A stretch of 64,000 nucleotides of DNA. Origin: Oscillospiraceae bacterium (GTDB taxonomy: Bacteria; Bacillota; Clostridia; Oscillospirales; Ruminococcaceae). Positions 1-64,000 of the stretch are shown one piece after another (the first letter of the stretch is position 1; every line of letters starts with the position of its first letter). Location: contig JAZQBN010000043.1 in the NCBI GenBank assembly GCA_045545795.1, positions 15,001 to 79,000 of the forward strand. Direction: 5' to 3'. The position numbers and the translations under genes are program-made. The notes beneath the pieces are model-generated. The model saw only the letters and a list, made by a program, of their open reading frames with translations. It did not search any database and was not told the DNA's origin.

Positions 1-1
1 G

Positions 2-298
2 GTGTTTTCAGAAAACTTCCGTAGTGTTTCGTATATCGAAACGGAAAACTTCGGCACTTGCTATCAAATTGAAATCGGTGCCTTGCTTGTAGGCAAAATA
101 ATAAATTACTCCGCAGAAAGTTTCTTCAAGGGTGAAGAAAAGGGATACTTTGAAATGGGAGGCTCAACCTGCGTTGTTATGGTAAAAAAAGGCACCGTGA
201 CTATTGATGCCGATATACTTGAAAATTCTGAAAAAGGAATTGAAACCAAAGTCCTTATCGGAGAAAGGATAGGAAAGAAAAATGCTCAGGCGACTTAA
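2..298 (+). CDS. psd: phosphatidylserine decarboxylase, C-terminal fragment (5' end outside window)
   Basis: Translation ends ...GYFEMGGSTCVVMVKKG...VLIGERIG. The G-G-S-T self-cleavage-type motif and tail are typical of Psd proenzymes. The frame is open to the window edge. Confidence 0.65.
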   Translation: MFSENFRSVSYIETENFGTCYQIEIGALLVGKIINYSAESFFKGEEKGYFEMGGSTCVVMVKKGTVTIDADILENSEKGIETKVLIGERIGKKNAQAT

Positions 299-1181
299 TA
301 TTTATTTCAAGGAAATGTATCCGCTTATTCCGAGACTTCTGCTTGGCTTTATAGTCTTTGGCGAGATATATTTTATTTTGCTTCTCAATTATGGTGTTAC
401 GGATTTTTCTTTAGGCATACAGGAAATTGTTGGCGGAATAACGATTTTCGGTTTTCTGATGTTCTTGCGTATTGCTGATGATTTCAAGGATTACGAATCA
501 GATAAACGACTTTTCCCCGACAGAGCATTCCCAAGCGGAAAGGTTTATAAAAAAGACTTGAACACTGTTGTTGCCATAGACCTTGCCGTTATGACAATTC
601 TGAATGTTATTTTTATGAATAACATTTTATTCTATCTGTTTCTTATGACTTATGGAATTCTTATGTCATTGTGGTTTTTCCAGAAGCATAAAATCAGCAA
701 AAGTCTGCCGCTTGCACTGGTTACGCACAACCCTGTGCAGATGGTACTGAATTTGTATATCATTTCATTCTGCTGCATAAAGTACGAGCTTCAGCCATTT
801 ACATTAACATCCTTTCTTGTTCTTATGACGCTTTATTTTCCTGCGCTTATATGGGAGATTGCAAGAAAAATCCGTGCGCCGAAGGATGAAACGGAATACA
901 CAACATATTCAAAGCTTTTTGGACATAAAAAATCTACGCTGTTTATCCTTATCCTTACGCTTGTGGATATAGTTACAAATCTTCTCCTTGTTATAAATCT
1001 TAATATAATCGGTTTCTTTATCCTCATAATCAATGTTACAATAATGACCGCAGAGTTTATTATGTTTATAAAGAATCCCGAAAGATTCAAGCTTGTAACA
1101 AGAGTTGAAATTTACACATACATTACAGAGGCTACAATGCTTCTGATAATTCCCGCCTATATGATATTTGGAAAGATATGA
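282..1181 (+). CDS. UbiA-family prenyltransferase-like polytopic membrane protein
   Basis: 299 aa, very hydrophobic with multiple TM segments. Asp-rich motif DDFKDYESD (DxxDxxxD) followed by R-x-F-P-S-G resembles the first UbiA motif. Overlaps the psd stop by 17 nt. Confidence 0.5.
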   Translation: MLRRLNIYFKEMYPLIPRLLLGFIVFGEIYFILLLNYGVTDFSLGIQEIVGGITIFGFLMFLRIADDFKDYESDKRLFPDRAFPSGKVYKKDLNTVVAIDLAVMTILNVIFMNNILFYLFLMTYGILMSLWFFQKHKISKSLPLALVTHNPVQMVLNLYIISFCCIKYELQPFTLTSFLVLMTLYFPALIWEIARKIRAPKDETEYTTYSKLFGHKKSTLFILILTLVDIVTNLLLVINLNIIGFFILIINVTIMTAEFIMFIKNPERFKLVTRVEIYTYITEATMLLIIPAYMIFGKI

Positions 1182-3565
1182 ATACATTTATTACAACAGA
1201 TAATTTCAAGGAATATACAATCGGAAAAAAAGCAGAACGTCTTTTTATTATGAAAGAGAACGGATTTAATGTTCCGTCGCTTTTTTGCATAAATGAAATC
1301 CCTGAAAAAGAAAAGCTCCTTTCATTCTTGAATGACGGAAGTGAGTTTTCAGTGCGTTCATCTGCACTTTGTGAGGATTCCTCTGATAACTCTTTCGCAG
1401 GGCAGTTTGACAGCTTTCTTTTTGTAAAAAAAGAAAATGTATACGATAAAATAAAGGATTGCTTTTTGTCTGCCGAAAAGGAAAATGTTATTTCTTACTG
1501 TAAGGAAAACAATATAAATCCTGACACCATAAAAATGTCTGTAATTGTTCAGGAAATGATTAACTCTGATTATTCAGGCGTTATATTTTCTTCCAATCCG
1601 CAGGGCGTTTTAAACGAAAGCGTTATTGTTATGGGAAGCGGAACAGGAGACAATGTTGTTGAAGAAAAAACAGACGTTACAACCTGTTATTACAACAGAA
1701 CAGATAAAAAATATTATACCGAAAAAAGCTGTGAAAAATCTCCGTCTATGACAGAGAATTTGATAGAAGAGCTTATTTCGTTATGCGAAAAAACAGAAGA
1801 AATCTTTGGGAAGCTTATTGATATTGAATTTGCTGTAAAGAACGATGAAGTTTTTATCCTTCAGGTCAGACAAATAACGACAATAAATAATAAAACTCCA
1901 CTTATTCTTGATAACAGCAACATAGTGGAAAGCTATCCCGGAATATCGCTGCCGTTAACAATTTCTTTTGTGAAAGAAGCGTACAGCGGTGTCTTCAAGG
2001 GGCTTGCCAACAGAGTTCTTCGTGATGAAAAAATTGTAAACAGATATAACGAAACTTATTATAATATGACAGGCTCGGCAAACGGCAGAGTATACTATAA
2101 AATCAGTAATTGGTATACTGTATTGTCATTTCTTCCAATGTCAAAAAAGATAATTCCCGTGTGGCAGGATATGATGGGTGTTACGGAAAAATCTGTTGAC
2201 AGCGATGAAGTAAAGCTTTCATTTTTTAAAAGACTTTCTACATATGTAAATGTTATCTCCGAAGCCTTTTCTGTAAAAAAAAATATGGAAAAGCTCAACG
2301 CTTCATTTCCTGCAACAGAAAAATATTTCAGGGAGAATTTCACCGCAGATATCACTCTCAAAGATGTAAAATCACTCTATGATGAGATATCAGAAAAGGT
2401 TCTTTCCGTATGGGATATAACGCTTCTCAATGATCTTTACGCATTTGTTTTCACGGGACTGCTTAAAGCTGAAATCAAAAAATCAGGTGTAACAGACTAT
2501 GAAAAAACAGTTAACGAATTTATAAGCGGTATTTCAAATATAGAAAGTATGAAGCCAATAAGGGCAATGATAAAGCTTGCTGACTATGATAGAAAAATGC
2601 TTGATGAACTGAACGGCTCACAGAAGGAAAAAGAACTTGAAGAAAAGCTTGACGCTTACCCTGAATTCAAAGAAAAGTTCTATGAATATATTTCACTTTA
2701 CGGTGACCGTTCGCCTGAGGAATTGAAACTGGAAACTGTCACATTCAGAGAAAGCCCGTTGCTTCTTATGAAAAAAATCAACGAACTTTCTTCTGATAAA
2801 GATATATTTGAAAAAACAAAAAATTCTCTGCTCGATGAAACAGAGAAATCAACAGAAAGCATAACAGCTGATATAAAAAAGAGAAAAAAACGAATTATGT
2901 ATTTTGCTGAAAAGGCTTCTGTGGGAATAATGAACAGAGAAATTTCGCGCCTTAACAGAACAAGAATTTACGGAATGGTACGTTCTATGTTCTTGAGGGC
3001 AGGGGAAATTTTTTGCTCAGATGGAAAAATATGTGATAAAAGAGATGTTTTCTATCTTACGAAAGATGAAATTTTTAACGGAAATCCTGATACCTTTGCT
3101 GACATAATAGAGAAAAGAAAACGTGACTACAAAGGATTTTATGAGCTTCCCGCATTTTCAAGAATAATCTTTGCGGGCAAGGAATTCGATAAAAATATCA
3201 TCCGCACAGACACTGTTTCAGGCGTTACTTCAGATGAAAAAACGCTTTACGGAACGCCATCTTCTGCAGGAATAACAAAAGGAACAGCAGTTGTTGTTAA
3301 AGATGCCTGCAATCCTCCTGATACCAAGGGTAAAATAATTGTTGCAAAAATGACAGACCCGGGCTGGGTGTTTCTTTTGTCAAATTCAAAGGGAATTATC
3401 AGCGAAAAAGGTTCTCTTTTATCGCACACTGCTATTATTTCAAGGGAGCTGAAAATCCCTGCTGTTGTCGGAGTAAAAAACGCTTCCGAGCTGATAAAAG
3501 ACGGTGATATAATAGAGCTTGACGGTAATAGCGGAATAATAAAAATATGCGGAAAGGAGAAATAG
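1178..3565 (+). CDS. PEP-utilising enzyme family phosphotransferase (PpsA-like ATP-grasp N-domain + C-terminal phosphohistidine swivel domain, no TIM-barrel domain)
   Basis: 795 aa. N-terminal FSVRSSALCEDSSDNSFAGQFDSFL matches the PEP/pyruvate-binding (PPDK_N) signature. C-terminal GKIIVAKMTDPGWVFLL...GSLLSHTAIISRELKIPAVVG matches the mobile His domain. The ATGA overlap with the upstream gene suggests translational coupling. Confidence 0.75.
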   Translation: MNTFITTDNFKEYTIGKKAERLFIMKENGFNVPSLFCINEIPEKEKLLSFLNDGSEFSVRSSALCEDSSDNSFAGQFDSFLFVKKENVYDKIKDCFLSAEKENVISYCKENNINPDTIKMSVIVQEMINSDYSGVIFSSNPQGVLNESVIVMGSGTGDNVVEEKTDVTTCYYNRTDKKYYTEKSCEKSPSMTENLIEELISLCEKTEEIFGKLIDIEFAVKNDEVFILQVRQITTINNKTPLILDNSNIVESYPGISLPLTISFVKEAYSGVFKGLANRVLRDEKIVNRYNETYYNMTGSANGRVYYKISNWYTVLSFLPMSKKIIPVWQDMMGVTEKSVDSDEVKLSFFKRLSTYVNVISEAFSVKKNMEKLNASFPATEKYFRENFTADITLKDVKSLYDEISEKVLSVWDITLLNDLYAFVFTGLLKAEIKKSGVTDYEKTVNEFISGISNIESMKPIRAMIKLADYDRKMLDELNGSQKEKELEEKLDAYPEFKEKFYEYISLYGDRSPEELKLETVTFRESPLLLMKKINELSSDKDIFEKTKNSLLDETEKSTESITADIKKRKKRIMYFAEKASVGIMNREISRLNRTRIYGMVRSMFLRAGEIFCSDGKICDKRDVFYLTKDEIFNGNPDTFADIIEKRKRDYKGFYELPAFSRIIFAGKEFDKNIIRTDTVSGVTSDEKTLYGTPSSAGITKGTAVVVKDACNPPDTKGKIIVAKMTDPGWVFLLSNSKGIISEKGSLLSHTAIISRELKIPAVVGVKNASELIKDGDIIELDGNSGIIKICGKEK

Positions 3566-3566
3566 A

Positions 3567-4631
3567 ATGTATCTTGTAAAAAAAGTGACCGAAAATGATT
3601 ATGAAGATTTTTTAGATTTTCCCTCACGCATACATATAAAAAAAGAGCTTATGCAGAAGCGGTCCGATGAAATTGCATTGCTCAAAGGTACACATACGTT
3701 GAGCAATTATTTCACATTTACAGCTTTTCTATGTTACTGTGACAGCATGGTTGTTGCAAGATGTGCTGTAACAATATATACCGATAAAGATGAAGCTTAT
3801 CTCGGCTTTTTTGACAGCGAGGATAATATTGAAGCAGTAAAAACTATTATGGAAGCAGCCGAAAACTTTGCAAGAGAAAACGGAATAAGAAAGCTTACAG
3901 GTCCTGTTGACGCAAGCTTTTGGATTGGATACAGAATGAAATCTAACAAATTTGATGAAAAGCGATTCTTTTCCGAACCCTATGGCAAGGACTATTACCC
4001 GAAGCTATGGAAGGAAAACGGCTATAAAATTTCCCAGGTGTATGTATCAAACATCTATAAAAAGCTTTCAAAGAACGAGGAAGATGACGAAAACTATATA
4101 AAAAGATATAACTTTTTTACCAAAAGAGGTTACAGCATTGTTTCTCCGTCAAGAAAAAACTGGGACAAGGTTATCGGTGAGGTTTACACTCTGCTTGTTA
4201 AGCTATACAGTGATTTCCCTGTTTTCTCGCATATTACCGAAAAAGAGTTTAGAGAGATGTATAAGGACCTCAAAACAGTTCTTGATTTTTCTATGGTCAA
4301 ACTTGGATATAAAAATAATAAGCTGGCAGGATTTTTTATTAGCGTTCCCGATTACGGAAATAGACTTTGCGGAAATATAGGACTTCCTGAGATTTTATTT
4401 ATGCTTAAAAACAGAAGAAGATGTGATAATTACATTCTTCTGTATATTGGCGTTGACGAAAAGCATCTGGGACTTGGATCTGCTTTGTCACAAGCTATGT
4501 TTGAAGAGCTTCGCAGAAAAAGATCTTCATCAATAGGTGCTCTTATTAAAAAGGGCAAGGTGTCCGAAAAATATATTGACAATAAAATCCTTTACCAAAG
4601 GGAATATCTGCTGTTTGAAAAGCATTTATAA
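3567..4631 (+). CDS. hypothetical protein with C-terminal GNAT-like acyltransferase motif
   Basis: 354 aa. YILLYIGVDEKHLGLGSALSQAMFEEL resembles GNAT motif A (R/Q-x-x-G-x-G/A). The start lies 2 nt after the upstream stop. Confidence 0.4.
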   Translation: MYLVKKVTENDYEDFLDFPSRIHIKKELMQKRSDEIALLKGTHTLSNYFTFTAFLCYCDSMVVARCAVTIYTDKDEAYLGFFDSEDNIEAVKTIMEAAENFARENGIRKLTGPVDASFWIGYRMKSNKFDEKRFFSEPYGKDYYPKLWKENGYKISQVYVSNIYKKLSKNEEDDENYIKRYNFFTKRGYSIVSPSRKNWDKVIGEVYTLLVKLYSDFPVFSHITEKEFREMYKDLKTVLDFSMVKLGYKNNKLAGFFISVPDYGNRLCGNIGLPEILFMLKNRRRCDNYILLYIGVDEKHLGLGSALSQAMFEELRRKRSSSIGALIKKGKVSEKYIDNKILYQREYLLFEKHL

Positions 4632-4681
4632 CTTGCTCAATTGAGAAATAGTATTCTTATTTTTTATTATTATTCAATAAA

Positions 4682-4709
4682 CAGGCACACGGTCGATTCC
4701 GTGTGCCTG
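4682..4709. terminator. bidirectional stem-loop between convergent genes
   Basis: CAGGCACACGG-tcgatt-CCGTGTGCCTG, a perfect 11-bp stem flanked by A/T runs. Confidence 0.55.
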
Positions 4710-4809
4710 TCTGCATAACCCGCTGTATTAAGTTTTATACGATATTTGTGAAAACTTCTTTATCGCTGTCCAACTAATGAGCCTCTCTTTAAGCTATTAC
4801 TAATTTAAA

Positions 4810-5469
4810 TTAGTTCTTCTTGGAAGCAACTGCAGCAACACCAGCAAGTGCCATTACAACAGCCATAGCAGCTACAGGAGCGTTGCCTGTGCCAGCGGAT
4901 TCTGTAGTAGCGTCAGCAGCAGGAGCTGTTTCAGCAGCAGGAACACCGTTCTTCATCATTTCGCCGGATTCTTCTTCGGAAACGATCTTGAATGCACCCT
5001 CTGGAGCACCAGCGGAAAGTGTAGCGTTCTTAATGTTAACGTGGCAAACCTGGAAAGCAAGACCAGCCTGTTCGCTGTCGCCGCCCTCGTAGTCAACGAA
5101 AGTGGACCATACAGACTCAGGAACTACGAATTCGATTGTTGTAACATCCTTAGGAACAACGATAAATCCATCGCCCTTAGCGTAAGCTGTGTCGGATGTG
5201 AGGTTAGCTGTGATAGCGTCCCAAGAAACGCAGATGTTCATAGGCTTGAGGAGAGCGTTGATATCGCCAACCAGTGGAGCCTTGTGCTCAACGTCGAGAG
5301 TAACCTTAACGTCGCCGCCGATAGCTGCGAATTCAGCCTTAGGGATTACAGCTGTTGCACCCCAGTCACCAGGATAGTCGCCAACAGAGAGAGCGAATGT
5401 GTTTACAGCTGTCATTGTTACAGCCATTGCTGCTGCTGCGATTGCAGCTACAATCTTCTTAATTTTCAT
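4810..5469 (-). CDS. secreted surface protein, xTGN-anchor family paralog 1
   Basis: Signal peptide MKIKKIVAAIAAAAMAVTMTAVNTFA. C-terminus GTGNAPVAAMAVVMALAGVAAVASKKN has a motif + TM + basic tail. GGAGG RBS upstream of the ATG at 5469. Confidence 0.8.
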   Translation of the reverse strand: MKIKKIVAAIAAAAMAVTMTAVNTFALSVGDYPGDWGATAVIPKAEFAAIGGDVKVTLDVEHKAPLVGDINALLKPMNICVSWDAITANLTSDTAYAKGDGFIVVPKDVTTIEFVVPESVWSTFVDYEGGDSEQAGLAFQVCHVNIKNATLSAGAPEGAFKIVSEEESGEMMKNGVPAAETAPAADATTESAGTGNAPVAAMAVVMALAGVAAVASKKN

Positions 5470-5635
5470 TGTTATTTCCTCCAATTCATTTGACAGTAAG
5501 CCTGTCTTAAGTTAACAACTTAATTATAGCATTAACTTCGTCCAAACACAACATCTTTTTTTAATAATTATTTTAAAACTTTTTTGTGCAAAACATATAA
5601 CCCAAAATATGAAACCGTTTTCGTCAGACTTCATA

Positions 5636-5668
5636 GTGAAAAAAGAGAGACTCAAACGAGTCTCTCTT
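5636..5668 (-). terminator. rho-independent terminator of paralog 2
   Basis: Minus strand AGAGAGACTC-gttt-GAGTCTCTCT followed by TTTTTC. Confidence 0.75.
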
Positions 5669-5712
5669 TAAGTATTACTGATTTGAATTAGTTTCTCTCA
5701 GAAGTGAAACTC

Positions 5713-6549
5713 TTAGTTTCTCTTCTTTGCAGCTACTGCAGCAGCACCAGCGAGAGCCATTACAGTAACGATAGAAGCAACTGCAACGTTACCTGTAGCT
5801 GTAGCTTCTGTTGTTGTGTCAGCTGCAGGAGCTTCTTCAACAACTTCTTCAACTACTTCTTCTTCAACGATTTCTTCTTCTACGATTTCTTCTTCTACGA
5901 TTTCTTCTTCAACAACTTCTTCAGCTGTTTCTTCTTCAGCAGCTTCTTCCTCTACTGCAGCTTCTTCTTCAGCAGCCTCTGTTGTTTCTTCTGTAGCTTC
6001 TTCAGCAGGAGCTTCTTCAGCTGGAGCTTCTTCTGCTGCTGTAGAAATAAGGGAAGCGTAATCAATAGCGTTGCCGTCCTTATCGAGTGGCTGAATAGCT
6101 GTTACGTCAACGTCAACGTTTGCCCACCAGCTCTGAATCCAGATGTGGCAGTATGTATCTGTACCAGCAAAAACAGGTGCGTCAGCAAGGTATGTGATTG
6201 TGTTATCATCAGCAACGGAAAGTTCCTTACCAGCAGCTGCGTTGCCCCATTCCATTGACTTCCAGCCTGTGGACTGAGAGTTAAAGCCGCATCCGCCGCC
6301 TGCACCCTGGTTAACATCACCTACGAGGGTAATCTTGAAGCCGTATACAGTTGTTGGGTCAAGACCAGCCTGTGTGAATACGCCAACGCCTTCTGTTGCT
6401 TCCTTATCAGGCTCATTAACGAGTCTGAGGTATGCATCAGGAGCATATGGGTCAGAACAGGTAAAGTTTGCTGCGAAAGCACTGATTGCCATTGTGGAAA
6501 CAGCAACAGCTGCTGCTGCAACAGCAGCTACAATTTTCTTGAAATTCAT
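5713..6549 (-). CDS. secreted surface protein, xTGN-anchor family paralog 2, with long acidic E/V/I/A repeat linker
   Basis: Signal peptide MNFKKIVAAVAAAAVAVSTMAISAFA. Linker contains ...EEIVEEEIVEEEIVEEEVVEEVVEE.... C-terminus ATGNVAVASIVTVMALAGAAAVAAKKRN. GGAGG RBS. Confidence 0.8.
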   Translation of the reverse strand: MNFKKIVAAVAAAAVAVSTMAISAFAANFTCSDPYAPDAYLRLVNEPDKEATEGVGVFTQAGLDPTTVYGFKITLVGDVNQGAGGGCGFNSQSTGWKSMEWGNAAAGKELSVADDNTITYLADAPVFAGTDTYCHIWIQSWWANVDVDVTAIQPLDKDGNAIDYASLISTAAEEAPAEEAPAEEATEETTEAAEEEAAVEEEAAEEETAEEVVEEEIVEEEIVEEEIVEEEVVEEVVEEAPAADTTTEATATGNVAVASIVTVMALAGAAAVAAKKRN

Positions 6550-6686
6550 TGTTTTTTCCTCCAAATAAATAAATTGACGTTTTAACGCCTTTGTAACACT
6601 TATTATAACATTATACCTTCGTTTAGACAATATGTTTTTTTGATAATTATTACGGTTAATTTTTGTTTATTTTATTGAATTCAGCA

Positions 6687-6722
6687 AAATAAAAATCCGC
6701 CTCGTAAATCGAAGCGGATTTT
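6687..6722 (-). terminator. rho-independent terminator of paralog 3
   Basis: Minus strand AATCCGCTTCG-attta-CGAGGCGGATT followed by a T-run. Confidence 0.75.
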
Positions 6723-6748
6723 ATACATTAAGTTGTTTCCGAAAAAGA

Positions 6749-7348
6749 TTAGTTCTTCTTGGATACTACTGCAGCTGTACCAGCGAGAGCCATTACAACA
6801 GCCATTGCAGCGATAGGAGCGTTGCCTGTTGCAGGAGCATCTGTTGTTGTAGCTTCTGTTGTTTCAGCAGCACCGCCGCCGAGACCGGAAACTGTAAATG
6901 TAACCTTAACAGAAGAGCTGATTGCTGTAGCCTGGTTTACAGGAGGGTTATCCTTTGTAGTACCATACTGGTTGTAGATTTCAATTCTGTAGTTGCCCTT
7001 TTCTTCGATATCGCCGTACTGAATGCCAGCAGCATCAAAAGAAATTTCAGCGCCGTCAACTTCTACCTTGTCGAGAACTGCTGTAGCGTTAGGATTTGCA
7101 GCGTACATACCTGTGATATCAATTACAAATACGCCGAAATCGCAAGCACCTGCAACGAGTGTGGACTCGATTGTGTACTGACCGTCACCTGTAACTGTTG
7201 TGGATGCTTCCCAGTCCTGAGCAGCCCAAGCTGTATCAGCAAAACCGAGAACAGCCTGATATTCGTCAGCAGCAAATGCGTTAACAGCCATTGTGGAAAC
7301 TGCAACTGCTGCAGCTGCGATAGCAGCAATAATCTTCTTAAGCTTCAT
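6749..7348 (-). CDS. secreted surface protein, xTGN-anchor family paralog 3
   Basis: Signal peptide MKLKKIIAAIAAAAVAVSTMAVNAFA. C-terminus PATGNAPIAAMAVVMALAGTAAVVSKKN. Confidence 0.8.
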   Translation of the reverse strand: MKLKKIIAAIAAAAVAVSTMAVNAFAADEYQAVLGFADTAWAAQDWEASTTVTGDGQYTIESTLVAGACDFGVFVIDITGMYAANPNATAVLDKVEVDGAEISFDAAGIQYGDIEEKGNYRIEIYNQYGTTKDNPPVNQATAISSSVKVTFTVSGLGGGAAETTEATTTDAPATGNAPIAAMAVVMALAGTAAVVSKKN

Positions 7349-7473
7349 AATAAATTCCTCCAATTTTCTTTTATTCTCTTATAAGCATAAGATTGTAAAA
7401 ACATTATACACCATTTTATCAAAAAAATCTATATTAATTTTGTATCAAATAATAACGTTTACATTGTAAATAT

Positions 7474-7503
7474 TAACAAAACCCCGCCATTGGCGACGGG
7501 GTT
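7474..7503 (-). terminator. rho-independent terminator of paralog 4
   Basis: Minus strand AACCCCGTCGCC-aat-GGCGGGGTT followed by TTGTT. Confidence 0.65.
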
Positions 7504-7513
7504 TGTTTTGCTA

Positions 7514-8149
7514 TTACTTATTCTTCTTTGCAGCAACAGCAGTTGCAGCAGCAAGTGCCATTACAACAGCCATAGCAGCAACAGGAGCATTGCCTGTTTC
7601 AGGAGCAGTTGTTGTTTCAGCAGCTTCTGTTGTTTCAGCAGCTGCATCACCGAATGATACGGAGAAGTTTACTTCAAATGTATCAACAGGTGCACCGAAG
7701 GAATAGCTGTCGCCTTCCTCAGACATAGGGCAGTCGCCTGCTTCAACAAATGTTTCAGCCCAGCCGTTAATCATACAGATATCAATAACGCCGCTGTCAG
7801 GGTTTACAAGCTCATACTCTGTTTTTGTAGGAGTAAGTGTTTTGCCGTTTGCTGTAATTGAGTTGATTGTTACTGTACCGCCGTTGAATGCTTCGGGAGC
7901 AGCACCGCCTGTAACGTCCTTGATGTAAAGGGTGATATAAAGGTTTTCGCCGCCTGCATTAAGGCTTACACTGTAGTCGCCGCCGTCAGTGCTGATGTCA
8001 AAAGCATCGGACTCATAAAGTGTCCATGACTCTGTATTCTGTGAATAGAGCTTGCAGCTGACTGTTTCAGCAGCAAATGCGTTGACAGCCATTGCGGAAA
8101 CTGCAACAGCCGCAGCTGCTACTGCAGCAATAATCTTTTTAAGCTTCAT
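7514..8149 (-). CDS. secreted surface protein, xTGN-anchor family paralog 4
   Basis: Signal peptide MKLKKIIAAVAAAAVAVSAMAVNAFA. C-terminus PETGNAPVAAMAVVMALAAATAVAAKKNK. Confidence 0.8.
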   Translation of the reverse strand: MKLKKIIAAVAAAAVAVSAMAVNAFAAETVSCKLYSQNTESWTLYESDAFDISTDGGDYSVSLNAGGENLYITLYIKDVTGGAAPEAFNGGTVTINSITANGKTLTPTKTEYELVNPDSGVIDICMINGWAETFVEAGDCPMSEEGDSYSFGAPVDTFEVNFSVSFGDAAAETTEAAETTTAPETGNAPVAAMAVVMALAAATAVAAKKNK

Positions 8150-8275
8150 AATAAATTCCTCCAAAAATCAATTGTATCCTACCCATAGTAAGATTGTAAA
8201 CATTATACACCATTTTATTGAAAAAATCTATATTGATTTTGTATCAAATAATAACGTTTACATTGTGCAAACACA

Positions 8276-8314
8276 CAAATAAAACGCCCTTTGCTTTTGG
8301 TGCAAAGAGCGTTT
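8276..8314 (-). terminator. rho-independent terminator of paralog 5
   Basis: Minus strand AAACGCTCTTTGC-accaaaa-GCAAAGGGCGTTT followed by TATTTG. Confidence 0.65.
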
Positions 8315-8319
8315 ACGGC

Positions 8320-9141
8320 TTATTTCTTCTTTTTTGTCATAAATGCAATTATACCTGCAAGTGCGGTTACCGCCGCCAAGGGCGAAATCGGGGCGTTGCC
8401 TGTGTCGGGGATATCAGTTTTATCGCCTGCGGGAGTGTTTCCCTCAGCGGTGTTTCCCTCAGCAGGAATTTCCTCAGCTGCACCTTCCGTCTGTTGATTT
8501 TCAGTATCAGGGGTGACATTGTTCTCATCGGGCTTCTGTTCATCGGGCACGGAAGGGGTTTCAATCTCCTCAGGTGTATCCGAGGCGATATTTTCGTTTG
8601 TAATGCCTGTGCCCTTAATTTCAAAGGTTACCTCAACGGACTTTATACCCAATGTCCAGTCGGACTTATACACATAGTTATCGCCTGCGTCAACAAGGGG
8701 ATTGAGTATGTTTATTTTCATAAATCCGCCGTCATTTACCGCTTGCACGGCTGTATTGCCCGGCACCTCGCTGCCGTCAGCCTTTACGCTTATAATGTTC
8801 ATTTCCGCATCGGGGAAATCAGCAAAGCGGCTGTCCGCACCGCTTCCCGCACCCGAAATATCCGTGCCGAGGTAAAAAACGCAGCCATAGCTCATTTCCT
8901 CCGAAAACTCGACAGAGGTTGTGTATGTGCCGTCCCCCGTAATTTCCGCGGAAGTAAGCGAAGCTATTCCTATTGTATTTTCATCATTAAGTCCGCCGCC
9001 CCAATAAACCTGACTGCTCCAGGTTTCATCGGCAAGATAAATCGCCGCTGAGCCTATTGTATCAGCGGAAACCGTTACTGTTGCTACGGTTGTAATTACA
9101 GCCGCCGCAACTGCTGCTGAAAGAAGTTTCCTTAAATTCAT
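8320..9141 (-). CDS. secreted surface protein, xTGN-anchor family paralog 5
   Basis: Signal peptide MNLRKLLSAAVAAAVITTVATVTVSA. C-terminus PDTGNAPISPLAAVTALAGIIAFMTKKKK. RBS AGGAGAG. Confidence 0.8.
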   Translation of the reverse strand: MNLRKLLSAAVAAAVITTVATVTVSADTIGSAAIYLADETWSSQVYWGGGLNDENTIGIASLTSAEITGDGTYTTSVEFSEEMSYGCVFYLGTDISGAGSGADSRFADFPDAEMNIISVKADGSEVPGNTAVQAVNDGGFMKINILNPLVDAGDNYVYKSDWTLGIKSVEVTFEIKGTGITNENIASDTPEEIETPSVPDEQKPDENNVTPDTENQQTEGAAEEIPAEGNTAEGNTPAGDKTDIPDTGNAPISPLAAVTALAGIIAFMTKKKK

Positions 9142-9263
9142 AGCAAACTCTCCTGTTATGGAAAAATCCGTATAAACAATTATACATATTAATTATACCT
9201 TATAATTTGCCGAAAGTCCATACCGATTTTTAACAAATAAAACCATTTTCATTATGCAGCTCA

Positions 9264-9295
9264 AACAAAAAAGCCCCGCCTTTTCAGACGGAGCC
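9264..9295 (-). terminator. probable terminator of paralog 6
   Basis: Minus strand GGCTCCGTC-tgaaaa-GGCGGGGCT (with G-U pairs) followed by TTTTTTGTTT. Confidence 0.5.
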
Positions 9296-9313
9296 TTATG
9301 CAAGCAAGATTAA

Positions 9314-9631
9314 TTACTTAGCCTTCTTTGCAACAACTGCAGCAGCAGCGAGTGCAACAGGAATTACAGCGAGAGCAACTGCGGAGTTACCTGTTGTTGG
9401 GTTTTCAACCTCAACTTCTTCAGTAACTTCTTCCTCAGTAACTTCTTCTTCAACGATTTCTTCCTCAGTGATTTCTTCTTCTGTAATTTCTTCCTCTTCA
9501 ACGATTTCCTCTGTGATGATGTCTTCCTCAAGAGTTTCGTCATCTGCTTCAGCTTCAGCAGCAAAAGCTGTTGTAGCAATCATAGATGTAACTACAGCAC
9601 AAGCAGCGAGAGCAGCAAGAATCTTCTTCAT
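9314..9631 (-). CDS. minimal xTGN-anchor family member (signal peptide + acidic repeat + anchor only), paralog 6
   Basis: 105 aa. Signal peptide MKKILAALAACAVVTSMIATTAFA, then EEIVEEEEITEEEITEEEIVEEEVTEEEVTEE, then NPTTGNSAVALAVIPVALAAAAVVAKKAK. Confidence 0.75.
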   Translation of the reverse strand: MKKILAALAACAVVTSMIATTAFAAEAEADDETLEEDIITEEIVEEEEITEEEITEEEIVEEEVTEEEVTEEVEVENPTTGNSAVALAVIPVALAAAAVVAKKAK

Positions 9632-9861
9632 ATTAGTTTCCTCCTAATTAAATAGTATACATATAGTTTGTCTTAACTATGTTGTAATTATAACACAATA
9701 AAGCCTTAAATCCAATTGCTGTTTTAACAATTTTTCTTGTCAATATTGAGCTTCATTTGTTTGTTATCTACAAAATCAAAGAAATTTTTCACTCCAAAAT
9801 GAAAATTTGGTTACATTTTTTGTTACTTTTTCCATTTATGGATATCGTACAGCACGACATA

Positions 9862-9890
9862 GAAAAAGGGGACTCCTTTCGGAATCCCCC
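9862..9890 (-). terminator. terminator of the alpha operon (after rplQ)
   Basis: Minus strand GGGGATTCC-gaaa-GGAGTCCCC followed by TTTTT. Confidence 0.8.
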
Positions 9891-9901
9891 TGAAAAACCA
9901 A

Positions 9902-10246
9902 TTAGTCAACCAGTGAAATGATAGCCATTTCAGCTGCGTCACCGCGTCTTGGTCCAATCTTGATGATTCTTGTGTAACCGCCGTTTCTGTCAGCGTACTT
10001 TGGTGCGATTTCATCAAAAAGCTTCTTTACAACGTCTTCCTTTGTAACGTATGCAAGAACCTGACGCTTGGAGTGAAGGTCGTTTGTCTTAGCTGTTGTA
10101 ATCATCTTTTCAGCCATAGAACGAACTTCTTTAGCTCTGGTTACTGTTGTTTCGATTTTGCCGTTTTCAAGCAGATATGTTACCATAGCTCTGAGCATAG
10201 CCTTTCTATGGTCGCTTGTGCGGCCCAGTTTTCTGGTTCCCGGCAT
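9902..10246 (-). CDS. rplQ: 50S ribosomal protein L17
   Basis: [19 protein letters not shown]... and position after rpoA. Confidence 0.97.
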
Positions 10247-10274
10247 TTATATTCACTCCTTACCTATCAATGTG

Positions 10275-11228
10275 TTATTCCTCTTCAGAGCTAAGGTCAA
10301 AGCCCAGTGACTGGAGCTTCTCCTTAACTTCGTCGAAGGATTTCTTACCGAGGTTTCTTACCTTCATCATTTCCTCTTCGGACTTGTTGATGAGGTCGTC
10401 AACCGTATTAATTCCAGCTCTCTTCAAACAGTTGAAGGAACGTACTGACAAGTCAAGTTCCTCAATGGTCATCTCAAGGATTTTTTCCTTACCCTTGTCG
10501 TCCTTTTCAATCATAATTTCTGTGATTGCGGACTCGTCTGAAAGCTCTGTGAAAGGCTTCAGATGCTCAATGAGGAGATTGGCTGCCTGTGAAACTGCTT
10601 CCTTAGCGGAAACTACGCCGTCAGTCCATACTTCAAGAACGAGCTTGTCGTAGTCTGTTACCTGACCAAGACGTGTATCCTCTACAGTGTAGTTCACCTT
10701 CAGTACAGGGGTATATATGGAGTCAACCGCGATTACGTCGATACCGAAGTTGAAAAGCTGCTTATTCTTTTCGGCAGGAACATATCCGCGTCCCTTGTCG
10801 ATAGTGATTTCCATATAAAGCTTAGCGTCCTTGCCGAGAGTAGCAATATGCATTTCCGGAACAAGAATATCCACTTCGGAGTCGGTTTTAATGTCACCCG
10901 CAGTAACTTCGCACTCATCTTCCGCTTCGATATAAACTGTCTTAGGACCCTCGCCGTGAAGCTTTGCGATAAGACCCTTGAGGTTCAGGACGATTTCAGT
11001 TACGTCCTCCTTAACGCCGGGTACTGTAGACATTTCGTGACGTACGCCGTCAATCTTTACAGATGTTACAGCCACGCCCGGAAGTGATGAGAGCAGAACA
11101 CGTCTCAGGCTGTTGCCGAGAGTGTGTCCGTATCCACGCTCAAGCGGAGCAACAGTAAATTTGCCGTAGGTTCCGTTGCTTTTAAGTTCGACGGTTTCAA
11201 TTTCCGCCTTCTGAATTGGTTCAAGCAT
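10275..11228 (-). CDS. rpoA: DNA-directed RNA polymerase alpha subunit
   Basis: 317 aa with the C-terminal [23 protein letters not shown] alpha-CTD motif. Sits between rpsD and rplQ. Confidence 0.97.
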
Positions 11229-11273
11229 GATAAAACCCTCCTATTTCGAATTGCGGATAACGTATTCTGCCTA

Positions 11274-11870
11274 TTACTTGGAGTACAGCTCGACAATAAG
11301 GTGTGTCTGTGTCTCGTAGTCAAGGTCTTCAACGCTTGGCATACGAACAACCTTTGCAGCAAAGTTTGCCTTGTCAGCTTCGAGCCAGAGAGGAACTACT
11401 CTGCTGGATGTCTGTTCAACAGTTTCCTTGAACTTGTCATAGCTGCGGCTCTTTTCGCAAAGTGCGATTACGTCGCCAACCTTAACGCGATAGGATGGAA
11501 TGTCAACTCTTTCGCCGTTTACAGTAAAGTGACCGTGGGAAACGAGCTGTCTTGCTTCTCTTCTTGTGAGAGCCATACCCATTCTGAATGCGATGTTATC
11601 AAGTCTGGATTCGAGGATAGTGATAAGGTTGTCACCGGCCTTGCCTTCCATCTTTTCAGCAATCTCAAAGTAGTGGTAGAAAGGCTTTTCAAGAACACCG
11701 TAGATGAACTTGAGCTTCTGCTTTTCCTTGAGCTGCATACCATATTCAGAAACCTTCTTCTTGTTGTTACCGCCCGGGTTTCTGTTGGATTCCTTAGCGA
11801 TACCCATTACCATAGGGCTGATACCGAGGTATCTGCATCTCTTAAGAATTGGTTCTTTATTTAATGCCAT
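11274..11870 (-). CDS. rpsD: 30S ribosomal protein S4
   Basis: MALNKEPILKRCRYLG... and operon context. Confidence 0.97.
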   Translation of the reverse strand: MALNKEPILKRCRYLGISPMVMGIAKESNRNPGGNNKKKVSEYGMQLKEKQKLKFIYGVLEKPFYHYFEIAEKMEGKAGDNLITILESRLDNIAFRMGMALTRREARQLVSHGHFTVNGERVDIPSYRVKVGDVIALCEKSRSYDKFKETVEQTSSRVVPLWLEADKANFAAKVVRMPSVEDLDYETQTHLIVELYSK

Positions 11871-11891
11871 TACAAATACACCTCCAATAGA

Positions 11892-12293
11892 TTAGACGCG
11901 GCGTCTCTTAGGCGGACGGCATCCATTGTGTGGGATAGGAGTAACGTCCTTGATGAGCTTAACTTCGAGACCAACTGTCTGGAGTGCTCTGATTGCAGCT
12001 TCACGACCAGCACCAGGACCCTTAACATAAACCTCAACAGTCTTGAGGCCGTGTTCCATAGCAGCCTTTGCAGCTGTTTCAGCAGCTGTCTGAGCAGCAA
12101 ACGGTGTAGACTTCTTGGAGCCTCTGAAACCGAGTCCGCCAGCGGAAGCCCAGGAAATTGCGTTACCCTGAATATCAGTGATAGTTACGATTGTGTTGTT
12201 GAAAGTGGACTGGATATGAACAGCGCCATTTTCAATGTTCTTACGTTCACGACGACGTCTAACAACGGTCTTCTTACCCTTAACCTGTGCCAT
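11892..12293 (-). CDS. rpsK: 30S ribosomal protein S11
   Basis: ...[18 protein letters not shown]...[13 protein letters not shown]. Confidence 0.97.
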
Positions 12294-12308
12294 TGTTCAT
12301 TTCCCTCC

Positions 12309-12677
12309 TTACTTCTTCTTATTAGCGATTGTCTTAACAGGACCCTTACGAGTTCTTGCGTTTGTCTTAGTTCTCTGACCTCTTACCGGGAGACCCTTTC
12401 TGTGACGAACGCCTCTGTAACAACCGATTTCAACCAGTCTCTTGATGTTGAGTGCAACGTGTCTTCTGAGGTCACCCTCTACTTCAAAGTTGTGGTCAAT
12501 GTAATCACGGAGCTTAGCTACATCATCATCGGAGAGGTCCTTAACTCTGATATCAGGGTTAACACCTGTGTTTGCGAGGATGATTTCAGCAGATTTACGA
12601 CCGATACCGTAGATGTAAGTGAGACCGATTTCGACTCTCTTATTCTTAGGAAGGTCAACGCCTGCAATACGTGCCAT
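12309..12677 (-). CDS. rpsM: 30S ribosomal protein S13
   Basis: [26 protein letters not shown]. Confidence 0.97.
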
Positions 12678-12721
12678 TTACAATACACCTCCATATTGGA
12701 TTTGAATACGAATTTTGTTTA

Positions 12722-12835
12722 TCAGCCCTGACGCTGCTTGTGCTTAGGGTTTTCGCAGATAATCATAATCTTGCCTTTTCTTTTGATAACCTTGCATTTT
12801 TCGCAGATAGGCTTAACTGAAGGTCTAACTTTCAT
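12722..12835 (-). CDS. rpmJ: 50S ribosomal protein L36
   Basis: Not in the ORF track (37 aa). Hand translation of the minus strand gives [37 protein letters not shown]. Confidence 0.95.
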
Positions 12836-12868
12836 TAAAATTACCGCCTTTCTGATTGAATAACTTTA

Positions 12869-13087
12869 TTACTTCGCTCTCCAAGTAATTCTGCCCTTTG
12901 TGAGGTCATATGGTGACATCTCAACTGTTACCTTATCGCCGGGAACTATTCTGATATAGTTCATTCTGAGCTTACCGGAAACGTGAGCAAGAATTTTGTG
13001 TCCGTTTGCAAGTTCAACCTGGAACATTGCATTAGGCAGAGCTTCTATGACTGTACCCTCAATCTCAATAACATCTTCCTTAGACAA
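12869..13087 (-). CDS. infA: translation initiation factor IF-1
   Basis: [30 protein letters not shown].... Confidence 0.97.
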
Positions 13088-13125
13088 GTAAATGCCTCCT
13101 TTGGATATTTCGATTTCGGCAGGAC

Positions 13126-13368
13126 TTACTCATTTCCCGTGTATTCACGCAGGAAGCTTCTCAGTCCTTTGTCTGTCAGATTGTCAAGCTGTATTTCAGC
13201 TTTGGTGAAAGCAACGTGCCTGATGTTCTTCTTTTTCGGGGCACTGAGCTTACGCTCCTTGCCGTCCGCAAGATAGACAAAGCCGTCCTTTACGGAAGTA
13301 ACCGCCATAAAGCGTCCTTCCTCTCTTCCAGCCTTAGCCCTGACAATCATTCCGGGTTTTGCCTCCAC
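13126..13368 (-). CDS. KOW-domain small RNA-binding protein (conserved between map and infA in Clostridia)
   Basis: 80 aa with a [21 protein letters not shown]-like motif. Position between map and infA. Confidence 0.7.
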
Positions 13369-13380
13369 AGCATACCCTCC

Positions 13381-14136
13381 TTAAATTGTGGGCTTTGTAA
13401 GAATTACAGGCCCGTCGGGTGTAACTGCGACTGAATGCTCGAAGTGAGCAGAAAGTGAGCCTGACTTGGTCAATACAGTCCAGCCGTCGGGAAGGGTTTT
13501 TACATCCTCGCCTACCGCATTAATCATCGGCTCGATAGCGATTGTCATACCTGCAACCAGTCTTGGACCGTGACCCTCTCTTCCGAAATTCGGAACTTCG
13601 GGTGACTCGTGGAGCTGTCTGCCCAGACCGTGACCGATAAACTTTCTGACAACGCCGTATCCATAAGCTTCACAGTGCTCCTGAACCGCGTGACCGATGT
13701 CACCGATTCGGTTTCCGACGATTGCCTGTTCAATTCCCTTGTACAGGCTTTCTTCGGTAACCTTGAGAAGCTGCTGTGCCTCTTGTGAAATTTTACCTAC
13801 GGCAAAGGTATAAGCGGTATCTCCGTGGAAGCCGTCAATATAAGCGCCCACGTCGATGCTGACAATGTCACCCTCCTGAATTCTTACCTTTTTGGAAGGA
13901 ATTCCGTGAATGACCTGATTATTGATGCTGATGCAAGCGGAAGCGGGGAATCCGCCGTATCCTAAGAAGGAAGGCTTTGCACCGTTCTTGACAATGTAAT
14001 CGTGGATTATCTTGTCAAGCTCAAAGGTTGTCATACCGACTTTAATTGACCTGCCGCCGAAGTGGAGTGCGTTGCCGGCGATGATGCCTGCCTTACGCAT
14101 TTTCTCCAGCTCGGATTTGGATTTAACACTAATCAT
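13381..14136 (-). CDS. map: type I methionine aminopeptidase
   Basis: 251 aa with IVSIDVGAYIDGFHGD, FIGHGLG and the HFEHSV metal-ligand motif. Confidence 0.95.
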   Translation of the reverse strand: MISVKSKSELEKMRKAGIIAGNALHFGGRSIKVGMTTFELDKIIHDYIVKNGAKPSFLGYGGFPASACISINNQVIHGIPSKKVRIQEGDIVSIDVGAYIDGFHGDTAYTFAVGKISQEAQQLLKVTEESLYKGIEQAIVGNRIGDIGHAVQEHCEAYGYGVVRKFIGHGLGRQLHESPEVPNFGREGHGPRLVAGMTIAIEPMINAVGEDVKTLPDGWTVLTKSGSLSAHFEHSVAVTPDGPVILTKPTI

Positions 14137-14151
14137 TTTATCACGCTTTTC

Positions 14152-14784
14152 TTACGCATTTACTGCCTTGAGAACGAGAGCGGAAGTTTCCTTTACCTCG
14201 TCCTGACCCTCAACCTTTACAAGCTTGCCTCTTTCGTCATAGAAAGCAGCGAGAGGAGCAGTCTGCTCGTGATATGTGCGGAGTCTTTCGATAACTGTTT
14301 CAGGAGCGTCGTCCTTACGCTGTACAGCATTTCCGTCGCACTTATCGCACTTGCCCTCAACCTTAGGAGGGTTGAATTCGATGTGGTAGGAAGCACCGCA
14401 CTTGTCGCAAACGCGTCTGCCTGAGAGTCTGCCCTGGATAGTTTCATCAGCAACCTCAATGGAGATTACCTTGTCGATGTTGATACCCATAGCTTCGAGA
14501 GCCTCAGCCTGTGGAACAGTTCTTGGGAAACCGTCCAGAATATAACCGTTCTTGCAGTCGTCCTCAGCAATTCTATCCTTGAGAATACCGATAACAACCT
14601 CATCTGGAACGAGAGCACCGCTCTCCATGAAACTCTTGGCCTTAAGACCGCATTCTGTGCCGTTCTTAACAGCCTCACGCAGAATGTTTCCTGTAGAAAT
14701 CTGTGGAATACCCAGCCTTTCGCTGATAACCTCAGCCTGTGTACCCTTGCCTGCGCCCGGAGCGCCTAATAAAATCAGGTTCAT
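14152..14784 (-). CDS. adk: adenylate kinase (zinc-lid type)
   Basis: MNLILLGAPGAGKGTQ P-loop. Lid has CDKCG...CDKCDG. Start chosen at the ATG with a GGAGG RBS. Confidence 0.96.
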   Translation of the reverse strand: MNLILLGAPGAGKGTQAEVISERLGIPQISTGNILREAVKNGTECGLKAKSFMESGALVPDEVVIGILKDRIAEDDCKNGYILDGFPRTVPQAEALEAMGINIDKVISIEVADETIQGRLSGRRVCDKCGASYHIEFNPPKVEGKCDKCDGNAVQRKDDAPETVIERLRTYHEQTAPLAAFYDERGKLVKVEGQDEVKETSALVLKAVNA

Positions 14785-14823
14785 ATTTATATCCTCCAAT
14801 CAAGTTTCATTTAACGGTTAATC

Positions 14824-16125
14824 TTATTCAAGGAAGCCTTTGTGATGACGCATCATCATCTGGGATTCCAGAGTTCTTACTGTTTCCAGAACAACGCTTA
14901 CAACGATGAGGATTGAAGTACCGCCCATCGATACACCCAGCTGCGGGAATCCCATACTGATAAAGATAGGAAGTATAGCAATTACGCCGAGGAAGAACGC
15001 ACCAACAAGAGTAATCTTGTTGAGGATTTTCTGAATGTAGTCGCTTGTAGGCTTACCGGGACGGATACCCGGGATACCGCCGTTACTCTGACGGAGGTTG
15101 TTTGCAATCTCAATCGGGTTGTACTGCATTGAAACATAGAAGTAGTTGAATGCGATAATCAGCACAAAGTAAACTACAGCATACCATGGGCTGTTATAGC
15201 TGAAGAAATTGATGAAGCCCGCATAGAACTTCTGACCGAATGTTTCGGGAGTTGGGTCAACAGGCTTGAACATAGCGATTGTGGAAGGCAGTGACATAAT
15301 AGCCATTGCGAAGATGATTGGCATAACGCCGCTCATTGCAACCTTAATCGGAATGTGTGTGCTCTGTCCGCCGTACTGCTTTCTGCCAACAACACGCTTA
15401 GCGTATGTGATAGGAATACGTCTTTCAGACTCGTTCATAAATACGATGAAACCAATCATTACAACAAACATAACAAGGATAAACGGAATAGCGATATACA
15501 TTGTCTTGTTTGTAGAAGCGTTTACAAACATATTCATAATAGCAGTAGGACCTCTTGAAACGATACCTGCAAAGAGAATCATGGAAATACCGTTGCCGAT
15601 ACCTCTTTCATTGATTCTGTTACCCAGCCATACAACGAGGCTTGCACCTGCTGTAAATGCCAGGATAATTACTGCAGCGGTAAATACGCCCTTGAAGCCG
15701 CCTCTGTACTGGAGTGCACCGCTGTTTCTGAGCGTTAAGTAGTACGCATAGGACATAATCAGTGCAATAGCCAGTGCCACGAAGCTGGAAATTTTCTGGA
15801 GCTTCTTTCTTCCTGACTCGCCTTCCTTCTGGAGATTTTCCAGCGGAGGAAGAGCATATGTCAGAAGCTGAACGATAATGGAAGCGTTGATATAAGGCTG
15901 AATTGCAAGGGAGAAAAGTGTTGCCTGTGAAAGAGCACCACCTGAAAGTGTGTTCATATAGCTGAGGAAGTTTCCTTCAGCGAACATACCAGCCATTGCC
16001 TCCGGATTGATAAACGGTACCGGAACGTGACAGCCTATTCTGAAAACGAGGATAATGAGTAATGTGTAAAGGAGTTTATTCCTTAACTCGGGAACCTTCC
16101 AAGCATTAACGAAGGTCTTCAGCAC
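14824..16125 (-). CDS. secY: preprotein translocase subunit SecY
   Basis: 433 aa polytopic protein between rplO and adk. Confidence 0.96.
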   Translation of the reverse strand: MLKTFVNAWKVPELRNKLLYTLLIILVFRIGCHVPVPFINPEAMAGMFAEGNFLSYMNTLSGGALSQATLFSLAIQPYINASIIVQLLTYALPPLENLQKEGESGRKKLQKISSFVALAIALIMSYAYYLTLRNSGALQYRGGFKGVFTAAVIILAFTAGASLVVWLGNRINERGIGNGISMILFAGIVSRGPTAIMNMFVNASTNKTMYIAIPFILVMFVVMIGFIVFMNESERRIPITYAKRVVGRKQYGGQSTHIPIKVAMSGVMPIIFAMAIMSLPSTIAMFKPVDPTPETFGQKFYAGFINFFSYNSPWYAVVYFVLIIAFNYFYVSMQYNPIEIANNLRQSNGGIPGIRPGKPTSDYIQKILNKITLVGAFFLGVIAILPIFISMGFPQLGVSMGGTSILIVVSVVLETVRTLESQMMMRHHKGFLE

Positions 16126-16126
16126 A

Positions 16127-16567
16127 TTACATCACCTCAGCCTTCCCGCCTGCCTTCTCGATTTTCTCCTTAGCTGATGCGGAGAAAGCAGCAGCCTTTA
16201 CTGTAAGATTTACATTCAGCTCGCCCTTACCGAGAATCTTAACCTTTTCGTCAAGCTTCTTGATAAGACCTGCAGCCTTGAGAATTTCGTTGTCTACAAC
16301 TGTACCTTCCTTGAAGTTAGCAAGTGCGGATACGTTGATAACTGTTACGTCTTCAGCGAAAATGTTGTTGAAACCTCTCTTAGGAATTCTTCTTGCGAGA
16401 GGCATCTGGCCACCTTCAAAACCTGGTCTTACACCGCCGCCTGAACGAGCGTTCTGACCCTTGTGACCCTTACCGGCTGTTTTACCCCAACCGGAACCGT
16501 GACCTCTGCCGATTCTCTTAACATCCTTATTAGAACCTGCAGCAGGGGATAATTCGTGAATTTTCAT
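16127..16567 (-). CDS. rplO: 50S ribosomal protein L15
   Basis: [30 protein letters not shown]. Confidence 0.97.
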
Positions 16568-16591
16568 AGCTTTCGCACCTCCTTGCAGTAA

Positions 16592-16768
16592 TTATGCTTC
16601 GGTAACTTCTACAAGGTGACAAATCTTCTTGATCTTACCCATTGTAGCGTCGTTATCGGGCTGTACTGTTACATCGCCGATCTTGCGGAGTCCGAGGGAA
16701 GCAGCAGTTGCAGCCTGAGGCTTCTTAACGCTGTTAAGGCTTCTTACAAGCTTAATCTTCTTTGCCAT
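16592..16768 (-). CDS. rpmD: 50S ribosomal protein L30
   Basis: Not in the ORF track (58 aa). Hand translation gives MAKKIKLVRSLNSVKKPQAATAASLGLRKIGDVTVQPDNDATMGKIKKICHLVEVTEA*. Confidence 0.93.
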   Translation of the reverse strand: MAKKIKLVRSLNSVKKPQAATAASLGLRKIGDVTVQPDNDATMGKIKKICHLVEVTEA

Positions 16769-16782
16769 TTCTGTCGTCCTCC

Positions 16783-17295
16783 TTAACCTAAGATTTCCTT
16801 AACGGACTTGCCTCTTACTTCAGCAACTTCCTTAGCGCTTCTGCACTGTGCAAGACCATTGATTGTAGCTCTAACTACGTTGCAAGCGTTGTTGGAACGA
16901 AGGGACTTTGTTCTGATGTCCTTGATACCTGCCATTTCGATTACAGCACGAACTGGACCGCCTGCGATAACACCGGTACCGGGGGCAGCAGGCTTCATAA
17001 GAACTCTGCCAGCGCCGAAAGCACCGATAATTTCGTGTGGAATTGTTGTTCCCTTGAGGGAAACCTTAATTAAATTCTTCTTAGCATCTTCGATACCCTT
17101 GCGGATTGCGTCAGGAACTTCGCCTGATTTACCCATACCAAAGCCAACAGTACCGTTGCCGTCGCCTACTACAACGAGAGCAGCAAACTTGAAGATACGT
17201 CCGCCCTTAACAGTCTTGGATACTCTGTTAATAGCAACAACCTTCTCGGAGAGCTCAAGTGTAGAAGCATCTATCTTAGCGTTTGCCAAAATCAT
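16783..17295 (-). CDS. rpsE: 30S ribosomal protein S5
   Basis: ...[27 protein letters not shown].... Confidence 0.97.
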
Positions 17296-17320
17296 TACCT
17301 CCTTGTTTGTTAATGCCTGA

Positions 17321-17680
17321 TTAGAAGTTCAGGCCGCCCTTTCTTGCACCCTCTGCAAGCTCAGCAACTCTGCCGTGGTAGAGATAGCCTGCACGGTCGA
17401 ATACAACGTCCTTAATGCCCTTTTCTGCAGCCTTTGCAGCAATCATTTCGCCAACCTTGAAAGCACCTTCCTTGTTGCCGCCGTTGCCGTCAAAGCCCTT
17501 TTCCATAGAAGAAGCAGCGCAAAGTGTTACGCCTGCAACGTCATCGATGAGCTGAGCATAGATGTTCTTGGAAGAACGGAATACGTTGAGTCTTGGGCAC
17601 TCAGCTGTACCGCTGATCTTGGAACGAACTCTGATCTGTCTCTTAGCTCTTGCAGCTTTTCTGTTAATCTGCTTTACCAT
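17321..17680 (-). CDS. rplR: 50S ribosomal protein L18
   Basis: ...[19 protein letters not shown]...[19 protein letters not shown]. Confidence 0.97.
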
Positions 17681-17781
17681 GATAATTTCAACTCCTTTTC
17701 AAACGGAGAATAGTAGTCATAAAAATTACTTTCAGACTGTCCCATTCTCTAATAATAGGATTTTCCTTAACAGGCGGGGGA

Positions 17782-18327
17782 TTACTTCTTACCCTTACCA
17801 GCCTTACCTTCCTTACGGATAATTCTTTCGCCCTGATAGCGGATACCCTTGCCCTTATATGGCTCAGGTGGTCTCTTCTCTCTGATTTCAGCAGCAATCT
17901 GACCAACAACCTGCTTGTCAATACCGTTAACAACGATTGTTGTGTTGTTTGGAACTTCGATTGTGATACCGTCGATTTCAGGAACGATTACCTGATGTGA
18001 GTAACCGAGGTTCATAACGAGGTCCTTGCCCTGCTTAGCTGCACGGTAACCGATACCTTCGATTTCGAGAGTCTTCTTGTAACCGTTTGTTACGCCCTCT
18101 ACCATGTTAGCAATGAGAGTTCTTGTAAGACCGTGGAGAGACTTGTGCATCTTGTTTTCAGATGGACGCTCTACGATGATTTCTGTACCTTCAAGCTTGA
18201 TAATCATATCAGCATTGAATGTGTTTGTGAGTGTACCCTTAGGTCCCTTTACTGTAACGGTAGCGCCGTCGATCTTTACATCAACGCCGGCAGGAACAGT
18301 AATAGGCTTCTTACCAATTCTGGACAT
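17782..18327 (-). CDS. rplF: 50S ribosomal protein L6
   Basis: [21 protein letters not shown]. Confidence 0.97.
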
Positions 18328-18341
18328 TTACTTGTTCCTCC

Positions 18342-18740
18342 TTACCATACGAATGCAAGGACTTCGCCGCCGACATTGAGCTCTCTTGCCTTCTTGTCAG
18401 TCATAACGCCCTTGGATGTGGAAACGATAGCAATACCGAGACCCTTCATTACCTTAGGCATATCCTCGCAGCTTGAATAAATACGAAGACCTGGCTTAGA
18501 AACTCTTCTCAGACCTGTGATAACCTGAGACTTGTTTTCGCCGTACTTCAATGTGATTCTGATGATGCCCTGCTTGCCGTCGTCAATAATCTGATAGCTC
18601 TTGATGTAACCCTCGTCTACGAGAATCTGTGTGATAGCCTTCTTCATATTGGAAGCAGGAACGTCAACTGTGTCGTGCTTTGCAGAGTTAGCATTACGGA
18701 TTCTTGTGAGAATATCTGCAATTGTATCTGTAATTTGCAT
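18342..18740 (-). CDS. rpsH: 30S ribosomal protein S8
   Basis: [22 protein letters not shown]. Confidence 0.97.
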
Positions 18741-18795
18741 AACGGTTAACCTCCTTATATTACTTAAAAACAGTCTTTACGCTATTTCGTAAAGA

Positions 18796-18981
18796 TTACC
18801 AGCTTGCCTTCTTAACGCCGGGAATCTGACCGTCGTGTGCAAGCTCTCTGAAGCAGATACGGCAGATGCCGAACTTTCTCATATATGCATGAGGTCTGCC
18901 GCAGATTTTGCATCTGTTGTAAGCTCTTGTGCTAAACTTAGGAGTTCTCTGCTGCTTAACTTTCATCGATGTTTTAGCCAT
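18796..18981 (-). CDS. rpsN: 30S ribosomal protein S14 type Z (zinc-binding)
   Basis: 61 aa with [20 protein letters not shown]. Confidence 0.96.
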
Positions 18982-19001
18982 TTCAATTACCCTCCTAAAA
19001 A

Positions 19002-19544
19002 TTACTTAGCGAACGGAGCGCCCATCAGCTCAAGAAGAGCCTTAGCTTCTTCGTCTGTGTTTGCAGTAGTGATGATATTGATATCCATACCGCGAACCTT
19101 GTCGATTTTATCATATTCGATTTCAGGGAAAATAAGCTGTTCCTTGATACCTGTGGAGTAGTTACCTCTGCCGTCGAAAGAGTTGCCGTTGATTCCTCTG
19201 AAGTCACGAACTCTTGGGAACGCAACGTTGAAAAGTCTGTCGAGGAATTCATACATCTTTTCGCTTCTGAGTGTAACCTTAACACCGATAGGCATACCTT
19301 CACGGAGCTTAAAGTTAGCAACAGACTTCTTAGCGCGGCATACTACAGGCTTCTGACCTGTGATAGCAGCGAGGTCTGTCATGATTGCGTCGATAACCTT
19401 AGCGTTTTCCTTAGCTTCGCCTGCACCGACGTTGATAACAACCTTGTCAATCTTAGGGATCTGCATTACGCTCTTATAACCGAACTTCTTCATTAAAGCA
19501 GGAGCCACTGTGCTGACATAGAGTTCCTTCAAATTAGATGCCAT
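19002..19544 (-). CDS. rplE: 50S ribosomal protein L5
   Basis: MASNLKELY.... Start set at the ATG preceded by AAAGGAG. Confidence 0.96.
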
Positions 19545-19562
19545 TGTCAATTACTCCTTTCC

Positions 19563-19883
19563 TTAATAAGACTTGCCGCAGTCTGCGTGCTTGCAAACGC
19601 GAACCTTCTTGCCGTCCTCGATCTTGTGAGCGAGTCTTGTAGGCTTGCCGCACTTAGGGCAAACAGCCATTACCTTACAAGCGTAAAGCGGAGCTTCGCA
19701 CTTAACGATGCCGCCCTGCTGGCCCATCTGTCTTGGCTTAACGTGCTTTGTAACAATGTTGAGGCCCTCAACGATTACCTTCTGTTCCTTTGGGGAAACT
19801 TCGAGAACCTTACCCTGCTTACCCTTGTCCTTACCGGAAAGGATAACTACTGTGTCACCTGTTTTAACGTGTAAATTATTCAT
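19563..19883 (-). CDS. rplX: 50S ribosomal protein L24 (Cys4 C-terminal variant)
   Basis: [27 protein letters not shown] motif. C-terminus [42 protein letters not shown]. Confidence 0.95.
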
Positions 19884-19898
19884 TCGTGACACCTCCAA

Positions 19899-20267
19899 TT
19901 AAAGTACTTCAGGAGCAAGAGAAAGAATCTTCATATAGTCCTTGTCTCTGAGCTCTCTTGCAACAGGTCCAAAAATACGAGTACCCTTAGGGTTCTTGTC
20001 TTCCTTGATGATAACTGCTGCATTTTCATCAAAACGGATGTATGTTCCGTCCTCACGGCGGAGGCCCTTTGCGGAACGTACGATTACTGCCTTAACAACG
20101 TCGCCCTTCTTAACAACGCCGCCTGGTGTTGCTTTCTTAACGGAAGCAACAACTACATCGCCGATGTTCGCATATCTTCTGCGAGTACCGCCAAGAACTC
20201 TGATACACATAAGTTCCTTAGCACCTGTATTATCAGCGACTTTTAAATAAGTCTGCATCTGAATCAC
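19899..20267 (-). CDS. rplN: 50S ribosomal protein L14
   Basis: [18 protein letters not shown] (GTG start). Confidence 0.97.
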
Positions 20268-20414
20268 AGCGATTAACTCCTTCCATTCAGAAGCTTCGGC
20301 TCAGAGGCTCAAAGCCCCTGCCGATTCTTCTAATTTGATTTTAAATGTTATAACCACGCTGGAAGCATCAACGCTCCCGTGTGTATCGTGCTTAGTAAAT
20401 AACTCCTCAGGGAA

Positions 20415-20672
20415 TTACTTAGCCTGCTCGATAACCTTAACAAGTCTCCATCTCTTATCCTTGGAGATAGGTCTTGTTTCCATAATTTCTACGCGGTCAC
20501 CGATGTTGCACTGGTTGTTTTCATCGTGAGCCTTGAGCTTGATTGTTCTCTTGATGATTTTCTTGTACAGTGGGTGCTGTACGTTATCAACGATTGCAAC
20601 AACAATGGTCTTATCCATCTTGTTGGAAACTACCTTGCCAACTCTTGTTTTTCTAAGATTTCTTTCAGCCAT
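20415..20672 (-). CDS. rpsQ: 30S ribosomal protein S17
   Basis: ...[19 protein letters not shown].... Confidence 0.97.
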
Positions 20673-20691
20673 TTTTGTTTCCTCCCTTCAC

Positions 20692-20889
20692 TTACTGTTC
20701 GGAAGCGGAACGTTCGCGGAGAATTGTCTTGATTCTTGCGATGTCCTTCTTCACAGCCTTAAGACGTGTAGGATTGTCGAGCTGATTTACAGCGTGCTGA
20801 AAACGAAGAGCAAAAAGCTCCTTCTTAAGATCGGCAAGCTTGCTTTCAAGCTCAACAGTAGTGAATTCTCTTACTTCTGCAGCCTTCAT
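20692..20889 (-). CDS. rpmC: 50S ribosomal protein L29
   Basis: [31 protein letters not shown]. Confidence 0.96.
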
Positions 20890-21308
20890 TATTCGCTCGC
20901 CTCCTCTTTCTTGATAAACTTACACTTGATTGGAAGCTTGTGCATAGCAAGACGCATAGCTTCTCTTGCAGTTTCTTCGGAAACACCTGCAATTTCAAAC
21001 ATTACTCTTCCCGGCTTAACAACTGCAACCCAGTATTCTGGTGAACCCTTACCGGAACCCATTCGTGTTTCAGCAGGCTTCTCTGTGATTGGCTTGTCAG
21101 GGAAAATCTTGATCCAAACCTGACCGCCTCTCTTGATATAACGTGTCATAGCGATACGGGCAGCCTCAATCTGATTGGAAGTAATCCATGCAGGCTCGAG
21201 CGCCTGAAGACCGAAATCACCGTTGGAAACCTTGTTTCCGCGGTAAGCCTTACCTGTAAGACGGCCTCTGTGTACTCTTCTGTACTTAACTCTCTTTGGA
21301 AGCAGCAT
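20889..21308 (-). CDS. rplP: 50S ribosomal protein L16
   Basis: [16 protein letters not shown]. Confidence 0.97.
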
Positions 21309-22057
21309 TACTGATTACCTCCTTCTCTTCTTCTGTTGCCGCGGTTTTCACCGTTGCGGCGATTGTCGTTATTACGACGAGGCTTCTTTTCTGTTCTCTC
21401 AGCCATAGCTCTTGCCTTAGCAACGTCGCCCTTGAGAACTTCGCCCTTGTAAATCCAAACCTTTACACCGAGACGACCGTAAGTTGTTGCTGCCTCAGCA
21501 AAACCGTAGTCGATGTCAGCACGGATAGTCTGGAGTGGAATTGTACCTTCGTGATATGTCTCGGAACGAGCGATTTCAGCACCGCCAAGACGGCCGCTTA
21601 CCATAACCTTGATACCCTTAGCACCAAGCTTCATAGCTCTGCCGATAGCCTGCTTCATAGCTCTTCTGAAGGATACACGGTTTTCGAGCTGAGCTGCAAT
21701 GCTCTCAGCAACGAGCTGTGATTCCATATCAGGAGACTTAACTTCAACGATGTTGATAGCAACGGACTTCTTCATCATCTTTTCAACATCAAGACGAAGC
21801 TTTTCGATGTTCTCGCCGCCTCTGCCGATTACGATACCGGGCTTAGCGCAGTGAACGTGAATTCTAACCTTGTCTGCGAATCTTTCGATTTCAATCTTTG
21901 GAACGCCTGCTGCGTAAAGGTTTTTCTTGATATAGTTACGAACGTTGTAGTCCTCAACCAGTGTATCGCCGAAAGTTGCCTTGTTTGCAAACCAGCGGGA
22001 ATCCCAATTCTTAATAACGCCTACACGAAGACCGTGTGGATTAACTTTCTGTCCCAT
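21308..22057 (-). CDS. rpsC: 30S ribosomal protein S3 (Arg/Gly/Asn-rich C-terminal tail)
   Basis: [24 protein letters not shown]. Confidence 0.97.
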
Positions 22058-22078
22058 TTAGTTTACCTCCCTTTCGAC

Positions 22079-22414
22079 TTATTCTCTTTCCTTTACCACA
22101 AGAGTAACATGGGAAGTTCTCTTGAGGATGCGGTATGCTCTGCCCTGTGCTCTAGGCATAATTCTCTTCATGATAGGTCCCGGGCAAACGAAACATTCGG
22201 ATACATAAAGGTTATCCTTATCCATACCGAAGTTGTTTTCTGCGTTTGCGATAGCGGACTTAAGAAGCTTCTCCAGGTATTCACAGGCAGATTTTGGTGT
22301 GTGCTGCAGAATCGCCATAGCTGTTTCTGTGTCCTTGCCTCTGATGAGGTCGAGAACGATCTGAACCTTTCTTGGTGCGATTCGAGCATTTTTAAGATAT
22401 GCTCTTGCTTCCAT
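22079..22414 (-). CDS. rplV: 50S ribosomal protein L22
   Basis: [27 protein letters not shown]. Confidence 0.97.
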
Positions 22415-22434
22415 TTTAATTTCTCCTCTCTGCC

Positions 22435-22719
22435 TTATTTCTTACCATTGTTGGATGTCTTGGAGCCTGCGTGGCCCTTGTAGGTTCTTGTTGGTGCGAA
22501 TTCACCAAGCTTGTGACCTACCATATCTTCTGTAACGTATACAGGAACGTGCTTTCTGCCGTCATGAACAGCGAATGTATGACCTACGAAGTCAGGGAAA
22601 ATTGTAGAAGAACGGCTCCAAGTCTTGAGAACCTTCTTTTCGCCAGCTTCGTTCATAGCGATTACTCTCTTGAGAAGGACCTCCTGGACGTATGGTCCCT
22701 TCTTAACGCTTCTGCTCAT
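22435..22719 (-). CDS. rpsS: 30S ribosomal protein S19
   Basis: True start is the internal [11 protein letters not shown] of the longer track ORF. Confidence 0.96.
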
Positions 22720-22822
22720 TGGTTTTCCTCCCCTCTGATTTTGCGAGGCAAGATGCACGGGAGAACTTGCTCCCGAACATTCCTCTTTATGATTCAATGA
22801 GATTTTTGGTTTACAGTAAATC

Positions 22823-23656
22823 TTATTTACCGTTTCTTCTCTTAACGATGAACTTGTCTGTTCTGTGGTGCTTCTTTCTGGTCTTATAACCAAGAGCTGG
22901 CTTGCCCCATGGTGTAACAGGACCCGGACGACCAACAGGAGACTTACCTTCACCACCACCGTGTGGGTGGTCGCATGGGTTCATTACAGAACCACGAACT
23001 GTAGGTCTGATGCCGAGGTGACGAGTTCTACCAGCCTTACCGATGCTTACATTTTCGTGGTCAATGTTGGAAACCTGACCAACTGTAGCCATACAGTTTG
23101 CTGGAATCTTTCTCATTTCACCGGATGGAAGTCTTACGAGAACGTAAGCTTCTTCCTTACCCATAAGCTGTGCCATGTTACCGGCAGCACGAACGAGCTG
23201 AGCGCCCTTGCCAGGGTAAAGTTCGATGTTGTGAATGAATGTACCAACAGGGATGTCGCAGAGTGCAAGTGCGTTACCAGGCTTGATATCTGCATCCTTA
23301 CCGCTGGAGATTACATCGCCGACAGCGAGACCGTTTGGAGCGATGATGTATCTCTTTTCGCCGTCCTCGTACTGAACGAGAGCGATGAATGCACTTCTGT
23401 TTGGATCGTATTCAAGAGTGAGCACTGTAGCGCTCATATTCATCTTGTCTCTCTTGAAGTCGATAATTCTGTACTTTCTTCTGTTTCCGCCGCCTCTGTG
23501 ACGAACGGTGATTCTGCCGTAGCTGTTTCTGCCGGCTGTCTTCTTAAGAGGAGCGAGAAGGCTCTTCTCAGGCTCTACCTTAGAGAGGCAGCTGTAATCA
23601 GTAACAGTCATCTGACGTCTTGCAGGCGTCGTTGGCTTATATGATTTAATTGCCAT
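22823..23656 (-). CDS. rplB: 50S ribosomal protein L2
   Basis: [14 protein letters not shown]...HPHGGGEGK. Confidence 0.97.
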
Positions 23657-23732
23657 TGCAGGTCATCTCCTTATCTTATTTTGCGATGTTTTGCGGAAGC
23701 TGTCCCTTCCATACTTACTCTTTAAGGAGTAA

Positions 23733-24023
23733 TTACATCATACCATCGAAGAATTCGATAGTCTTGGAACCTTCAGCAAGAGTAACGATTGCTTTCTTCC
23801 AGTTAGGTGTGTAGCCTCTGCTCATACCCATTCTCTTAGCACGTCCTCTTACGTTCATGGTATTTACCTTAGCAACCTTAACGCCGAAGAGTTCCTCAAC
23901 TGCCTTAGCAATTTCAATCTTGTTAGCGTTCTTAGCTACTTTAAAGGTGTACTTGTTTTCCTGGAGGCCTTCCATGCTCTTTTCAGTGATGATAGGCTTG
24001 ATTACGATATCCTGTGCCAGCAT
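23733..24023 (-). CDS. rplW: 50S ribosomal protein L23
   Basis: ...[13 protein letters not shown]..., between rplD and rplB. Confidence 0.96.
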
Positions 24024-24649
24024 TATGCGTACACCTCCTCAATCTTAGCAACTGCATCCTTAACAACGATGAACTTGTCGTAGTTGAGAATGTCGTATAC
24101 ATTAATAGTGTTTACGAGAGCTGTCTTAACACCAGGGATGTTAGCTGCACTCTTGATTACGCAGTTGTCAACCTCAGGCATTACGATGAGAGCCTTCTTG
24201 CCCTCTGCCTCAATAGCCTTGAGCATTGCAATGATAGTCTTTGTCTTGTATTCTTCCATCTTGATAGAATCGAGAACAATCATATTGTTGTCGAGTACCT
24301 TTGTGGAAAGAGCAGACTTCATAGCAAGTCTCTTGAGCTTCTTGTTTACTGTGAAACGGTAGCTTCTTGGCTTAGGTCCGAGAGCGATACCACCGTGTGT
24401 CCACTGTGGAGCACGGATGGAACCCTGTCTTGCGTGACCTGTACCCTTCTGTCTCCAAGGCTTTCTTCCGCCGCCTCTTACCTCTGTACGAGTGAGAGTA
24501 GACTGTGTACCCTGTCTCTGATTAGCGAGATAGTTTACAACCATTGTGTGCATAGCGGATTCGTTTGGAGTGATACCGAAAATTGCATCAGACAGCTCAA
24601 TGTTGGAAACCTCTTTACCTGTCATATCCAGAACTTTAATACTAGGCAT
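24023..24649 (-). CDS. rplD: 50S ribosomal protein L4
   Basis: ...[26 protein letters not shown]. Confidence 0.97.
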
Positions 24650-24667
24650 TTCTGCTTCCTCCTTCCA

Positions 24668-25309
24668 TTAAGCCTTTTTCTTTACGCAGTCGCAAATGGT
24701 GATGATACCATTCTTAGGACCCGGGATAGCACCCTTAACTGCGATAAGATTGTTTTCAGCGTCAACCTTAACAACTTCAAGATTCTGTACAGTAACCTTC
24801 TCTGCACCCATGTGACCAGGGAGCTTCTTGCCCTTGAAAATACGGGAAGGAGAGGAACATGCGCCCATAGAACCAGCGTGTCTGTGAACAGGACCGGAAC
24901 CGTGAGTTTCCTTGATTCTGGAGTTGTTGTTCTTCTTTACAGTACCCTGATAACCCTTACCCTTGGAAGTACCGCTTACATCAACGATGTCGCCTACTTC
25001 GAAGGAATCTGCCTTCAGGATTGTACCTACTTCAATTTCTTCAGCGTTGTCGAGTCTGAACTCCTTGAGAGTTCTCTTAACTGCAACGTCTGCCTTTGCA
25101 AAGTGACCCTTGATTGGCTTGTTAGCAAGCTTTTCTCTGAGGTCACCGAAGCCGAGCTGTACAGCGCTGTAACCGTCGTTTTCAACAGTCTTCTTCTGAA
25201 CTACAACGCATGGACCGACTTCTACAACAGTCAAGGGAATTACCTTGTTTGTTGCTTCATCGAAAATCTGTGTCATACCGATTTTCTTACCGATGAGTGC
25301 CTTTGTCAT
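24668..25309 (-). CDS. rplC: 50S ribosomal protein L3
   Basis: [16 protein letters not shown]. Start at the ATG behind a GGAGG RBS. Confidence 0.96.
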
Positions 25310-25379
25310 ACTTTTTCCTCCTTTGGTTATTGGTTGCATTTCTGCAACATGACCTGCGAGTCAACATTTTTGGGAAATC

Positions 25380-25694
25380 TTACTTAATTTCCATTACAAC
25401 GTCAACGCCGGCAGGAAGTTCAAGACCCTGCAGTGCTTCCATAGACTTATCAGAAGGTCTGATAACGTCGATGAGTCTCTTGTGAGTTCTCATTTCGAAC
25501 TGCTCACGGCTATCCTTGTACTTGTGTACAGCACGGAGAATTGTGATAATTTCCTTGTCTGTAGGAAGTGGGATAGGACCGCTTACTCTTGCACCGCTGC
25601 GCTTAGCTGCTTCAACAATCTTAGCTGCTGCTGCATCAACTACTGCGTGGTCGTAACCTTTGATTTTGATTCTGATTTTTTCATTGACTGCCAT
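25380..25694 (-). CDS. rpsJ: 30S ribosomal protein S10
   Basis: [16 protein letters not shown]...; first gene of the cluster. Confidence 0.97.
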
Positions 25695-25820
25695 TAAAAT
25701 CGCCTCCTAATTAATCTCGATGATGTTTTCGGGGACGAGGTTTGTGATATTCGCTTTACGTCATTTTCGCAACGCACACCTGCGTTTACACGCTTCCGTG
25801 CGTTTCGCGACCAACTTATT

Positions 25821-25851
25821 AAAAAACCCGAAAAACAAGCTGTTTTCCGAG
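25821..25851 (-). terminator. intrinsic terminator/attenuator inside the region upstream of rpsJ
   Basis: Minus strand CTCGGAAAACA-gct-TGTTTTTCGGG (11 bp including G-U pairs) followed by TTTTTT. Confidence 0.65.
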
Positions 25852-26082
25852 TACATTCAAACACAAGCTTACCTTTGGGCAGACACAGGACTCCCCACGG
25901 TTTAAGCACAGACAGTGTTCGATATCACAGCCGCCCGACTCTCAGGTCAGACATACTCCACGGAAATTCCCCTGCAAACCGCAGGCCACCTTCCGCTTCC
26001 TCGCAAAAACATATAAAATACGGTGTAATCAGCCACCGTAAACAGCTACAATTTCTGTAACTGTCGCAGTCACGCAAGAAAT

Positions 26083-26111
26083 ATTATAGCACCAAAACCA
26101 CGCAATTGCAA
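26083..26111 (-). promoter_or_regulatory. near-consensus sigma-A promoter reading toward rpsJ
   Basis: Minus strand TTGCAA-17 nt-TATAAT. -35 at 26106-26111, -10 at 26083-26088. Confidence 0.6.
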
Positions 26112-26256
26112 GGGTTTGGTGCTATTTTTCAAACTTTTTGGCGTAGAATTTAAGAGAATTTGCAAACCGATTTTTGTGCAGTTTAACGAAACCAATTACA
26201 CCCCGTATAAACCACGCAAAACAAGGGCATACTCAATAACTTACGGTAATAAATCC

Positions 26257-26322
26257 GTTCGGCGAAGCCGAACACCTTAATTATTCACTATTCATTATTC
26301 ACCATTCATTATTCATTATTCT
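26257..26322. repeat. half copy of the composite palindromic repeat family (one GC hairpin + TATTCACTATTCATTATTC arm)
   Basis: GTTCGGC-gaa-GCCGAAC followed by ACACCTTAATTATTCACTATTCATTATTCACCATTCATTATTCATTATTC. The arm is homologous to those at 36165-36202 and 41631-41674. Confidence 0.7.
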
Positions 26323-26976
26323 CTATCCAAGCGGATTTTCCAACTCAGCAACCGAATTCACGTCCAGCACCTCAACCATATAAGCATAGCCGCTTTCGCC
26401 GTCCGTGTTGCGTTGAGTGAAATTAACGAAATTGCCGTCCGCATCAAAGGTGTAGGTCGTCACAAAGCTGTCAAGGGAAGTCCCCATAGCCTCGTTGATT
26501 TTCTCTGCATCATAAATATAGGTGTAGGTCACATTGCCGTCACTGTCCGTTTCAGCACTTGACCCCGACGCATAGAGATTTACATAGAAAAGCAGGTTGC
26601 CCGCAGAGTAGGGGTGAGGATTTTCTGCGGTATAGGAAACGTACCCCTCATCGTCATCAGTGCATATGCTGACGCTTTCATCATCAATCCTGTAAAAAAG
26701 TCCGCCGTCACTGTATTCCACATAAGCCGTGCCGTCAGCAATGCTTTCATAAAGGTAGCTCTGCGTGCCGTCCTCATTATTGATAAAGGTGAACACGCTG
26801 TCCGCCTCGCCCGTGTCAAGGTTTGTCAGCACATAGCAGCCGCTCTGCCAGCCTGCTGCCTCAGCAATAAACGCCTCGACCTGCTCACGTCCCTCAAGCT
26901 CCACAACCTTTTTCAGCGAGCAGCCTGACAAACACATTACACATATTAATAATAGTATAGGAACAATTCTTTTCAT
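26323..26976 (-). CDS. lipoprotein of unknown function
   Basis: MKRIVPILLLICVMCLSGCS lipobox (L-S-G-C). Acidic, Tyr/Thr-rich mature part. Confidence 0.7.
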   Translation of the reverse strand: MKRIVPILLLICVMCLSGCSLKKVVELEGREQVEAFIAEAAGWQSGCYVLTNLDTGEADSVFTFINNEDGTQSYLYESIADGTAYVEYSDGGLFYRIDDESVSICTDDDEGYVSYTAENPHPYSAGNLLFYVNLYASGSSAETDSDGNVTYTYIYDAEKINEAMGTSLDSFVTTYTFDADGNFVNFTQRNTDGESGYAYMVEVLDVNSVAELENPLG

Positions 26977-27044
26977 TCCGCACCTCATATTGCAAAGGAC
27001 GACCGAAGCCGCCCCTTCAAAATCAAACTAAAACTTAAACATTA

Positions 27045-27188
27045 CACAAAGCCGCAATGTTGTGCCAACTATGCCAATGTATTTTCGCACCACAATGAAA
27101 GTTACAATGTTGTGCTAACTGTGCGATGTATTTTCGCAATCCAACGCAAAGCCGTAACGTTGTGCAAACTACGGCGTTTTTGTGAAGC
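27045..27188. repeat. ~48-bp tandem repeat, about 3 degenerate units
   Basis: Units share the core AAAGCCGYAAYGTTGTGCNAACT...GTATTTTCGCA. They start near 27045, 27091 and 27142. Confidence 0.6.
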
Positions 27189-27197
27189 AAAAACCCG

Positions 27198-27220
27198 TAA
27201 ACGAACGCTTGCGTTCGTTT
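27198..27220 (-). terminator. proS terminator built on the recurrent ACGAACGC-nn-GCGTTCGT palindrome
   Basis: Minus strand AAACGAACGC-aa-GCGTTCGTTT, then ACGGGTTTTT. Confidence 0.65.
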
Positions 27221-28665
27221 TAATAAGCTTTACCCCAATAAACCATAGTCTTGGCAGGCTTGCCGCAGCAAACGCACTTATCGGAAAGATTATCCTGCTC
27301 GAAAGGAATACATCTTGAACCAACGCCTGTTACTTCCTTGACCTTGTCTTCACATTCCTCATCGCCGCACCACATTGCCTTTACGAAGCCGTCGCCGTTC
27401 TGTTCAAGTGCGGAAACAATTTCGTCCATAGTTGTGCAGGAGTAAGTGTGCTTTTCACGGTTTTCGAGAGCCTTGTTAAACATTCCCTCGGGAATTTCCT
27501 TGCCGAGCATATCAAGTACAGCGTCAACCACGTTGTCAAGCATTACATCACGCTTAGCGCCGTTGTATCTTGTAGCAGCAACACACTTGTTATTCTCAAT
27601 GTCCTTAGGACCGATTTCAATTCTTACAGGTACGCCCTTCATTTCGTACTCAGCAAACTTCCAGCCGGGGGAGTTCTCGCTGTCGTCAATTTTGACGCGT
27701 ACACCAACAGCCTTGAGCTGGTTTGCGATTTCCTCAGCCTTGTCAAGAACGCCTTCCTTGTGCTGCTGAATAGGAATGATAACAGCCTGAATCGGTGCAA
27801 CAGCAGGCGGAAGAACAAGACCGTTGTTGTCGCCGTGTGTCATAATGATAGCACCGATAAGACGTGTTGTAACGCCCCAGGAAGTCTGGTGAGGGAACAC
27901 CTTCTTGTTTTCCTTGTCGGTGTACATAATTTCAAATGCCTTTGCAAAGCCGTCGCCGAAGTAGTGGGAAGTACCTGCCTGAAGTGCCTTGCCGTCGTGC
28001 ATAAGTGCTTCAATAGCATAAGTAGCTTCTGCACCTGCAAACTTGTCGCTTTCGGTTTTCTTGCCCTTTACAACAGGCATAGCAAGAGACTTTTCACAGA
28101 ACTCAGCGTAAACATTGAGCATCTTTTCTGTTTCCACGATAGCTTCCTCAGCTGTAGCGTGGATTGTGTGACCCTCCTGCCAGAGGAATTCTCTTGAACG
28201 GAGGAATGGACGTGTAGTCTTTTCCCATCTTACAACGGAAACCCACTGATTGTAAAGCTTTGGCAGGTCACGGTAGGAGTGAATGATGTTAGCGTAGTGC
28301 TCACAGAAAAGTGTTTCGGAAGTAGGACGTACGCAAAGTCTGTCCTCAAGCTTTTCTGAGCCGCCGTGTGTAACCCACGCAACCTCAGGAGCAAAGCCTT
28401 CAACGTGGTCCTTTTCCTTCTGGAGCAGGCTCTCAGGAATGAACATAGGCATACAAACATTTTCGTGACCTGTAGCCTTGAACATACCGTCAAGAATTCT
28501 CTGCATATTTTCCCAGATAGCGTAACCGTAAGGACGGATTACCATACAGCCCTTAACAGAGGTGTATTCGATAAGCTCTGCCTTCTTAACAATATCGGTG
28601 TACCACTTTGCGAAGTCCTCGTCCATAGAGGTTATCGCTTCAACTAACTTTTTATCCTTAGCCAT
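27220..28665 (-). CDS. proS: proline--tRNA ligase (archaeal/eukaryote-like short type)
   Basis: [24 protein letters not shown]...RPTSET...[13 protein letters not shown]...[18 protein letters not shown]. Start set at the internal ATG after an AGGAAG RBS. Confidence 0.92.
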
Positions 28666-28763
28666 TTTAATCTTCCTTTCTGAGTTTTGCGGTTTTGCTT
28701 GCAAAATTTCAGATGAAATCTGAAAAGCAAAACTCGCAATTTAAAAATTTATAATTTTTAAAT

Positions 28764-29051
28764 TTATTCTCCTTTGTCTGTGTTTTCAGATTTATTTTCA
28801 TCTTTGACAAGTCCGCTTTTTGCACCGTCGGGACGGTCCTCAAACAAGCTGTAGACCTTGTAATTATCCTCGTTAACTTCCTGCACCCTTTCGGGACTCG
28901 GGTCGGCAGGCTTGCCCATAAGCTTGTCAACAACCTTTGCAAGCTTCGGAGTAAGCAGAGCGATTACCCATACCAGCATAAGAAGTCCCAGCATAGCCGC
29001 ACCAAACTTGCCGTAAATCGCCAGCGACTCATAATTTATCTCCAAAAGCAC
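28764..29051 (-). CDS. small single-TM protein, unknown function
   Basis: 95 aa with one hydrophobic helix (AAMLGLLMLVWVIALL). GTG start 7 nt after AAAGGAG. Confidence 0.5.
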   Translation of the reverse strand: MLLEINYESLAIYGKFGAAMLGLLMLVWVIALLTPKLAKVVDKLMGKPADPSPERVQEVNEDNYKVYSLFEDRPDGAKSGLVKDENKSENTDKGE

Positions 29052-29178
29052 CTGCCCAGCTCCTTTCGCAAAAGATAAAATAATTATAGCACATCTTTTT
29101 TGAAATTACAACAGCAATGCATTAAAATTTTGGAAAGTCCGTCTTTTAATTCCGTCAGCATTCTTTTTCATATTTTAA

Positions 29179-29207
29179 TTGCAATGACAGCAGAGATATG
29201 CTATAAT
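29179..29207 (+). promoter_or_regulatory. near-consensus sigma-A promoter of the GH95 gene
   Basis: TTGCAA-17 nt-TATAAT. Confidence 0.6.
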
Positions 29208-29241
29208 TAACACAAATATCAAACGGAAACGAGGGAATTTT

Positions 29242-31500
29242 ATGGATAGATTATCTGAACTTTTATGGTACAAGCAGTCTGCCGCAAACTGGGACGAGGC
29301 TCTCCCCGTAGGCAACGGACGTATCGGCGGTATGATTTTCGGCAGACCTGCCGATGAGCTTATCCAGCTTAACGAGGACTCAATCTGGTCGGGCGGCTTC
29401 CGCAAACGAAACAACTCCAAGGCATTTGACAACCTTGAAAAAATCCGCACCGCAATCCGTGAGGGACGTACAACAGACGCTGAAAACATCTGCTGTGACG
29501 CTTTCTACGGCACAAACGAAAACCAGCGTCACTATCAGCCCTTGGGCGACCTGCACATATGGCAAAGCGGCACGGAAAACTACGCTGATTACAGAAGATA
29601 CCTTGACCTCAGCTACGGCATTTGCAGTACACAGTGGGAGAATGACGGGGTAATCTACAGCCGTGACGTTTTCGTCTCCAAGCCTGACGAGGTTATGGTT
29701 ATTCATTTCACCGCCAGCGAAAAGGGGAAAATCAGCTTCGTTTCCGTAATTGACGGCAAGGACGACGACTACGACAAAAACGAGGCTTACGATGACCATA
29801 CTATTCTTTTTACAATGTCTGACGGCATCCCTTACGCTGCGGCAATTTCCGTCTCCGCAAAGGGCGGCAAGGCTTACACTGACGCAAACAGAATTAAAGT
29901 CGAAAACGCTGACGAGGTAATTATGACCCTTGCGTGTCAGACCTCTTACCGCACAGGAGATTACGAGAAAAAGGCAATCGGACAGGCTAAAACTGCACTG
30001 AGAAAAGATTATTTCAGCAAGCTTCGTCACCGTCACATAGATGATTATTCCAGCTTGTATAATCGTTGTAAAATTATACTTACCGACAATTCTGACGGCA
30101 ACGCTGAACTTCCCACAAACGAAAGATTGCAGAAAATCCGTGACGGAAAAAGCGATAACAAGCTTGTGGAAATGTACTTCAATTTCTCACGCTATCTTAT
30201 GATTGCAGGCTCACGAGAGGGGACTCTCCCGCTGAATTTGCAGGGTATATGGAACAAGGATATGTGGCCTGCCTGGGGCGGCAAGTACACAATCAACATC
30301 AACACAGAGATGAATTACTGGGCGGCTGAAATTCAGAATTTGCCTGAGTGCCACGGCGTACTCTTTGACCATATCGAGCGTATGCGTGAAAACGGACGTG
30401 TTACCGCCCGTGAAATGTATCACTGCGGCGGCTCTGTCTGCCACCACAACACCGATATCTGGGGCGACACCGCACCGCAGGACAAGTGGCTCCCGGGCAC
30501 GCTCTGGCCTATGGGTCTTGCGTGGCTCTGCACCCACATTTACGAGCACTACCTTTTCACAGGCGACAAGGATTTCCTTGCCGAAAAGTACGATACTCTC
30601 CGTGAGGCGGCAGAATTTTTCGTGGACTTCCTCATCGAGGACGACAAGGGCAGACTTGTAACAAGTCCGTCGGTTTCTCCCGAAAATACATACATCACCA
30701 AGGACGGTGCAAAGGGCACAATCTGTCAGGGGCCGTCAATGGACAGCCAAATTCTGCACTTCCTTTTCACAGCAGTTATAGAGTCCTCCGAAATTCTTGA
30801 CGAGGACAGAAACTTTGCGGAAATGCTCCGTCAGCTCCGTGACAAGCTCCCACAGCCCGAAATCGGCAAGTACGGTCAGATTATGGAGTGGGCTGTAGAT
30901 TACGACGAGGCAGAGCCGGGACACAGACACATTTCCCAGCTGTTTGCACTTTACCCATACAACCTCATCACCAAGCGTCACACTCCTGAGCTTGCCGAAG
31001 CGGCAAAGGCAACCCTTATCCGCAGACTTACCCACGGCGGCGGTCACACAGGCTGGTCAAGAGCGTGGATTATCAATATGTGGGCACGTCTCCACGAGGG
31101 CAAGCTTGTGGGCGAAAATATTGCGGCACTTCTTGCTCACTCTACCAACATCAATATGTTTGATATGCACCCGCCTTTCCAGATTGACGGAAACTTCGGC
31201 GGCGGTGCAGGTATCGCAGAAGCGGTTATCCAGAGCCACAGCGGCGAAATCAGCGTGCTTCCTGCAATCCCTGAGGAATGGGACAGCGGCAGGGTACACG
31301 GCATCGTGTGCCGCGGCGGATTTGTCGTTGACTTTGCGTGGGCAGGCGGCAAGGTTACCGAAATGTATGTACATTCCAAGTGCGGCAACAAGTGCAGCAT
31401 CGTCGGCAGCGTGAAGATTGAGGGTGCGGCTTACTACGAAGAAAACGGCGTGACAAGCTTTGCAACAGAAGCAGGAAAGGTTTACGAGGTGAAATTCTGA
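29242..31500 (+). CDS. glycoside hydrolase family 95 (alpha-L-fucosidase-like)
   Basis: 752 aa. N-terminus WYKQSAANWDEALPVGNGRIGGMIFG...EDSIWSGG and LPLNLQGIWN are typical GH95 signatures. Confidence 0.85.
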   Translation: MDRLSELLWYKQSAANWDEALPVGNGRIGGMIFGRPADELIQLNEDSIWSGGFRKRNNSKAFDNLEKIRTAIREGRTTDAENICCDAFYGTNENQRHYQPLGDLHIWQSGTENYADYRRYLDLSYGICSTQWENDGVIYSRDVFVSKPDEVMVIHFTASEKGKISFVSVIDGKDDDYDKNEAYDDHTILFTMSDGIPYAAAISVSAKGGKAYTDANRIKVENADEVIMTLACQTSYRTGDYEKKAIGQAKTALRKDYFSKLRHRHIDDYSSLYNRCKIILTDNSDGNAELPTNERLQKIRDGKSDNKLVEMYFNFSRYLMIAGSREGTLPLNLQGIWNKDMWPAWGGKYTININTEMNYWAAEIQNLPECHGVLFDHIERMRENGRVTAREMYHCGGSVCHHNTDIWGDTAPQDKWLPGTLWPMGLAWLCTHIYEHYLFTGDKDFLAEKYDTLREAAEFFVDFLIEDDKGRLVTSPSVSPENTYITKDGAKGTICQGPSMDSQILHFLFTAVIESSEILDEDRNFAEMLRQLRDKLPQPEIGKYGQIMEWAVDYDEAEPGHRHISQLFALYPYNLITKRHTPELAEAAKATLIRRLTHGGGHTGWSRAWIINMWARLHEGKLVGENIAALLAHSTNINMFDMHPPFQIDGNFGGGAGIAEAVIQSHSGEISVLPAIPEEWDSGRVHGIVCRGGFVVDFAWAGGKVTEMYVHSKCGNKCSIVGSVKIEGAAYYEENGVTSFATEAGKVYEVKF

Positions 31501-31517
31501 TATAAAAATATTAATAA

Positions 31518-31558
31518 AATCAGGGGTATCTCTATTAACGGAGATACCCCTGATTTTG
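31518..31558. terminator. bidirectional terminator between the GH95 gene and the convergent lipoprotein gene
   Basis: AAATCAGGGGTATCTC-tattaacg-GAGATACCCCTGATTT with flanking A/T runs. Confidence 0.8.
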
Positions 31559-31559
31559 C

Positions 31560-32318
31560 TTATTCTATTATAATAGCCTGCTTGAACATATCATTGTAAC
31601 GCTGTTCAAACAAATCCCTGCTGTAGGTTTTGATTTTTCCTTCACGAGGCTCATATGCTTCTATTGTTTTTTCATCATAACCTGTGATAACATAACAGTG
31701 GGAATAATTTGAATATTCAAATGTTCCGTCAGAAGCATAAGCAGTTTCAAATTTAGGTTCTATCAATTCTGCTGTTGCCCAAACCATAACAGGAACATCA
31801 TTGCTTACATATTCTGTAAGCAAATAGTCAAGACTGTTATCGAGACTTAATGTCACGGTTTTGTCAGGTTTTTTATCAACCCACACACCCTGCAATGCGA
31901 TTTCAATAACAGGTGCATAACAGCTCGCTCCTGTAGTATCCCACGTTTGCCATAAAACATCTTTTGCAGGTGTATTTACGGAAGCAGTCGGAACATACTC
32001 AAAGAATTTTGATGGTGTAATGTCAATTCCGTGATGATTAAGCAAGGCACATATTGAAGGAAGTTCACCACCTTTGATGTTGTATTCATCATAATGAATT
32101 TCCTCAAAATCAATATGTACTCCTGTTTCGGCTTCAGTGGTTGCAGCTACAGTAGTTGTGGTGGTAATTTCCATTTCGGTAACCGAAGAAACAGTGTCCT
32201 CAGATGTAACTGATACTGTCGAAGTTTCAGACGATAATACATCAGATTGCTTTTCTGCACAGCCTGTCAAGCAAAAAGTCGTCAGTAATGTCATTAAAAC
32301 AATTATTTTGCTTTTCAT
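31560..32318 (-). CDS. lipoprotein with papain-fold (peptidase C39-like) domain
   Basis: Lipobox LTGCAEK, then a Thr/Ser-rich linker. Candidate catalytic Cys in PSICALLNHHG and His in YSHCYVITGYDE. Confidence 0.55.
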   Translation of the reverse strand: MKSKIIVLMTLLTTFCLTGCAEKQSDVLSSETSTVSVTSEDTVSSVTEMEITTTTTVAATTEAETGVHIDFEEIHYDEYNIKGGELPSICALLNHHGIDITPSKFFEYVPTASVNTPAKDVLWQTWDTTGASCYAPVIEIALQGVWVDKKPDKTVTLSLDNSLDYLLTEYVSNDVPVMVWATAELIEPKFETAYASDGTFEYSNYSHCYVITGYDEKTIEAYEPREGKIKTYSRDLFEQRYNDMFKQAIIIE

Positions 32319-32449
32319 TTTTCATACCTCTTTTGTTTTAAATACATAATTTGTTGTATTTATCTTTGATTATACAACAAACATATTAATATTTCAATGT
32401 ATCTACTTGATTTGTGGTATAATTTTGTAATAAAATACAACAACCAGAG

Positions 32450-32791
32450 GTGAATTGTGTGCAACATTACAACAGAATTCGTGATTTAAGAGAGGATAAG
32501 GACTTAACTCAGGAACAGCTGATTAAATTGCTTGGTATGCATAAAACAACATACACTAATTACGAACAAGGAAAACACAGTGTTCCATTGGATTTTGCCG
32601 TAGAACTTGCACAATTTTACAAAGTCAGTCTTGATTATATTGCAGGACTTACAAACGAAAAAGACGGATTAACCAAAAGTTCCCTCGACAGCACAGAAAC
32701 AGAGGTTGTGTATAAATTGAGAAAATTAAATGATATTGACAAAGGGCGTATCCTTGGAATGATGGACGCATTGATTGAAAAAGGAAAATAA
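32450..32791 (+). CDS. XRE-family helix-turn-helix transcriptional regulator
   Basis: IRDLREDKDLTQEQLIKLLGMHKTTYTNYEQGKHSVPLDFAVELAQFYKVSLDYIAGL. The true start may be the in-frame GTG at 32459, 9 nt after GAGG. Confidence 0.85.
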   Translation: MNCVQHYNRIRDLREDKDLTQEQLIKLLGMHKTTYTNYEQGKHSVPLDFAVELAQFYKVSLDYIAGLTNEKDGLTKSSLDSTETEVVYKLRKLNDIDKGRILGMMDALIEKGK

Positions 32792-32812
32792 TATAAAGCG
32801 AGGTGAAATTCA

Positions 32813-33004
32813 ATGACTAAAAAAAGATTTGAAAAAGTTTATACACAAGGCTCAATAGATGTTATGGAAATATGGATTGATACCGAAACAGGGGTGAATT
32901 ACCTTTACCGCCAGTCAGGCTATTCGGGAGGGCTTACTCCTCTGCTTGACAAGGACGGCAAGCCTGTTGTAACATTCAAAGACGGATTTGAAACGGAGAA
33001 ATAA
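32813..33004 (+). CDS. small conserved protein (DUF6440-like by recollection)
   Basis: 63 aa. ...ETGVNYLYRQSGYSGGLTPLLDKDGKPV... matches my memory of a family that often follows XRE genes in Clostridia. RBS GAGGTG. Confidence 0.55.
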   Translation: MTKKRFEKVYTQGSIDVMEIWIDTETGVNYLYRQSGYSGGLTPLLDKDGKPVVTFKDGFETEK

Positions 33005-33015
33005 TCACATACTCA

Positions 33016-33052
33016 GGGGCGGAAGCAATGTGCTTTTTCCGCCCCGTTTTTT
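33016..33052 (+). terminator. rho-independent terminator
   Basis: GGGGCGGAA-loop-TTCCGCCCC followed by GTTTTTT. Confidence 0.8.
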
Positions 33053-33140
33053 ATAAATTATTATTCAGGTGTAACCATACGGCTTTTTAATTTGTCTTAT
33101 ATACAGAAACGTTTCACGGTACCGAATACAAAACAAAGGA

Positions 33141-33608
33141 ATGATAAAAATAGACAAAACACTTTTTACGCAGTACGTTGCAAAATTTCAGCCTACGGTA
33201 TTTCGTCTTGCATACAGCTATGTCAAAAACCGCACAGATGCGGAGGACATAACCCAAGAGGTTTTTCTCAGGCTTTACAACAGCTCGGAAAGCTTTTCTG
33301 CTGACGAAAATGCAAAGGCGTGGCTTATCTGTGTAACCGCAAATACCGCAAAAAATCATCTTGCGTCAGCGTGGATAAAACGCAAAATCGCCCTCACTGA
33401 GGATATACCCTTGAAAAGCGAAAAGGACTATGAACTGCTGGACGTGCTCAACAGACTTAATGTCAACTACCGCACGGTAATTTATCTTCATTATTATGAG
33501 GGCTACAGCGTGGCGGAGATTGCCGAAATGCTGAAAATTTCCGAAAGCAACGTAAAGGCACGTCTGAAGCGTGGACGTGACAAGCTGAAATCCATACTGG
33601 AGAAATGA
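33141..33608 (+). CDS. ECF-type RNA polymerase sigma factor
   Basis: 155 aa. Region 2 AEDITQEVFLRLY and region 4 YEGYSVAEIAEMLKISESNVKARLKRGRDKL. Confidence 0.88.
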   Translation: MIKIDKTLFTQYVAKFQPTVFRLAYSYVKNRTDAEDITQEVFLRLYNSSESFSADENAKAWLICVTANTAKNHLASAWIKRKIALTEDIPLKSEKDYELLDVLNRLNVNYRTVIYLHYYEGYSVAEIAEMLKISESNVKARLKRGRDKLKSILEK

Positions 33609-33621
33609 GAAAGGACAAGTT

Positions 33622-34632
33622 ATGAAAAGATTGAATGATTTATACGAACAGATTACACCCGAAACCTCTCCCGAGGAGCTTGCACAAAAGATTATCGGCA
33701 CGGAAACAAAGCCCGTACTGAAAAAGCGTCACTCAAAGGCTATGACGGCAATTCTTGCGGCGGCTGTTTCGGTATCGGTGCTGACGGTTTCTGTCGGTGC
33801 GGCAAACAACTGGGATTACGCAGGAATATTCCAAAGCATTTTCGGTGAAAAGAGCGAGAATATTACCGAAAATATTGTCCCCGAAGCAACCATTTCCGAG
33901 GACACAATTGACACTATGAACTTTGAACTTATGGCTGCGGCGGCGGATAAGCACAGCGTACTTGCAATTATTGACATTTACCCCGAAAACGGTTATGAGC
34001 TTCTTGAAGAGGTCGACGGATTGACTTATATAAAGCCTTTGTACGAACTGTATTTCGATATTAACTTTGAAAGCATAGCAGGTTCAGGCGTAGGTGTAAG
34101 CGTGCTTGAAACCAGCGAGGAAAAGCTGCGTCTTGGTATCAGAATGACAACAAATGCAATTATCAAGGATGAAAAGATTACAGTTGGCGTAATACAGATG
34201 GACAAGACTGAGAAAAACGATAGGTATCTGCTTGATATGAACAAGGAACACTGTTGGTCGGCAGAATTTGCGGCAAACTATTCGGGCGAGGAAATCCACT
34301 ACCCGAAAACTGCCGAGCTGGTTGGCATTGACCCCGAAGGAAATACTGTATATTCAACCCTGAAAAGCATTGAAGTTACACCGATTTCCGCTTATCTTGA
34401 AATTGACGGCTTCGACACCTTCTGGGGCAGGGAGGAGCCCTATGCTGTGCTTGAAAACGGCGAAAAGGTGAGAATTACTTCCACTACATCCATAACCGAT
34501 ATGGAGTCATTTACCTATGAACCTGACAGCAAACCGGGCTCAACCTTCTTTGCTTTAGGCTTTGCAGAACCTGTAAACCCTGACGAAGTATGCACGCTTT
34601 TTGTCGGCGGTCAGACTGTTGAAATCAAGTAA
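33622..34632 (+). CDS. putative anti-sigma factor / membrane-anchored extracytoplasmic protein
   Basis: 336 aa. Short cytoplasmic N-terminus, one TM (AMTAILAAAVSVSVLTVSV) and a large extracellular domain. Immediately follows the ECF sigma gene. Confidence 0.55.
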   Translation: MKRLNDLYEQITPETSPEELAQKIIGTETKPVLKKRHSKAMTAILAAAVSVSVLTVSVGAANNWDYAGIFQSIFGEKSENITENIVPEATISEDTIDTMNFELMAAAADKHSVLAIIDIYPENGYELLEEVDGLTYIKPLYELYFDINFESIAGSGVGVSVLETSEEKLRLGIRMTTNAIIKDEKITVGVIQMDKTEKNDRYLLDMNKEHCWSAEFAANYSGEEIHYPKTAELVGIDPEGNTVYSTLKSIEVTPISAYLEIDGFDTFWGREEPYAVLENGEKVRITSTTSITDMESFTYEPDSKPGSTFFALGFAEPVNPDEVCTLFVGGQTVEIK

Positions 34633-34635
34633 AAC

Positions 34636-34672
34636 AAATCCGCTTCCAAGCAAACTGGAAGCGGATTTTCTG
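34636..34672 (+). terminator. rho-independent terminator
   Basis: AATCCGCTTCCA-agcaaac-TGGAAGCGGATT followed by TTC. Confidence 0.7.
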
Positions 34673-34890
34673 TGTACTGCACCACTCAGCGGACGACCTT
34701 TTTCTGAAAATAAAATCAAATTTCAGCACGGTATCTGCGAATACGTTTACAATTCTAAACATTTTGTGACTTATACATTTAAGTAGAAAATTAGCTGTTG
34801 CTTTTTTCCTGTTTATAAGTTATAATGTAAACAATGTGAGTCCCGAAGGCTCAGAGAAAAATTTATAACAAAGAAAGGTTGGTATCTGAT

Positions 34891-35928
34891 ATGAAGACTA
34901 AAATCATCAACGGTACATCACTTCCTAATATTCCTTGGCAGGACAAGCCTGAGGGATGCAAAGACATCGTTTGGCGTTACAGCGCTAACCCAATTATCAA
35001 GCGTGACCACATTATGGTTAAGAAGGCTAACGGCTACAGAGAGCCTTCCAACTCTATCTTCAACAGCTCAGTAGTTCCTTTTGAAAAGGGCGACTACAAG
35101 TTCGCAGGCGTTTTCCGTGTTGATGACAGAGAAAGAAATATGGAAATCCACGTTGGTTTCTCCAAGGACGGTATCAACTGGGATATCAACGAAGAAAGAA
35201 TTCACTTCAATACTGAAGGTCTTGACCCTGAGGTTGCTCAGTGGCAGTACGGCTACGACCCACGTGTTTGCAAGATGGAAGGCGAAGACAAGTACATCGT
35301 TACCTGGTGTAACGCTTACGGCTGGAAGCCAACTATCGGTATTGCTACAACAACAGACTTCGAAACATTCACACAGCTTGAGAACTCCTACCTCCCATTC
35401 AACAGAAACGGCGTAATGTTCCCAAGAAAGATTAATGATATGTATATGATGATGAGCCGTCCTTCCGACAGCGGTCACACACCATTCGGCGATATGTTCA
35501 TCAGCCAGTCTCCTGACCTCACATTCTGGGGCAAGCACAGACACGTTATGGGTCCTTCAAAGGGCTGGGAGTCCACAAAGATGGGTGCAGGTCCAATTCC
35601 GATTGAAACAGACCGCGGCTGGCTCATTTTCTACCACGGCGTACTTACTTCCTGCAACGGTTATGTTTACAGCTTCTCCGCTGCTCTCCTTGATAAGGAC
35701 CAGCCTTGGAAGGTTCTCAAGAGAGGTGCTTCCTACCTCCTCAGCCCACAGGAATACTACGAACTCGTTGGTGATACAGACGCAGTAACATTCCCATGTG
35801 CTAACCTCGTTGACGCTGACACAGGCAGAATTTGTATCTACTACGGCTGCGCTGATACCTGCACAGCTCTCGCATTTACAACTGTTGACGACGTTATGGA
35901 CTTCCTCGATAACAACTCTCAGGTATAA
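34891..35928 (+). CDS. glycoside hydrolase family 130 (beta-mannoside phosphorylase-like)
   Basis: NSSVVPF...FAGVFRVDD, MFPRKINDMYMMMSRPSD and GAGPIPIETDRGWLIFYHGV are typical of GH130 five-bladed propellers. Confidence 0.8.
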   Translation: MKTKIINGTSLPNIPWQDKPEGCKDIVWRYSANPIIKRDHIMVKKANGYREPSNSIFNSSVVPFEKGDYKFAGVFRVDDRERNMEIHVGFSKDGINWDINEERIHFNTEGLDPEVAQWQYGYDPRVCKMEGEDKYIVTWCNAYGWKPTIGIATTTDFETFTQLENSYLPFNRNGVMFPRKINDMYMMMSRPSDSGHTPFGDMFISQSPDLTFWGKHRHVMGPSKGWESTKMGAGPIPIETDRGWLIFYHGVLTSCNGYVYSFSAALLDKDQPWKVLKRGASYLLSPQEYYELVGDTDAVTFPCANLVDADTGRICIYYGCADTCTALAFTTVDDVMDFLDNNSQV

Positions 35929-35930
35929 AA

Positions 35931-35948
35931 ACGAACGCAAGCGTTCGT
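35931..35948 (+). terminator. hairpin ACGAACGC-aa-GCGTTCGT directly after the GH130 gene
   Basis: Same 18-nt palindrome as at 27201-27218, with a shorter variant at 42910-42923. Confidence 0.5.
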
Positions 35949-36080
35949 CTCCAAGTTTTTCCGCGTTGCGTAAAAACTTTTAAAAACGAACTTAGGCAGT
36001 TGTCTTACAGCTGAAAAGAGTAAAATTAAGGGTACGGAAAATTCCGTACCCTTAATTTTGTCGAAAAAACTTTTCGACAA

Positions 36081-36202
36081 TGAATAGCGAATATTGAATA
36101 ATGAAGAATGAATAATTAAGGAATTGCCTTCGGCAATGATATTAAAAATGTCCGCAAAGCGGACACCTTAACTATTCACTATTCATTATTCTTTATTCAT
36201 TT
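36081..36202. repeat. full copy of the composite palindromic repeat (A/T-rich GAATAATGAA arms flanking two GC mini-hairpins)
   Basis: Left arm 36081-36121. Hairpins ATTGCC-ttc-GGCAAT and GTCCGC-aaa-GCGGAC. Right arm 36165-36202 is an imperfect reverse complement of the left arm. Confidence 0.75.
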
Positions 36203-36304
36203 TTCAAGGGTACGGAAAATTCCGTGCCCTTTTTTATGTGCAAAATTTGTGCAGACAAAAAGAAACCCCTGTCCCAAAGCGGAACAGGGGTAATATTAAC
36301 TAAA

Positions 36305-37447
36305 TCAGTTAACGAGTGTCTTTTCAGTTTCCTTATCAAAGATGTGAACCTTGTTAGGATCGATAGCAACCTTGATAGTATCCTGTGGACGAGCTGTAGA
36401 ACGTGGGTCAACACGAGCTGTGAGGGAGATACCTTCGCAGTTGAGGTAGAGGAATGTTTCAGCACCCATCATTTCAGTGATTTCAACGTTAGCGTCGATA
36501 ACACCTGTCTTAGCTGCGGAGAGGAACATTTCTTCGTCGTGAATGTTTTCAGGACGGATACCCATAATGATTTCCTTGTCTACATAGTTTTCGAGAGCAA
36601 GCTCGTCAACCTTGGACTCAGGAAGTTCAACATAGTACTTCTTGCCACGGGATGTCTTAGTATCTTCAGAACCGAATTCGATTGTGTACTTATCTTCAAT
36701 CTTTCTGAGAACTGCGTCAACAAAGTTCATCTGAGGTGAACCCATAAAGCCTGCAACGAACTGGTTAACAGGGTTTGTATAGAGGTTCTGTGGGGAGTCA
36801 ACCTGCTGAATGAAGCCGTCCTTCATAACTACGATACGGTCACCCATTGTCATAGCTTCAGTCTGGTCGTGAGTTACATAGATGAATGTTGTACCGAGCT
36901 TCTGGTGGAGCTTGGAAATCTCTGTTCTCATCTGAGCACGGAGCTTAGCATCGAGGTTGGAAAGTGGTTCGTCGAGGAGGAATACCTGTGGCTCACGAAC
37001 GATAGCACGACCGAGAGCAACACGCTGTCTCTGACCACCGGAGAGAGCCTTTGGCTTTCTGCTGAGGAGGTGAGAGATATCAAGAATTCTTGCAGCTTCT
37101 TCTACCTTACGGTTGATTTCGTCCTTAGGAACCTTACGGAGCTTAAGACCGAAAGCCATATTATCATATACAGTCATATGTGGGTACAGAGCGTAGTTCT
37201 GGAATACCATCGCAATATCTCTGTCCTTAGGAGCAACGTCATTAACGAGACGGTCGCCGATATAGAGTTCGCCTTCGGAAATTTCTTCAAGACCTGCAAT
37301 CATACGGAGAGTAGTGGACTTACCACAACCGGATGGACCTACAAGGATGATGAATTCCTTATCGCGGATTTCAAGGTTAACGTCGGAAACGGCAACAACG
37401 CCGCCTGGGTATTTCTTATAAATGGATCTGAGTGATAAACTAGCCAT
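36305..37447 (-). CDS. sugar ABC transporter ATP-binding protein (MsmX/MsmK/UgpC-like, stand-alone)
   Basis: [16 protein letters not shown]..., GPSGCGKST Walker [15 protein letters not shown] signature, [11 protein letters not shown] Walker B. No permease gene is adjacent. Confidence 0.9.
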
Positions 37448-37613
37448 TCTGAACGGACCTCCCAAAAAAATTAGTCTTGCCAAACTCATTACTTCTTTGG
37501 CTATGATAATATAATACCAAATTTCTGCATCAAATTTCAAGTTGCTTATTAACTAAACTTATAAAGATTTGTTTATTAAGTTTGACGAAAAAAAGACAAA
37601 CGAAAAAAATTCA

Positions 37614-38342
37614 TTATTTTTTTGCATAAATTTTTTCCATTTCATTGTGCATTATTTCACGACACTCACCAACCGCCAATTTTTCGTCCAGCGGCAGTCC
37701 GCCTATCTGCACACGTTTAAGATAGGTAACCTTATTGCCCACAGCCTCAGCCATACGCTTCACCTGATGGAACATTCCCTCCCTCAGGGTGATAAAAACC
37801 TCATTGGGATTGTCTGTAATTTCCAGCACCGCAGGCATACATACATCACCGCCGTCTATTTCCATACCGCCTGCAAATGCTTCAACGTCGCTTTCCTTGG
37901 CAGGCTTTTCAAGCACGGCGAAATATTTCTTGTCAACGTGCTTTTTGGGGGAGAGGATTTCGTGTGCAAAAACACCGTCATCCGTAATAAGAGCAAACCC
38001 CTCCGTGTCCTTGTCAAGACGTCCCGCAGGGAAAAGTCCCTGTCTGCGTAATTCAGGCGGAATAAGCTCCAGCACCGTTTCCGTGAGCCTGTCCTTTGTG
38101 GCACAGATTACTCCCGCAGGCTTGTTGAGCATAATATAAATGTGCTTTCTGTAAGTAACCTCTTTTCCCTCAGAAGCAACCGTGTCCCTCTCAGGGTCAA
38201 TCTTCATATCGAACAGCTTTGCAGCCTGCCCGTTGACCGTCACAAGACGCTTCTTGATAAGCTCCTTTGCATCATTGCGTGAAATATTCAGCTGGTTGGA
38301 CAGAAACCTGTCAAGGCGGAAAGCCTCTCTGTTTTTAGGCAT
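37614..38342 (-). CDS. rRNA pseudouridine synthase (RsuA/RluB family, S4 domain + catalytic domain)
   Basis: RLDRFLSNQLNISRNDAKELIKKRLVTVNG (S4 domain) and PAGRLDKDTEGFALITDDG (catalytic Asp motif). Confidence 0.88.
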   Translation of the reverse strand: MPKNREAFRLDRFLSNQLNISRNDAKELIKKRLVTVNGQAAKLFDMKIDPERDTVASEGKEVTYRKHIYIMLNKPAGVICATKDRLTETVLELIPPELRRQGLFPAGRLDKDTEGFALITDDGVFAHEILSPKKHVDKKYFAVLEKPAKESDVEAFAGGMEIDGGDVCMPAVLEITDNPNEVFITLREGMFHQVKRMAEAVGNKVTYLKRVQIGGLPLDEKLAVGECREIMHNEMEKIYAKK

Positions 38343-38343
38343 A

Positions 38344-38775
38344 TCAAATTCCTTTCGTATCAGAGTTTGTAACCATAAGATATCTTATGTACGAGCCAAG
38401 CGGCGTATAATTTTCCGAGCCCTTCGAATTGCTGATAAAGGTCTGTATCGAACGTATCGGACCCCACGGAAAGCCCCACCAGCCGCCAAGAGCTGTAATT
38501 ATCGTGCAGCAAATCGCAGGTGATGCATCATCAACACTGTAAAATGCCGTTTTTCTTGTCATTGTGAGCACCAGCATTGAAACACACATCTGATATGAAG
38601 CAACAACATTGCTTCCCTTGAACATCTTCCCCCTGAATTCACACTCCTCATCATTCAGCAGCTTCTCCGCATTTTCAAGACAGAAGCGTTCGAAAGCTTT
38701 CTTTCTGCTTTCCTGCATAATCAGGTAAACCACATACCATATCCACGAACCGAATATCAACACTAAAAAAAGCAT
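38344..38775 (-). CDS. hypothetical membrane protein
   Basis: Start chosen at the internal MLFLVLIFGSWIWYVVYL. Two or more hydrophobic segments. The stop abuts the pseudouridine synthase start. RBS is weak. Confidence 0.4.
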   Translation of the reverse strand: MLFLVLIFGSWIWYVVYLIMQESRKKAFERFCLENAEKLLNDEECEFRGKMFKGSNVVASYQMCVSMLVLTMTRKTAFYSVDDASPAICCTIITALGGWWGFPWGPIRSIQTFISNSKGSENYTPLGSYIRYLMVTNSDTKGI

Positions 38776-38833
38776 ATTACTACCCCACAAATAATAACGG
38801 GCACCTTTACGGGTACCCGTCAAAGAATTATTC

Positions 38834-39085
38834 TCAGAAATCCTCGCCCTTAGCCTCGTCAATTTCAACAAGGTCGTCAGCATCAAGGCTGTCGAGTTCA
38901 GCAAGGTCGCTCTCATCAATTGAGCACTCCTCACAGTCGCACTCATCGAAATAAAGCTCGTCCTCATCATCGAAATCGTAGTCGAACTGTTCGATTTCCT
39001 CACGCTTTTTCATAGCGTACATAGCAGCAGCCGCACCGGCAGCAGCGGAAGTTACAGCAAGAAGAATAGCACCAAAAGCCTTCAT
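38834..39085 (-). CDS. small membrane-anchored, extremely acidic protein
   Basis: MKAFGAILLAVTSAAAGAAAAMYAM followed by a D/E-rich tail with a CDCEEC motif. AAGGAG RBS. Confidence 0.55.
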   Translation of the reverse strand: MKAFGAILLAVTSAAAGAAAAMYAMKKREEIEQFDYDFDDEDELYFDECDCEECSIDESDLAELDSLDADDLVEIDEAKGEDF

Positions 39086-39783
39086 TAAAAACAACTCCTT
39101 TTAAATAATAGGGATTAATGTACTTAGTTGTGGTTATAGTATATCACATATTTTTAAAAATTACAACACCTTTTGCGGAATTTTTTAAAATGCGGGTTTT
39201 GGGTAAATCGTAATTTAGTACACTAATTTACCTTCCACACAATAACAAAAAGCACTTGATAGCAATAGCAGGAAAAGTAACGACACAAGATAACGAAAAA
39301 ATCGGCAAAGGATAAGGGATGAAAGGGAAAAGTCGGAGCAAACCAAACGCAAGCGTATGGTTAGGGGGAGAAACCGCTAAGGGAAAAGGAAATGCCGATT
39401 TTTTGTCGGATTTTATTTGTTCCTTGTCCCTTATAGGTTTTCCCCCTCGAATAGACCCACGCAAACTATCTTTACACATAAACTACAAAAAAGAAAAACA
39501 AACTTATTTATTCTTTTTATACTTCTTTTAAAAAATATAGTTTCTACGTTGAAATACGATGGGGAACACCTTCAGGAAAGGGGGAGGACTCATCAACCGC
39601 TATGGACGCACGCCGCCCTCTCCCTCTCCTGCTAGCGCTATCAAGTTAAAATATAGTTATTTTGAAAATAAAAGTAGCTAGATAAATTACAATTTACCAA
39701 ACCTTGCACACAAAAACAAATCCGCCGCACAGGTTTTACCCTGTACGGCGAATACTCTCTCTTACCATATATAGAAATATCGT

Positions 39784-40806
39784 TTATCCTAAAATATATA
39801 CATTTACGTCACGTCTGCCCCAGCTGTAGCACTCGCTTTCTGTGTCCATATAAAGGTCAACAAGCACTCTGCCGCTTCTCATTGCTCCGCCTGTATCCTC
39901 GGCAACTGCATAGCCGTAGGTTCTTGTTCCGTCAGCTGATACAATATAAAGCTCTGTGCCGTACGGAATAACCTTAGGGTCAACTGCTACATAGCCAACC
40001 TGTGCGGTCTTGCCTGTGGAAGTGATTGCTCCTGCGGAAGCTGTATAAGCTGTTGCTTCGCCTGTAATAACATCAACATAATTTACAGGAACTCCGTTTT
40101 CGTCAAGCTCAACCTCATTGCTGTAAGGTGTCCAGCCTGTAGGGACTGCCTCGTCATAAATAGGCTCAGGCTCTTCCATTGTGCCTACTGCGATTACCTC
40201 GTCAACAGGCTGTGTGATATCCTCGTCGATGACGTCGGAGGAAACAAGCTCACCGTCCACATAAACGTGACGGAAAGTTGTTTCGACCTCGCCTTCTTCA
40301 CCGTCAACTACAGTTTCGGTATAGCCGACAAGCAGCTCGTCGTCTTCCTGATACTTTGTAGCGTATTCAATAACCTCAACCTGTACTTCTTCAACAATGT
40401 TGACACGGTTTATAATAATTTCGGTACCGCTGCCTAAGGGCTCGCTGAGACCGATATTGATAAGGTCGTCGTCACAGATTTCAACATCAGCTGCTTCAAG
40501 TGCATCCGCAACATTGCCTGCACATTTAATGCCGATATTTTTTCCGTCAACCGCAATGGTTACATCATATTCCTTTGCAGGCATTTCAAGCACGCCGGCA
40601 CTCTCACCGATTGTATAAGGTGAAGCTGTAAGTGCAACTGCAGCCTCCTGATTATTCATAACAGCCGCCGCACTGAGAGAAACCACACCCAGCACCAGAG
40701 CACCTGCGGTTGTTGATACAGTTCTGATTTTCAAGTTCTTTAAGACTTTTTTACAATTTGCCGCCATGTCATCAAGAGCAGGACGCTTACTTGCATTATT
40801 ACTCAT
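39784..40806 (-). CDS. YabE-like cell-wall protein (DUF348 + G5 + 3D/RlpA-like domains)
   Basis: N-terminal TM. G5-like VQVEVIEYATKYQEDDELLVGYTETVVDGEEGE. C-terminal 3D domain TGEATAYTA...GYVAVDPKVIPYGT...VAEDTGGAMRSGRVLVDLYM. Start at the ATG behind AAAGGAG. Confidence 0.8.
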   Translation of the reverse strand: MSNNASKRPALDDMAANCKKVLKNLKIRTVSTTAGALVLGVVSLSAAAVMNNQEAAVALTASPYTIGESAGVLEMPAKEYDVTIAVDGKNIGIKCAGNVADALEAADVEICDDDLINIGLSEPLGSGTEIIINRVNIVEEVQVEVIEYATKYQEDDELLVGYTETVVDGEEGEVETTFRHVYVDGELVSSDVIDEDITQPVDEVIAVGTMEEPEPIYDEAVPTGWTPYSNEVELDENGVPVNYVDVITGEATAYTASAGAITSTGKTAQVGYVAVDPKVIPYGTELYIVSADGTRTYGYAVAEDTGGAMRSGRVLVDLYMDTESECYSWGRRDVNVYILG

Positions 40807-40885
40807 AAAGGACTCCTTTCGGAAATTCTTGCTCAAATTCGGTTACAATGCGGTAACAAAAGTAACCGTTCAGCAACTTTTAATC

Positions 40886-40914
40886 ATTATAGTTATCACA
40901 CCGCTGTTTGTCAA
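40886..40914 (-). promoter_or_regulatory. consensus sigma-A promoter of the YabE-like gene
   Basis: Minus strand TTGACA-17 nt-TATAAT. Confidence 0.65.
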
Positions 40915-41347
40915 GGCTTTTTATCACCCCGTTTTTGTGCAACATATACAAAAACGCTGTAAAATCCTGTATATAAAAAGGAATGAAATTCCATTTAACC
41001 CGAGGACGTGCCAAAATTCACCTTTGTTTTTTAGGCAATTCCGCTAAATCGGCTTTTGGTACGGAAGCACGAATTTCCATAAAAACGAAATATTGTAAAA
41101 TTCAGTAACAACAGTTGACAATTTCTGTGGGGTTTTTAACACTTACGACTTTTTGTTTCGGCACATTCAACAAATTCGGCTCATATTTTTCTACGCTTTT
41201 TGGTGTGAAATCTTTCGTATTATATCCGCAAACCAAGAAAAAACCTTGATATTTACCGCATAATCCGATAAAAAACTATTTACTATTTCGTAAATATATA
41301 TTATAATAGTATGGGAAAACAAATTCAATTTCAGAAAGGAATTTACT

Positions 41348-41521
41348 ATGGAAAACAATATCGAAAAAAGAAACGAGTCCGTTGAAATGATTAAAACAAC
41401 CATCGCTGTCTGTGCGGCACTGGTGCTTTTCCTTGCCTCCGCAGGCTTCATCGTGTACAAATCCGTTTCCGCCTACCGCCACAATGAGCGCTGGAAGGAC
41501 TACGACGAATGCGGAATATGA
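41348..41521 (+). CDS. small (57 aa) single-TM protein, below the ORF-track cutoff
   Basis: Hand translation gives MENNIEKRNESVEMIKTTIAVCAALVLFLASAGFIVYKSVSAYRHNERWKDYDECGI*. AAAGGA lies upstream. Followed by the hairpin CAGCGGA-ttttg-TCCGCTG. Confidence 0.45.
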   Translation: MENNIEKRNESVEMIKTTIAVCAALVLFLASAGFIVYKSVSAYRHNERWKDYDECGI

Positions 41522-41542
41522 GCAGCGGATTTTGTCCGCTGA

Positions 41543-41674
41543 GTGAATAATGAATATTGAATAATGAAAAATGAATAAATAATGTGTCCTCCGTTGGCGG
41601 ACGAATTTTAAATTTGTCGGCACAGCCGACACCATATTTATTCACTATTCACTATTCATTCTTCATTATTCATT
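41543..41674. repeat. full copy of the composite palindromic repeat
   Basis: Left arm GTGAATAATGAATATTGAATAATGAAAAATGAATAAATAATG, then hairpins GTCC...GGAC and GTCGGC-aca-GCCGAC, then right arm ACCATATTTATTCACTATTCACTATTCATTCTTCATTATTCATT. Confidence 0.75.
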
Positions 41675-41724
41675 AGGAAATTTGATTTATCAAATTTACA
41701 ATACGAAAGGATACTATTATATAG

Positions 41725-42885
41725 ATGTTTTTATATAACGCTGAAATCTATCCGCAGGGCAAAAATGCTCAGGCTATCCCTTGCGGATACATTTATATTG
41801 AGGACGGCAAAATTGCCAACGTTGCCGCAGGTACTCCTCTGAAAGTTACCGACGGGGATATCGACCTGCACGGTCTGCGTGTTTACCCGGGCTTTATCGA
41901 CATTCATACCCATATGGGTCTTATCGGCGATGGTCAGGGTGCTGAGGGCGAGGACGTAAACGAAGACAGCGACCCTATCACCCCTCATCTGCGTACCATT
42001 GACGGTCTGTGCTTTACTGACGGCTATTTTGCTGACGCTGTAAAGGCAGGAGTAACAGCCTGCGTGACGGGTGTGGGCTCAACAAATCCAATCGGCGGCG
42101 ACCTTATTGCCGTGCACACAAGCGGCAGATGTGCCGATGAAATGCTTATAAAGCGTGTGGGAATTAAATTTGCCCTCGGTGAAAATCCGAAGTCAACCTT
42201 TGCCGACAGGGACACCGCCCCCATTACCCGAATGGCAACCGCCGCACTTATCCGTGAGGCTCTTTACAAGGCAAAGCGTTACGCTCAGGACAAGTCTGAC
42301 GCTGAGGAAAATGACGAGTCAATGCCTGAGTATGACATAAAATCCGAGGCACTTATTTCGCTGCTCAACCGTGAAATCAAGGCACATTTTCATTGTCACC
42401 GTGCCGATGACATTATGACAGCGGCACGAATTGCCGAAGAATTCAACCTTGACTATGTTTTAATCCATTGCACCGAGGGGCACAAGGTAGCCGATCTGCT
42501 GGGCGAAAAGGGTGCATCGGCAGTTGTAGGACCAATCATCTGCGACAGGGGAAAGCCCGAGCTTGCGGGACTGACCGTCGCAAACGCAGGTGTACTATAT
42601 AATAATGGGGTAGACGTTGCAATCTGCACCGACCACCCCGAAGTGCCGATACAGTACCTTCCTGCAAGTGCGGCATTCTGCGTAAAGGAAGGCTTGCCAA
42701 AGGAAGCGGCAGTCCGTGCCGTAACATCGACAGCGGCAAAAATCGCAGGCATCGACAGCCTTGTGGGTGACATCAAGGTTGGACAGATTGCCGACCTTAC
42801 CGTTACAGACGGCGACCCGCTGGAGATTATGACCAACGTAAAAATGACAATCATCGCAGGTAAGGTTGTTTACAGTAAATTATAA
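41725..42885 (+). CDS. metal-dependent amidohydrolase family protein
   Basis: 386 aa with PGFIDIHTHMG (HxH metal motif) and a C-terminal GSIEVG-like ...VGDIKVGQIADL.... Confidence 0.8.
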   Translation: MFLYNAEIYPQGKNAQAIPCGYIYIEDGKIANVAAGTPLKVTDGDIDLHGLRVYPGFIDIHTHMGLIGDGQGAEGEDVNEDSDPITPHLRTIDGLCFTDGYFADAVKAGVTACVTGVGSTNPIGGDLIAVHTSGRCADEMLIKRVGIKFALGENPKSTFADRDTAPITRMATAALIREALYKAKRYAQDKSDAEENDESMPEYDIKSEALISLLNREIKAHFHCHRADDIMTAARIAEEFNLDYVLIHCTEGHKVADLLGEKGASAVVGPIICDRGKPELAGLTVANAGVLYNNGVDVAICTDHPEVPIQYLPASAAFCVKEGLPKEAAVRAVTSTAAKIAGIDSLVGDIKVGQIADLTVTDGDPLEIMTNVKMTIIAGKVVYSKL

Positions 42886-42890
42886 TTTAT

Positions 42891-43004
42891 AGAGTTAGGA
42901 GTGTTGAAAACGAACAAGTTCGTATAGTGGAGTGTGGAGTTGTTGTGTAAACTATGGTTCTCTTTAACTCCTCACTCCACTCTCCTAACTCCTAACTCAA
43001 CGAT
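42891..43004. mobile_element. MITE-like 114-bp insert with 11-bp terminal inverted repeats, flanked by a 14-bp direct repeat
   Basis: Direct repeats AAATTATAATTTAT at 42877-42890 and 43005-43018. TIR GAGTTAGGAGT (42893-42903) pairs with ACTCCTAACTC (42988-42998). Confidence 0.5.
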
Positions 43005-43047
43005 AAATTATAATTTATCTGACTATTCCATAAGAAAGGACATTATT

Positions 43048-43890
43048 ATGCGTGAAATAAACGTAACAGAAATAGAAAATACCGTCCGTGACCTGTGTAT
43101 TCAGGCAAACCGCTTTCTCCCGAAGTCCCTTGTGGACTGCATCGGCTGTTCGGTAAGCTGCGAAAAATCTCCCACGGGCAGGGAAGTCCTTGCTGACCTG
43201 ATGAAAAACATCGAGGCTGCTGAAACCGAGGAACTTGCTGTCTGTCAGGACACGGGTATGGCTGTTATCTTCCTTGACATCGGTCAGGACGTGCACTTTA
43301 TCGGCGGCTCTCTTTACGAAGCTATCAACAAGGGCGTGTCCCGTGGCTACACTGAGGGATATCTCCGCTGTTCAATCGTGTCCGACCCCATTGAGCGTGT
43401 CAACACGGGGGACAACACCCCTGCTGTGATACACACCCGAATTGTGGACGGCGACAAGGTGTCAATCTCCGTTTGCCCGAAAGGCTTCGGCAGCGAGAAT
43501 ATGTCGAAAATGAAGATGTTCACCCCTTCCGCAACTATCGAGGAAATCGAGAATTTTGTCGTTGAGGTTGTCTCCGTTGCAGGCAGCAACCCCTGTCCGC
43601 CGATGGTTGTAGGCGTAGGCATAGGCGGCGATTTTGAGCACTGTGCTTACCTTGCAAAGAAGGCTCTCTGCCGTGACGTTGCAGAAAAAAATCCTAAGCA
43701 GCTTTACGCAGATATGGAGAAAAACATCCTCGCCAAATCCAACAAGCTTGGTATCGGTCCTCAAGGCTTCGGCGGAACAACCACCGTTCTCAGCGTCGCT
43801 ATCGAGCAAGCACCCACTCACATCGCAGGTCTCCCCATAGCCGTAAACATCGGCTGCCACGTCACAAGACACGCTCACAAGGTACTTTGA
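43048..43890 (+). CDS. Fe-S type hydro-lyase alpha subunit (class I fumarate hydratase / tartrate dehydratase alpha chain)
   Basis: MREINVTEIENTVRDLCIQAN...CQDTGMAVIFLDIGQDV...CPKGFGSENMS...GVGIGG. No beta-subunit ORF follows. Confidence 0.8.
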   Translation: MREINVTEIENTVRDLCIQANRFLPKSLVDCIGCSVSCEKSPTGREVLADLMKNIEAAETEELAVCQDTGMAVIFLDIGQDVHFIGGSLYEAINKGVSRGYTEGYLRCSIVSDPIERVNTGDNTPAVIHTRIVDGDKVSISVCPKGFGSENMSKMKMFTPSATIEEIENFVVEVVSVAGSNPCPPMVVGVGIGGDFEHCAYLAKKALCRDVAEKNPKQLYADMEKNILAKSNKLGIGPQGFGGTTTVLSVAIEQAPTHIAGLPIAVNIGCHVTRHAHKVL

Positions 43891-44102
43891 TTTGCAGAAG
43901 TTTTTCGGTAACCCCACTGGGGAAAACCTTTCTGAAGAAAGGTTATTCCCCAGACCCCTTTCCAAAGACTTTTAGTCTAAAATACCCATATATGGCATAA
44001 AGCCATATATGGGTATTTTACATTATAAGCATCAGAGAGTTTGAGAAAAACTTACTCAAAAGCTTCCCCAATGGATTACGGATAATCTTCCTGCAAAACA
44101 AA

Positions 44103-44131
44103 AGCACCCCTTGCGAGGTGCTTTTTATTTT
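44103..44131. terminator. bidirectional terminator
   Basis: AGCACC-loop-GGTGCT with T-runs on both strands. Confidence 0.6.
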
Positions 44132-44137
44132 TCAGAT

Positions 44138-44332
44138 TTATGCTCTTACATCAAGGATACTGCCCTTTGCACCGGGGAACTTAGGAACGGCGTCCATCAT
44201 TTCGATAAGATTCTGAGCCATAGCTTCTGTTGTTTCCATTGACTTCTTGGTCATAGCAGTATTGATGTTCATCTGAAGCTTAGAGCCGCTCATACTTGTT
44301 GACAGCTGAGCGATTGAAGTCATCATATCCAT
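44138..44332 (-). CDS. YjfB-family putative motility protein
   Basis: 64 aa. ...IAQLSTSMSGSKLQMNINTAMTKKSMETTEAMAQNLIEMM... is typical of the YjfB family. Confidence 0.7.
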   Translation of the reverse strand: MDMMTSIAQLSTSMSGSKLQMNINTAMTKKSMETTEAMAQNLIEMMDAVPKFPGAKGSILDVRA

Positions 44333-44384
44333 AATGACATCCCCTTTCTGAAAAATTTATTTCCAAACGATTTCCTTGCAGAAA

Positions 44385-45389
44385 TTATTCAGACATAGTC
44401 TTGATTTCGCCGAGAAGCTCAGCAAAGCTGTTAAGGTCGCTGATACACTTGTCAACAACTTCCTTAGTGCTGTCAACCTTCTCGTTCATACCCTGTGAGT
44501 AATCACCGATATGCTGCATAGTCTTTTCAATCTTATCAGCGGAAACCTTACTTGTTTCAGCAAGGTTACGGACTTCCTGAGCGATTACGCCGAAGCCCTT
44601 GCCGCTTTCCTTAGCTCTTGAAGCTTCGATGGAAGCGTTGAAGCCGAGAATTTTAGTGTTGAGTGCGATATCCTGAATAACCTTTACAGTGCCCTTTGTG
44701 GAAGCAACCTCAGCGGCTGTATCCTCAGCAATCTTGTTTACGCTTTCGAAAGCATCTGCAAGAGTATTGATACGCTTAACAGTATCACCGACAAGGCTCT
44801 CAGCCTCTGCAACCTTGCTCATTACGGAGCGGTTGATGGAAGCAAGACCTGTGTTGGACTGGTTAGCCATATAATTGCTGTAAGCAGTCTGAGAAAGAAC
44901 CTTGGCAATTGTGCAAAGGAAGTCAGCAGCAAGGTCAATCTGCTTCTTTTCAACAATCTTAACCTTTCTGAGAGCTCTTATGTACTCATCAGGATTGATA
45001 TCAAGCTCCTTGGCAATTTTACGGAACTCGTTTTCGTCAGGCTTTTCGGTAAGCACCTGACCGCCGATGAAAGAGCCGATGAACTGACCGTTAACCATAA
45101 TCGGTGCAGCGAAGTCAACAAGACCTGCGTGGCAGAAGTAAGCGGAAGCACGTCCTGTACGCATAGTCTGCTCACCGCCGGACTTATCGCAGTTTTCACA
45201 TCTTGCACAGCCGAGACGGGACTGTCTTGTGTAGTTCATACAAAAATCAGTAAAATTACTTCCCTGTGTAACAGCGTTGCCGTCAGCGTCGGTAGTAAGC
45301 GCAGCCATACCTGTAAGGTTTGCAAAGCCATCCTGAATTTCCTGCAGGGTAGCAACATCTATCAAATCAGTAAGTCTAATATCAGCCAT
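44385..45389 (-). CDS. soluble PocR-domain methyl-accepting chemotaxis protein
   Basis: N-terminal PocR-like sensor (LQEIQDGFANLTGMAALTTDADG...FCHAGLVDFAAPI). C-terminal MCP hairpin tip LNTKILGFNASIEASRAKESGKGFGVIAQEVRNLAE. No TM segment. Confidence 0.8.
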   Translation of the reverse strand: MADIRLTDLIDVATLQEIQDGFANLTGMAALTTDADGNAVTQGSNFTDFCMNYTRQSRLGCARCENCDKSGGEQTMRTGRASAYFCHAGLVDFAAPIMVNGQFIGSFIGGQVLTEKPDENEFRKIAKELDINPDEYIRALRKVKIVEKKQIDLAADFLCTIAKVLSQTAYSNYMANQSNTGLASINRSVMSKVAEAESLVGDTVKRINTLADAFESVNKIAEDTAAEVASTKGTVKVIQDIALNTKILGFNASIEASRAKESGKGFGVIAQEVRNLAETSKVSADKIEKTMQHIGDYSQGMNEKVDSTKEVVDKCISDLNSFAELLGEIKTMSE

Positions 45390-45556
45390 AACAAAAACTC
45401 CGTTCTCCATATATGGAAAAATTGGGTATAGTACACCTATACCTTTACACTATTAGGATACACTATTTGCTATGATTTGTCAAGAAAAATCGCCCTTGTC
45501 AAGAAAAATATGTTAAATCTGCACATAAATTGACACGATTTACTGTACGCCAAACC

Positions 45557-46216
45557 TTATTTTACGTTCAGCACGGCTTCCGCAAGCTGCAAAGGCGTGT
45601 CAAAGACGTACTCCGCACCTGCATTTTCAAGCTCATTTTCCTCAGCGTAGCCATATTTCACACCTGCCGAGGCGATGCCGCAAAGCTTTGCACCCTCAAC
45701 ATCGTGCTTTCTGTCACCAATCATCAGCACCGTGCCCTTGTCGGGATTTCCCAGCCTTTTCAGACATTCCGCAATAACCTCAGCCTTTGCATTTCTCTCG
45801 CCGCTCAATTCCGCACCCGTCACAACCTCGAAATACTTGGCAAGGTCAAAATAATCAAGTATACGCAAGGCAAAAACCTCAGGCTTTGAGGTTGCCACAG
45901 CAAGCCGCTTGCCGCCGTTTTTCAGCAGCTCCAGCGCTTCGGGAATTCCCTCATAAACACGGTTTTCGAAAATGCCCTTCACAGGGTAACGCTCACGGTA
46001 AGCCGCAACCGCCTTCATAGCGTCCTCACGGCTTAAACCGTAGAAATCCATAAACGAGTCCACAAGCGGCGGACCGATAAAGCGGAGCAGCTTGTTCCTG
46101 TCGGGCTCAACAATGCCCATCACATTGAGAGCGTGCTCCGCACAGTTCATAATCCCCTCAGCCGAGTCAGTGAGAGTACCGTCAAGGTCAAAAAGGAGAA
46201 TATCGAAATTTTTCAT
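45557..46216 (-). CDS. HAD-superfamily hydrolase (phosphoglycolate phosphatase-like)
   Basis: MKNFDILLFDLDGTLTDS (DxDGT motif) and ...VLMIGDRKHDVEGA. Confidence 0.85.
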   Translation of the reverse strand: MKNFDILLFDLDGTLTDSAEGIMNCAEHALNVMGIVEPDRNKLLRFIGPPLVDSFMDFYGLSREDAMKAVAAYRERYPVKGIFENRVYEGIPEALELLKNGGKRLAVATSKPEVFALRILDYFDLAKYFEVVTGAELSGERNAKAEVIAECLKRLGNPDKGTVLMIGDRKHDVEGAKLCGIASAGVKYGYAEENELENAGAEYVFDTPLQLAEAVLNVK

Positions 46217-46359
46217 AGTAATCTTCCTTAAATAATAATTTACAAACATAGCTGCAACAAAAAATATTGGGTTTCCAAAGGGGAAAAGAGTTCCGCTTCC
46301 CCTTGTATGGTTTACACAAAAGCCTTCATTCAATTATTCTATATACATTTTTGAAGCCA

Positions 46360-46896
46360 TCACTTATTTCGTCTAATGCTTTCGTGAATTTTCGTTAAAG
46401 ATGAAACATCCAATTCACAAATACATTTTGCAATATTTGCTATCCGTGCTTCATATTCTGCACATTCATTTCGTTGCAAGTAAAATTCTGCTGACTCAAA
46501 ACACAATTTAATTATTGCTGTTATATTTCGGTTATCCTTTGTTCCTATGTATGCAAATGTATGCATAATTTCACAAGTAATATTTACACACTCATCAAAG
46601 TAGTCATTATTCTCAAGCTGTAAATTTTCTAAAAAGTCATTACATTCTTGTATATACTTGTCACAATCAAGTTCTGACAAATTAAATCTATTTAATAAAA
46701 TTGCCAAATACGCATTATAACATAATTCAAATTTGTCAGCACTTACATTATTGGCTTTACAATAATTATTAAAATTATAAAATTCAATCATACAAACCGA
46801 AAGTGCGAAATCTATATTTTGTTCATAGCTTTGCAAAGCAACTTTATTTTCAACATTTTTTATAAACTCATTAAAATCAAATTTATCATTTTGCAT
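46360..46896 (-). CDS. hypothetical all-helical protein in an AT-rich single-gene islet
   Basis: 178 aa, no recognisable motif, Asn/Phe/Cys-rich. Composition is clearly AT-richer than the flanking genes. Confidence 0.5.
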   Translation of the reverse strand: MQNDKFDFNEFIKNVENKVALQSYEQNIDFALSVCMIEFYNFNNYCKANNVSADKFELCYNAYLAILLNRFNLSELDCDKYIQECNDFLENLQLENNDYFDECVNITCEIMHTFAYIGTKDNRNITAIIKLCFESAEFYLQRNECAEYEARIANIAKCICELDVSSLTKIHESIRRNK

Positions 46897-47073
46897 TATT
46901 AACAAATCCTTTCATCATTTCGTTGGACGAAACTTTCCCTCTGCCGAGTTTACTGGGTTTCCAAAATAATTGCGAATTACGCATTACGAATTACGCATTT
47001 CGCATTAAACCGCAACAACCCCCAATCCGTGCATTGCGACGGACAAGGGGTTGATTGTTCTTATTATTTCAAA

Positions 47074-48036
47074 TCAGGTATTGAAAAGCGGAGAAACAGG
47101 CTTATCTGCGTAAATTCTCTGGATTGCCTGTGCGAATACAGGTGCAACAGGGAGTGTTGTAATCTTGTCAATCTGCTTTTCCTTAGGAAGTGCGATTGTA
47201 TCGAGAAGTACAAGCTCCTTGATTACGCTGTTTTGAATTCTTTCGATAGCAGGACCTGAAAGTACGCCGTGTGTTGCGCAAGCGTAAACTTCCTTTGCAC
47301 CGCCGATTTCGATGATTGCCTTAGCGGCGTTGCAGAGTGTACCTGCTGTGTCAATCATATCGTCAACGAGAACAACGCTCTTGTCTCTTACGTCACCGAT
47401 AATGTTCATTACCTCACAAACGTTAGCCTTCTGACGACGCTTGTCAACGATTGCAAATGGTACGCCGAGACGCTGTGCGAAATTTCTTGCTCTTGTTACA
47501 GAGCCGAGGTCAGGGGATACAACCATTACGTCGTCCTTATTATCCTTGAACTTTTCAACGAAGTATGGTGCAAGAATAGGCACGCCGAGAAGGTGGTCAA
47601 CAGGGATATCAAAGAAGCCCTGAATCTGTGGGCAGTGGAGGTCCATAGAGAGGACTCTGTCTGCACCTGCTGCTGTGATAAGGTCAGCAACGAGCTTTGC
47701 GGAAATCGGGTCTCTTGCCTTAGCCTTTCTGTCCTGACGAGCATAGCCCATATAAGGAATAACAGCTGTGATGCGGCCTGCGGAAGCTCTCTTGAATGCG
47801 TCAATCATAATGAGGAGCTCCATAAGGTGGTCGTTTACAGGTGAGCTTGTGGACTGTACAACGAAAACGTCGGAGCCACGAACGGATTCCTGAATGGAAA
47901 CGGAAACCTCACCGTCGGAGAAGGTCACAACCTCGGACTGTCCAACAGGAAGACCAAGATTCTGTGCGATTTCAGCAGCAACCTTAGGGTTGGAGTTTGC
48001 GGTAAAAATTTTAATATCCTTGCCGTGCAGATTCAT
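47074..48036 (-). CDS. prs: ribose-phosphate pyrophosphokinase
   Basis: ...IKIFTANSNPKVAAEIA..., VVSPDLGSVTRARNFA and VLVDDMIDTAGT. Confidence 0.95.
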   Translation of the reverse strand: MNLHGKDIKIFTANSNPKVAAEIAQNLGLPVGQSEVVTFSDGEVSVSIQESVRGSDVFVVQSTSSPVNDHLMELLIMIDAFKRASAGRITAVIPYMGYARQDRKAKARDPISAKLVADLITAAGADRVLSMDLHCPQIQGFFDIPVDHLLGVPILAPYFVEKFKDNKDDVMVVSPDLGSVTRARNFAQRLGVPFAIVDKRRQKANVCEVMNIIGDVRDKSVVLVDDMIDTAGTLCNAAKAIIEIGGAKEVYACATHGVLSGPAIERIQNSVIKELVLLDTIALPKEKQIDKITTLPVAPVFAQAIQRIYADKPVSPLFNT

Positions 48037-48114
48037 TTTAAAAAATCCCCTTTACAAAATTTATACTATAATTATTTTAATTGCAAATTGTCTTTGCAAA
48101 TTATGCCGTTGTTA

Positions 48115-49497
48115 TTACTTCTTCTTTTTCAGCTTTCTCTCGGCAAAGCCTTCCTTGATGCACTGTTTGCCGCGTTCGATACCAAGCGCACCGTCAGGAA
48201 CGTCCTCGGTAATTGTTGAGCCAGCCGCTGTGTAAGCGCAGTTGCCGATTTTAACGGGAGCGATAAGGTTTGTATTGCAGCCGATGAAAGCGCCGTCACC
48301 GATTACGGTTCTGTACTTGTTTGCACCGTCATAATTGCTTGTAACCGTGCCGCAGCCGAGGTTTACGCCGCTTCCCACATCGCTGTCGCCCACATATGTA
48401 AGGTGGGAAATAGACGTTTTTTCGCCGATTGTGGAGTTCTTGACCTCGACGAAATCGCCGATTTTAACGCCTGACTTGATGTGGCTGTTGGGTCTTATAT
48501 GTACGAACGGACCAATCTTCACGCCGTCCTCAATTCTCGACTCGTAAGCCTGAACGCTGTTGAGGATTGTCTTATCGCCCACGGTGCAGTTTTCCACAAC
48601 CGTATTCGGACCAATCACGCAGTCGCTGCCGATAACGGTATTGCCACGCAAAATCGTGCCCTGTAAAATTTTTGTACCTGCTCCCACAACGACATCTCTG
48701 CCGATGGAAACTCCGTCCGTGCAGACAAACTCCACGCCGTCGTCCATAAGCTTTTCGATAACCGCCATTCTTGCCGCATTGTTGAGCCTGAGCAGTCCCT
48801 TTCTGTCGTTTGCACCCATAACCACGTCAGGGTTAGGGGATATGTAAGCGTCGGCACGGTAACCTGCTCCGATAAGGATTTCCACCGTATCGGTGAGGTA
48901 GTATTCGCCCTGAGCGTTGTTGGGCTCAAGCTTTTCAAGTGCTTCAAGAAGCTTTTCAACGTCAAACCAGTAAGCACCCGAATTTATCTCACGGATTGCC
49001 TTCTGCTCAGCGGTTGCGTCCTTTTCTTCAACAATGGCACTTATGCCGTTTTCGGTACGGATAATTCTTCCGTAGCCCGTAGGATTGTCAATTTCGGCGG
49101 TAATCACTGTTACAGCGTTGCCCTGTGAGGTATGCTGTTCAAGTGCCGCCTTTACAGTGTTCTCGTCAACAAAGGGAGCGTCGCCGCAAAGCACGATAAC
49201 GTTGCCGCCGATATGCTTTTTCAGCCACTCCTCAGCCATCATAACTGCGTGACCCGTACCCTTGCGCTGGAGCTGGAAAACAGTTTCGCACCTGCCGTCA
49301 AGGTAATTCTCGATAACCTCGGAATTGTACCCCGTAACGACGCACATATCGTCAACTCCCGCCTTTTCGCAGGCTGACATAACCCACTTCAGCATAGGCT
49401 CGCCCAGCACCTCGAACATAGGCTTCGGAAGCTCCGATTTCATTCGTTTTCCCTGTCCGCCCGCAAGAATTACGGCACAGGAAGCGATATTACTCAT
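48115..49497 (-). CDS. glmU: bifunctional UDP-N-acetylglucosamine diphosphorylase / glucosamine-1-phosphate N-acetyltransferase
   Basis: AVILAGGQGKRMKS plus C-terminal left-handed beta-helix hexapeptide repeats. Confidence 0.94.
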   Translation of the reverse strand: MSNIASCAVILAGGQGKRMKSELPKPMFEVLGEPMLKWVMSACEKAGVDDMCVVTGYNSEVIENYLDGRCETVFQLQRKGTGHAVMMAEEWLKKHIGGNVIVLCGDAPFVDENTVKAALEQHTSQGNAVTVITAEIDNPTGYGRIIRTENGISAIVEEKDATAEQKAIREINSGAYWFDVEKLLEALEKLEPNNAQGEYYLTDTVEILIGAGYRADAYISPNPDVVMGANDRKGLLRLNNAARMAVIEKLMDDGVEFVCTDGVSIGRDVVVGAGTKILQGTILRGNTVIGSDCVIGPNTVVENCTVGDKTILNSVQAYESRIEDGVKIGPFVHIRPNSHIKSGVKIGDFVEVKNSTIGEKTSISHLTYVGDSDVGSGVNLGCGTVTSNYDGANKYRTVIGDGAFIGCNTNLIAPVKIGNCAYTAAGSTITEDVPDGALGIERGKQCIKEGFAERKLKKKK

Positions 49498-49819
49498 AGT
49501 ATAATTCTCCCGATATATAAATATTTGTAGATTTCACGATAAAATGCCGTATATTCAATATTACCATACACAGCACACAACTACTGTATATTATGCCATA
49601 TCTGAAACCAAATTTCAAGCGGATTTGACGTCTTTCCTCAACATTTATTTTTATTGTGCAAAGTGTACAAAAAGATGTTTGCAAATTTCCTGCGATTTGG
49701 TATGGAAAAAGTGGCAATTATCTGCTATAATATATCTATGACCGTGTGCCTTGAAAAAGACGTGTTCAAAAGTTGTTTTAAGCTGCACGGTGAACTTAAT
49801 TTTATTGGAGGTAATACCA

Positions 49820-52441
49820 ATGGCAAAGCAGTATTGTTATTTGTTCTCCGAGGGTAACGCTAATATGCGTGAAATTCTCGGCGGTAAGGGTGCTAACCTT
49901 GCAGAAATGACCAATATGGGTCTTCCTGTACCACAGGGCTTCACAATTTCCACTGAAGCTTGCACAGCTTACTACGATGACGGCAGAAAGATTAACGACG
50001 AAATTCAGGCTCAGATTAACGAATATATCGTTAAGATGGAAGAAGTTACAGGCAAGAAGTTCGGCGACAAGACTAACCCTCTTCTCGTTTCCGTTCGTTC
50101 CGGTGCTCGTGCATCTATGCCTGGTATGATGGATACTATCCTCAACCTCGGTCTTAACGAAGACGTTGTAAATTACATGGCTGAAGCTTCCAACAACCCA
50201 CGTTGGGCTTGGGACTGCTACAGAAGATTTATCCAGATGTACTCCGACGTTGTTATGGAAGTTGGTAAGAAGTACTTCGAAGAACTCATCGACGAGATGA
50301 AGGAAAAGAAGGGCGTTACTCAGGACGTTGAACTCACAGCTGACGACCTCAAGGAACTCGCTGGTCAGTTCAAGGCTGAATACAAGGCTAAGATCGGTGC
50401 AGACTTCCCAACTGATCCTAAGGAACAGCTTATGGGTGCTGTAAAGGCTGTATTCCGTTCATGGGACAACCCTCGTGCTAACGTATACCGCCGTGACAAC
50501 GATATCCCTTACTCCTGGGGTACTGCTGTAAACGTACAGATGATGGCATTCGGTAACATGGGTGACGACTGCGGTACAGGTGTTGCATTTACTCGTGACC
50601 CTGCTACAGGTGAAAAGAAGCTCATGGGTGAATTCCTTACAAACGCTCAGGGTGAAGACGTAGTTGCAGGTGTTCGTACACCAATGCCTATCGCTCAGAT
50701 GGAAGAAAAGTTCCCTGAAGCTTTCAAGCAGTTCACAGATGTTTGCGCTACACTCGAAAACCACTACCGCGATATGCAGGATATGGAATTCACTGTTGAA
50801 CACGGTAAGCTCTATATGCTCCAGACAAGAAACGGTAAGAGAACTGCTCAGGCTGCTCTCAAGATCGCTTGTGACCTCGTTGACGAAGGCATGAGAACAG
50901 AGCAGGAAGCTGTTGCAATGATCGACCCAAGAAACCTCGATACACTCCTCCACCCACAGTTCGACGCTGCTGCTCTTAAGGCTGCAACTCCTATGGGTAA
51001 GGGTCTCGGTGCTTCCCCTGGTGCTGCTTGCGGTAAGATCGTATTTACTGCTGAAGACGCAGAAGCTTGGAACGCAAGAGGCGAAAAGGTTGTTCTCGTA
51101 CGTCTCGAAACATCCCCGGAAGATATCACAGGTATGAAGGCATCTCAGGGTATCCTCACAGTTCGTGGCGGTATGACATCCCACGCTGCTGTAGTTGCTC
51201 GTGGTATGGGTACTTGCTGTGTATCCGGCTGCGGCGATATCAAGATGGGTGAAGAAAACAAGCAGTTCACACTCGCTGGCAAGACATTCCACGAAGGCGA
51301 CTGCATCTCCATCGATGGTACAACAGGTAACATCTATGACGGTCTTATCCCAACTGTTGACGCTCAGATCGCTGGCGAATTCGGCAGAATCATGGCTTGG
51401 GCTGACAAGTTCAGAACTCTCAAGGTAAGAACAAACGCTGATACACCTGCTGACGCTAAGAAGGCTCGTGAACTCGGCGCTGAAGGTATCGGTCTCTGCC
51501 GTACAGAGCACATGTTCTTCGAAGCTGACAGAATTGCAGCATTCAGAGAAATGATCTGCTCCGATACAGTTGAAGAAAGAGAAGCTGCTCTTGCTAAGAT
51601 TGAACCAATCCAGCAGGCTGACTTTGAGGCTCTCTACGAAGCTCTCGAAGGCAACCCTGTAACAATCAGATTCCTCGACCCACCTCTCCACGAATTCGTA
51701 CCAACAGAAGAAGCTGACATTGCTGCACTCGCTGCTGCACAGGGCAAGTCTGTTGAGACAATCAAGAACATTATCGCTGGTCTCCACGAATTCAACCCAA
51801 TGATGGGTCACCGTGGATGCCGTCTTGCTGTAACATATCCTGAAATTGCTGCAATGCAGACAAAGGCTGTTATCAAGGCTGCTATCAACGTTAAGAAGAA
51901 CCACCCAGACTGGGCTATCGTTCCTGAAATTATGATCCCACTCGTAGGCGAAATCAAGGAGCTCAAGTACGTTAAGGACGTTGTTGTTAAGACAGCTGAC
52001 GAAGTTATCGCTGCTGCTGGTTCCGACCTCAAGTACGAAGTTGGTACAATGATCGAAATCCCAAGAGCTGCTCTCACAGCTGATGATATCGCTAAGGAAG
52101 CTGACTTCTTCTGCTTCGGTACAAACGACCTTACACAGATGACATTCGGTTTCTCCAGAGACGATGCTGGTAAGTTCCTCGATGCTTACTATGATACAAA
52201 GATTTTCGAAAACGACCCATTTGCTAAGCTTGACCAGACAGGTGTTGGTAAGCTTATGGATATGGCTATCAAGCTCGGTAAGCCAGTAAATCCAAAGCTC
52301 CACATCGGTATCTGCGGCGAACACGGCGGCGACCCAACATCTGTTGAGTTCTGCCACAAGATTGGTCTTGACTATGTATCCTGCTCACCATTCCGTGTGC
52401 CGATTGCAAGACTCGCTGCTGCTCAGGCTGCACTCAGATAA
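49820..52441 (+). CDS. ppdK: pyruvate, phosphate dikinase
   Basis: MAKQYCYLFSEGNANMREILGGKGANLAEM..., GGMTSHAAVVARGMG (catalytic His), CGEHGGDP. GGAGG RBS before the ATG at 49820. Confidence 0.96.
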   Translation: MAKQYCYLFSEGNANMREILGGKGANLAEMTNMGLPVPQGFTISTEACTAYYDDGRKINDEIQAQINEYIVKMEEVTGKKFGDKTNPLLVSVRSGARASMPGMMDTILNLGLNEDVVNYMAEASNNPRWAWDCYRRFIQMYSDVVMEVGKKYFEELIDEMKEKKGVTQDVELTADDLKELAGQFKAEYKAKIGADFPTDPKEQLMGAVKAVFRSWDNPRANVYRRDNDIPYSWGTAVNVQMMAFGNMGDDCGTGVAFTRDPATGEKKLMGEFLTNAQGEDVVAGVRTPMPIAQMEEKFPEAFKQFTDVCATLENHYRDMQDMEFTVEHGKLYMLQTRNGKRTAQAALKIACDLVDEGMRTEQEAVAMIDPRNLDTLLHPQFDAAALKAATPMGKGLGASPGAACGKIVFTAEDAEAWNARGEKVVLVRLETSPEDITGMKASQGILTVRGGMTSHAAVVARGMGTCCVSGCGDIKMGEENKQFTLAGKTFHEGDCISIDGTTGNIYDGLIPTVDAQIAGEFGRIMAWADKFRTLKVRTNADTPADAKKARELGAEGIGLCRTEHMFFEADRIAAFREMICSDTVEEREAALAKIEPIQQADFEALYEALEGNPVTIRFLDPPLHEFVPTEEADIAALAAAQGKSVETIKNIIAGLHEFNPMMGHRGCRLAVTYPEIAAMQTKAVIKAAINVKKNHPDWAIVPEIMIPLVGEIKELKYVKDVVVKTADEVIAAAGSDLKYEVGTMIEIPRAALTADDIAKEADFFCFGTNDLTQMTFGFSRDDAGKFLDAYYDTKIFENDPFAKLDQTGVGKLMDMAIKLGKPVNPKLHIGICGEHGGDPTSVEFCHKIGLDYVSCSPFRVPIARLAAAQAALR

Positions 52442-52583
52442 AGATAGGCGAACGCCTTTTCACACATTCAGCATAGGTTTTGACGAGGCTAAAGCCTTCC
52501 GAAAAGCCACAGGCTCGTACCTGAGAGAAAATCAATGGAACGACCTGACTGTTGATGTTTATCTGGAATATTAAAACAATATG

Positions 52584-52619
52584 CCCTCTCATTACTGAAA
52601 AGTAGTGAGAGGGTTTTGT
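52584..52619 (+). terminator. rho-independent terminator downstream of ppdK
   Basis: CCCTCTCATTACT-gaaa-AGTAGTGAGAGGG followed by TTTT. Confidence 0.75.
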
Positions 52620-52925
52620 ATTATTCTTCACGTAAAACAAAGAACAATGTAATTCTGCACAATCCAATAAAAACAGATGATAGAAAAATCATTCTCCTAT
52701 GTTATAATGAAAACTAGCATCATAATCTTCGAATATTCTATAACCATTACTTAGATTCTTTTGATGCACTGTCTCCTTTTCGTTGTAGCATACACAATAT
52801 CCACATAAAGGTACGCAAGCCAAAAAACTTTTCAGCAATGAGCAGCATAATATATTATTTCTCTTGGGAAACAAGTGAAGCCAGTAAAAGTTTATAAAAT
52901 CTACTTATATGATGAGCGAAATCGC

Positions 52926-52954
52926 TTGACATTATTCGCAAAAAAGAATATAAT
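52926..52954 (+). promoter_or_regulatory. perfect-consensus sigma-A promoter of the methyltransferase operon
   Basis: TTGACA (52926-52931)-17 nt-TATAAT (52949-52954), about 20 nt upstream of the GGAGG RBS. Confidence 0.65.
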
Positions 52955-52976
52955 ATATAGGACGGAGGTGATGGCT

Positions 52977-55724
52977 ATGGAATATATATCTGCACAAGAA
53001 GCTGCAGAAAAATGGAGAATCACAAAACGAAGAGTTCAAGTGCTGTGCTCTACCAATAGAATTGAGAATGCAGTACGCATAGGTAATATGTGGGTTATTC
53101 CTAAATCTGCAGAAAAACCATCTGATAGCCGTTTTAAATACAAATCCGAACAAAAAAAGAGCCCTTCCGAAAATCCAATCAGGCTTGCAAGAAATAAAAT
53201 TAAAGCCATTACAACACATGCAATGCACCAATTGCTGGATAAAGGATTTTCAAGTGAAGACGCCAAAAAAGCTCTAATAACAAAGTTTAGCGTGGAACTG
53301 TTAACATATTTTTTCTCGGATGACACCCATCTTGTCAAAGACACTTTTAAAAATAAGGCGCAAGAGGTCATTTCTCAAATAACACATAACGAAGCAAATA
53401 CTTTGGATGTGCTTGCAACAACTGATGAAGATATGCAAGTGTTTATTCGTGAATATCCCTTCTGCTGTGATGATGCATTATCTTGGTGCTACCAGTACGC
53501 CAATAAAATGGTCGATGGATCCATTTATAGTAACACGCAATTTTTCACGGAAAAGTACATGATCACAGCTTTGGTGGATAGTATTGAGATTAAAAGCAAA
53601 TCAAAGATATTGGATCCCGCATGCGGTGGTGCTAATTTTTTAATATACTGCCTTGATGTTCTCACTGAAGATCTTGCATATAAAAATGATGATGCTATCA
53701 CGAAGAAATCAATAGCTGAATCTTTGCATAAATTATACGGATATGAAATAGATTCGACATTGGCCATGGTTGCGTCAATCAATCTGCGCTTGAAGTGTAT
53801 TAGCATATTATCGCTTTTAGGATGCAGTATTGATATTAGTGATTTTTCTTTTTTTGTTCCCAATATTTTTTCTCCTCAGGCCCGTACAATTTCAGGAGCC
53901 TTGGCGATAAACAAGGAGCAGCAAAGTGTATTAAAAATCGGAGAATCTTCAATTGTTGAAATATCCGAGGTTTTTAGCAATGTTGAAATTGTAGTAACAA
54001 ATCCGCCATTTCAAACCATTAAGGGTATGCCTGATAATTTGAAGTCTTTTTTGAAAACCGAATATCCATTATCCAAATGTGATATGTGCAACGCATTTAT
54101 TGAAATGTCAAACGCTATTTTGGTTGATGAAGGAGTCGCAGGTATTGTAACGCAAAACAGCTGGATGTATCTTGACAGTTTTGAAGAGTTGAGACGAAAC
54201 ATGTTGTTGTTCTGCAAAATTCGAAACATTTATGAACTTGGATCGAATGCTTTTTACGATCTTAATGGTGAAAAATCAAATGTTGCACTATTGTTGTTTA
54301 CAAAAAAGACGCCTAACAAAGGTCACACAGTACAACTGACTTCGCTTAAAACTTTGGAATTGGCTCAAAAAGAGACACTATTAACAACGCAAGCTCCATT
54401 GGATCATTATTCGCAGAAAATATTACAAGAAGATATTCTTTCAAATGTGGAATCCAGATTCGATATGATTAGTTCTACTAAATTGAGAGAACTTATTTTT
54501 AAGCATGAACGTTATGAAACATATGCAGTGCCAATGCAAGGCACCTCTACAGGTGCATCAAAAGAGCTCATAGATTATTTTTGGAATCATATCGGAGATA
54601 CTGATTGGATTCCAGTTAGCAAAGGCGGAGGATACTCGCGCTGGCAAGGATTAAACCATTACTGTGTAAAGTGGGGTAAAAACGGAGAGTACATAAGAGC
54701 TCAAAAAGGTTCTGCAATCAGAAATGCCAATTACTTTGAGAAAACACAAATGGTTTTTAGTGATACGGGAACCTCAGGACTGAACGTTCGAGAACTTAGA
54801 GACGGACAAATATTTGTTGCTTCCGGTCCAGGCATCCGAATTAAACAAGGGGGAATTTATGCGCATTTGGCTTTTTTGAATTCTCGCATTTCATCCTATT
54901 ATATCAGGTTGTTATCACCTAAATTAACCATAGCTGCAGGATATATCGCCAAAATACCCGTATGTTCAGAAATTATCGAATCCGCATTGTTAGATGAGTG
55001 TGGCAGGATATGTTTAGAGGCAAAAAAGAGACGCTTGTCCAAACGTCCTTATAATATGGAATTTATGAGCACTACTTTCAGAGAACACATTTCTCTTGAA
55101 GATTTGGCTCATAGATGGTTTATTCAAGACATTGAAGATGAATGGATTCAACTGCAAAATGAATATTTAATTGACGAATATATTTGTTCTATATTTGATT
55201 TAACCCAAAATGATTTATCAATCATCGATGACTATATTGGCACTAAATTGATAAAATCACGTGGAACAGATGAGGCGATTGATGAAGAGCAACTCTGTGC
55301 TGTGCTTATAAATGCTTTGGATTACAATTGCAATGTTTCAAGAACCAAGTCGAGTAAAAAATCATTAGGGTGTGATGGGATTGTCGAATATCTATCACAA
55401 AAAACAGATTGCTCGTGCGAAGTGATTGTTAATTATATTCTTGTTAACAATTTTTATCCAAAAGCTATTAAAGAGCAATATGAAAACCTTTTTCTTCACG
55501 CCATTATAATGTCTGCACTTAGTTATTCGAATAAGAATCGTAGAATCTCCATATCTCGTGTGATAGAAGATTCAAATATTGTGCAACAAATGGATTTATT
55601 GCAGTTCAAAAAATGGGTAAACGATAATTTTAACATAGTACATAAGGAGGCTTTTCTTAAATCTCCCATTTATGTATTTGATCCTATATCGGATGAATTT
55701 ATTTGTGTAAAGGAGAAACAGTAA
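52977..55724 (+). CDS. HTH-fused N6-adenine DNA methyltransferase, PglX/Eco57I-like (gamma class) with large C-terminal target-recognition region
   Basis: N-terminal MerR/excisionase-like HTH ISAQEAAEKWRITKRRVQVLCSTNRIENAVRIGNMWVIPK. SWCYQY...TQFFTEKYM, motif I ILDPACGGANFL, motif IV VVTNPPF. C-terminal WIPVSKGGGYSRWQG...FLNSRISSYYIRLLSPKLTIAAGYIAKIPV. Confidence 0.8.
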   Translation: MEYISAQEAAEKWRITKRRVQVLCSTNRIENAVRIGNMWVIPKSAEKPSDSRFKYKSEQKKSPSENPIRLARNKIKAITTHAMHQLLDKGFSSEDAKKALITKFSVELLTYFFSDDTHLVKDTFKNKAQEVISQITHNEANTLDVLATTDEDMQVFIREYPFCCDDALSWCYQYANKMVDGSIYSNTQFFTEKYMITALVDSIEIKSKSKILDPACGGANFLIYCLDVLTEDLAYKNDDAITKKSIAESLHKLYGYEIDSTLAMVASINLRLKCISILSLLGCSIDISDFSFFVPNIFSPQARTISGALAINKEQQSVLKIGESSIVEISEVFSNVEIVVTNPPFQTIKGMPDNLKSFLKTEYPLSKCDMCNAFIEMSNAILVDEGVAGIVTQNSWMYLDSFEELRRNMLLFCKIRNIYELGSNAFYDLNGEKSNVALLLFTKKTPNKGHTVQLTSLKTLELAQKETLLTTQAPLDHYSQKILQEDILSNVESRFDMISSTKLRELIFKHERYETYAVPMQGTSTGASKELIDYFWNHIGDTDWIPVSKGGGYSRWQGLNHYCVKWGKNGEYIRAQKGSAIRNANYFEKTQMVFSDTGTSGLNVRELRDGQIFVASGPGIRIKQGGIYAHLAFLNSRISSYYIRLLSPKLTIAAGYIAKIPVCSEIIESALLDECGRICLEAKKRRLSKRPYNMEFMSTTFREHISLEDLAHRWFIQDIEDEWIQLQNEYLIDEYICSIFDLTQNDLSIIDDYIGTKLIKSRGTDEAIDEEQLCAVLINALDYNCNVSRTKSSKKSLGCDGIVEYLSQKTDCSCEVIVNYILVNNFYPKAIKEQYENLFLHAIIMSALSYSNKNRRISISRVIEDSNIVQQMDLLQFKKWVNDNFNIVHKEAFLKSPIYVFDPISDEFICVKEKQ

Positions 55725-58019
55725 ATGAACAATATTGCATCAAGTATTTCATCAGCGATATTAGAACTTGTACAAAAAAAATACAATGGGGAATATTCTA
55801 ACATCAAGGAAGTCAAACTTTTTTGGCACAATTATAATTATTTAATGTTTTCTTACGCTAATTTGAAAAAGCTGAACAGGAAAACGAAAGCACTTACATT
55901 GAATGATTTGTGTGCTCTTAACCTAATACCTGCTACTTTACTTCAATTTGAGAAAGAGAATAAATTGCTCATTTCAACTCAACTCGATAGATGCGTAAAC
56001 TTGATTGTATCCAACAATTGTAATCTTTCGTTATTGAGGGAGTTTTTGCTGAACGAAGAGTTGAGAATAACAAAAAGCAGTGTATGTGTAAAGCACGGAA
56101 AAGTGTCTAGAGATGTAACTGGATCATACTACACTCCCCAAGAATTAGCTCAAGCTATTGTTCAAAAAAGTTTTGACAACTCGTTTTCCGAATTGATATC
56201 TCAAAATGCCATTCATGACATTAGAATTGCGGATTTATCATGTGGAAGTGGTGAGTTTTTGTGGGCAACACAGGAATATTTAAAAACTCATTATCAGATA
56301 TCCTATGAAGATTCAGCTGTGTTTCTTTGGGGCTTTGATGTTGATCCTATCGCTCTGCAAATAACATTATGCGAATTGTTGAGCCGTGCCAAGCAATCAA
56401 ACTGGTCCGATATTATTAGTCATTTTTTAGTGGCAAACCCATTGGTGTCCACCCAAGCCGAAGGTTCATTTGACAGAAAAAATGAGTTATTTGCGCTAAA
56501 TAGAATTTATGCAGCAGAGATGGGAATTGATTTTTCTACACACAGTAGTATTAAAGACTTTGATATCATTCTGGGAAACCCTCCTTGGAAAAAAATCAGA
56601 TTTGAAGAGAGAAAATTCTTCTCTTGTTATGAACCTCAAATTTCTGAATTGTCCAAAAAGGATGATAGAGAAAAAGCAATCAATAATCTGAAAATCGAGT
56701 GGAATGAATTATATTCTTGGACAAAAGAAATATCTGCTGATTACTCCATAATGTGTAGTGGTAAATTTGTTCATCCACATATTAAGAAATCGGTTGTGGG
56801 CGAATTAAATACATATTCCCTTTTTACAGAACTGTCTTATTCTTTGTTGAATAATAGTGGATTTACTACACTTATTGTAAAAAGCACGTTGGCCACTACA
56901 CCTGCACACAAGAATCTGTGGAGCAATTTGCTTTTGAACGGAGCGATAAAATCGCTTTTATTCTTTGAAAACAAAAAGAAGATATTCAATATCGATTCCA
57001 GAGAACGTTTTGCTGTCATTTCGCTCACTAAGTCTAATAATGAGAGTTTTGATTTTTCTGCGGGTTTAGAAACTGTGTCTGATCTTCAAAAATGCTCGGT
57101 AATACCAATAACATCATCGATGGTTTTGTCAATCAATCCTTTTACCAATATGCTTCCTAATGTCTCAAGTATAGAAAGTATAAAAGTATTGGTAGATGCG
57201 CATCAAAAAATGCCTTTGTTTGAACACGTGTATCCCGATTGTCATTTTGGCCGCTTGATACATTTAACTGCGCATGCTGATCAAATAACCACAACACTTA
57301 ATGATGACGTTGTTCCTATTTATGAAGGCAAGTTTTTGGAACAGTATGATGCTCGCTATTCTACCTTTGCTGGTTTGGCAAAAGAACGAAAATATGCGCC
57401 AAAAGCTTCTGCTGTAAAAAATGTCGAGAACTGTGGTTATAAACCTTTTCCAGAAAGTCGCTATTTTGTTCGCAAAGAATTGTGGGCTAAATATACAGAT
57501 CAATATAATCAAGACTTTTCTTTGTGCTGGAGAAGCTTAACTTCTCCTACCAATGCAAGGACTATGATTGCTATGATTTTGCCGACTTGTCCTACATGCC
57601 AGTCCATTCAAATGCTTCAAATTGAGAGCGACAAAAATCTACTAATGTTGCTTGGTTTGTTTAATTCTTTGCCTTTTGATTATTTCGTTCGATTAAAAAT
57701 GCCAGGGATTGATCTTACTCAAAGCGTTATTAAACAAATTCCTGTTCCAAATCCTTCTGCATATGAAGAAAAGTGTTTGTATTATGGCAAAAACGAAACA
57801 TTAGAATTTCACATTTTGGCTAGCATTTATCATTTGATAAAGTCCGAAGAAATACTAATGCCATTGGTAGAGAGAACCCGAACATTAACTTATCAAATTG
57901 ATGATAGTTTTTCAAAGGACGAAATAAAAAAGAATTTAGATAATATGTTTGCTCGAGCCTATCAAATTAGTGATTTAGACTTTTCGAAAATAATAACGAC
58001 TTTTTCAAAATATCAATAA
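55725..58019 (+). CDS. second N6-adenine DNA methyltransferase (Eco57I-family, NPPW)
   Basis: GSYYTPQELAQAIV, motif I IRIADLSCGSGEFL, motif IV IILGNPPWKKIRF. C-terminal region PIYEGKFLEQYDARYSTF...FNSLPFDYFVRLKMPG...IKQIPVP. The ATG directly abuts the upstream TAA. AAGGAG RBS. Confidence 0.8.
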   Translation: MNNIASSISSAILELVQKKYNGEYSNIKEVKLFWHNYNYLMFSYANLKKLNRKTKALTLNDLCALNLIPATLLQFEKENKLLISTQLDRCVNLIVSNNCNLSLLREFLLNEELRITKSSVCVKHGKVSRDVTGSYYTPQELAQAIVQKSFDNSFSELISQNAIHDIRIADLSCGSGEFLWATQEYLKTHYQISYEDSAVFLWGFDVDPIALQITLCELLSRAKQSNWSDIISHFLVANPLVSTQAEGSFDRKNELFALNRIYAAEMGIDFSTHSSIKDFDIILGNPPWKKIRFEERKFFSCYEPQISELSKKDDREKAINNLKIEWNELYSWTKEISADYSIMCSGKFVHPHIKKSVVGELNTYSLFTELSYSLLNNSGFTTLIVKSTLATTPAHKNLWSNLLLNGAIKSLLFFENKKKIFNIDSRERFAVISLTKSNNESFDFSAGLETVSDLQKCSVIPITSSMVLSINPFTNMLPNVSSIESIKVLVDAHQKMPLFEHVYPDCHFGRLIHLTAHADQITTTLNDDVVPIYEGKFLEQYDARYSTFAGLAKERKYAPKASAVKNVENCGYKPFPESRYFVRKELWAKYTDQYNQDFSLCWRSLTSPTNARTMIAMILPTCPTCQSIQMLQIESDKNLLMLLGLFNSLPFDYFVRLKMPGIDLTQSVIKQIPVPNPSAYEEKCLYYGKNETLEFHILASIYHLIKSEEILMPLVERTRTLTYQIDDSFSKDEIKKNLDNMFARAYQISDLDFSKIITTFSKYQ

Positions 58020-58053
58020 ATAACGGGGTTACGAATATCGTAACCCCGTTATT
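58020..58053. terminator. bidirectional terminator between the convergent MTase operon and the PLD nuclease gene
   Basis: ATAACGGGGTTACG-aatat-CGTAACCCCGTTAT, a perfect 14-bp stem. Confidence 0.85.
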
Positions 58054-58055
58054 TA

Positions 58056-59297
58056 TTATAGTAAGCCATACATCTTGGAATTTGCAGCAGAGCCGTTTGT
58101 AGCAACGACTTGGCTTTGTTGTTTTAGAGTTTCGAGCTGGTCTACTTCTAACACAGACAAAACATAATAGTCAGTGCGTATTTTTTCCAAAACGATGATT
58201 CTATTGCAGAGCCAAGCTGTTCCCCCTACGCGATGCAATTTTTCGCCAGAAGAAGCTTGCCCCTTAAGTTGAATACGCCATGTTCCGTTTGCCAAATCTC
58301 CGTCAGGGTACTTTATAACGCAATCCATATAGTCAATACCATTATAGTTTACTGTTACTGATTTCTCCACATCTGTATCTTCTGGATTAACATCGAAGAA
58401 AACTAAATCGCCCAAAATATAATCAGCATTATCAGTCTCATAGCGCGTGCCCATTGCATCCCCCATCACTTTTCTGCCCAGTTTGGACAAATCCAAAATG
58501 TTACGTGAGCCTCCCGTCAAAGCACGAGTTTCAAACCACATGCGTTCAGCTGCATTTGTTGCAACAATAGGTTCAATAGCGTGAACTTCTGTTTGTACTC
58601 GGCCTCTACGCTGTCTTACTACTCCGCCGGCAGGCGTTCTGGTCAAGCGTGGCATATGTATTCCTGTTTGATTACCAAATCTACGAGGAGTTCGTTGGCG
58701 TTCACCGGTCAATCTTGTTTGATGTTCTGCACGCGCTTCAAGTTGTATGGTGATCTCTCGTCTCAAATAATCTTCTGCAAGAAGGTTATCCAAATCCTCT
58801 TGTGACTGAATCAACATAGAACATGCATAGTTAGGATCTTGATATTTAGCTATTAATTGTTCAAATGCAATTGGACAATTTTGAAGGGAGACATCAACAT
58901 CGAAACAAGTTGCACTTTCGAAGTTTGTCCAAAGTCCTCCTCCAGTAAGGTTGTTTGAGCCTACAGCCATCCACTTTTCTCCAGAATCATTGGATAACAT
59001 ATAGACCTTTGAATGGAACGTGGTAGCTCCACTTTCAGAATGAACAATATATAACTCATCGCATATCTCAAACAAATTTAGAACTGCTTCGTAAGATGTA
59101 CCATGTGCATCAACTCCGATAAAGGCTGATATATGTCCACCGTTAGCCTTGAATTGTTCCATCGCCGGTTTGAGACGAAGCACACCGCTATTCTTTGCAA
59201 ACGCTGAAAAAACAACAAGTCGGTTATAATCTTGCTGCATTTTATCTATTAACAAATTTCCAAGTTGTCCGTTAAAAGGTTGATTCAACATTAACAT
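58056..59297 (-). CDS. PLD-superfamily (single HKD) nuclease with Arg-rich linker and extra C-terminal domain
   Basis: FHSKVYMLSNDSGEKWMAVGSNNLTGGG (H-x-K...G-S-x-N). Linker is RLTGERQRTPRRFGNQTGIHMPRLTRTPAGGVVRQRRGR. C-terminal domain of ~170 aa. Start at the ATG 8 nt after GGAG; the alternative upstream ATG at 59327 lacks an RBS. Confidence 0.75.
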   Translation of the reverse strand: MLMLNQPFNGQLGNLLIDKMQQDYNRLVVFSAFAKNSGVLRLKPAMEQFKANGGHISAFIGVDAHGTSYEAVLNLFEICDELYIVHSESGATTFHSKVYMLSNDSGEKWMAVGSNNLTGGGLWTNFESATCFDVDVSLQNCPIAFEQLIAKYQDPNYACSMLIQSQEDLDNLLAEDYLRREITIQLEARAEHQTRLTGERQRTPRRFGNQTGIHMPRLTRTPAGGVVRQRRGRVQTEVHAIEPIVATNAAERMWFETRALTGGSRNILDLSKLGRKVMGDAMGTRYETDNADYILGDLVFFDVNPEDTDVEKSVTVNYNGIDYMDCVIKYPDGDLANGTWRIQLKGQASSGEKLHRVGGTAWLCNRIIVLEKIRTDYYVLSVLEVDQLETLKQQSQVVATNGSAANSKMYGLL

Positions 59298-60078
59298 ATT
59301 ATTATCTCCGTTGCTATTTTCAATCATGTTTTTAGTGTTTACGTTTTATCTAATATTAAGGTAAACTTAGGCAAATACAATATATCGGGATATTCAAATT
59401 TCACTTTTCAATAATAGGAAAACCATTTTATCGAAAAAACACAACGACTACTATTAACTACACATCGCGAATTATAGTCATTTACTATATCAAGTCCATT
59501 AATTTCGATTGTACGAAACTTTTTAATATAGCTTCTTGAAGATGTGTTTTTTCAAGCATTTATTAGCATTAAGTCAGGGGATAGTGGAAAGTAAATTTTT
59601 ACATTTTTAAAATAACACCAATCACAGAAGTGTGTATATTATGAATGCGTCCTATGTATAAATTTTATTATATCACGAAATTCGTCAAATAGCAACAGCA
59701 AAAAGGCGGTTATTGGAAATTTATATATGTAGATTCGAACAAAAACAATGCTTATTTCCCAGTGTCAGAGCCTTAGAGCACAATCTCTGTTTGCTGTGCC
59801 TCATAACGCCCAAAATCCCGTTTTCCCACCCGGATTTGTCCCTTTTCTCGAGGCAGCATTGCCTCACCCCCTCGCAGAGCACAAAGACTTATGATAGCCT
59901 CGCTGTCAAAAGTATCTTTGCGTTACTTCTGGAAGAAGTAACAAGACCAGAGCAAGCTCATTCAGAAGGCAGAAATGCTCTAAAAAAGTGATTTACCTCC
60001 ACCCCTATACTGCCGGAAAACCGAATATTTCAGATAGCTGTTTTTGTGTATATTGCACACGAACAGCTATTATCTTTT

Positions 60079-60120
60079 CCCGAAAAGAAGCTTCGATGAG
60101 TTTCTTTTTCGGGATTTTTT
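60079..60120 (+). terminator. orphan plus-strand intrinsic terminator
   Basis: CCCGAAAAGAA-loop-TTCTTTTTCGGG followed by ATTTTTT. No convincing CDS lies upstream. Confidence 0.55.
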
Positions 60121-60413
60121 ATGCAAACTGCAACAAAACACGAACGGGAAACACAGCATATTGCCAGTCGAATAATCCCTATTGCTAACAGCAATATACC
60201 CCCGGAAAATCGGCTTTTTCAGACCCGATATTTCTGGTATTTTGTCAATTGTACCGAACATACATTTCGTAGTATAATGGAAGTGCGAACAAAAAGAGTG
60301 CACTCGTTCGCAGCACCTTGAAAATTTAATATACCTCCCCCCGAATGTCCTTTACATATACGAAAAGTGTATGTCAGCTTTACGCTGTATCACATTTTAA
60401 AAGGAGGAATTCA

Positions 60414-61013
60414 ATGAAGAATTCACATTGGGACATCTTCGGGGAAGTCAAAGAAACCGTCAGCGTTCCCTCTGCCGCAGAATATTACGGTATGAGCGTA
60501 CGGGGCGGTATGACCACTTGCATTTTCCACGAGGACAGAACTCCGTCTATGAAGTTGTACGACGACCATTTTTACTGCTTTGGCTGTACCGAATACGGCG
60601 ATGTTGTAAAGCTTACCGCAAGGCTGTTCGGCTTAACGCAGTATGAAGCGGCGAAAAAGCTCTGCTCTGACTTCGGTATTATCCATTCAAGAGATAAACC
60701 GATTATCAGACAGAAAATATGCGTACAAAGCCAGAGAGAAAAGGAGCAAAGAGTATTTCGCATTCTTTCCGATTACTGCTCATTACTACGCAGATTTCGG
60801 ACTGAATACGCTCCCAAAAGCGACAGCGAAACTCTCCACCCTTTATTCACTGAGAGCCTGACACAGCTTGAAATGTATGAGCATTTCTGTGACGTTTTTA
60901 TCTCAGGCACAACAGACGAAAGAAAAGACTTTATGGAAAACTGCAAGGAGGTAATCGATTATGCAGACAGAAGAAACAATGACTACAACACCAACACCCG
61001 TATCGCCTGCTGA
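60414..61013 (+). CDS. CHC2 zinc-finger (DnaG-type primase zinc-binding domain) protein
   Basis: CIFHEDRTPSMKLYDDHFYCFGCTEYGDVV. AGGAGG RBS before the ATG at 60414. Confidence 0.8.
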   Translation: MKNSHWDIFGEVKETVSVPSAAEYYGMSVRGGMTTCIFHEDRTPSMKLYDDHFYCFGCTEYGDVVKLTARLFGLTQYEAAKKLCSDFGIIHSRDKPIIRQKICVQSQREKEQRVFRILSDYCSLLRRFRTEYAPKSDSETLHPLFTESLTQLEMYEHFCDVFISGTTDERKDFMENCKEVIDYADRRNNDYNTNTRIAC

Positions 61014-62307
61014 TGAAAATATTATCGGTTGGTTTGACGGAAAGAAAATTGACGAGCTTGCTTTCTGCGAGGAATTTGTAAAGCAGTACAACTTCAAATA
61101 TTTTGAAGGCTGTTTCTACAATCTTGACGGAGTGCAGGAGGACGCTTATGTTGAAAGTCTTATCACAACAAAGCTGAAGGACGCAGGCGTTCGCTACGGA
61201 CTTGCAAATAAAATCAAAAATCTGATGAACGCTCTCAGGCATATCTGCTTTACCGAAGATATGGAAACAGATTTAAACGAAATCCATATCCTTAATGGAA
61301 CTTATCACATTGACGGGACATTCTCTCCCGAAAAGAAGCACTGCCGCAACAGAATCAACGTCAGCTATACGGAAGAAACAGTAAAGAAAGCAGTAGTGTG
61401 GGAAAGGTTTGTAAACGAACTTCTTGAGCCTGATGATGTAAAGACGTTGCAGGAATTTATTGGCTACTGCTTACTGAATACCACAAAGGCACAGGCTATG
61501 CTCTTTCTTGTAGGACGAGGCGGCGAAGGTAAAAGCCGTATCGGTGTTATCCTTGAAAAGCTGTTCGGAAAGGCTTGCTACTTTGACAGTATCGTAGCGC
61601 TCTCGAAAAACAAATTTCGTCAGGGCAACCTTGTAGGCAAGTGCGTTCTCGTTGACGATGATATGAGCTTCGAGGGAATTAAGGATACGTCATTCCTGAA
61701 AAGTCTTGTAACAGCAGAAACCTGTATTTCCGTAGAAAAGAAAAACGTTCAGGCTATTCAGGCAAAGCTCTGTGCGAGAGCGGTTGTATTCTCAAACAGC
61801 AATCCGAACTCTCTTTATGACAAAACGGACGGATGGCACAGGCGACTTATTGTTCTTGACACAAAGCCTGTTCCCCCTGACAGAAAGCCTGACCGCTATC
61901 TTTCGGAAAAGCTTATCGCAGAGCTTGACGGAATTTTCTTCTGGGCACTTGAAGGACTAAGGCGACTTATCGAAAATGATTTTATCTTCACAGTCAGCAA
62001 CAAGACCAGAGAGATAATGGAGAACTTAAAGCAAGAAAACTGCAACGTCGCAGAATTTATGAACGACGCTCAGGCAGTTCAGCTTTCTCCCGAAAGTACA
62101 ACTTGCTCCGTTGATATTTACAACGCTTATGTAAACTGGTGTCAGAGCAACGGCTTGCAGGAACTGAAACAGAAAAGCTTTTACGACTGGCTGTATCACA
62201 ACTGTGAAAGCTATAATCTCTCACCTACGAACAAAGCTCACAACGGAAGAAATTACGTCAGAGGTTATGTTGGTATCAGCGTTTCTTACAGAAGTAAGGC
62301 AGCATAA
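60961..62307 (+). CDS. P4/D5-family primase-helicase-like NTPase
   Basis: 448 aa. Walker A GRGGEGKS, Walker B CVLVDDDM, FSNSNP. AGGAGG RBS. Overlaps the upstream gene by 53 nt. Confidence 0.75.
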   Translation: MQTEETMTTTPTPVSPADENIIGWFDGKKIDELAFCEEFVKQYNFKYFEGCFYNLDGVQEDAYVESLITTKLKDAGVRYGLANKIKNLMNALRHICFTEDMETDLNEIHILNGTYHIDGTFSPEKKHCRNRINVSYTEETVKKAVVWERFVNELLEPDDVKTLQEFIGYCLLNTTKAQAMLFLVGRGGEGKSRIGVILEKLFGKACYFDSIVALSKNKFRQGNLVGKCVLVDDDMSFEGIKDTSFLKSLVTAETCISVEKKNVQAIQAKLCARAVVFSNSNPNSLYDKTDGWHRRLIVLDTKPVPPDRKPDRYLSEKLIAELDGIFFWALEGLRRLIENDFIFTVSNKTREIMENLKQENCNVAEFMNDAQAVQLSPESTTCSVDIYNAYVNWCQSNGLQELKQKSFYDWLYHNCESYNLSPTNKAHNGRNYVRGYVGISVSYRSKAA

Positions 62308-62335
62308 TTTTTTTCATTCCAAGTGAAAAGTGTAT

Positions 62336-62387
62336 GTACGTACGTACCAAGTCAAGAGAAATCCGAAGCCTTATGGTACGTACGTAC
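62336..62387 (+). repeat. perfect 13-bp (GTAC)n inverted repeat, possible terminator
   Basis: GTACGTACGTACC (62336-62348), a 26-nt loop, then GGTACGTACGTAC (62375-62387), followed by GCAGGGTTTT. Confidence 0.7.
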
Positions 62388-62456
62388 GCAGGGTTTTAAA
62401 CTGAAATGAAAATTTTTTCTTTCGGAAAAACTATCAAGGCTGAATTTATTTTTACG

Positions 62457-62705
62457 TTGACAGCAAGCATAGCCTGTGTAAAGACACAGACACGTTTTTG
62501 CAAAAACTGTATGCCTGCTCTCTGATATTATCATTGAGAGCAAGCATATGATTTGTCTATACACTTCATCAATTTTGCGACCTGCTCTTTTTCAATTTCA
62601 GATGAGAGCAAGCATCGCCTGTGTATAGACACAATCAGTTTTTTGTAAACTATGCTTTCTGCAACTTCGTTGACAGCAAGCATAGCATTTGTGGCCACAC
62701 TCCCT
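62457..62705. repeat. four degenerate ~68-77-bp direct repeats (iteron-like / repeated promoter-like boxes)
   Basis: Cores are TTGACAGCAAGCATAGCCTGTGTAAAGACAC (62457), TTGAGAGCAAGCATATGATTTGTCTATACAC (62534), ATGAGAGCAAGCATCGCCTGTGTATAGACAC (62602) and TTGACAGCAAGCATAGCATTTGTGGCCACAC (62670). Confidence 0.7.
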
Positions 62706-62818
62706 CTTTTTCAGAGAAAATCCGTGTGTCGACAAATACAAAAAACACTTGGGAGAACCCAAACCCCTTGATTGATTTTCTGAAAAAATTAATAAATCCG
62801 TGTCAGTCCATAAGGGAC

Positions 62819-62847
62819 TTGACAAAAATATTCTATTCGTGTATAAT
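62819..62847 (+). promoter_or_regulatory. perfect-consensus sigma-A promoter of the recombinase gene
   Basis: TTGACA-17 nt-TATAAT. Confidence 0.65.
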
Positions 62848-62889
62848 CGCTTTAAAGTGTTAAAATCTTTGAATCTGGAGGATATAAAA

Positions 62890-64000
62890 ATGACAAGAAA
62901 TAATTATTTTGATATAAGCACACTCGACAGAAATCGTGAACGCACAGTTGTATTCTACGGACGAGTTTCAACCGAACACGAGGCTCAGCTCTCTGCTCTC
63001 GAAAATCAGATGCAGTGGTATTCCGACCAGGCGAAGTATCATTCCAACTGGAATGTAATCGACAAGTATATTGATGAAGGTATCACAGGAACTCAGGCGA
63101 AGAAAAGACCTTCTTTCCTCAGAATGATTGAGGACGCTAAGTCGGGAAAGTTCGATTTGATTGTAACCCGTGAGGTGTGCAGATTTGCGAGAAATACTGT
63201 TGATACGCTCAACTTTACTCGTGAACTCAAAAATATCGGCGTTGAAGTATTTTTCGTAGACGATAACATCTGGACAATGGACGGCGACGGAGAACTTCGA
63301 CTTTCTCTTATGGCAACTCTTGCTCAGGAAGAAAGCCGTAAGGTTTCCGAAAGAGTAAAAGCGGGACAGCGTATCAGCCGAGAGAACGGAGTGCTTTATG
63401 GAAGCGGAAACATCTTAGGTTATGACAGAAAGCCGGGAGAAAGCTACACAATAAATCCCGAACAGGCTGAAACTGTGCGTATTATCTTTGAGCTTTACTC
63501 TCAGGGGTATGGTGAAAAGAAGGTTGCCGACGAACTCTTAAAGCTTCACAGAAAAGCTGCTGACGGAACTTATCGCTGGAATGCAGGCAAGGTCGGACGT
63601 ATTCTGAAAAATGCCACATATATGGGATATAACTGTTATAACAAATCCCGTAGTAATAATTATCTTGAACAGAAGCGTATTAAAAATCTCGACAGCGACA
63701 GTTATGTTTATGTCAAGGGAGATTTCGAGCCGATTGTTTCAGAAGAACTCTGGCACAAATGTGATGAAATCCGCAAGAGCAAGGTAATCAAGAAAGAAAA
63801 TAACGGAGTTATTACAACTTACGGAAAGAGAAACTCCACAGATATATGGCTTAAGAAAATGAAGTGCAGTTGCGGAGCGAACTTCCGTAAAAATAAGTGG
63901 AGAAAAAACAAGCGTGGTGATTCCGCTTATGGTTATCAGTGTTATAACCAGCTCAACTATGGTAGTAAATCCTTCCGTGAGAAGAACGGACTTGATACCG
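62890..64000 (+). CDS. large serine recombinase (N-terminal ~370 aa; continues beyond the window)
   Basis: Not in the ORF track because there is no stop in the window. Hand translation gives MTRNNYFDISTLDRNRERTVVFYGRVSTEHEAQLSALENQ...RPSFLRMIEDAKSGKFDLIVTREVCRFARNTVDTL...LAQEESRKVSERVKAG. This is a resolvase catalytic domain, followed by a recombinase domain. GGAGG RBS. Confidence 0.88.
   Translation, partial: MTRNNYFDISTLDRNRERTVVFYGRVSTEHEAQLSALENQMQWYSDQAKYHSNWNVIDKYIDEGITGTQAKKRPSFLRMIEDAKSGKFDLIVTREVCRFARNTVDTLNFTRELKNIGVEVFFVDDNIWTMDGDGELRLSLMATLAQEESRKVSERVKAGQRISRENGVLYGSGNILGYDRKPGESYTINPEQAETVRIIFELYSQGYGEKKVADELLKLHRKAADGTYRWNAGKVGRILKNATYMGYNCYNKSRSNNYLEQKRIKNLDSDSYVYVKGDFEPIVSEELWHKCDEIRKSKVIKKENNGVITTYGKRNSTDIWLKKMKCSCGANFRKNKWRKNKRGDSAYGYQCYNQLNYGSKSFREKNGLDT

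Follow-up and report, generated by a model that had tools for sequence, protein, structure and literature searches.

Within a 64,000-nucleotide stretch of Oscillospiraceae DNA, referred to here as the window, two large adenine methyltransferases converge on a PLD-family nuclease, raising the question of what kind of system these three proteins constitute. An earlier note on this DNA had favored a BfiI-like type IIS restriction-modification (R-M) system, while highlighting the PglX-like character of the first methyltransferase.

The region 52977-59297 contains three intact genes, M1 and M2 on the forward strand and R on the reverse strand (Table 1), and the compact convergent island previously outlined, with M1-M2 facing R, was recovered with every feature described for it. 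M1 resides in an open reading frame spanning 52875-55724 (+), with its real start at the ATG at 52977, because close homologues have ATA at the position equivalent to 52971 and share the 52977 ATG alone. Similarly, the R frame spans 58056-59327 (-), and its start was assigned to 59297 since nearly all full-length homologues comprise about 405-425 residues and begin at the equivalent methionine. With these starts the methyltransferases indeed measure 915 and 764 residues and abut as TAA-ATG, the M2 ATG commencing at the base directly after the M1 stop codon. M2 and R are convergent and both run into one perfect hairpin, which includes the stop codons of both genes; the terminator is thus perfect and bidirectional as claimed, but larger than the 14 bp stated, with arms of 20 nt. 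The GC content is 0.32-0.37 across 53-58 kb, whereas the core genes lying upstream (prs, glmU and ppdK) have 0.45-0.50, and the trio is followed downstream by two genes, one CHC2-zinc-finger primase-like and one DUF5906/VapE-like, congruent with the proposed placement in AT-richer DNA adjoining a mobile element. We consider it very probable that the locus represents a mobile three-gene R-M cassette.

Table 1. Positions of the trio and its associated elements in the window (nt, nucleotides; aa, residues of R).
Feature	Position	Strand	Basis
M1-M2 promoter with conserved cis element	52911-52954	+	12/12 consensus and conservation
GATGAG	52911-52916	+	promoter-element part
-35 TTGACA	52926-52931	+	sigma-70 promoter
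TATTCGC	52933-52939	+	promoter-element part
GAATA, inverted repeat of TATTC	52946-52950	+	promoter-element part
-10 TATAAT	52949-52954	+	sigma-70 promoter
M1, N6-adenine DNA methyltransferase, 915 aa	52977-55724	+	Pfam, PADLOC, NCBIfam and PDB matches
M2, second N6-adenine DNA methyltransferase, 764 aa	55725-58019	+	Pfam, PADLOC and NCBIfam matches
Bidirectional intrinsic-terminator hairpin, common to M2 and R	58015-58057		arms 20 nt, 100% complementary, 3-nt loop
R, BfiI-type restriction endonuclease candidate, 413 aa	58056-59297	-	profile, fold, catalytic residues
R N-terminal single-HKD PLD domain	aa 1-195, nt 58713-59297	-	H95, K97, N115, E127
R basic linker, low model confidence	aa 196-245	-	
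R C-terminal B3-like DNA-binding pseudobarrel	aa 246-413, nt 58059-58562	-	domain model and Foldseek

The identity of the nuclease is central to the assignment. R is matched weakly by Pfam (RE_NgoFVII and PLDc_2 at 18 bits each, below cut-off), and by PADLOC as REase_II (3e-7) and, marginally, as DrmC (E 0.005), while its homologues are publicly annotated at most as 'phospholipase D family protein'. The claimed single-HKD PLD nuclease nevertheless holds despite the sub-threshold PLDc_2 match, because both family profile and fold confirm it. R carries the sequence FHSK, and H95-S-K97, N115 and E127 are invariant among 21 homologues. A profile of these homologues retrieved BfiI (2c1l) as the sole match in the PDB (E 6e-7), aligning the four residues with those in the BfiI stretches 'ILHAKLY', 'SGNFTG' and 'NIEAS', where the catalytic H105, K107, N125 and E136 are the counterparts (PMC4081073). 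Likewise, a Foldseek search with the full R model returned BfiI at the top (E 8e-13) and SauUSI second, the N-terminal fold also resembling Zucchini and NucT. The C-terminal domain, modelled at a pLDDT of 94, matched best to the DNA-bound BfiI C-domain (3zi5, E 2e-4, probability 1.0, TM 0.45-0.48), followed by BfiI 2c1l, LlaJI.R1-N and plant B3/ARF domains. As modelled, it is a divergent member of the B3-like DNA-binding group, with a modest TM-score.

The overall design accordingly parallels BfiI/BmrI (ACTGGG 5/4; 2C1L, 3ZI5), with an N-terminal single-HKD PLD domain, a linker and a C-terminal B3-like pseudobarrel, no ATPase partner, and a pair of distinct methyltransferase genes, which an asymmetric site would call for. 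R is however longer (413 versus 358 residues, with a more extended basic linker), only 12-16% identical to BfiI, and matches it at the sequence level in the PLD domain only. The specificity almost certainly differs from that of BfiI, because the match of the C-domain is modest. Among k-mers in 0.6 Mb of host DNA no depleted candidate site emerged, so that restriction pressure gains no independent confirmation. The methylases also set the systems apart. Those of BfiI modify cytosine, whereas the trio employs two large (915 and 764 residues) Eco57I/type IIG-like N6-adenine enzymes.

Both methyltransferases are of the gamma class as proposed, with Pfam N6_Mtase and Eco57I above threshold (65 and 58 bits for M1, 32 and 51 bits for M2), and the strings previously quoted for all three proteins are present in the translations. 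M1 displays motif I DPACGGANF and motif IV NPPF as well as WIPVSKGGGYSRWQG, FLNSRISSYYIRLL and GYIAKIPV, and is composed of an N-terminal HTH_17 (approximately 52983-53111), a gamma-class core and a PglX/type IIG-like C-terminal half, presumed to be the target-recognition region. The fused HTH is backed by HTH_17 matches to the N-termini of 17 of the 20 family members, although the window protein itself scores just below the 27-bit cut-off (22-27 bits). Similarly, the likeness to PglX and type IIG enzymes is real yet partial, covering motif IV to the target-recognition region only: PADLOC models match at residues ~330-750 (PglX 1.5e-57, type IIG 1.4e-52) and PglX/BrxX chains in the PDB at 1e-27, but the NCBIfam BREX-1 PglX model (BREX_1_MTaseX) reaches 216 bits against a cut-off of 500, at positions 502-946 of 1210. 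PglX (BrxX) and the type IIG/IIL enzymes of the MmeI and Eco57I families share with M1, and distantly with M2, the gamma-class N6-adenine core joined to a helical/target-recognition region, and the common 'LNS...Y..RL......I..IPV' motif is present. On the other hand, M1 lacks the N-terminal part of PglX of about 470 residues and a nuclease domain, instead possessing the HTH. M2, with DLSCGSGEF as motif I, NPPW as motif IV and its own type IIG-like C-terminal region (PADLOC type IIG 2.5e-31, residues 275-761), is only remotely related to M1. It is a distant relative of the m6A methylases of the Alw26I/Eco31I/Esp3I type IIS group (NCBIfam, 85 bits, under the family cut-off of 353), the nucleases of which are not PLD enzymes, unlike R.

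We then turned to conservation, covering 48 genome loci holding R homologues, complemented by metagenome contigs, an Enterococcus plasmid and look-ups from three M1 homologues. All genome loci in which R is 43% identical or more and the flank suffices keep the order M1-M2 with convergent R, as do the metagenome contigs (89%, 71% and 53%) and the Enterococcus plasmid (33%), and the three look-ups all recover the same trio. Co-occurrence in other genomes, which the earlier note had set as a check, is hence found as strict co-inheritance in adequately long loci, from Clostridia to Enterococcus at 33-90% R identity. R, M1 and M2 diverge in parallel (71/56/57, 53/45/43 and 45/38/36% identity), and in four decayed loci (L036, L041, L042 and L046) R is lost along with the methylases. 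The flanks vary by locus: some hold genes of conjugative or mobilisable elements, others a prophage or a defence island. Database searches gave upwards of 1300 homologues for R and hundreds for M1, so a chance arrangement is excluded. In some homologous loci a C-protein-like HTH_3 gene, a classical R-M control element, overlaps the start of R.

Full-length R homologues at 37-40% identity are encoded with other methylase pairs, either Dam-like plus EcoRI-methylase-like or M2-like plus Dam-like. Since these distant homologues make use of other adenine methylases, R appears to target DNA on its own while requiring two of them, and this constant combination is the signature of an asymmetric site, as expected for type IIS. 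M1 can thus be swapped and serves as a protective methylase rather than a system-defining PglX-like partner, as R homologues of unchanged architecture pair with three different adenine methylase pairs. By the same token, the novelty implied by an undescribed component combination is unsupported. Aggregated with the match of R to BfiI in both domains, by profile and fold, the strict co-inheritance supports the BfiI-like reading, and we are confident, if not certain, that the trio is a self-contained type II R-M cassette, most likely of type IIS, that travels on mobile elements of gut Clostridia.

Could R instead be a non-specific nuclease that M1, with or without M2, recruits or activates upon finding the target, in the manner of BREX, MANTIS or a 'split type IIG' enzyme? 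The homology of the C-terminal half of M1 to PglX and type IIG enzymes is in line with such guidance, as are the PLD effectors of MANTIS and DISARM and the weak DrmC match of R. However, R itself contains a B3-like DNA-binding domain that is highly conserved and finds its best match in the BfiI C-domain, its full-length homologues use three unrelated methylase pairs, including small Dam-like and EcoRI-like enzymes, and M1 falls far under the PglX family cut-off, rendering guidance very unlikely. The claimed absence of BrxA/B/C, PglZ, BrxL and DISARM helicase genes proved correct for the window and the homologous loci, and across these varied contexts the trio has no conserved neighbor that is a BREX, DISARM, MANTIS (MtsA/B), helicase or other ATPase partner gene. 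BREX membership was consequently rejected, on the score of M1 and the partner genes missing in the window and all homologous loci. A bifunctional type IIG enzyme was also dismissed, as the PADLOC models align from the methylase core onward only (M1 336-747 to model 495-925, M2 275-761 to model 745-1234); a Pfam search found no nuclease family in M1 or M2, and the N-terminus of M1 is occupied by the HTH. DISARM comprises the DrmA/DrmB helicase genes together with DrmC. The MANTIS (Gao_RL) set includes the AAA+ protein MtsA, the DUF3870 protein MtsB and the helicase-fused PLD protein MtsD (bioRxiv 10.64898/2026.09.23.753747). Membership of either was rejected, R being a two-domain protein of 413 residues without a helicase domain and having no conserved ATPase genes nearby.

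A related concern is the NgoAVII/CglI type, where a PLD plus B3-like nuclease requires a separate helicase-like ATPase subunit. R.NgoAVII and R.CglI share the domain layout of R (PMC4267654, PMC5737866) and an asymmetric site (probable for R), and R exhibits the weak RE_NgoFVII match mentioned above. These systems however encode a separate DEAD-family ATPase and one methylase, whereas the trio has two methylases and no conserved ATPase: a DEAD/helicase-like N or H subunit gene accompanies R in no locus, neither in the window nor in the homologous contexts, and membership was rejected. BfiI is moreover the best hit in the PDB searches, with NgoAVII absent among the matches listed, and ATP dependence of this kind is extremely unlikely. 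Equally improbable is that R is a type IV (modification-dependent) or non-specific nuclease that happens to neighbor two orphan or phase-variable methyltransferases. Type IV enzymes with a PLD domain do exist, SauUSI, which ranked second among the fold matches of R, being one, and public annotation labels R only as 'phospholipase D family protein'. Strict linkage of three genes in convergent order at 33-90% identity across many contexts, parallel divergence and joint loss in the decayed loci all speak against it, and linkage to methylases that generate its substrate would make a type IV enzyme self-toxic.

Returning to the type IIS cassette, M1 and M2 most likely protect the host while R cuts foreign DNA. 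M1 and M2 would work independently of each other, as monomeric gamma-class N6-adenine methyltransferases that each possess a recognition region and each methylate one of the two strands of the same asymmetric target. The B3-like pseudobarrel of R would read the unmethylated target, and two N-terminal PLD domains are predicted to dimerise into one HxK active site, cleaving both strands beside the target, metal-free and via a covalent phospho-histidine intermediate. A less conventional variant, in which the large methylases join restriction, for example to license or position R, or in which GATGAG...TATTCGC is the system's own site and allows methylation-sensing control, is unlikely; if true, it would add to type IIS restriction a variant with new regulation or a new mechanism.

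Putative PLD-type restriction enzymes of other specificities were already 'far from rare' in REBASE (PMC4081073). The trio adds a member not yet characterised to a class already known; it does not introduce a novel type of defence, nor does it alter how defence systems are currently understood. Nonetheless, characterisation of metal-independent PLD-type restriction enzymes has been confined to a few, namely BfiI/BmrI and the NgoAVII/CglI group, and R defines a large, coherent, uncharacterised BfiI-like family of more than 1300 database proteins with cognate methylases. In gut Clostridia this family is found widely on conjugative, mobilisable and prophage elements, and it is therefore probably a barrier to gene flow and phage in these bacteria. 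A new type IIS specificity is likely, with possible use as an EDTA-resistant enzyme or cleavage module, and the three methylase pairs swapped around one nuclease family exemplify modular R-M evolution.

Finally, M1 and M2 appear to be co-transcribed from a consensus promoter (TTGACA-17-TATAAT, 12/12 to sigma-70), with R transcribed convergently, presumably from its own promoter. Of 32 distinct loci, 31 retain the overlapping GATGAG...TATTCGC...GAATA element ahead of M1, even where M1 identity falls to about 35%, and GATGAG-N13-19-DTTCGY is located directly upstream of M1 in 35 fetched loci, against seven matches elsewhere. The element is missing upstream of R and of the alternative methylase pairs. 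Given its location solely ahead of M1 and the conservation of the HTH, it is probably the operator of the M1-fused HTH, with the GATGAG part unaccounted for, and binding may autoregulate methylase synthesis. M.SsoII, M.EcoRII and M.MspI are methyltransferases with fused N-terminal HTH regulators, with autoregulation of the M.SsoII type. M1 resembles these in bearing a DNA-binding domain on the promoter-proximal methylase and a conserved putative operator in its own promoter, but has an HTH_17-type domain on an adenine methylase, whereas the M.SsoII type is a C5-cytosine methylase. The conserved element and the fused HTH together provide a testable regulatory model. The start coordinate given earlier for the island, 52926, is that of the -35 hexamer of this promoter.

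Three long ORFs fill 52.9-59.3 kb of the window (see the table): those of two large N6-adenine DNA methyltransferases, M1 and M2, and that of a convergent single-HKD PLD nuclease, R. Translation of these ORFs returned every one of the motif strings quoted in the earlier note. The ATG assigned to M1 is common to its homologues and lies 9-13 nt downstream of a GGAGG ribosome-binding site, while an alternative start at position 52971 reads ATA in the closest relatives. The start of R was placed as listed because nearly all full-length homologues (~405-425 aa) begin with MLMLNQ/MxLINQ.

Coordinates of the cassette and its control elements in the window
Feature	Position	Strand or location	Description
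Conserved non-coding element	52911-52954	upstream of M1	GATGAG...TTGAYA.TATTCGC...GAATATAAT
Sigma-70 promoter	52926-52954	5' of M1	TTGACA-17-TATAAT, 12/12 consensus match
M1	52977-55724	+	915 aa, start MEYIS...
M2	55725-58019	+	764 aa; first base directly after M1 stop codon
Hairpin	58015-58057	M2/R convergence point	20-nt arms, perfect complementarity, both stop codons inside
R	start 59297	-	413 aa; GGAG precedes start

The identity of R emerged at the level of the family. Matches to Pfam PLD families were all sub-threshold, and single-sequence searches of the PDB with R and with M2 gave no match for either, so that a family profile of 21 homologues was needed to place R. This profile matches exactly one PDB protein, the type IIS restriction endonuclease BfiI (E 6e-7), with FHSK, GSNNLTGGG and NFESA of R aligned to LHAK, SGNFTGPG and NIEAS. 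The catalytic residues of BfiI are H105, K107, N125 and E136 (PMC4081073), and the residues of R aligned to them are invariant across the R family. Congruent with the profile, the best Foldseek match of a full-length AlphaFold model, of mediocre confidence (pLDDT 67), is BfiI (E 8e-13), followed by other PLD nucleases. The C-terminal domain, modelled separately from 83 sequences (pLDDT 94), best matches the BfiI C-terminal recognition domain with DNA (3zi5, E 2e-4) and BfiI itself, with other B3-like pseudobarrels, LlaJI.R1-N and plant ARF/B3 domains ranked lower; a basic linker of ~50 residues, modelled with low confidence, separates the two domains. Thus, R resembles BfiI in joining a PLD domain with aligned catalytic residues to a C-terminal B3-like pseudobarrel, but its C-domain is divergent (TM-scores 0.45-0.48, identity 12%), and the specificity is therefore presumably different from that of BfiI.

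The R family is large: a search at E<=1e-3 places 1331 database proteins in it, every one of them full length. Of 48 genome loci compared, each one in which R is at least 43% identical and the flanking DNA is long enough has M2 and M1 downstream of R in the convergent arrangement of the window. Identities of R, M1 and M2 fall together (71/56/57, 53/45/43 and 45/38/36%). The same trio recurs in metagenome contigs at R identities of 89%, 71% and 53% and on an Enterococcus gallinarum plasmid (33%), and look-ups begun from three M1 homologues returned it as well, so the co-occurrence that the earlier note had put up for checking holds. Neighbouring genes vary by locus, among them a serine recombinase with ParB, a relaxase, MobA or TraG, an S24 repressor with phage genes, and a defence island in which a GmrSD-like gene occurs together with Pycsar-like genes, one of them encoding a Guanylate_cyc domain and its neighbour PycTM. 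Because the surroundings differ each time, we regard the trio as the unit of inheritance. The loci L055-L059, with an 89% identical cassette, are located in a mobilisable element with a relaxase, a MobC-like gene and an integrase, near a GmrSD-like type IV nuclease, Pycsar-like genes and a HipA toxin; the window lacks such a defence-island context. Four further loci (L036, L041, L042 and L046) are decayed cassettes, with fragmented M1, M2 and R matches or internal deletions. All that survives of the cassette in L042 is R up to residue 270, M1 up to residue 70, and the operator. Such decay suggests joint loss of nuclease and methylases.

More distant, full-length R homologues (37-40% identity) occur in Sulfuricurvum, Puniceicoccaceae, Spirochaetaceae, Brevundimonas (L035, L038, L039 and L045) and on the Psychrobacter plasmid pA3H10 (L060). 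Here R is followed by a Dam-like D12-class methylase and an EcoRI-methylase-family enzyme. In L039, Pfam detects a RelB-type domain fused to the second of these enzymes, and in L060 its annotation reads RelB/DinJ antitoxin. A Coriobacteriaceae locus, L037, instead has an M2-like and a Dam-like methylase beside its R homologue. All six alternative loci have two adenine methylase genes as partners, with the second gene of the Psychrobacter plasmid lying outside the Pfam scan. As judged from gene content, methylase pairs are exchanged in modular fashion around one nuclease family that retains its recognition domain, and the PglX-like M1 is an interchangeable protective module. That R carries its own recognition domain and has swapped methylase pairs argues against its dependence on M1. 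Two adenine methylases are just what a type IIS nuclease acting on its own at an asymmetric site needs.

In Pfam, M1 and M2 each exceed the thresholds of both N6_Mtase and Eco57I. The relationship between the two proteins is remote, and neither contains a nuclease domain. Residues ~330-750 of M1 match the PADLOC PglX (1.5e-57) and type IIG (1.4e-52) models and align with solved PglX/BrxX structures (1e-27). The resemblance to PglX pointed out in the earlier note hence stands for this catalytic and recognition module but does not extend to the whole protein: M1 reaches 216 bits against a cut-off of 500 in the NCBIfam BREX-1 PglX model, matching positions 502-946 of 1210 and no others, and is consequently a relative sharing the module rather than a PglX. 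Residues 275-761 of M2 match the C-terminal part of a type IIG model (2.5e-31), and M2 also weakly matches (85 bits against a cut-off of 353) the type IIS m6A methylases of the Alw26I/Eco31I/Esp3I family. Across the compared contexts, no ATPase and no BREX, DISARM or MANTIS partner (the latter gene set from bioRxiv 10.64898/2026.09.23.753747) is conserved near the trio. With partner genes absent in every context and scores under the family cut-offs, membership of BREX, DISARM or MANTIS was rejected; likewise, an NgoAVII/CglI-type reading was ruled out as no ATPase is conserved nearby.

The BfiI-like reading preferred in the earlier note, on the other hand, is borne out by the profile and fold matches of R and by the conservation of the trio. 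Aggregated, the sequence and structure comparisons support assignment of the cassette as a BfiI-like type IIS-style restriction-modification system with two putatively strand-dedicated m6A methylases. The earlier note did not recognise the combination as a described system; the kind is however not new, as REBASE has already been noted to contain putative restriction enzymes of the PLD type that differ in specificity (PMC4081073). LlaKI is metal-independent, ~50 kDa and FokI-like in cutting (PMC4392985); we draw no relation between it and R. No published description of the R family was found in the literature. The cassette belongs to an uncharacterised family, its two large type IIG-like methylases form an unusual pair, and its candidate operator is well defined.

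The latter coincides with the non-coding element upstream of M1, with the consensus GATGAG, ~9-12 nt, TTGAYA, N, TATTCGC, N5-6, GA(A/T)TA(T)AAT. Of 32 distinct loci, 31 have it despite protein divergence down to ~35% identity, and it occupies the same position 5' of M1 in L002-L009, L014-L034, L040, L044, L055-L059, L061 and L065-L067. In 35 of the loci retrieved, the pattern GATGAG-N13-19-DTTCGY immediately precedes M1, compared with 7 occurrences at other places. Four Ruminococcus-type loci have the element after a separate promoter-like sequence, immediately 5' of the ribosome-binding site, and it hence represents more than promoter sequence. Searches upstream of R and of the alternative methylase pairs did not find it, which indicates that it tracks M1 and its HTH. 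Isolated TATTCGC strings are present in L037 and L039. The HTH_17 domain, the most conserved portion of the M1 N-terminus, is detected in 17 of 20 members of the family but scores at the margin for the protein of the window (22-27 bits, cut-off 27). TATTC-N8-GAATA forms an inverted repeat that runs from the promoter spacer into the -10 hexamer. We infer that the element is a candidate operator bound by the HTH fused to M1, and such binding would autoregulate the methylase operon. M.SsoII and other methylases that carry an N-terminal HTH are known to regulate their own synthesis, and we propose analogous control for M1. The proposal accounts for no role of the invariant GATGAG half. A second copy of the promoter segment, CATTATTCGCAAAAAAGAATATAA (83% identical), at 54405-54428 within the M1 coding region is possibly due to chance.

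We also considered the promoter motif as the recognition site of the system. Observed and expected k-mer counts in the window and ~0.6 Mb of pooled host loci revealed no depletion of GATGAG or (T)ATTCGC (z -0.3 to +1.1), nor was any asymmetric 5-7-mer conspicuous. With no shortage of either GATGAG or ATTCGC in host DNA, this reading is unsupported, but the missing depletion is not decisive against it, since these systems have been recently mobile.

In L002-L005 (7780-8004), and probably L008, a 74-aa HTH_3/HTH_31 gene overlaps the nuclease gene start by 4 bp; it appears C-protein-like and placed as a classical restriction-modification controller would be. No such gene precedes R in the window, where 59298-60344 holds no credible ORF.

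GC content is 0.32-0.37 over the methylase genes, against 0.45-0.50 in the upstream core genes prs, glmU and ppdK. On the 3' side of the cassette lie a CHC2 zinc-finger primase-like gene and a DUF5906/VapE-like gene (60345-62307), content typical of integrative elements. No convincing att-like direct repeats were found around the island, nor tRNA genes within the 64-kb window. An imperfect inverted repeat of 39 nt spans 62311-62412, and just 3' of the primase-like and VapE-like genes a 44-nt direct repeat occurs four times (62455-62711, spaced 68-77 nt), which looks like iterons of the neighbouring mobile element's replication origin. Other low-GC stretches (0.34-0.37, with ~0.45 in the rest of the window) at 1-5000, 32001-33000 and 46001-47000 may be further acquired segments.
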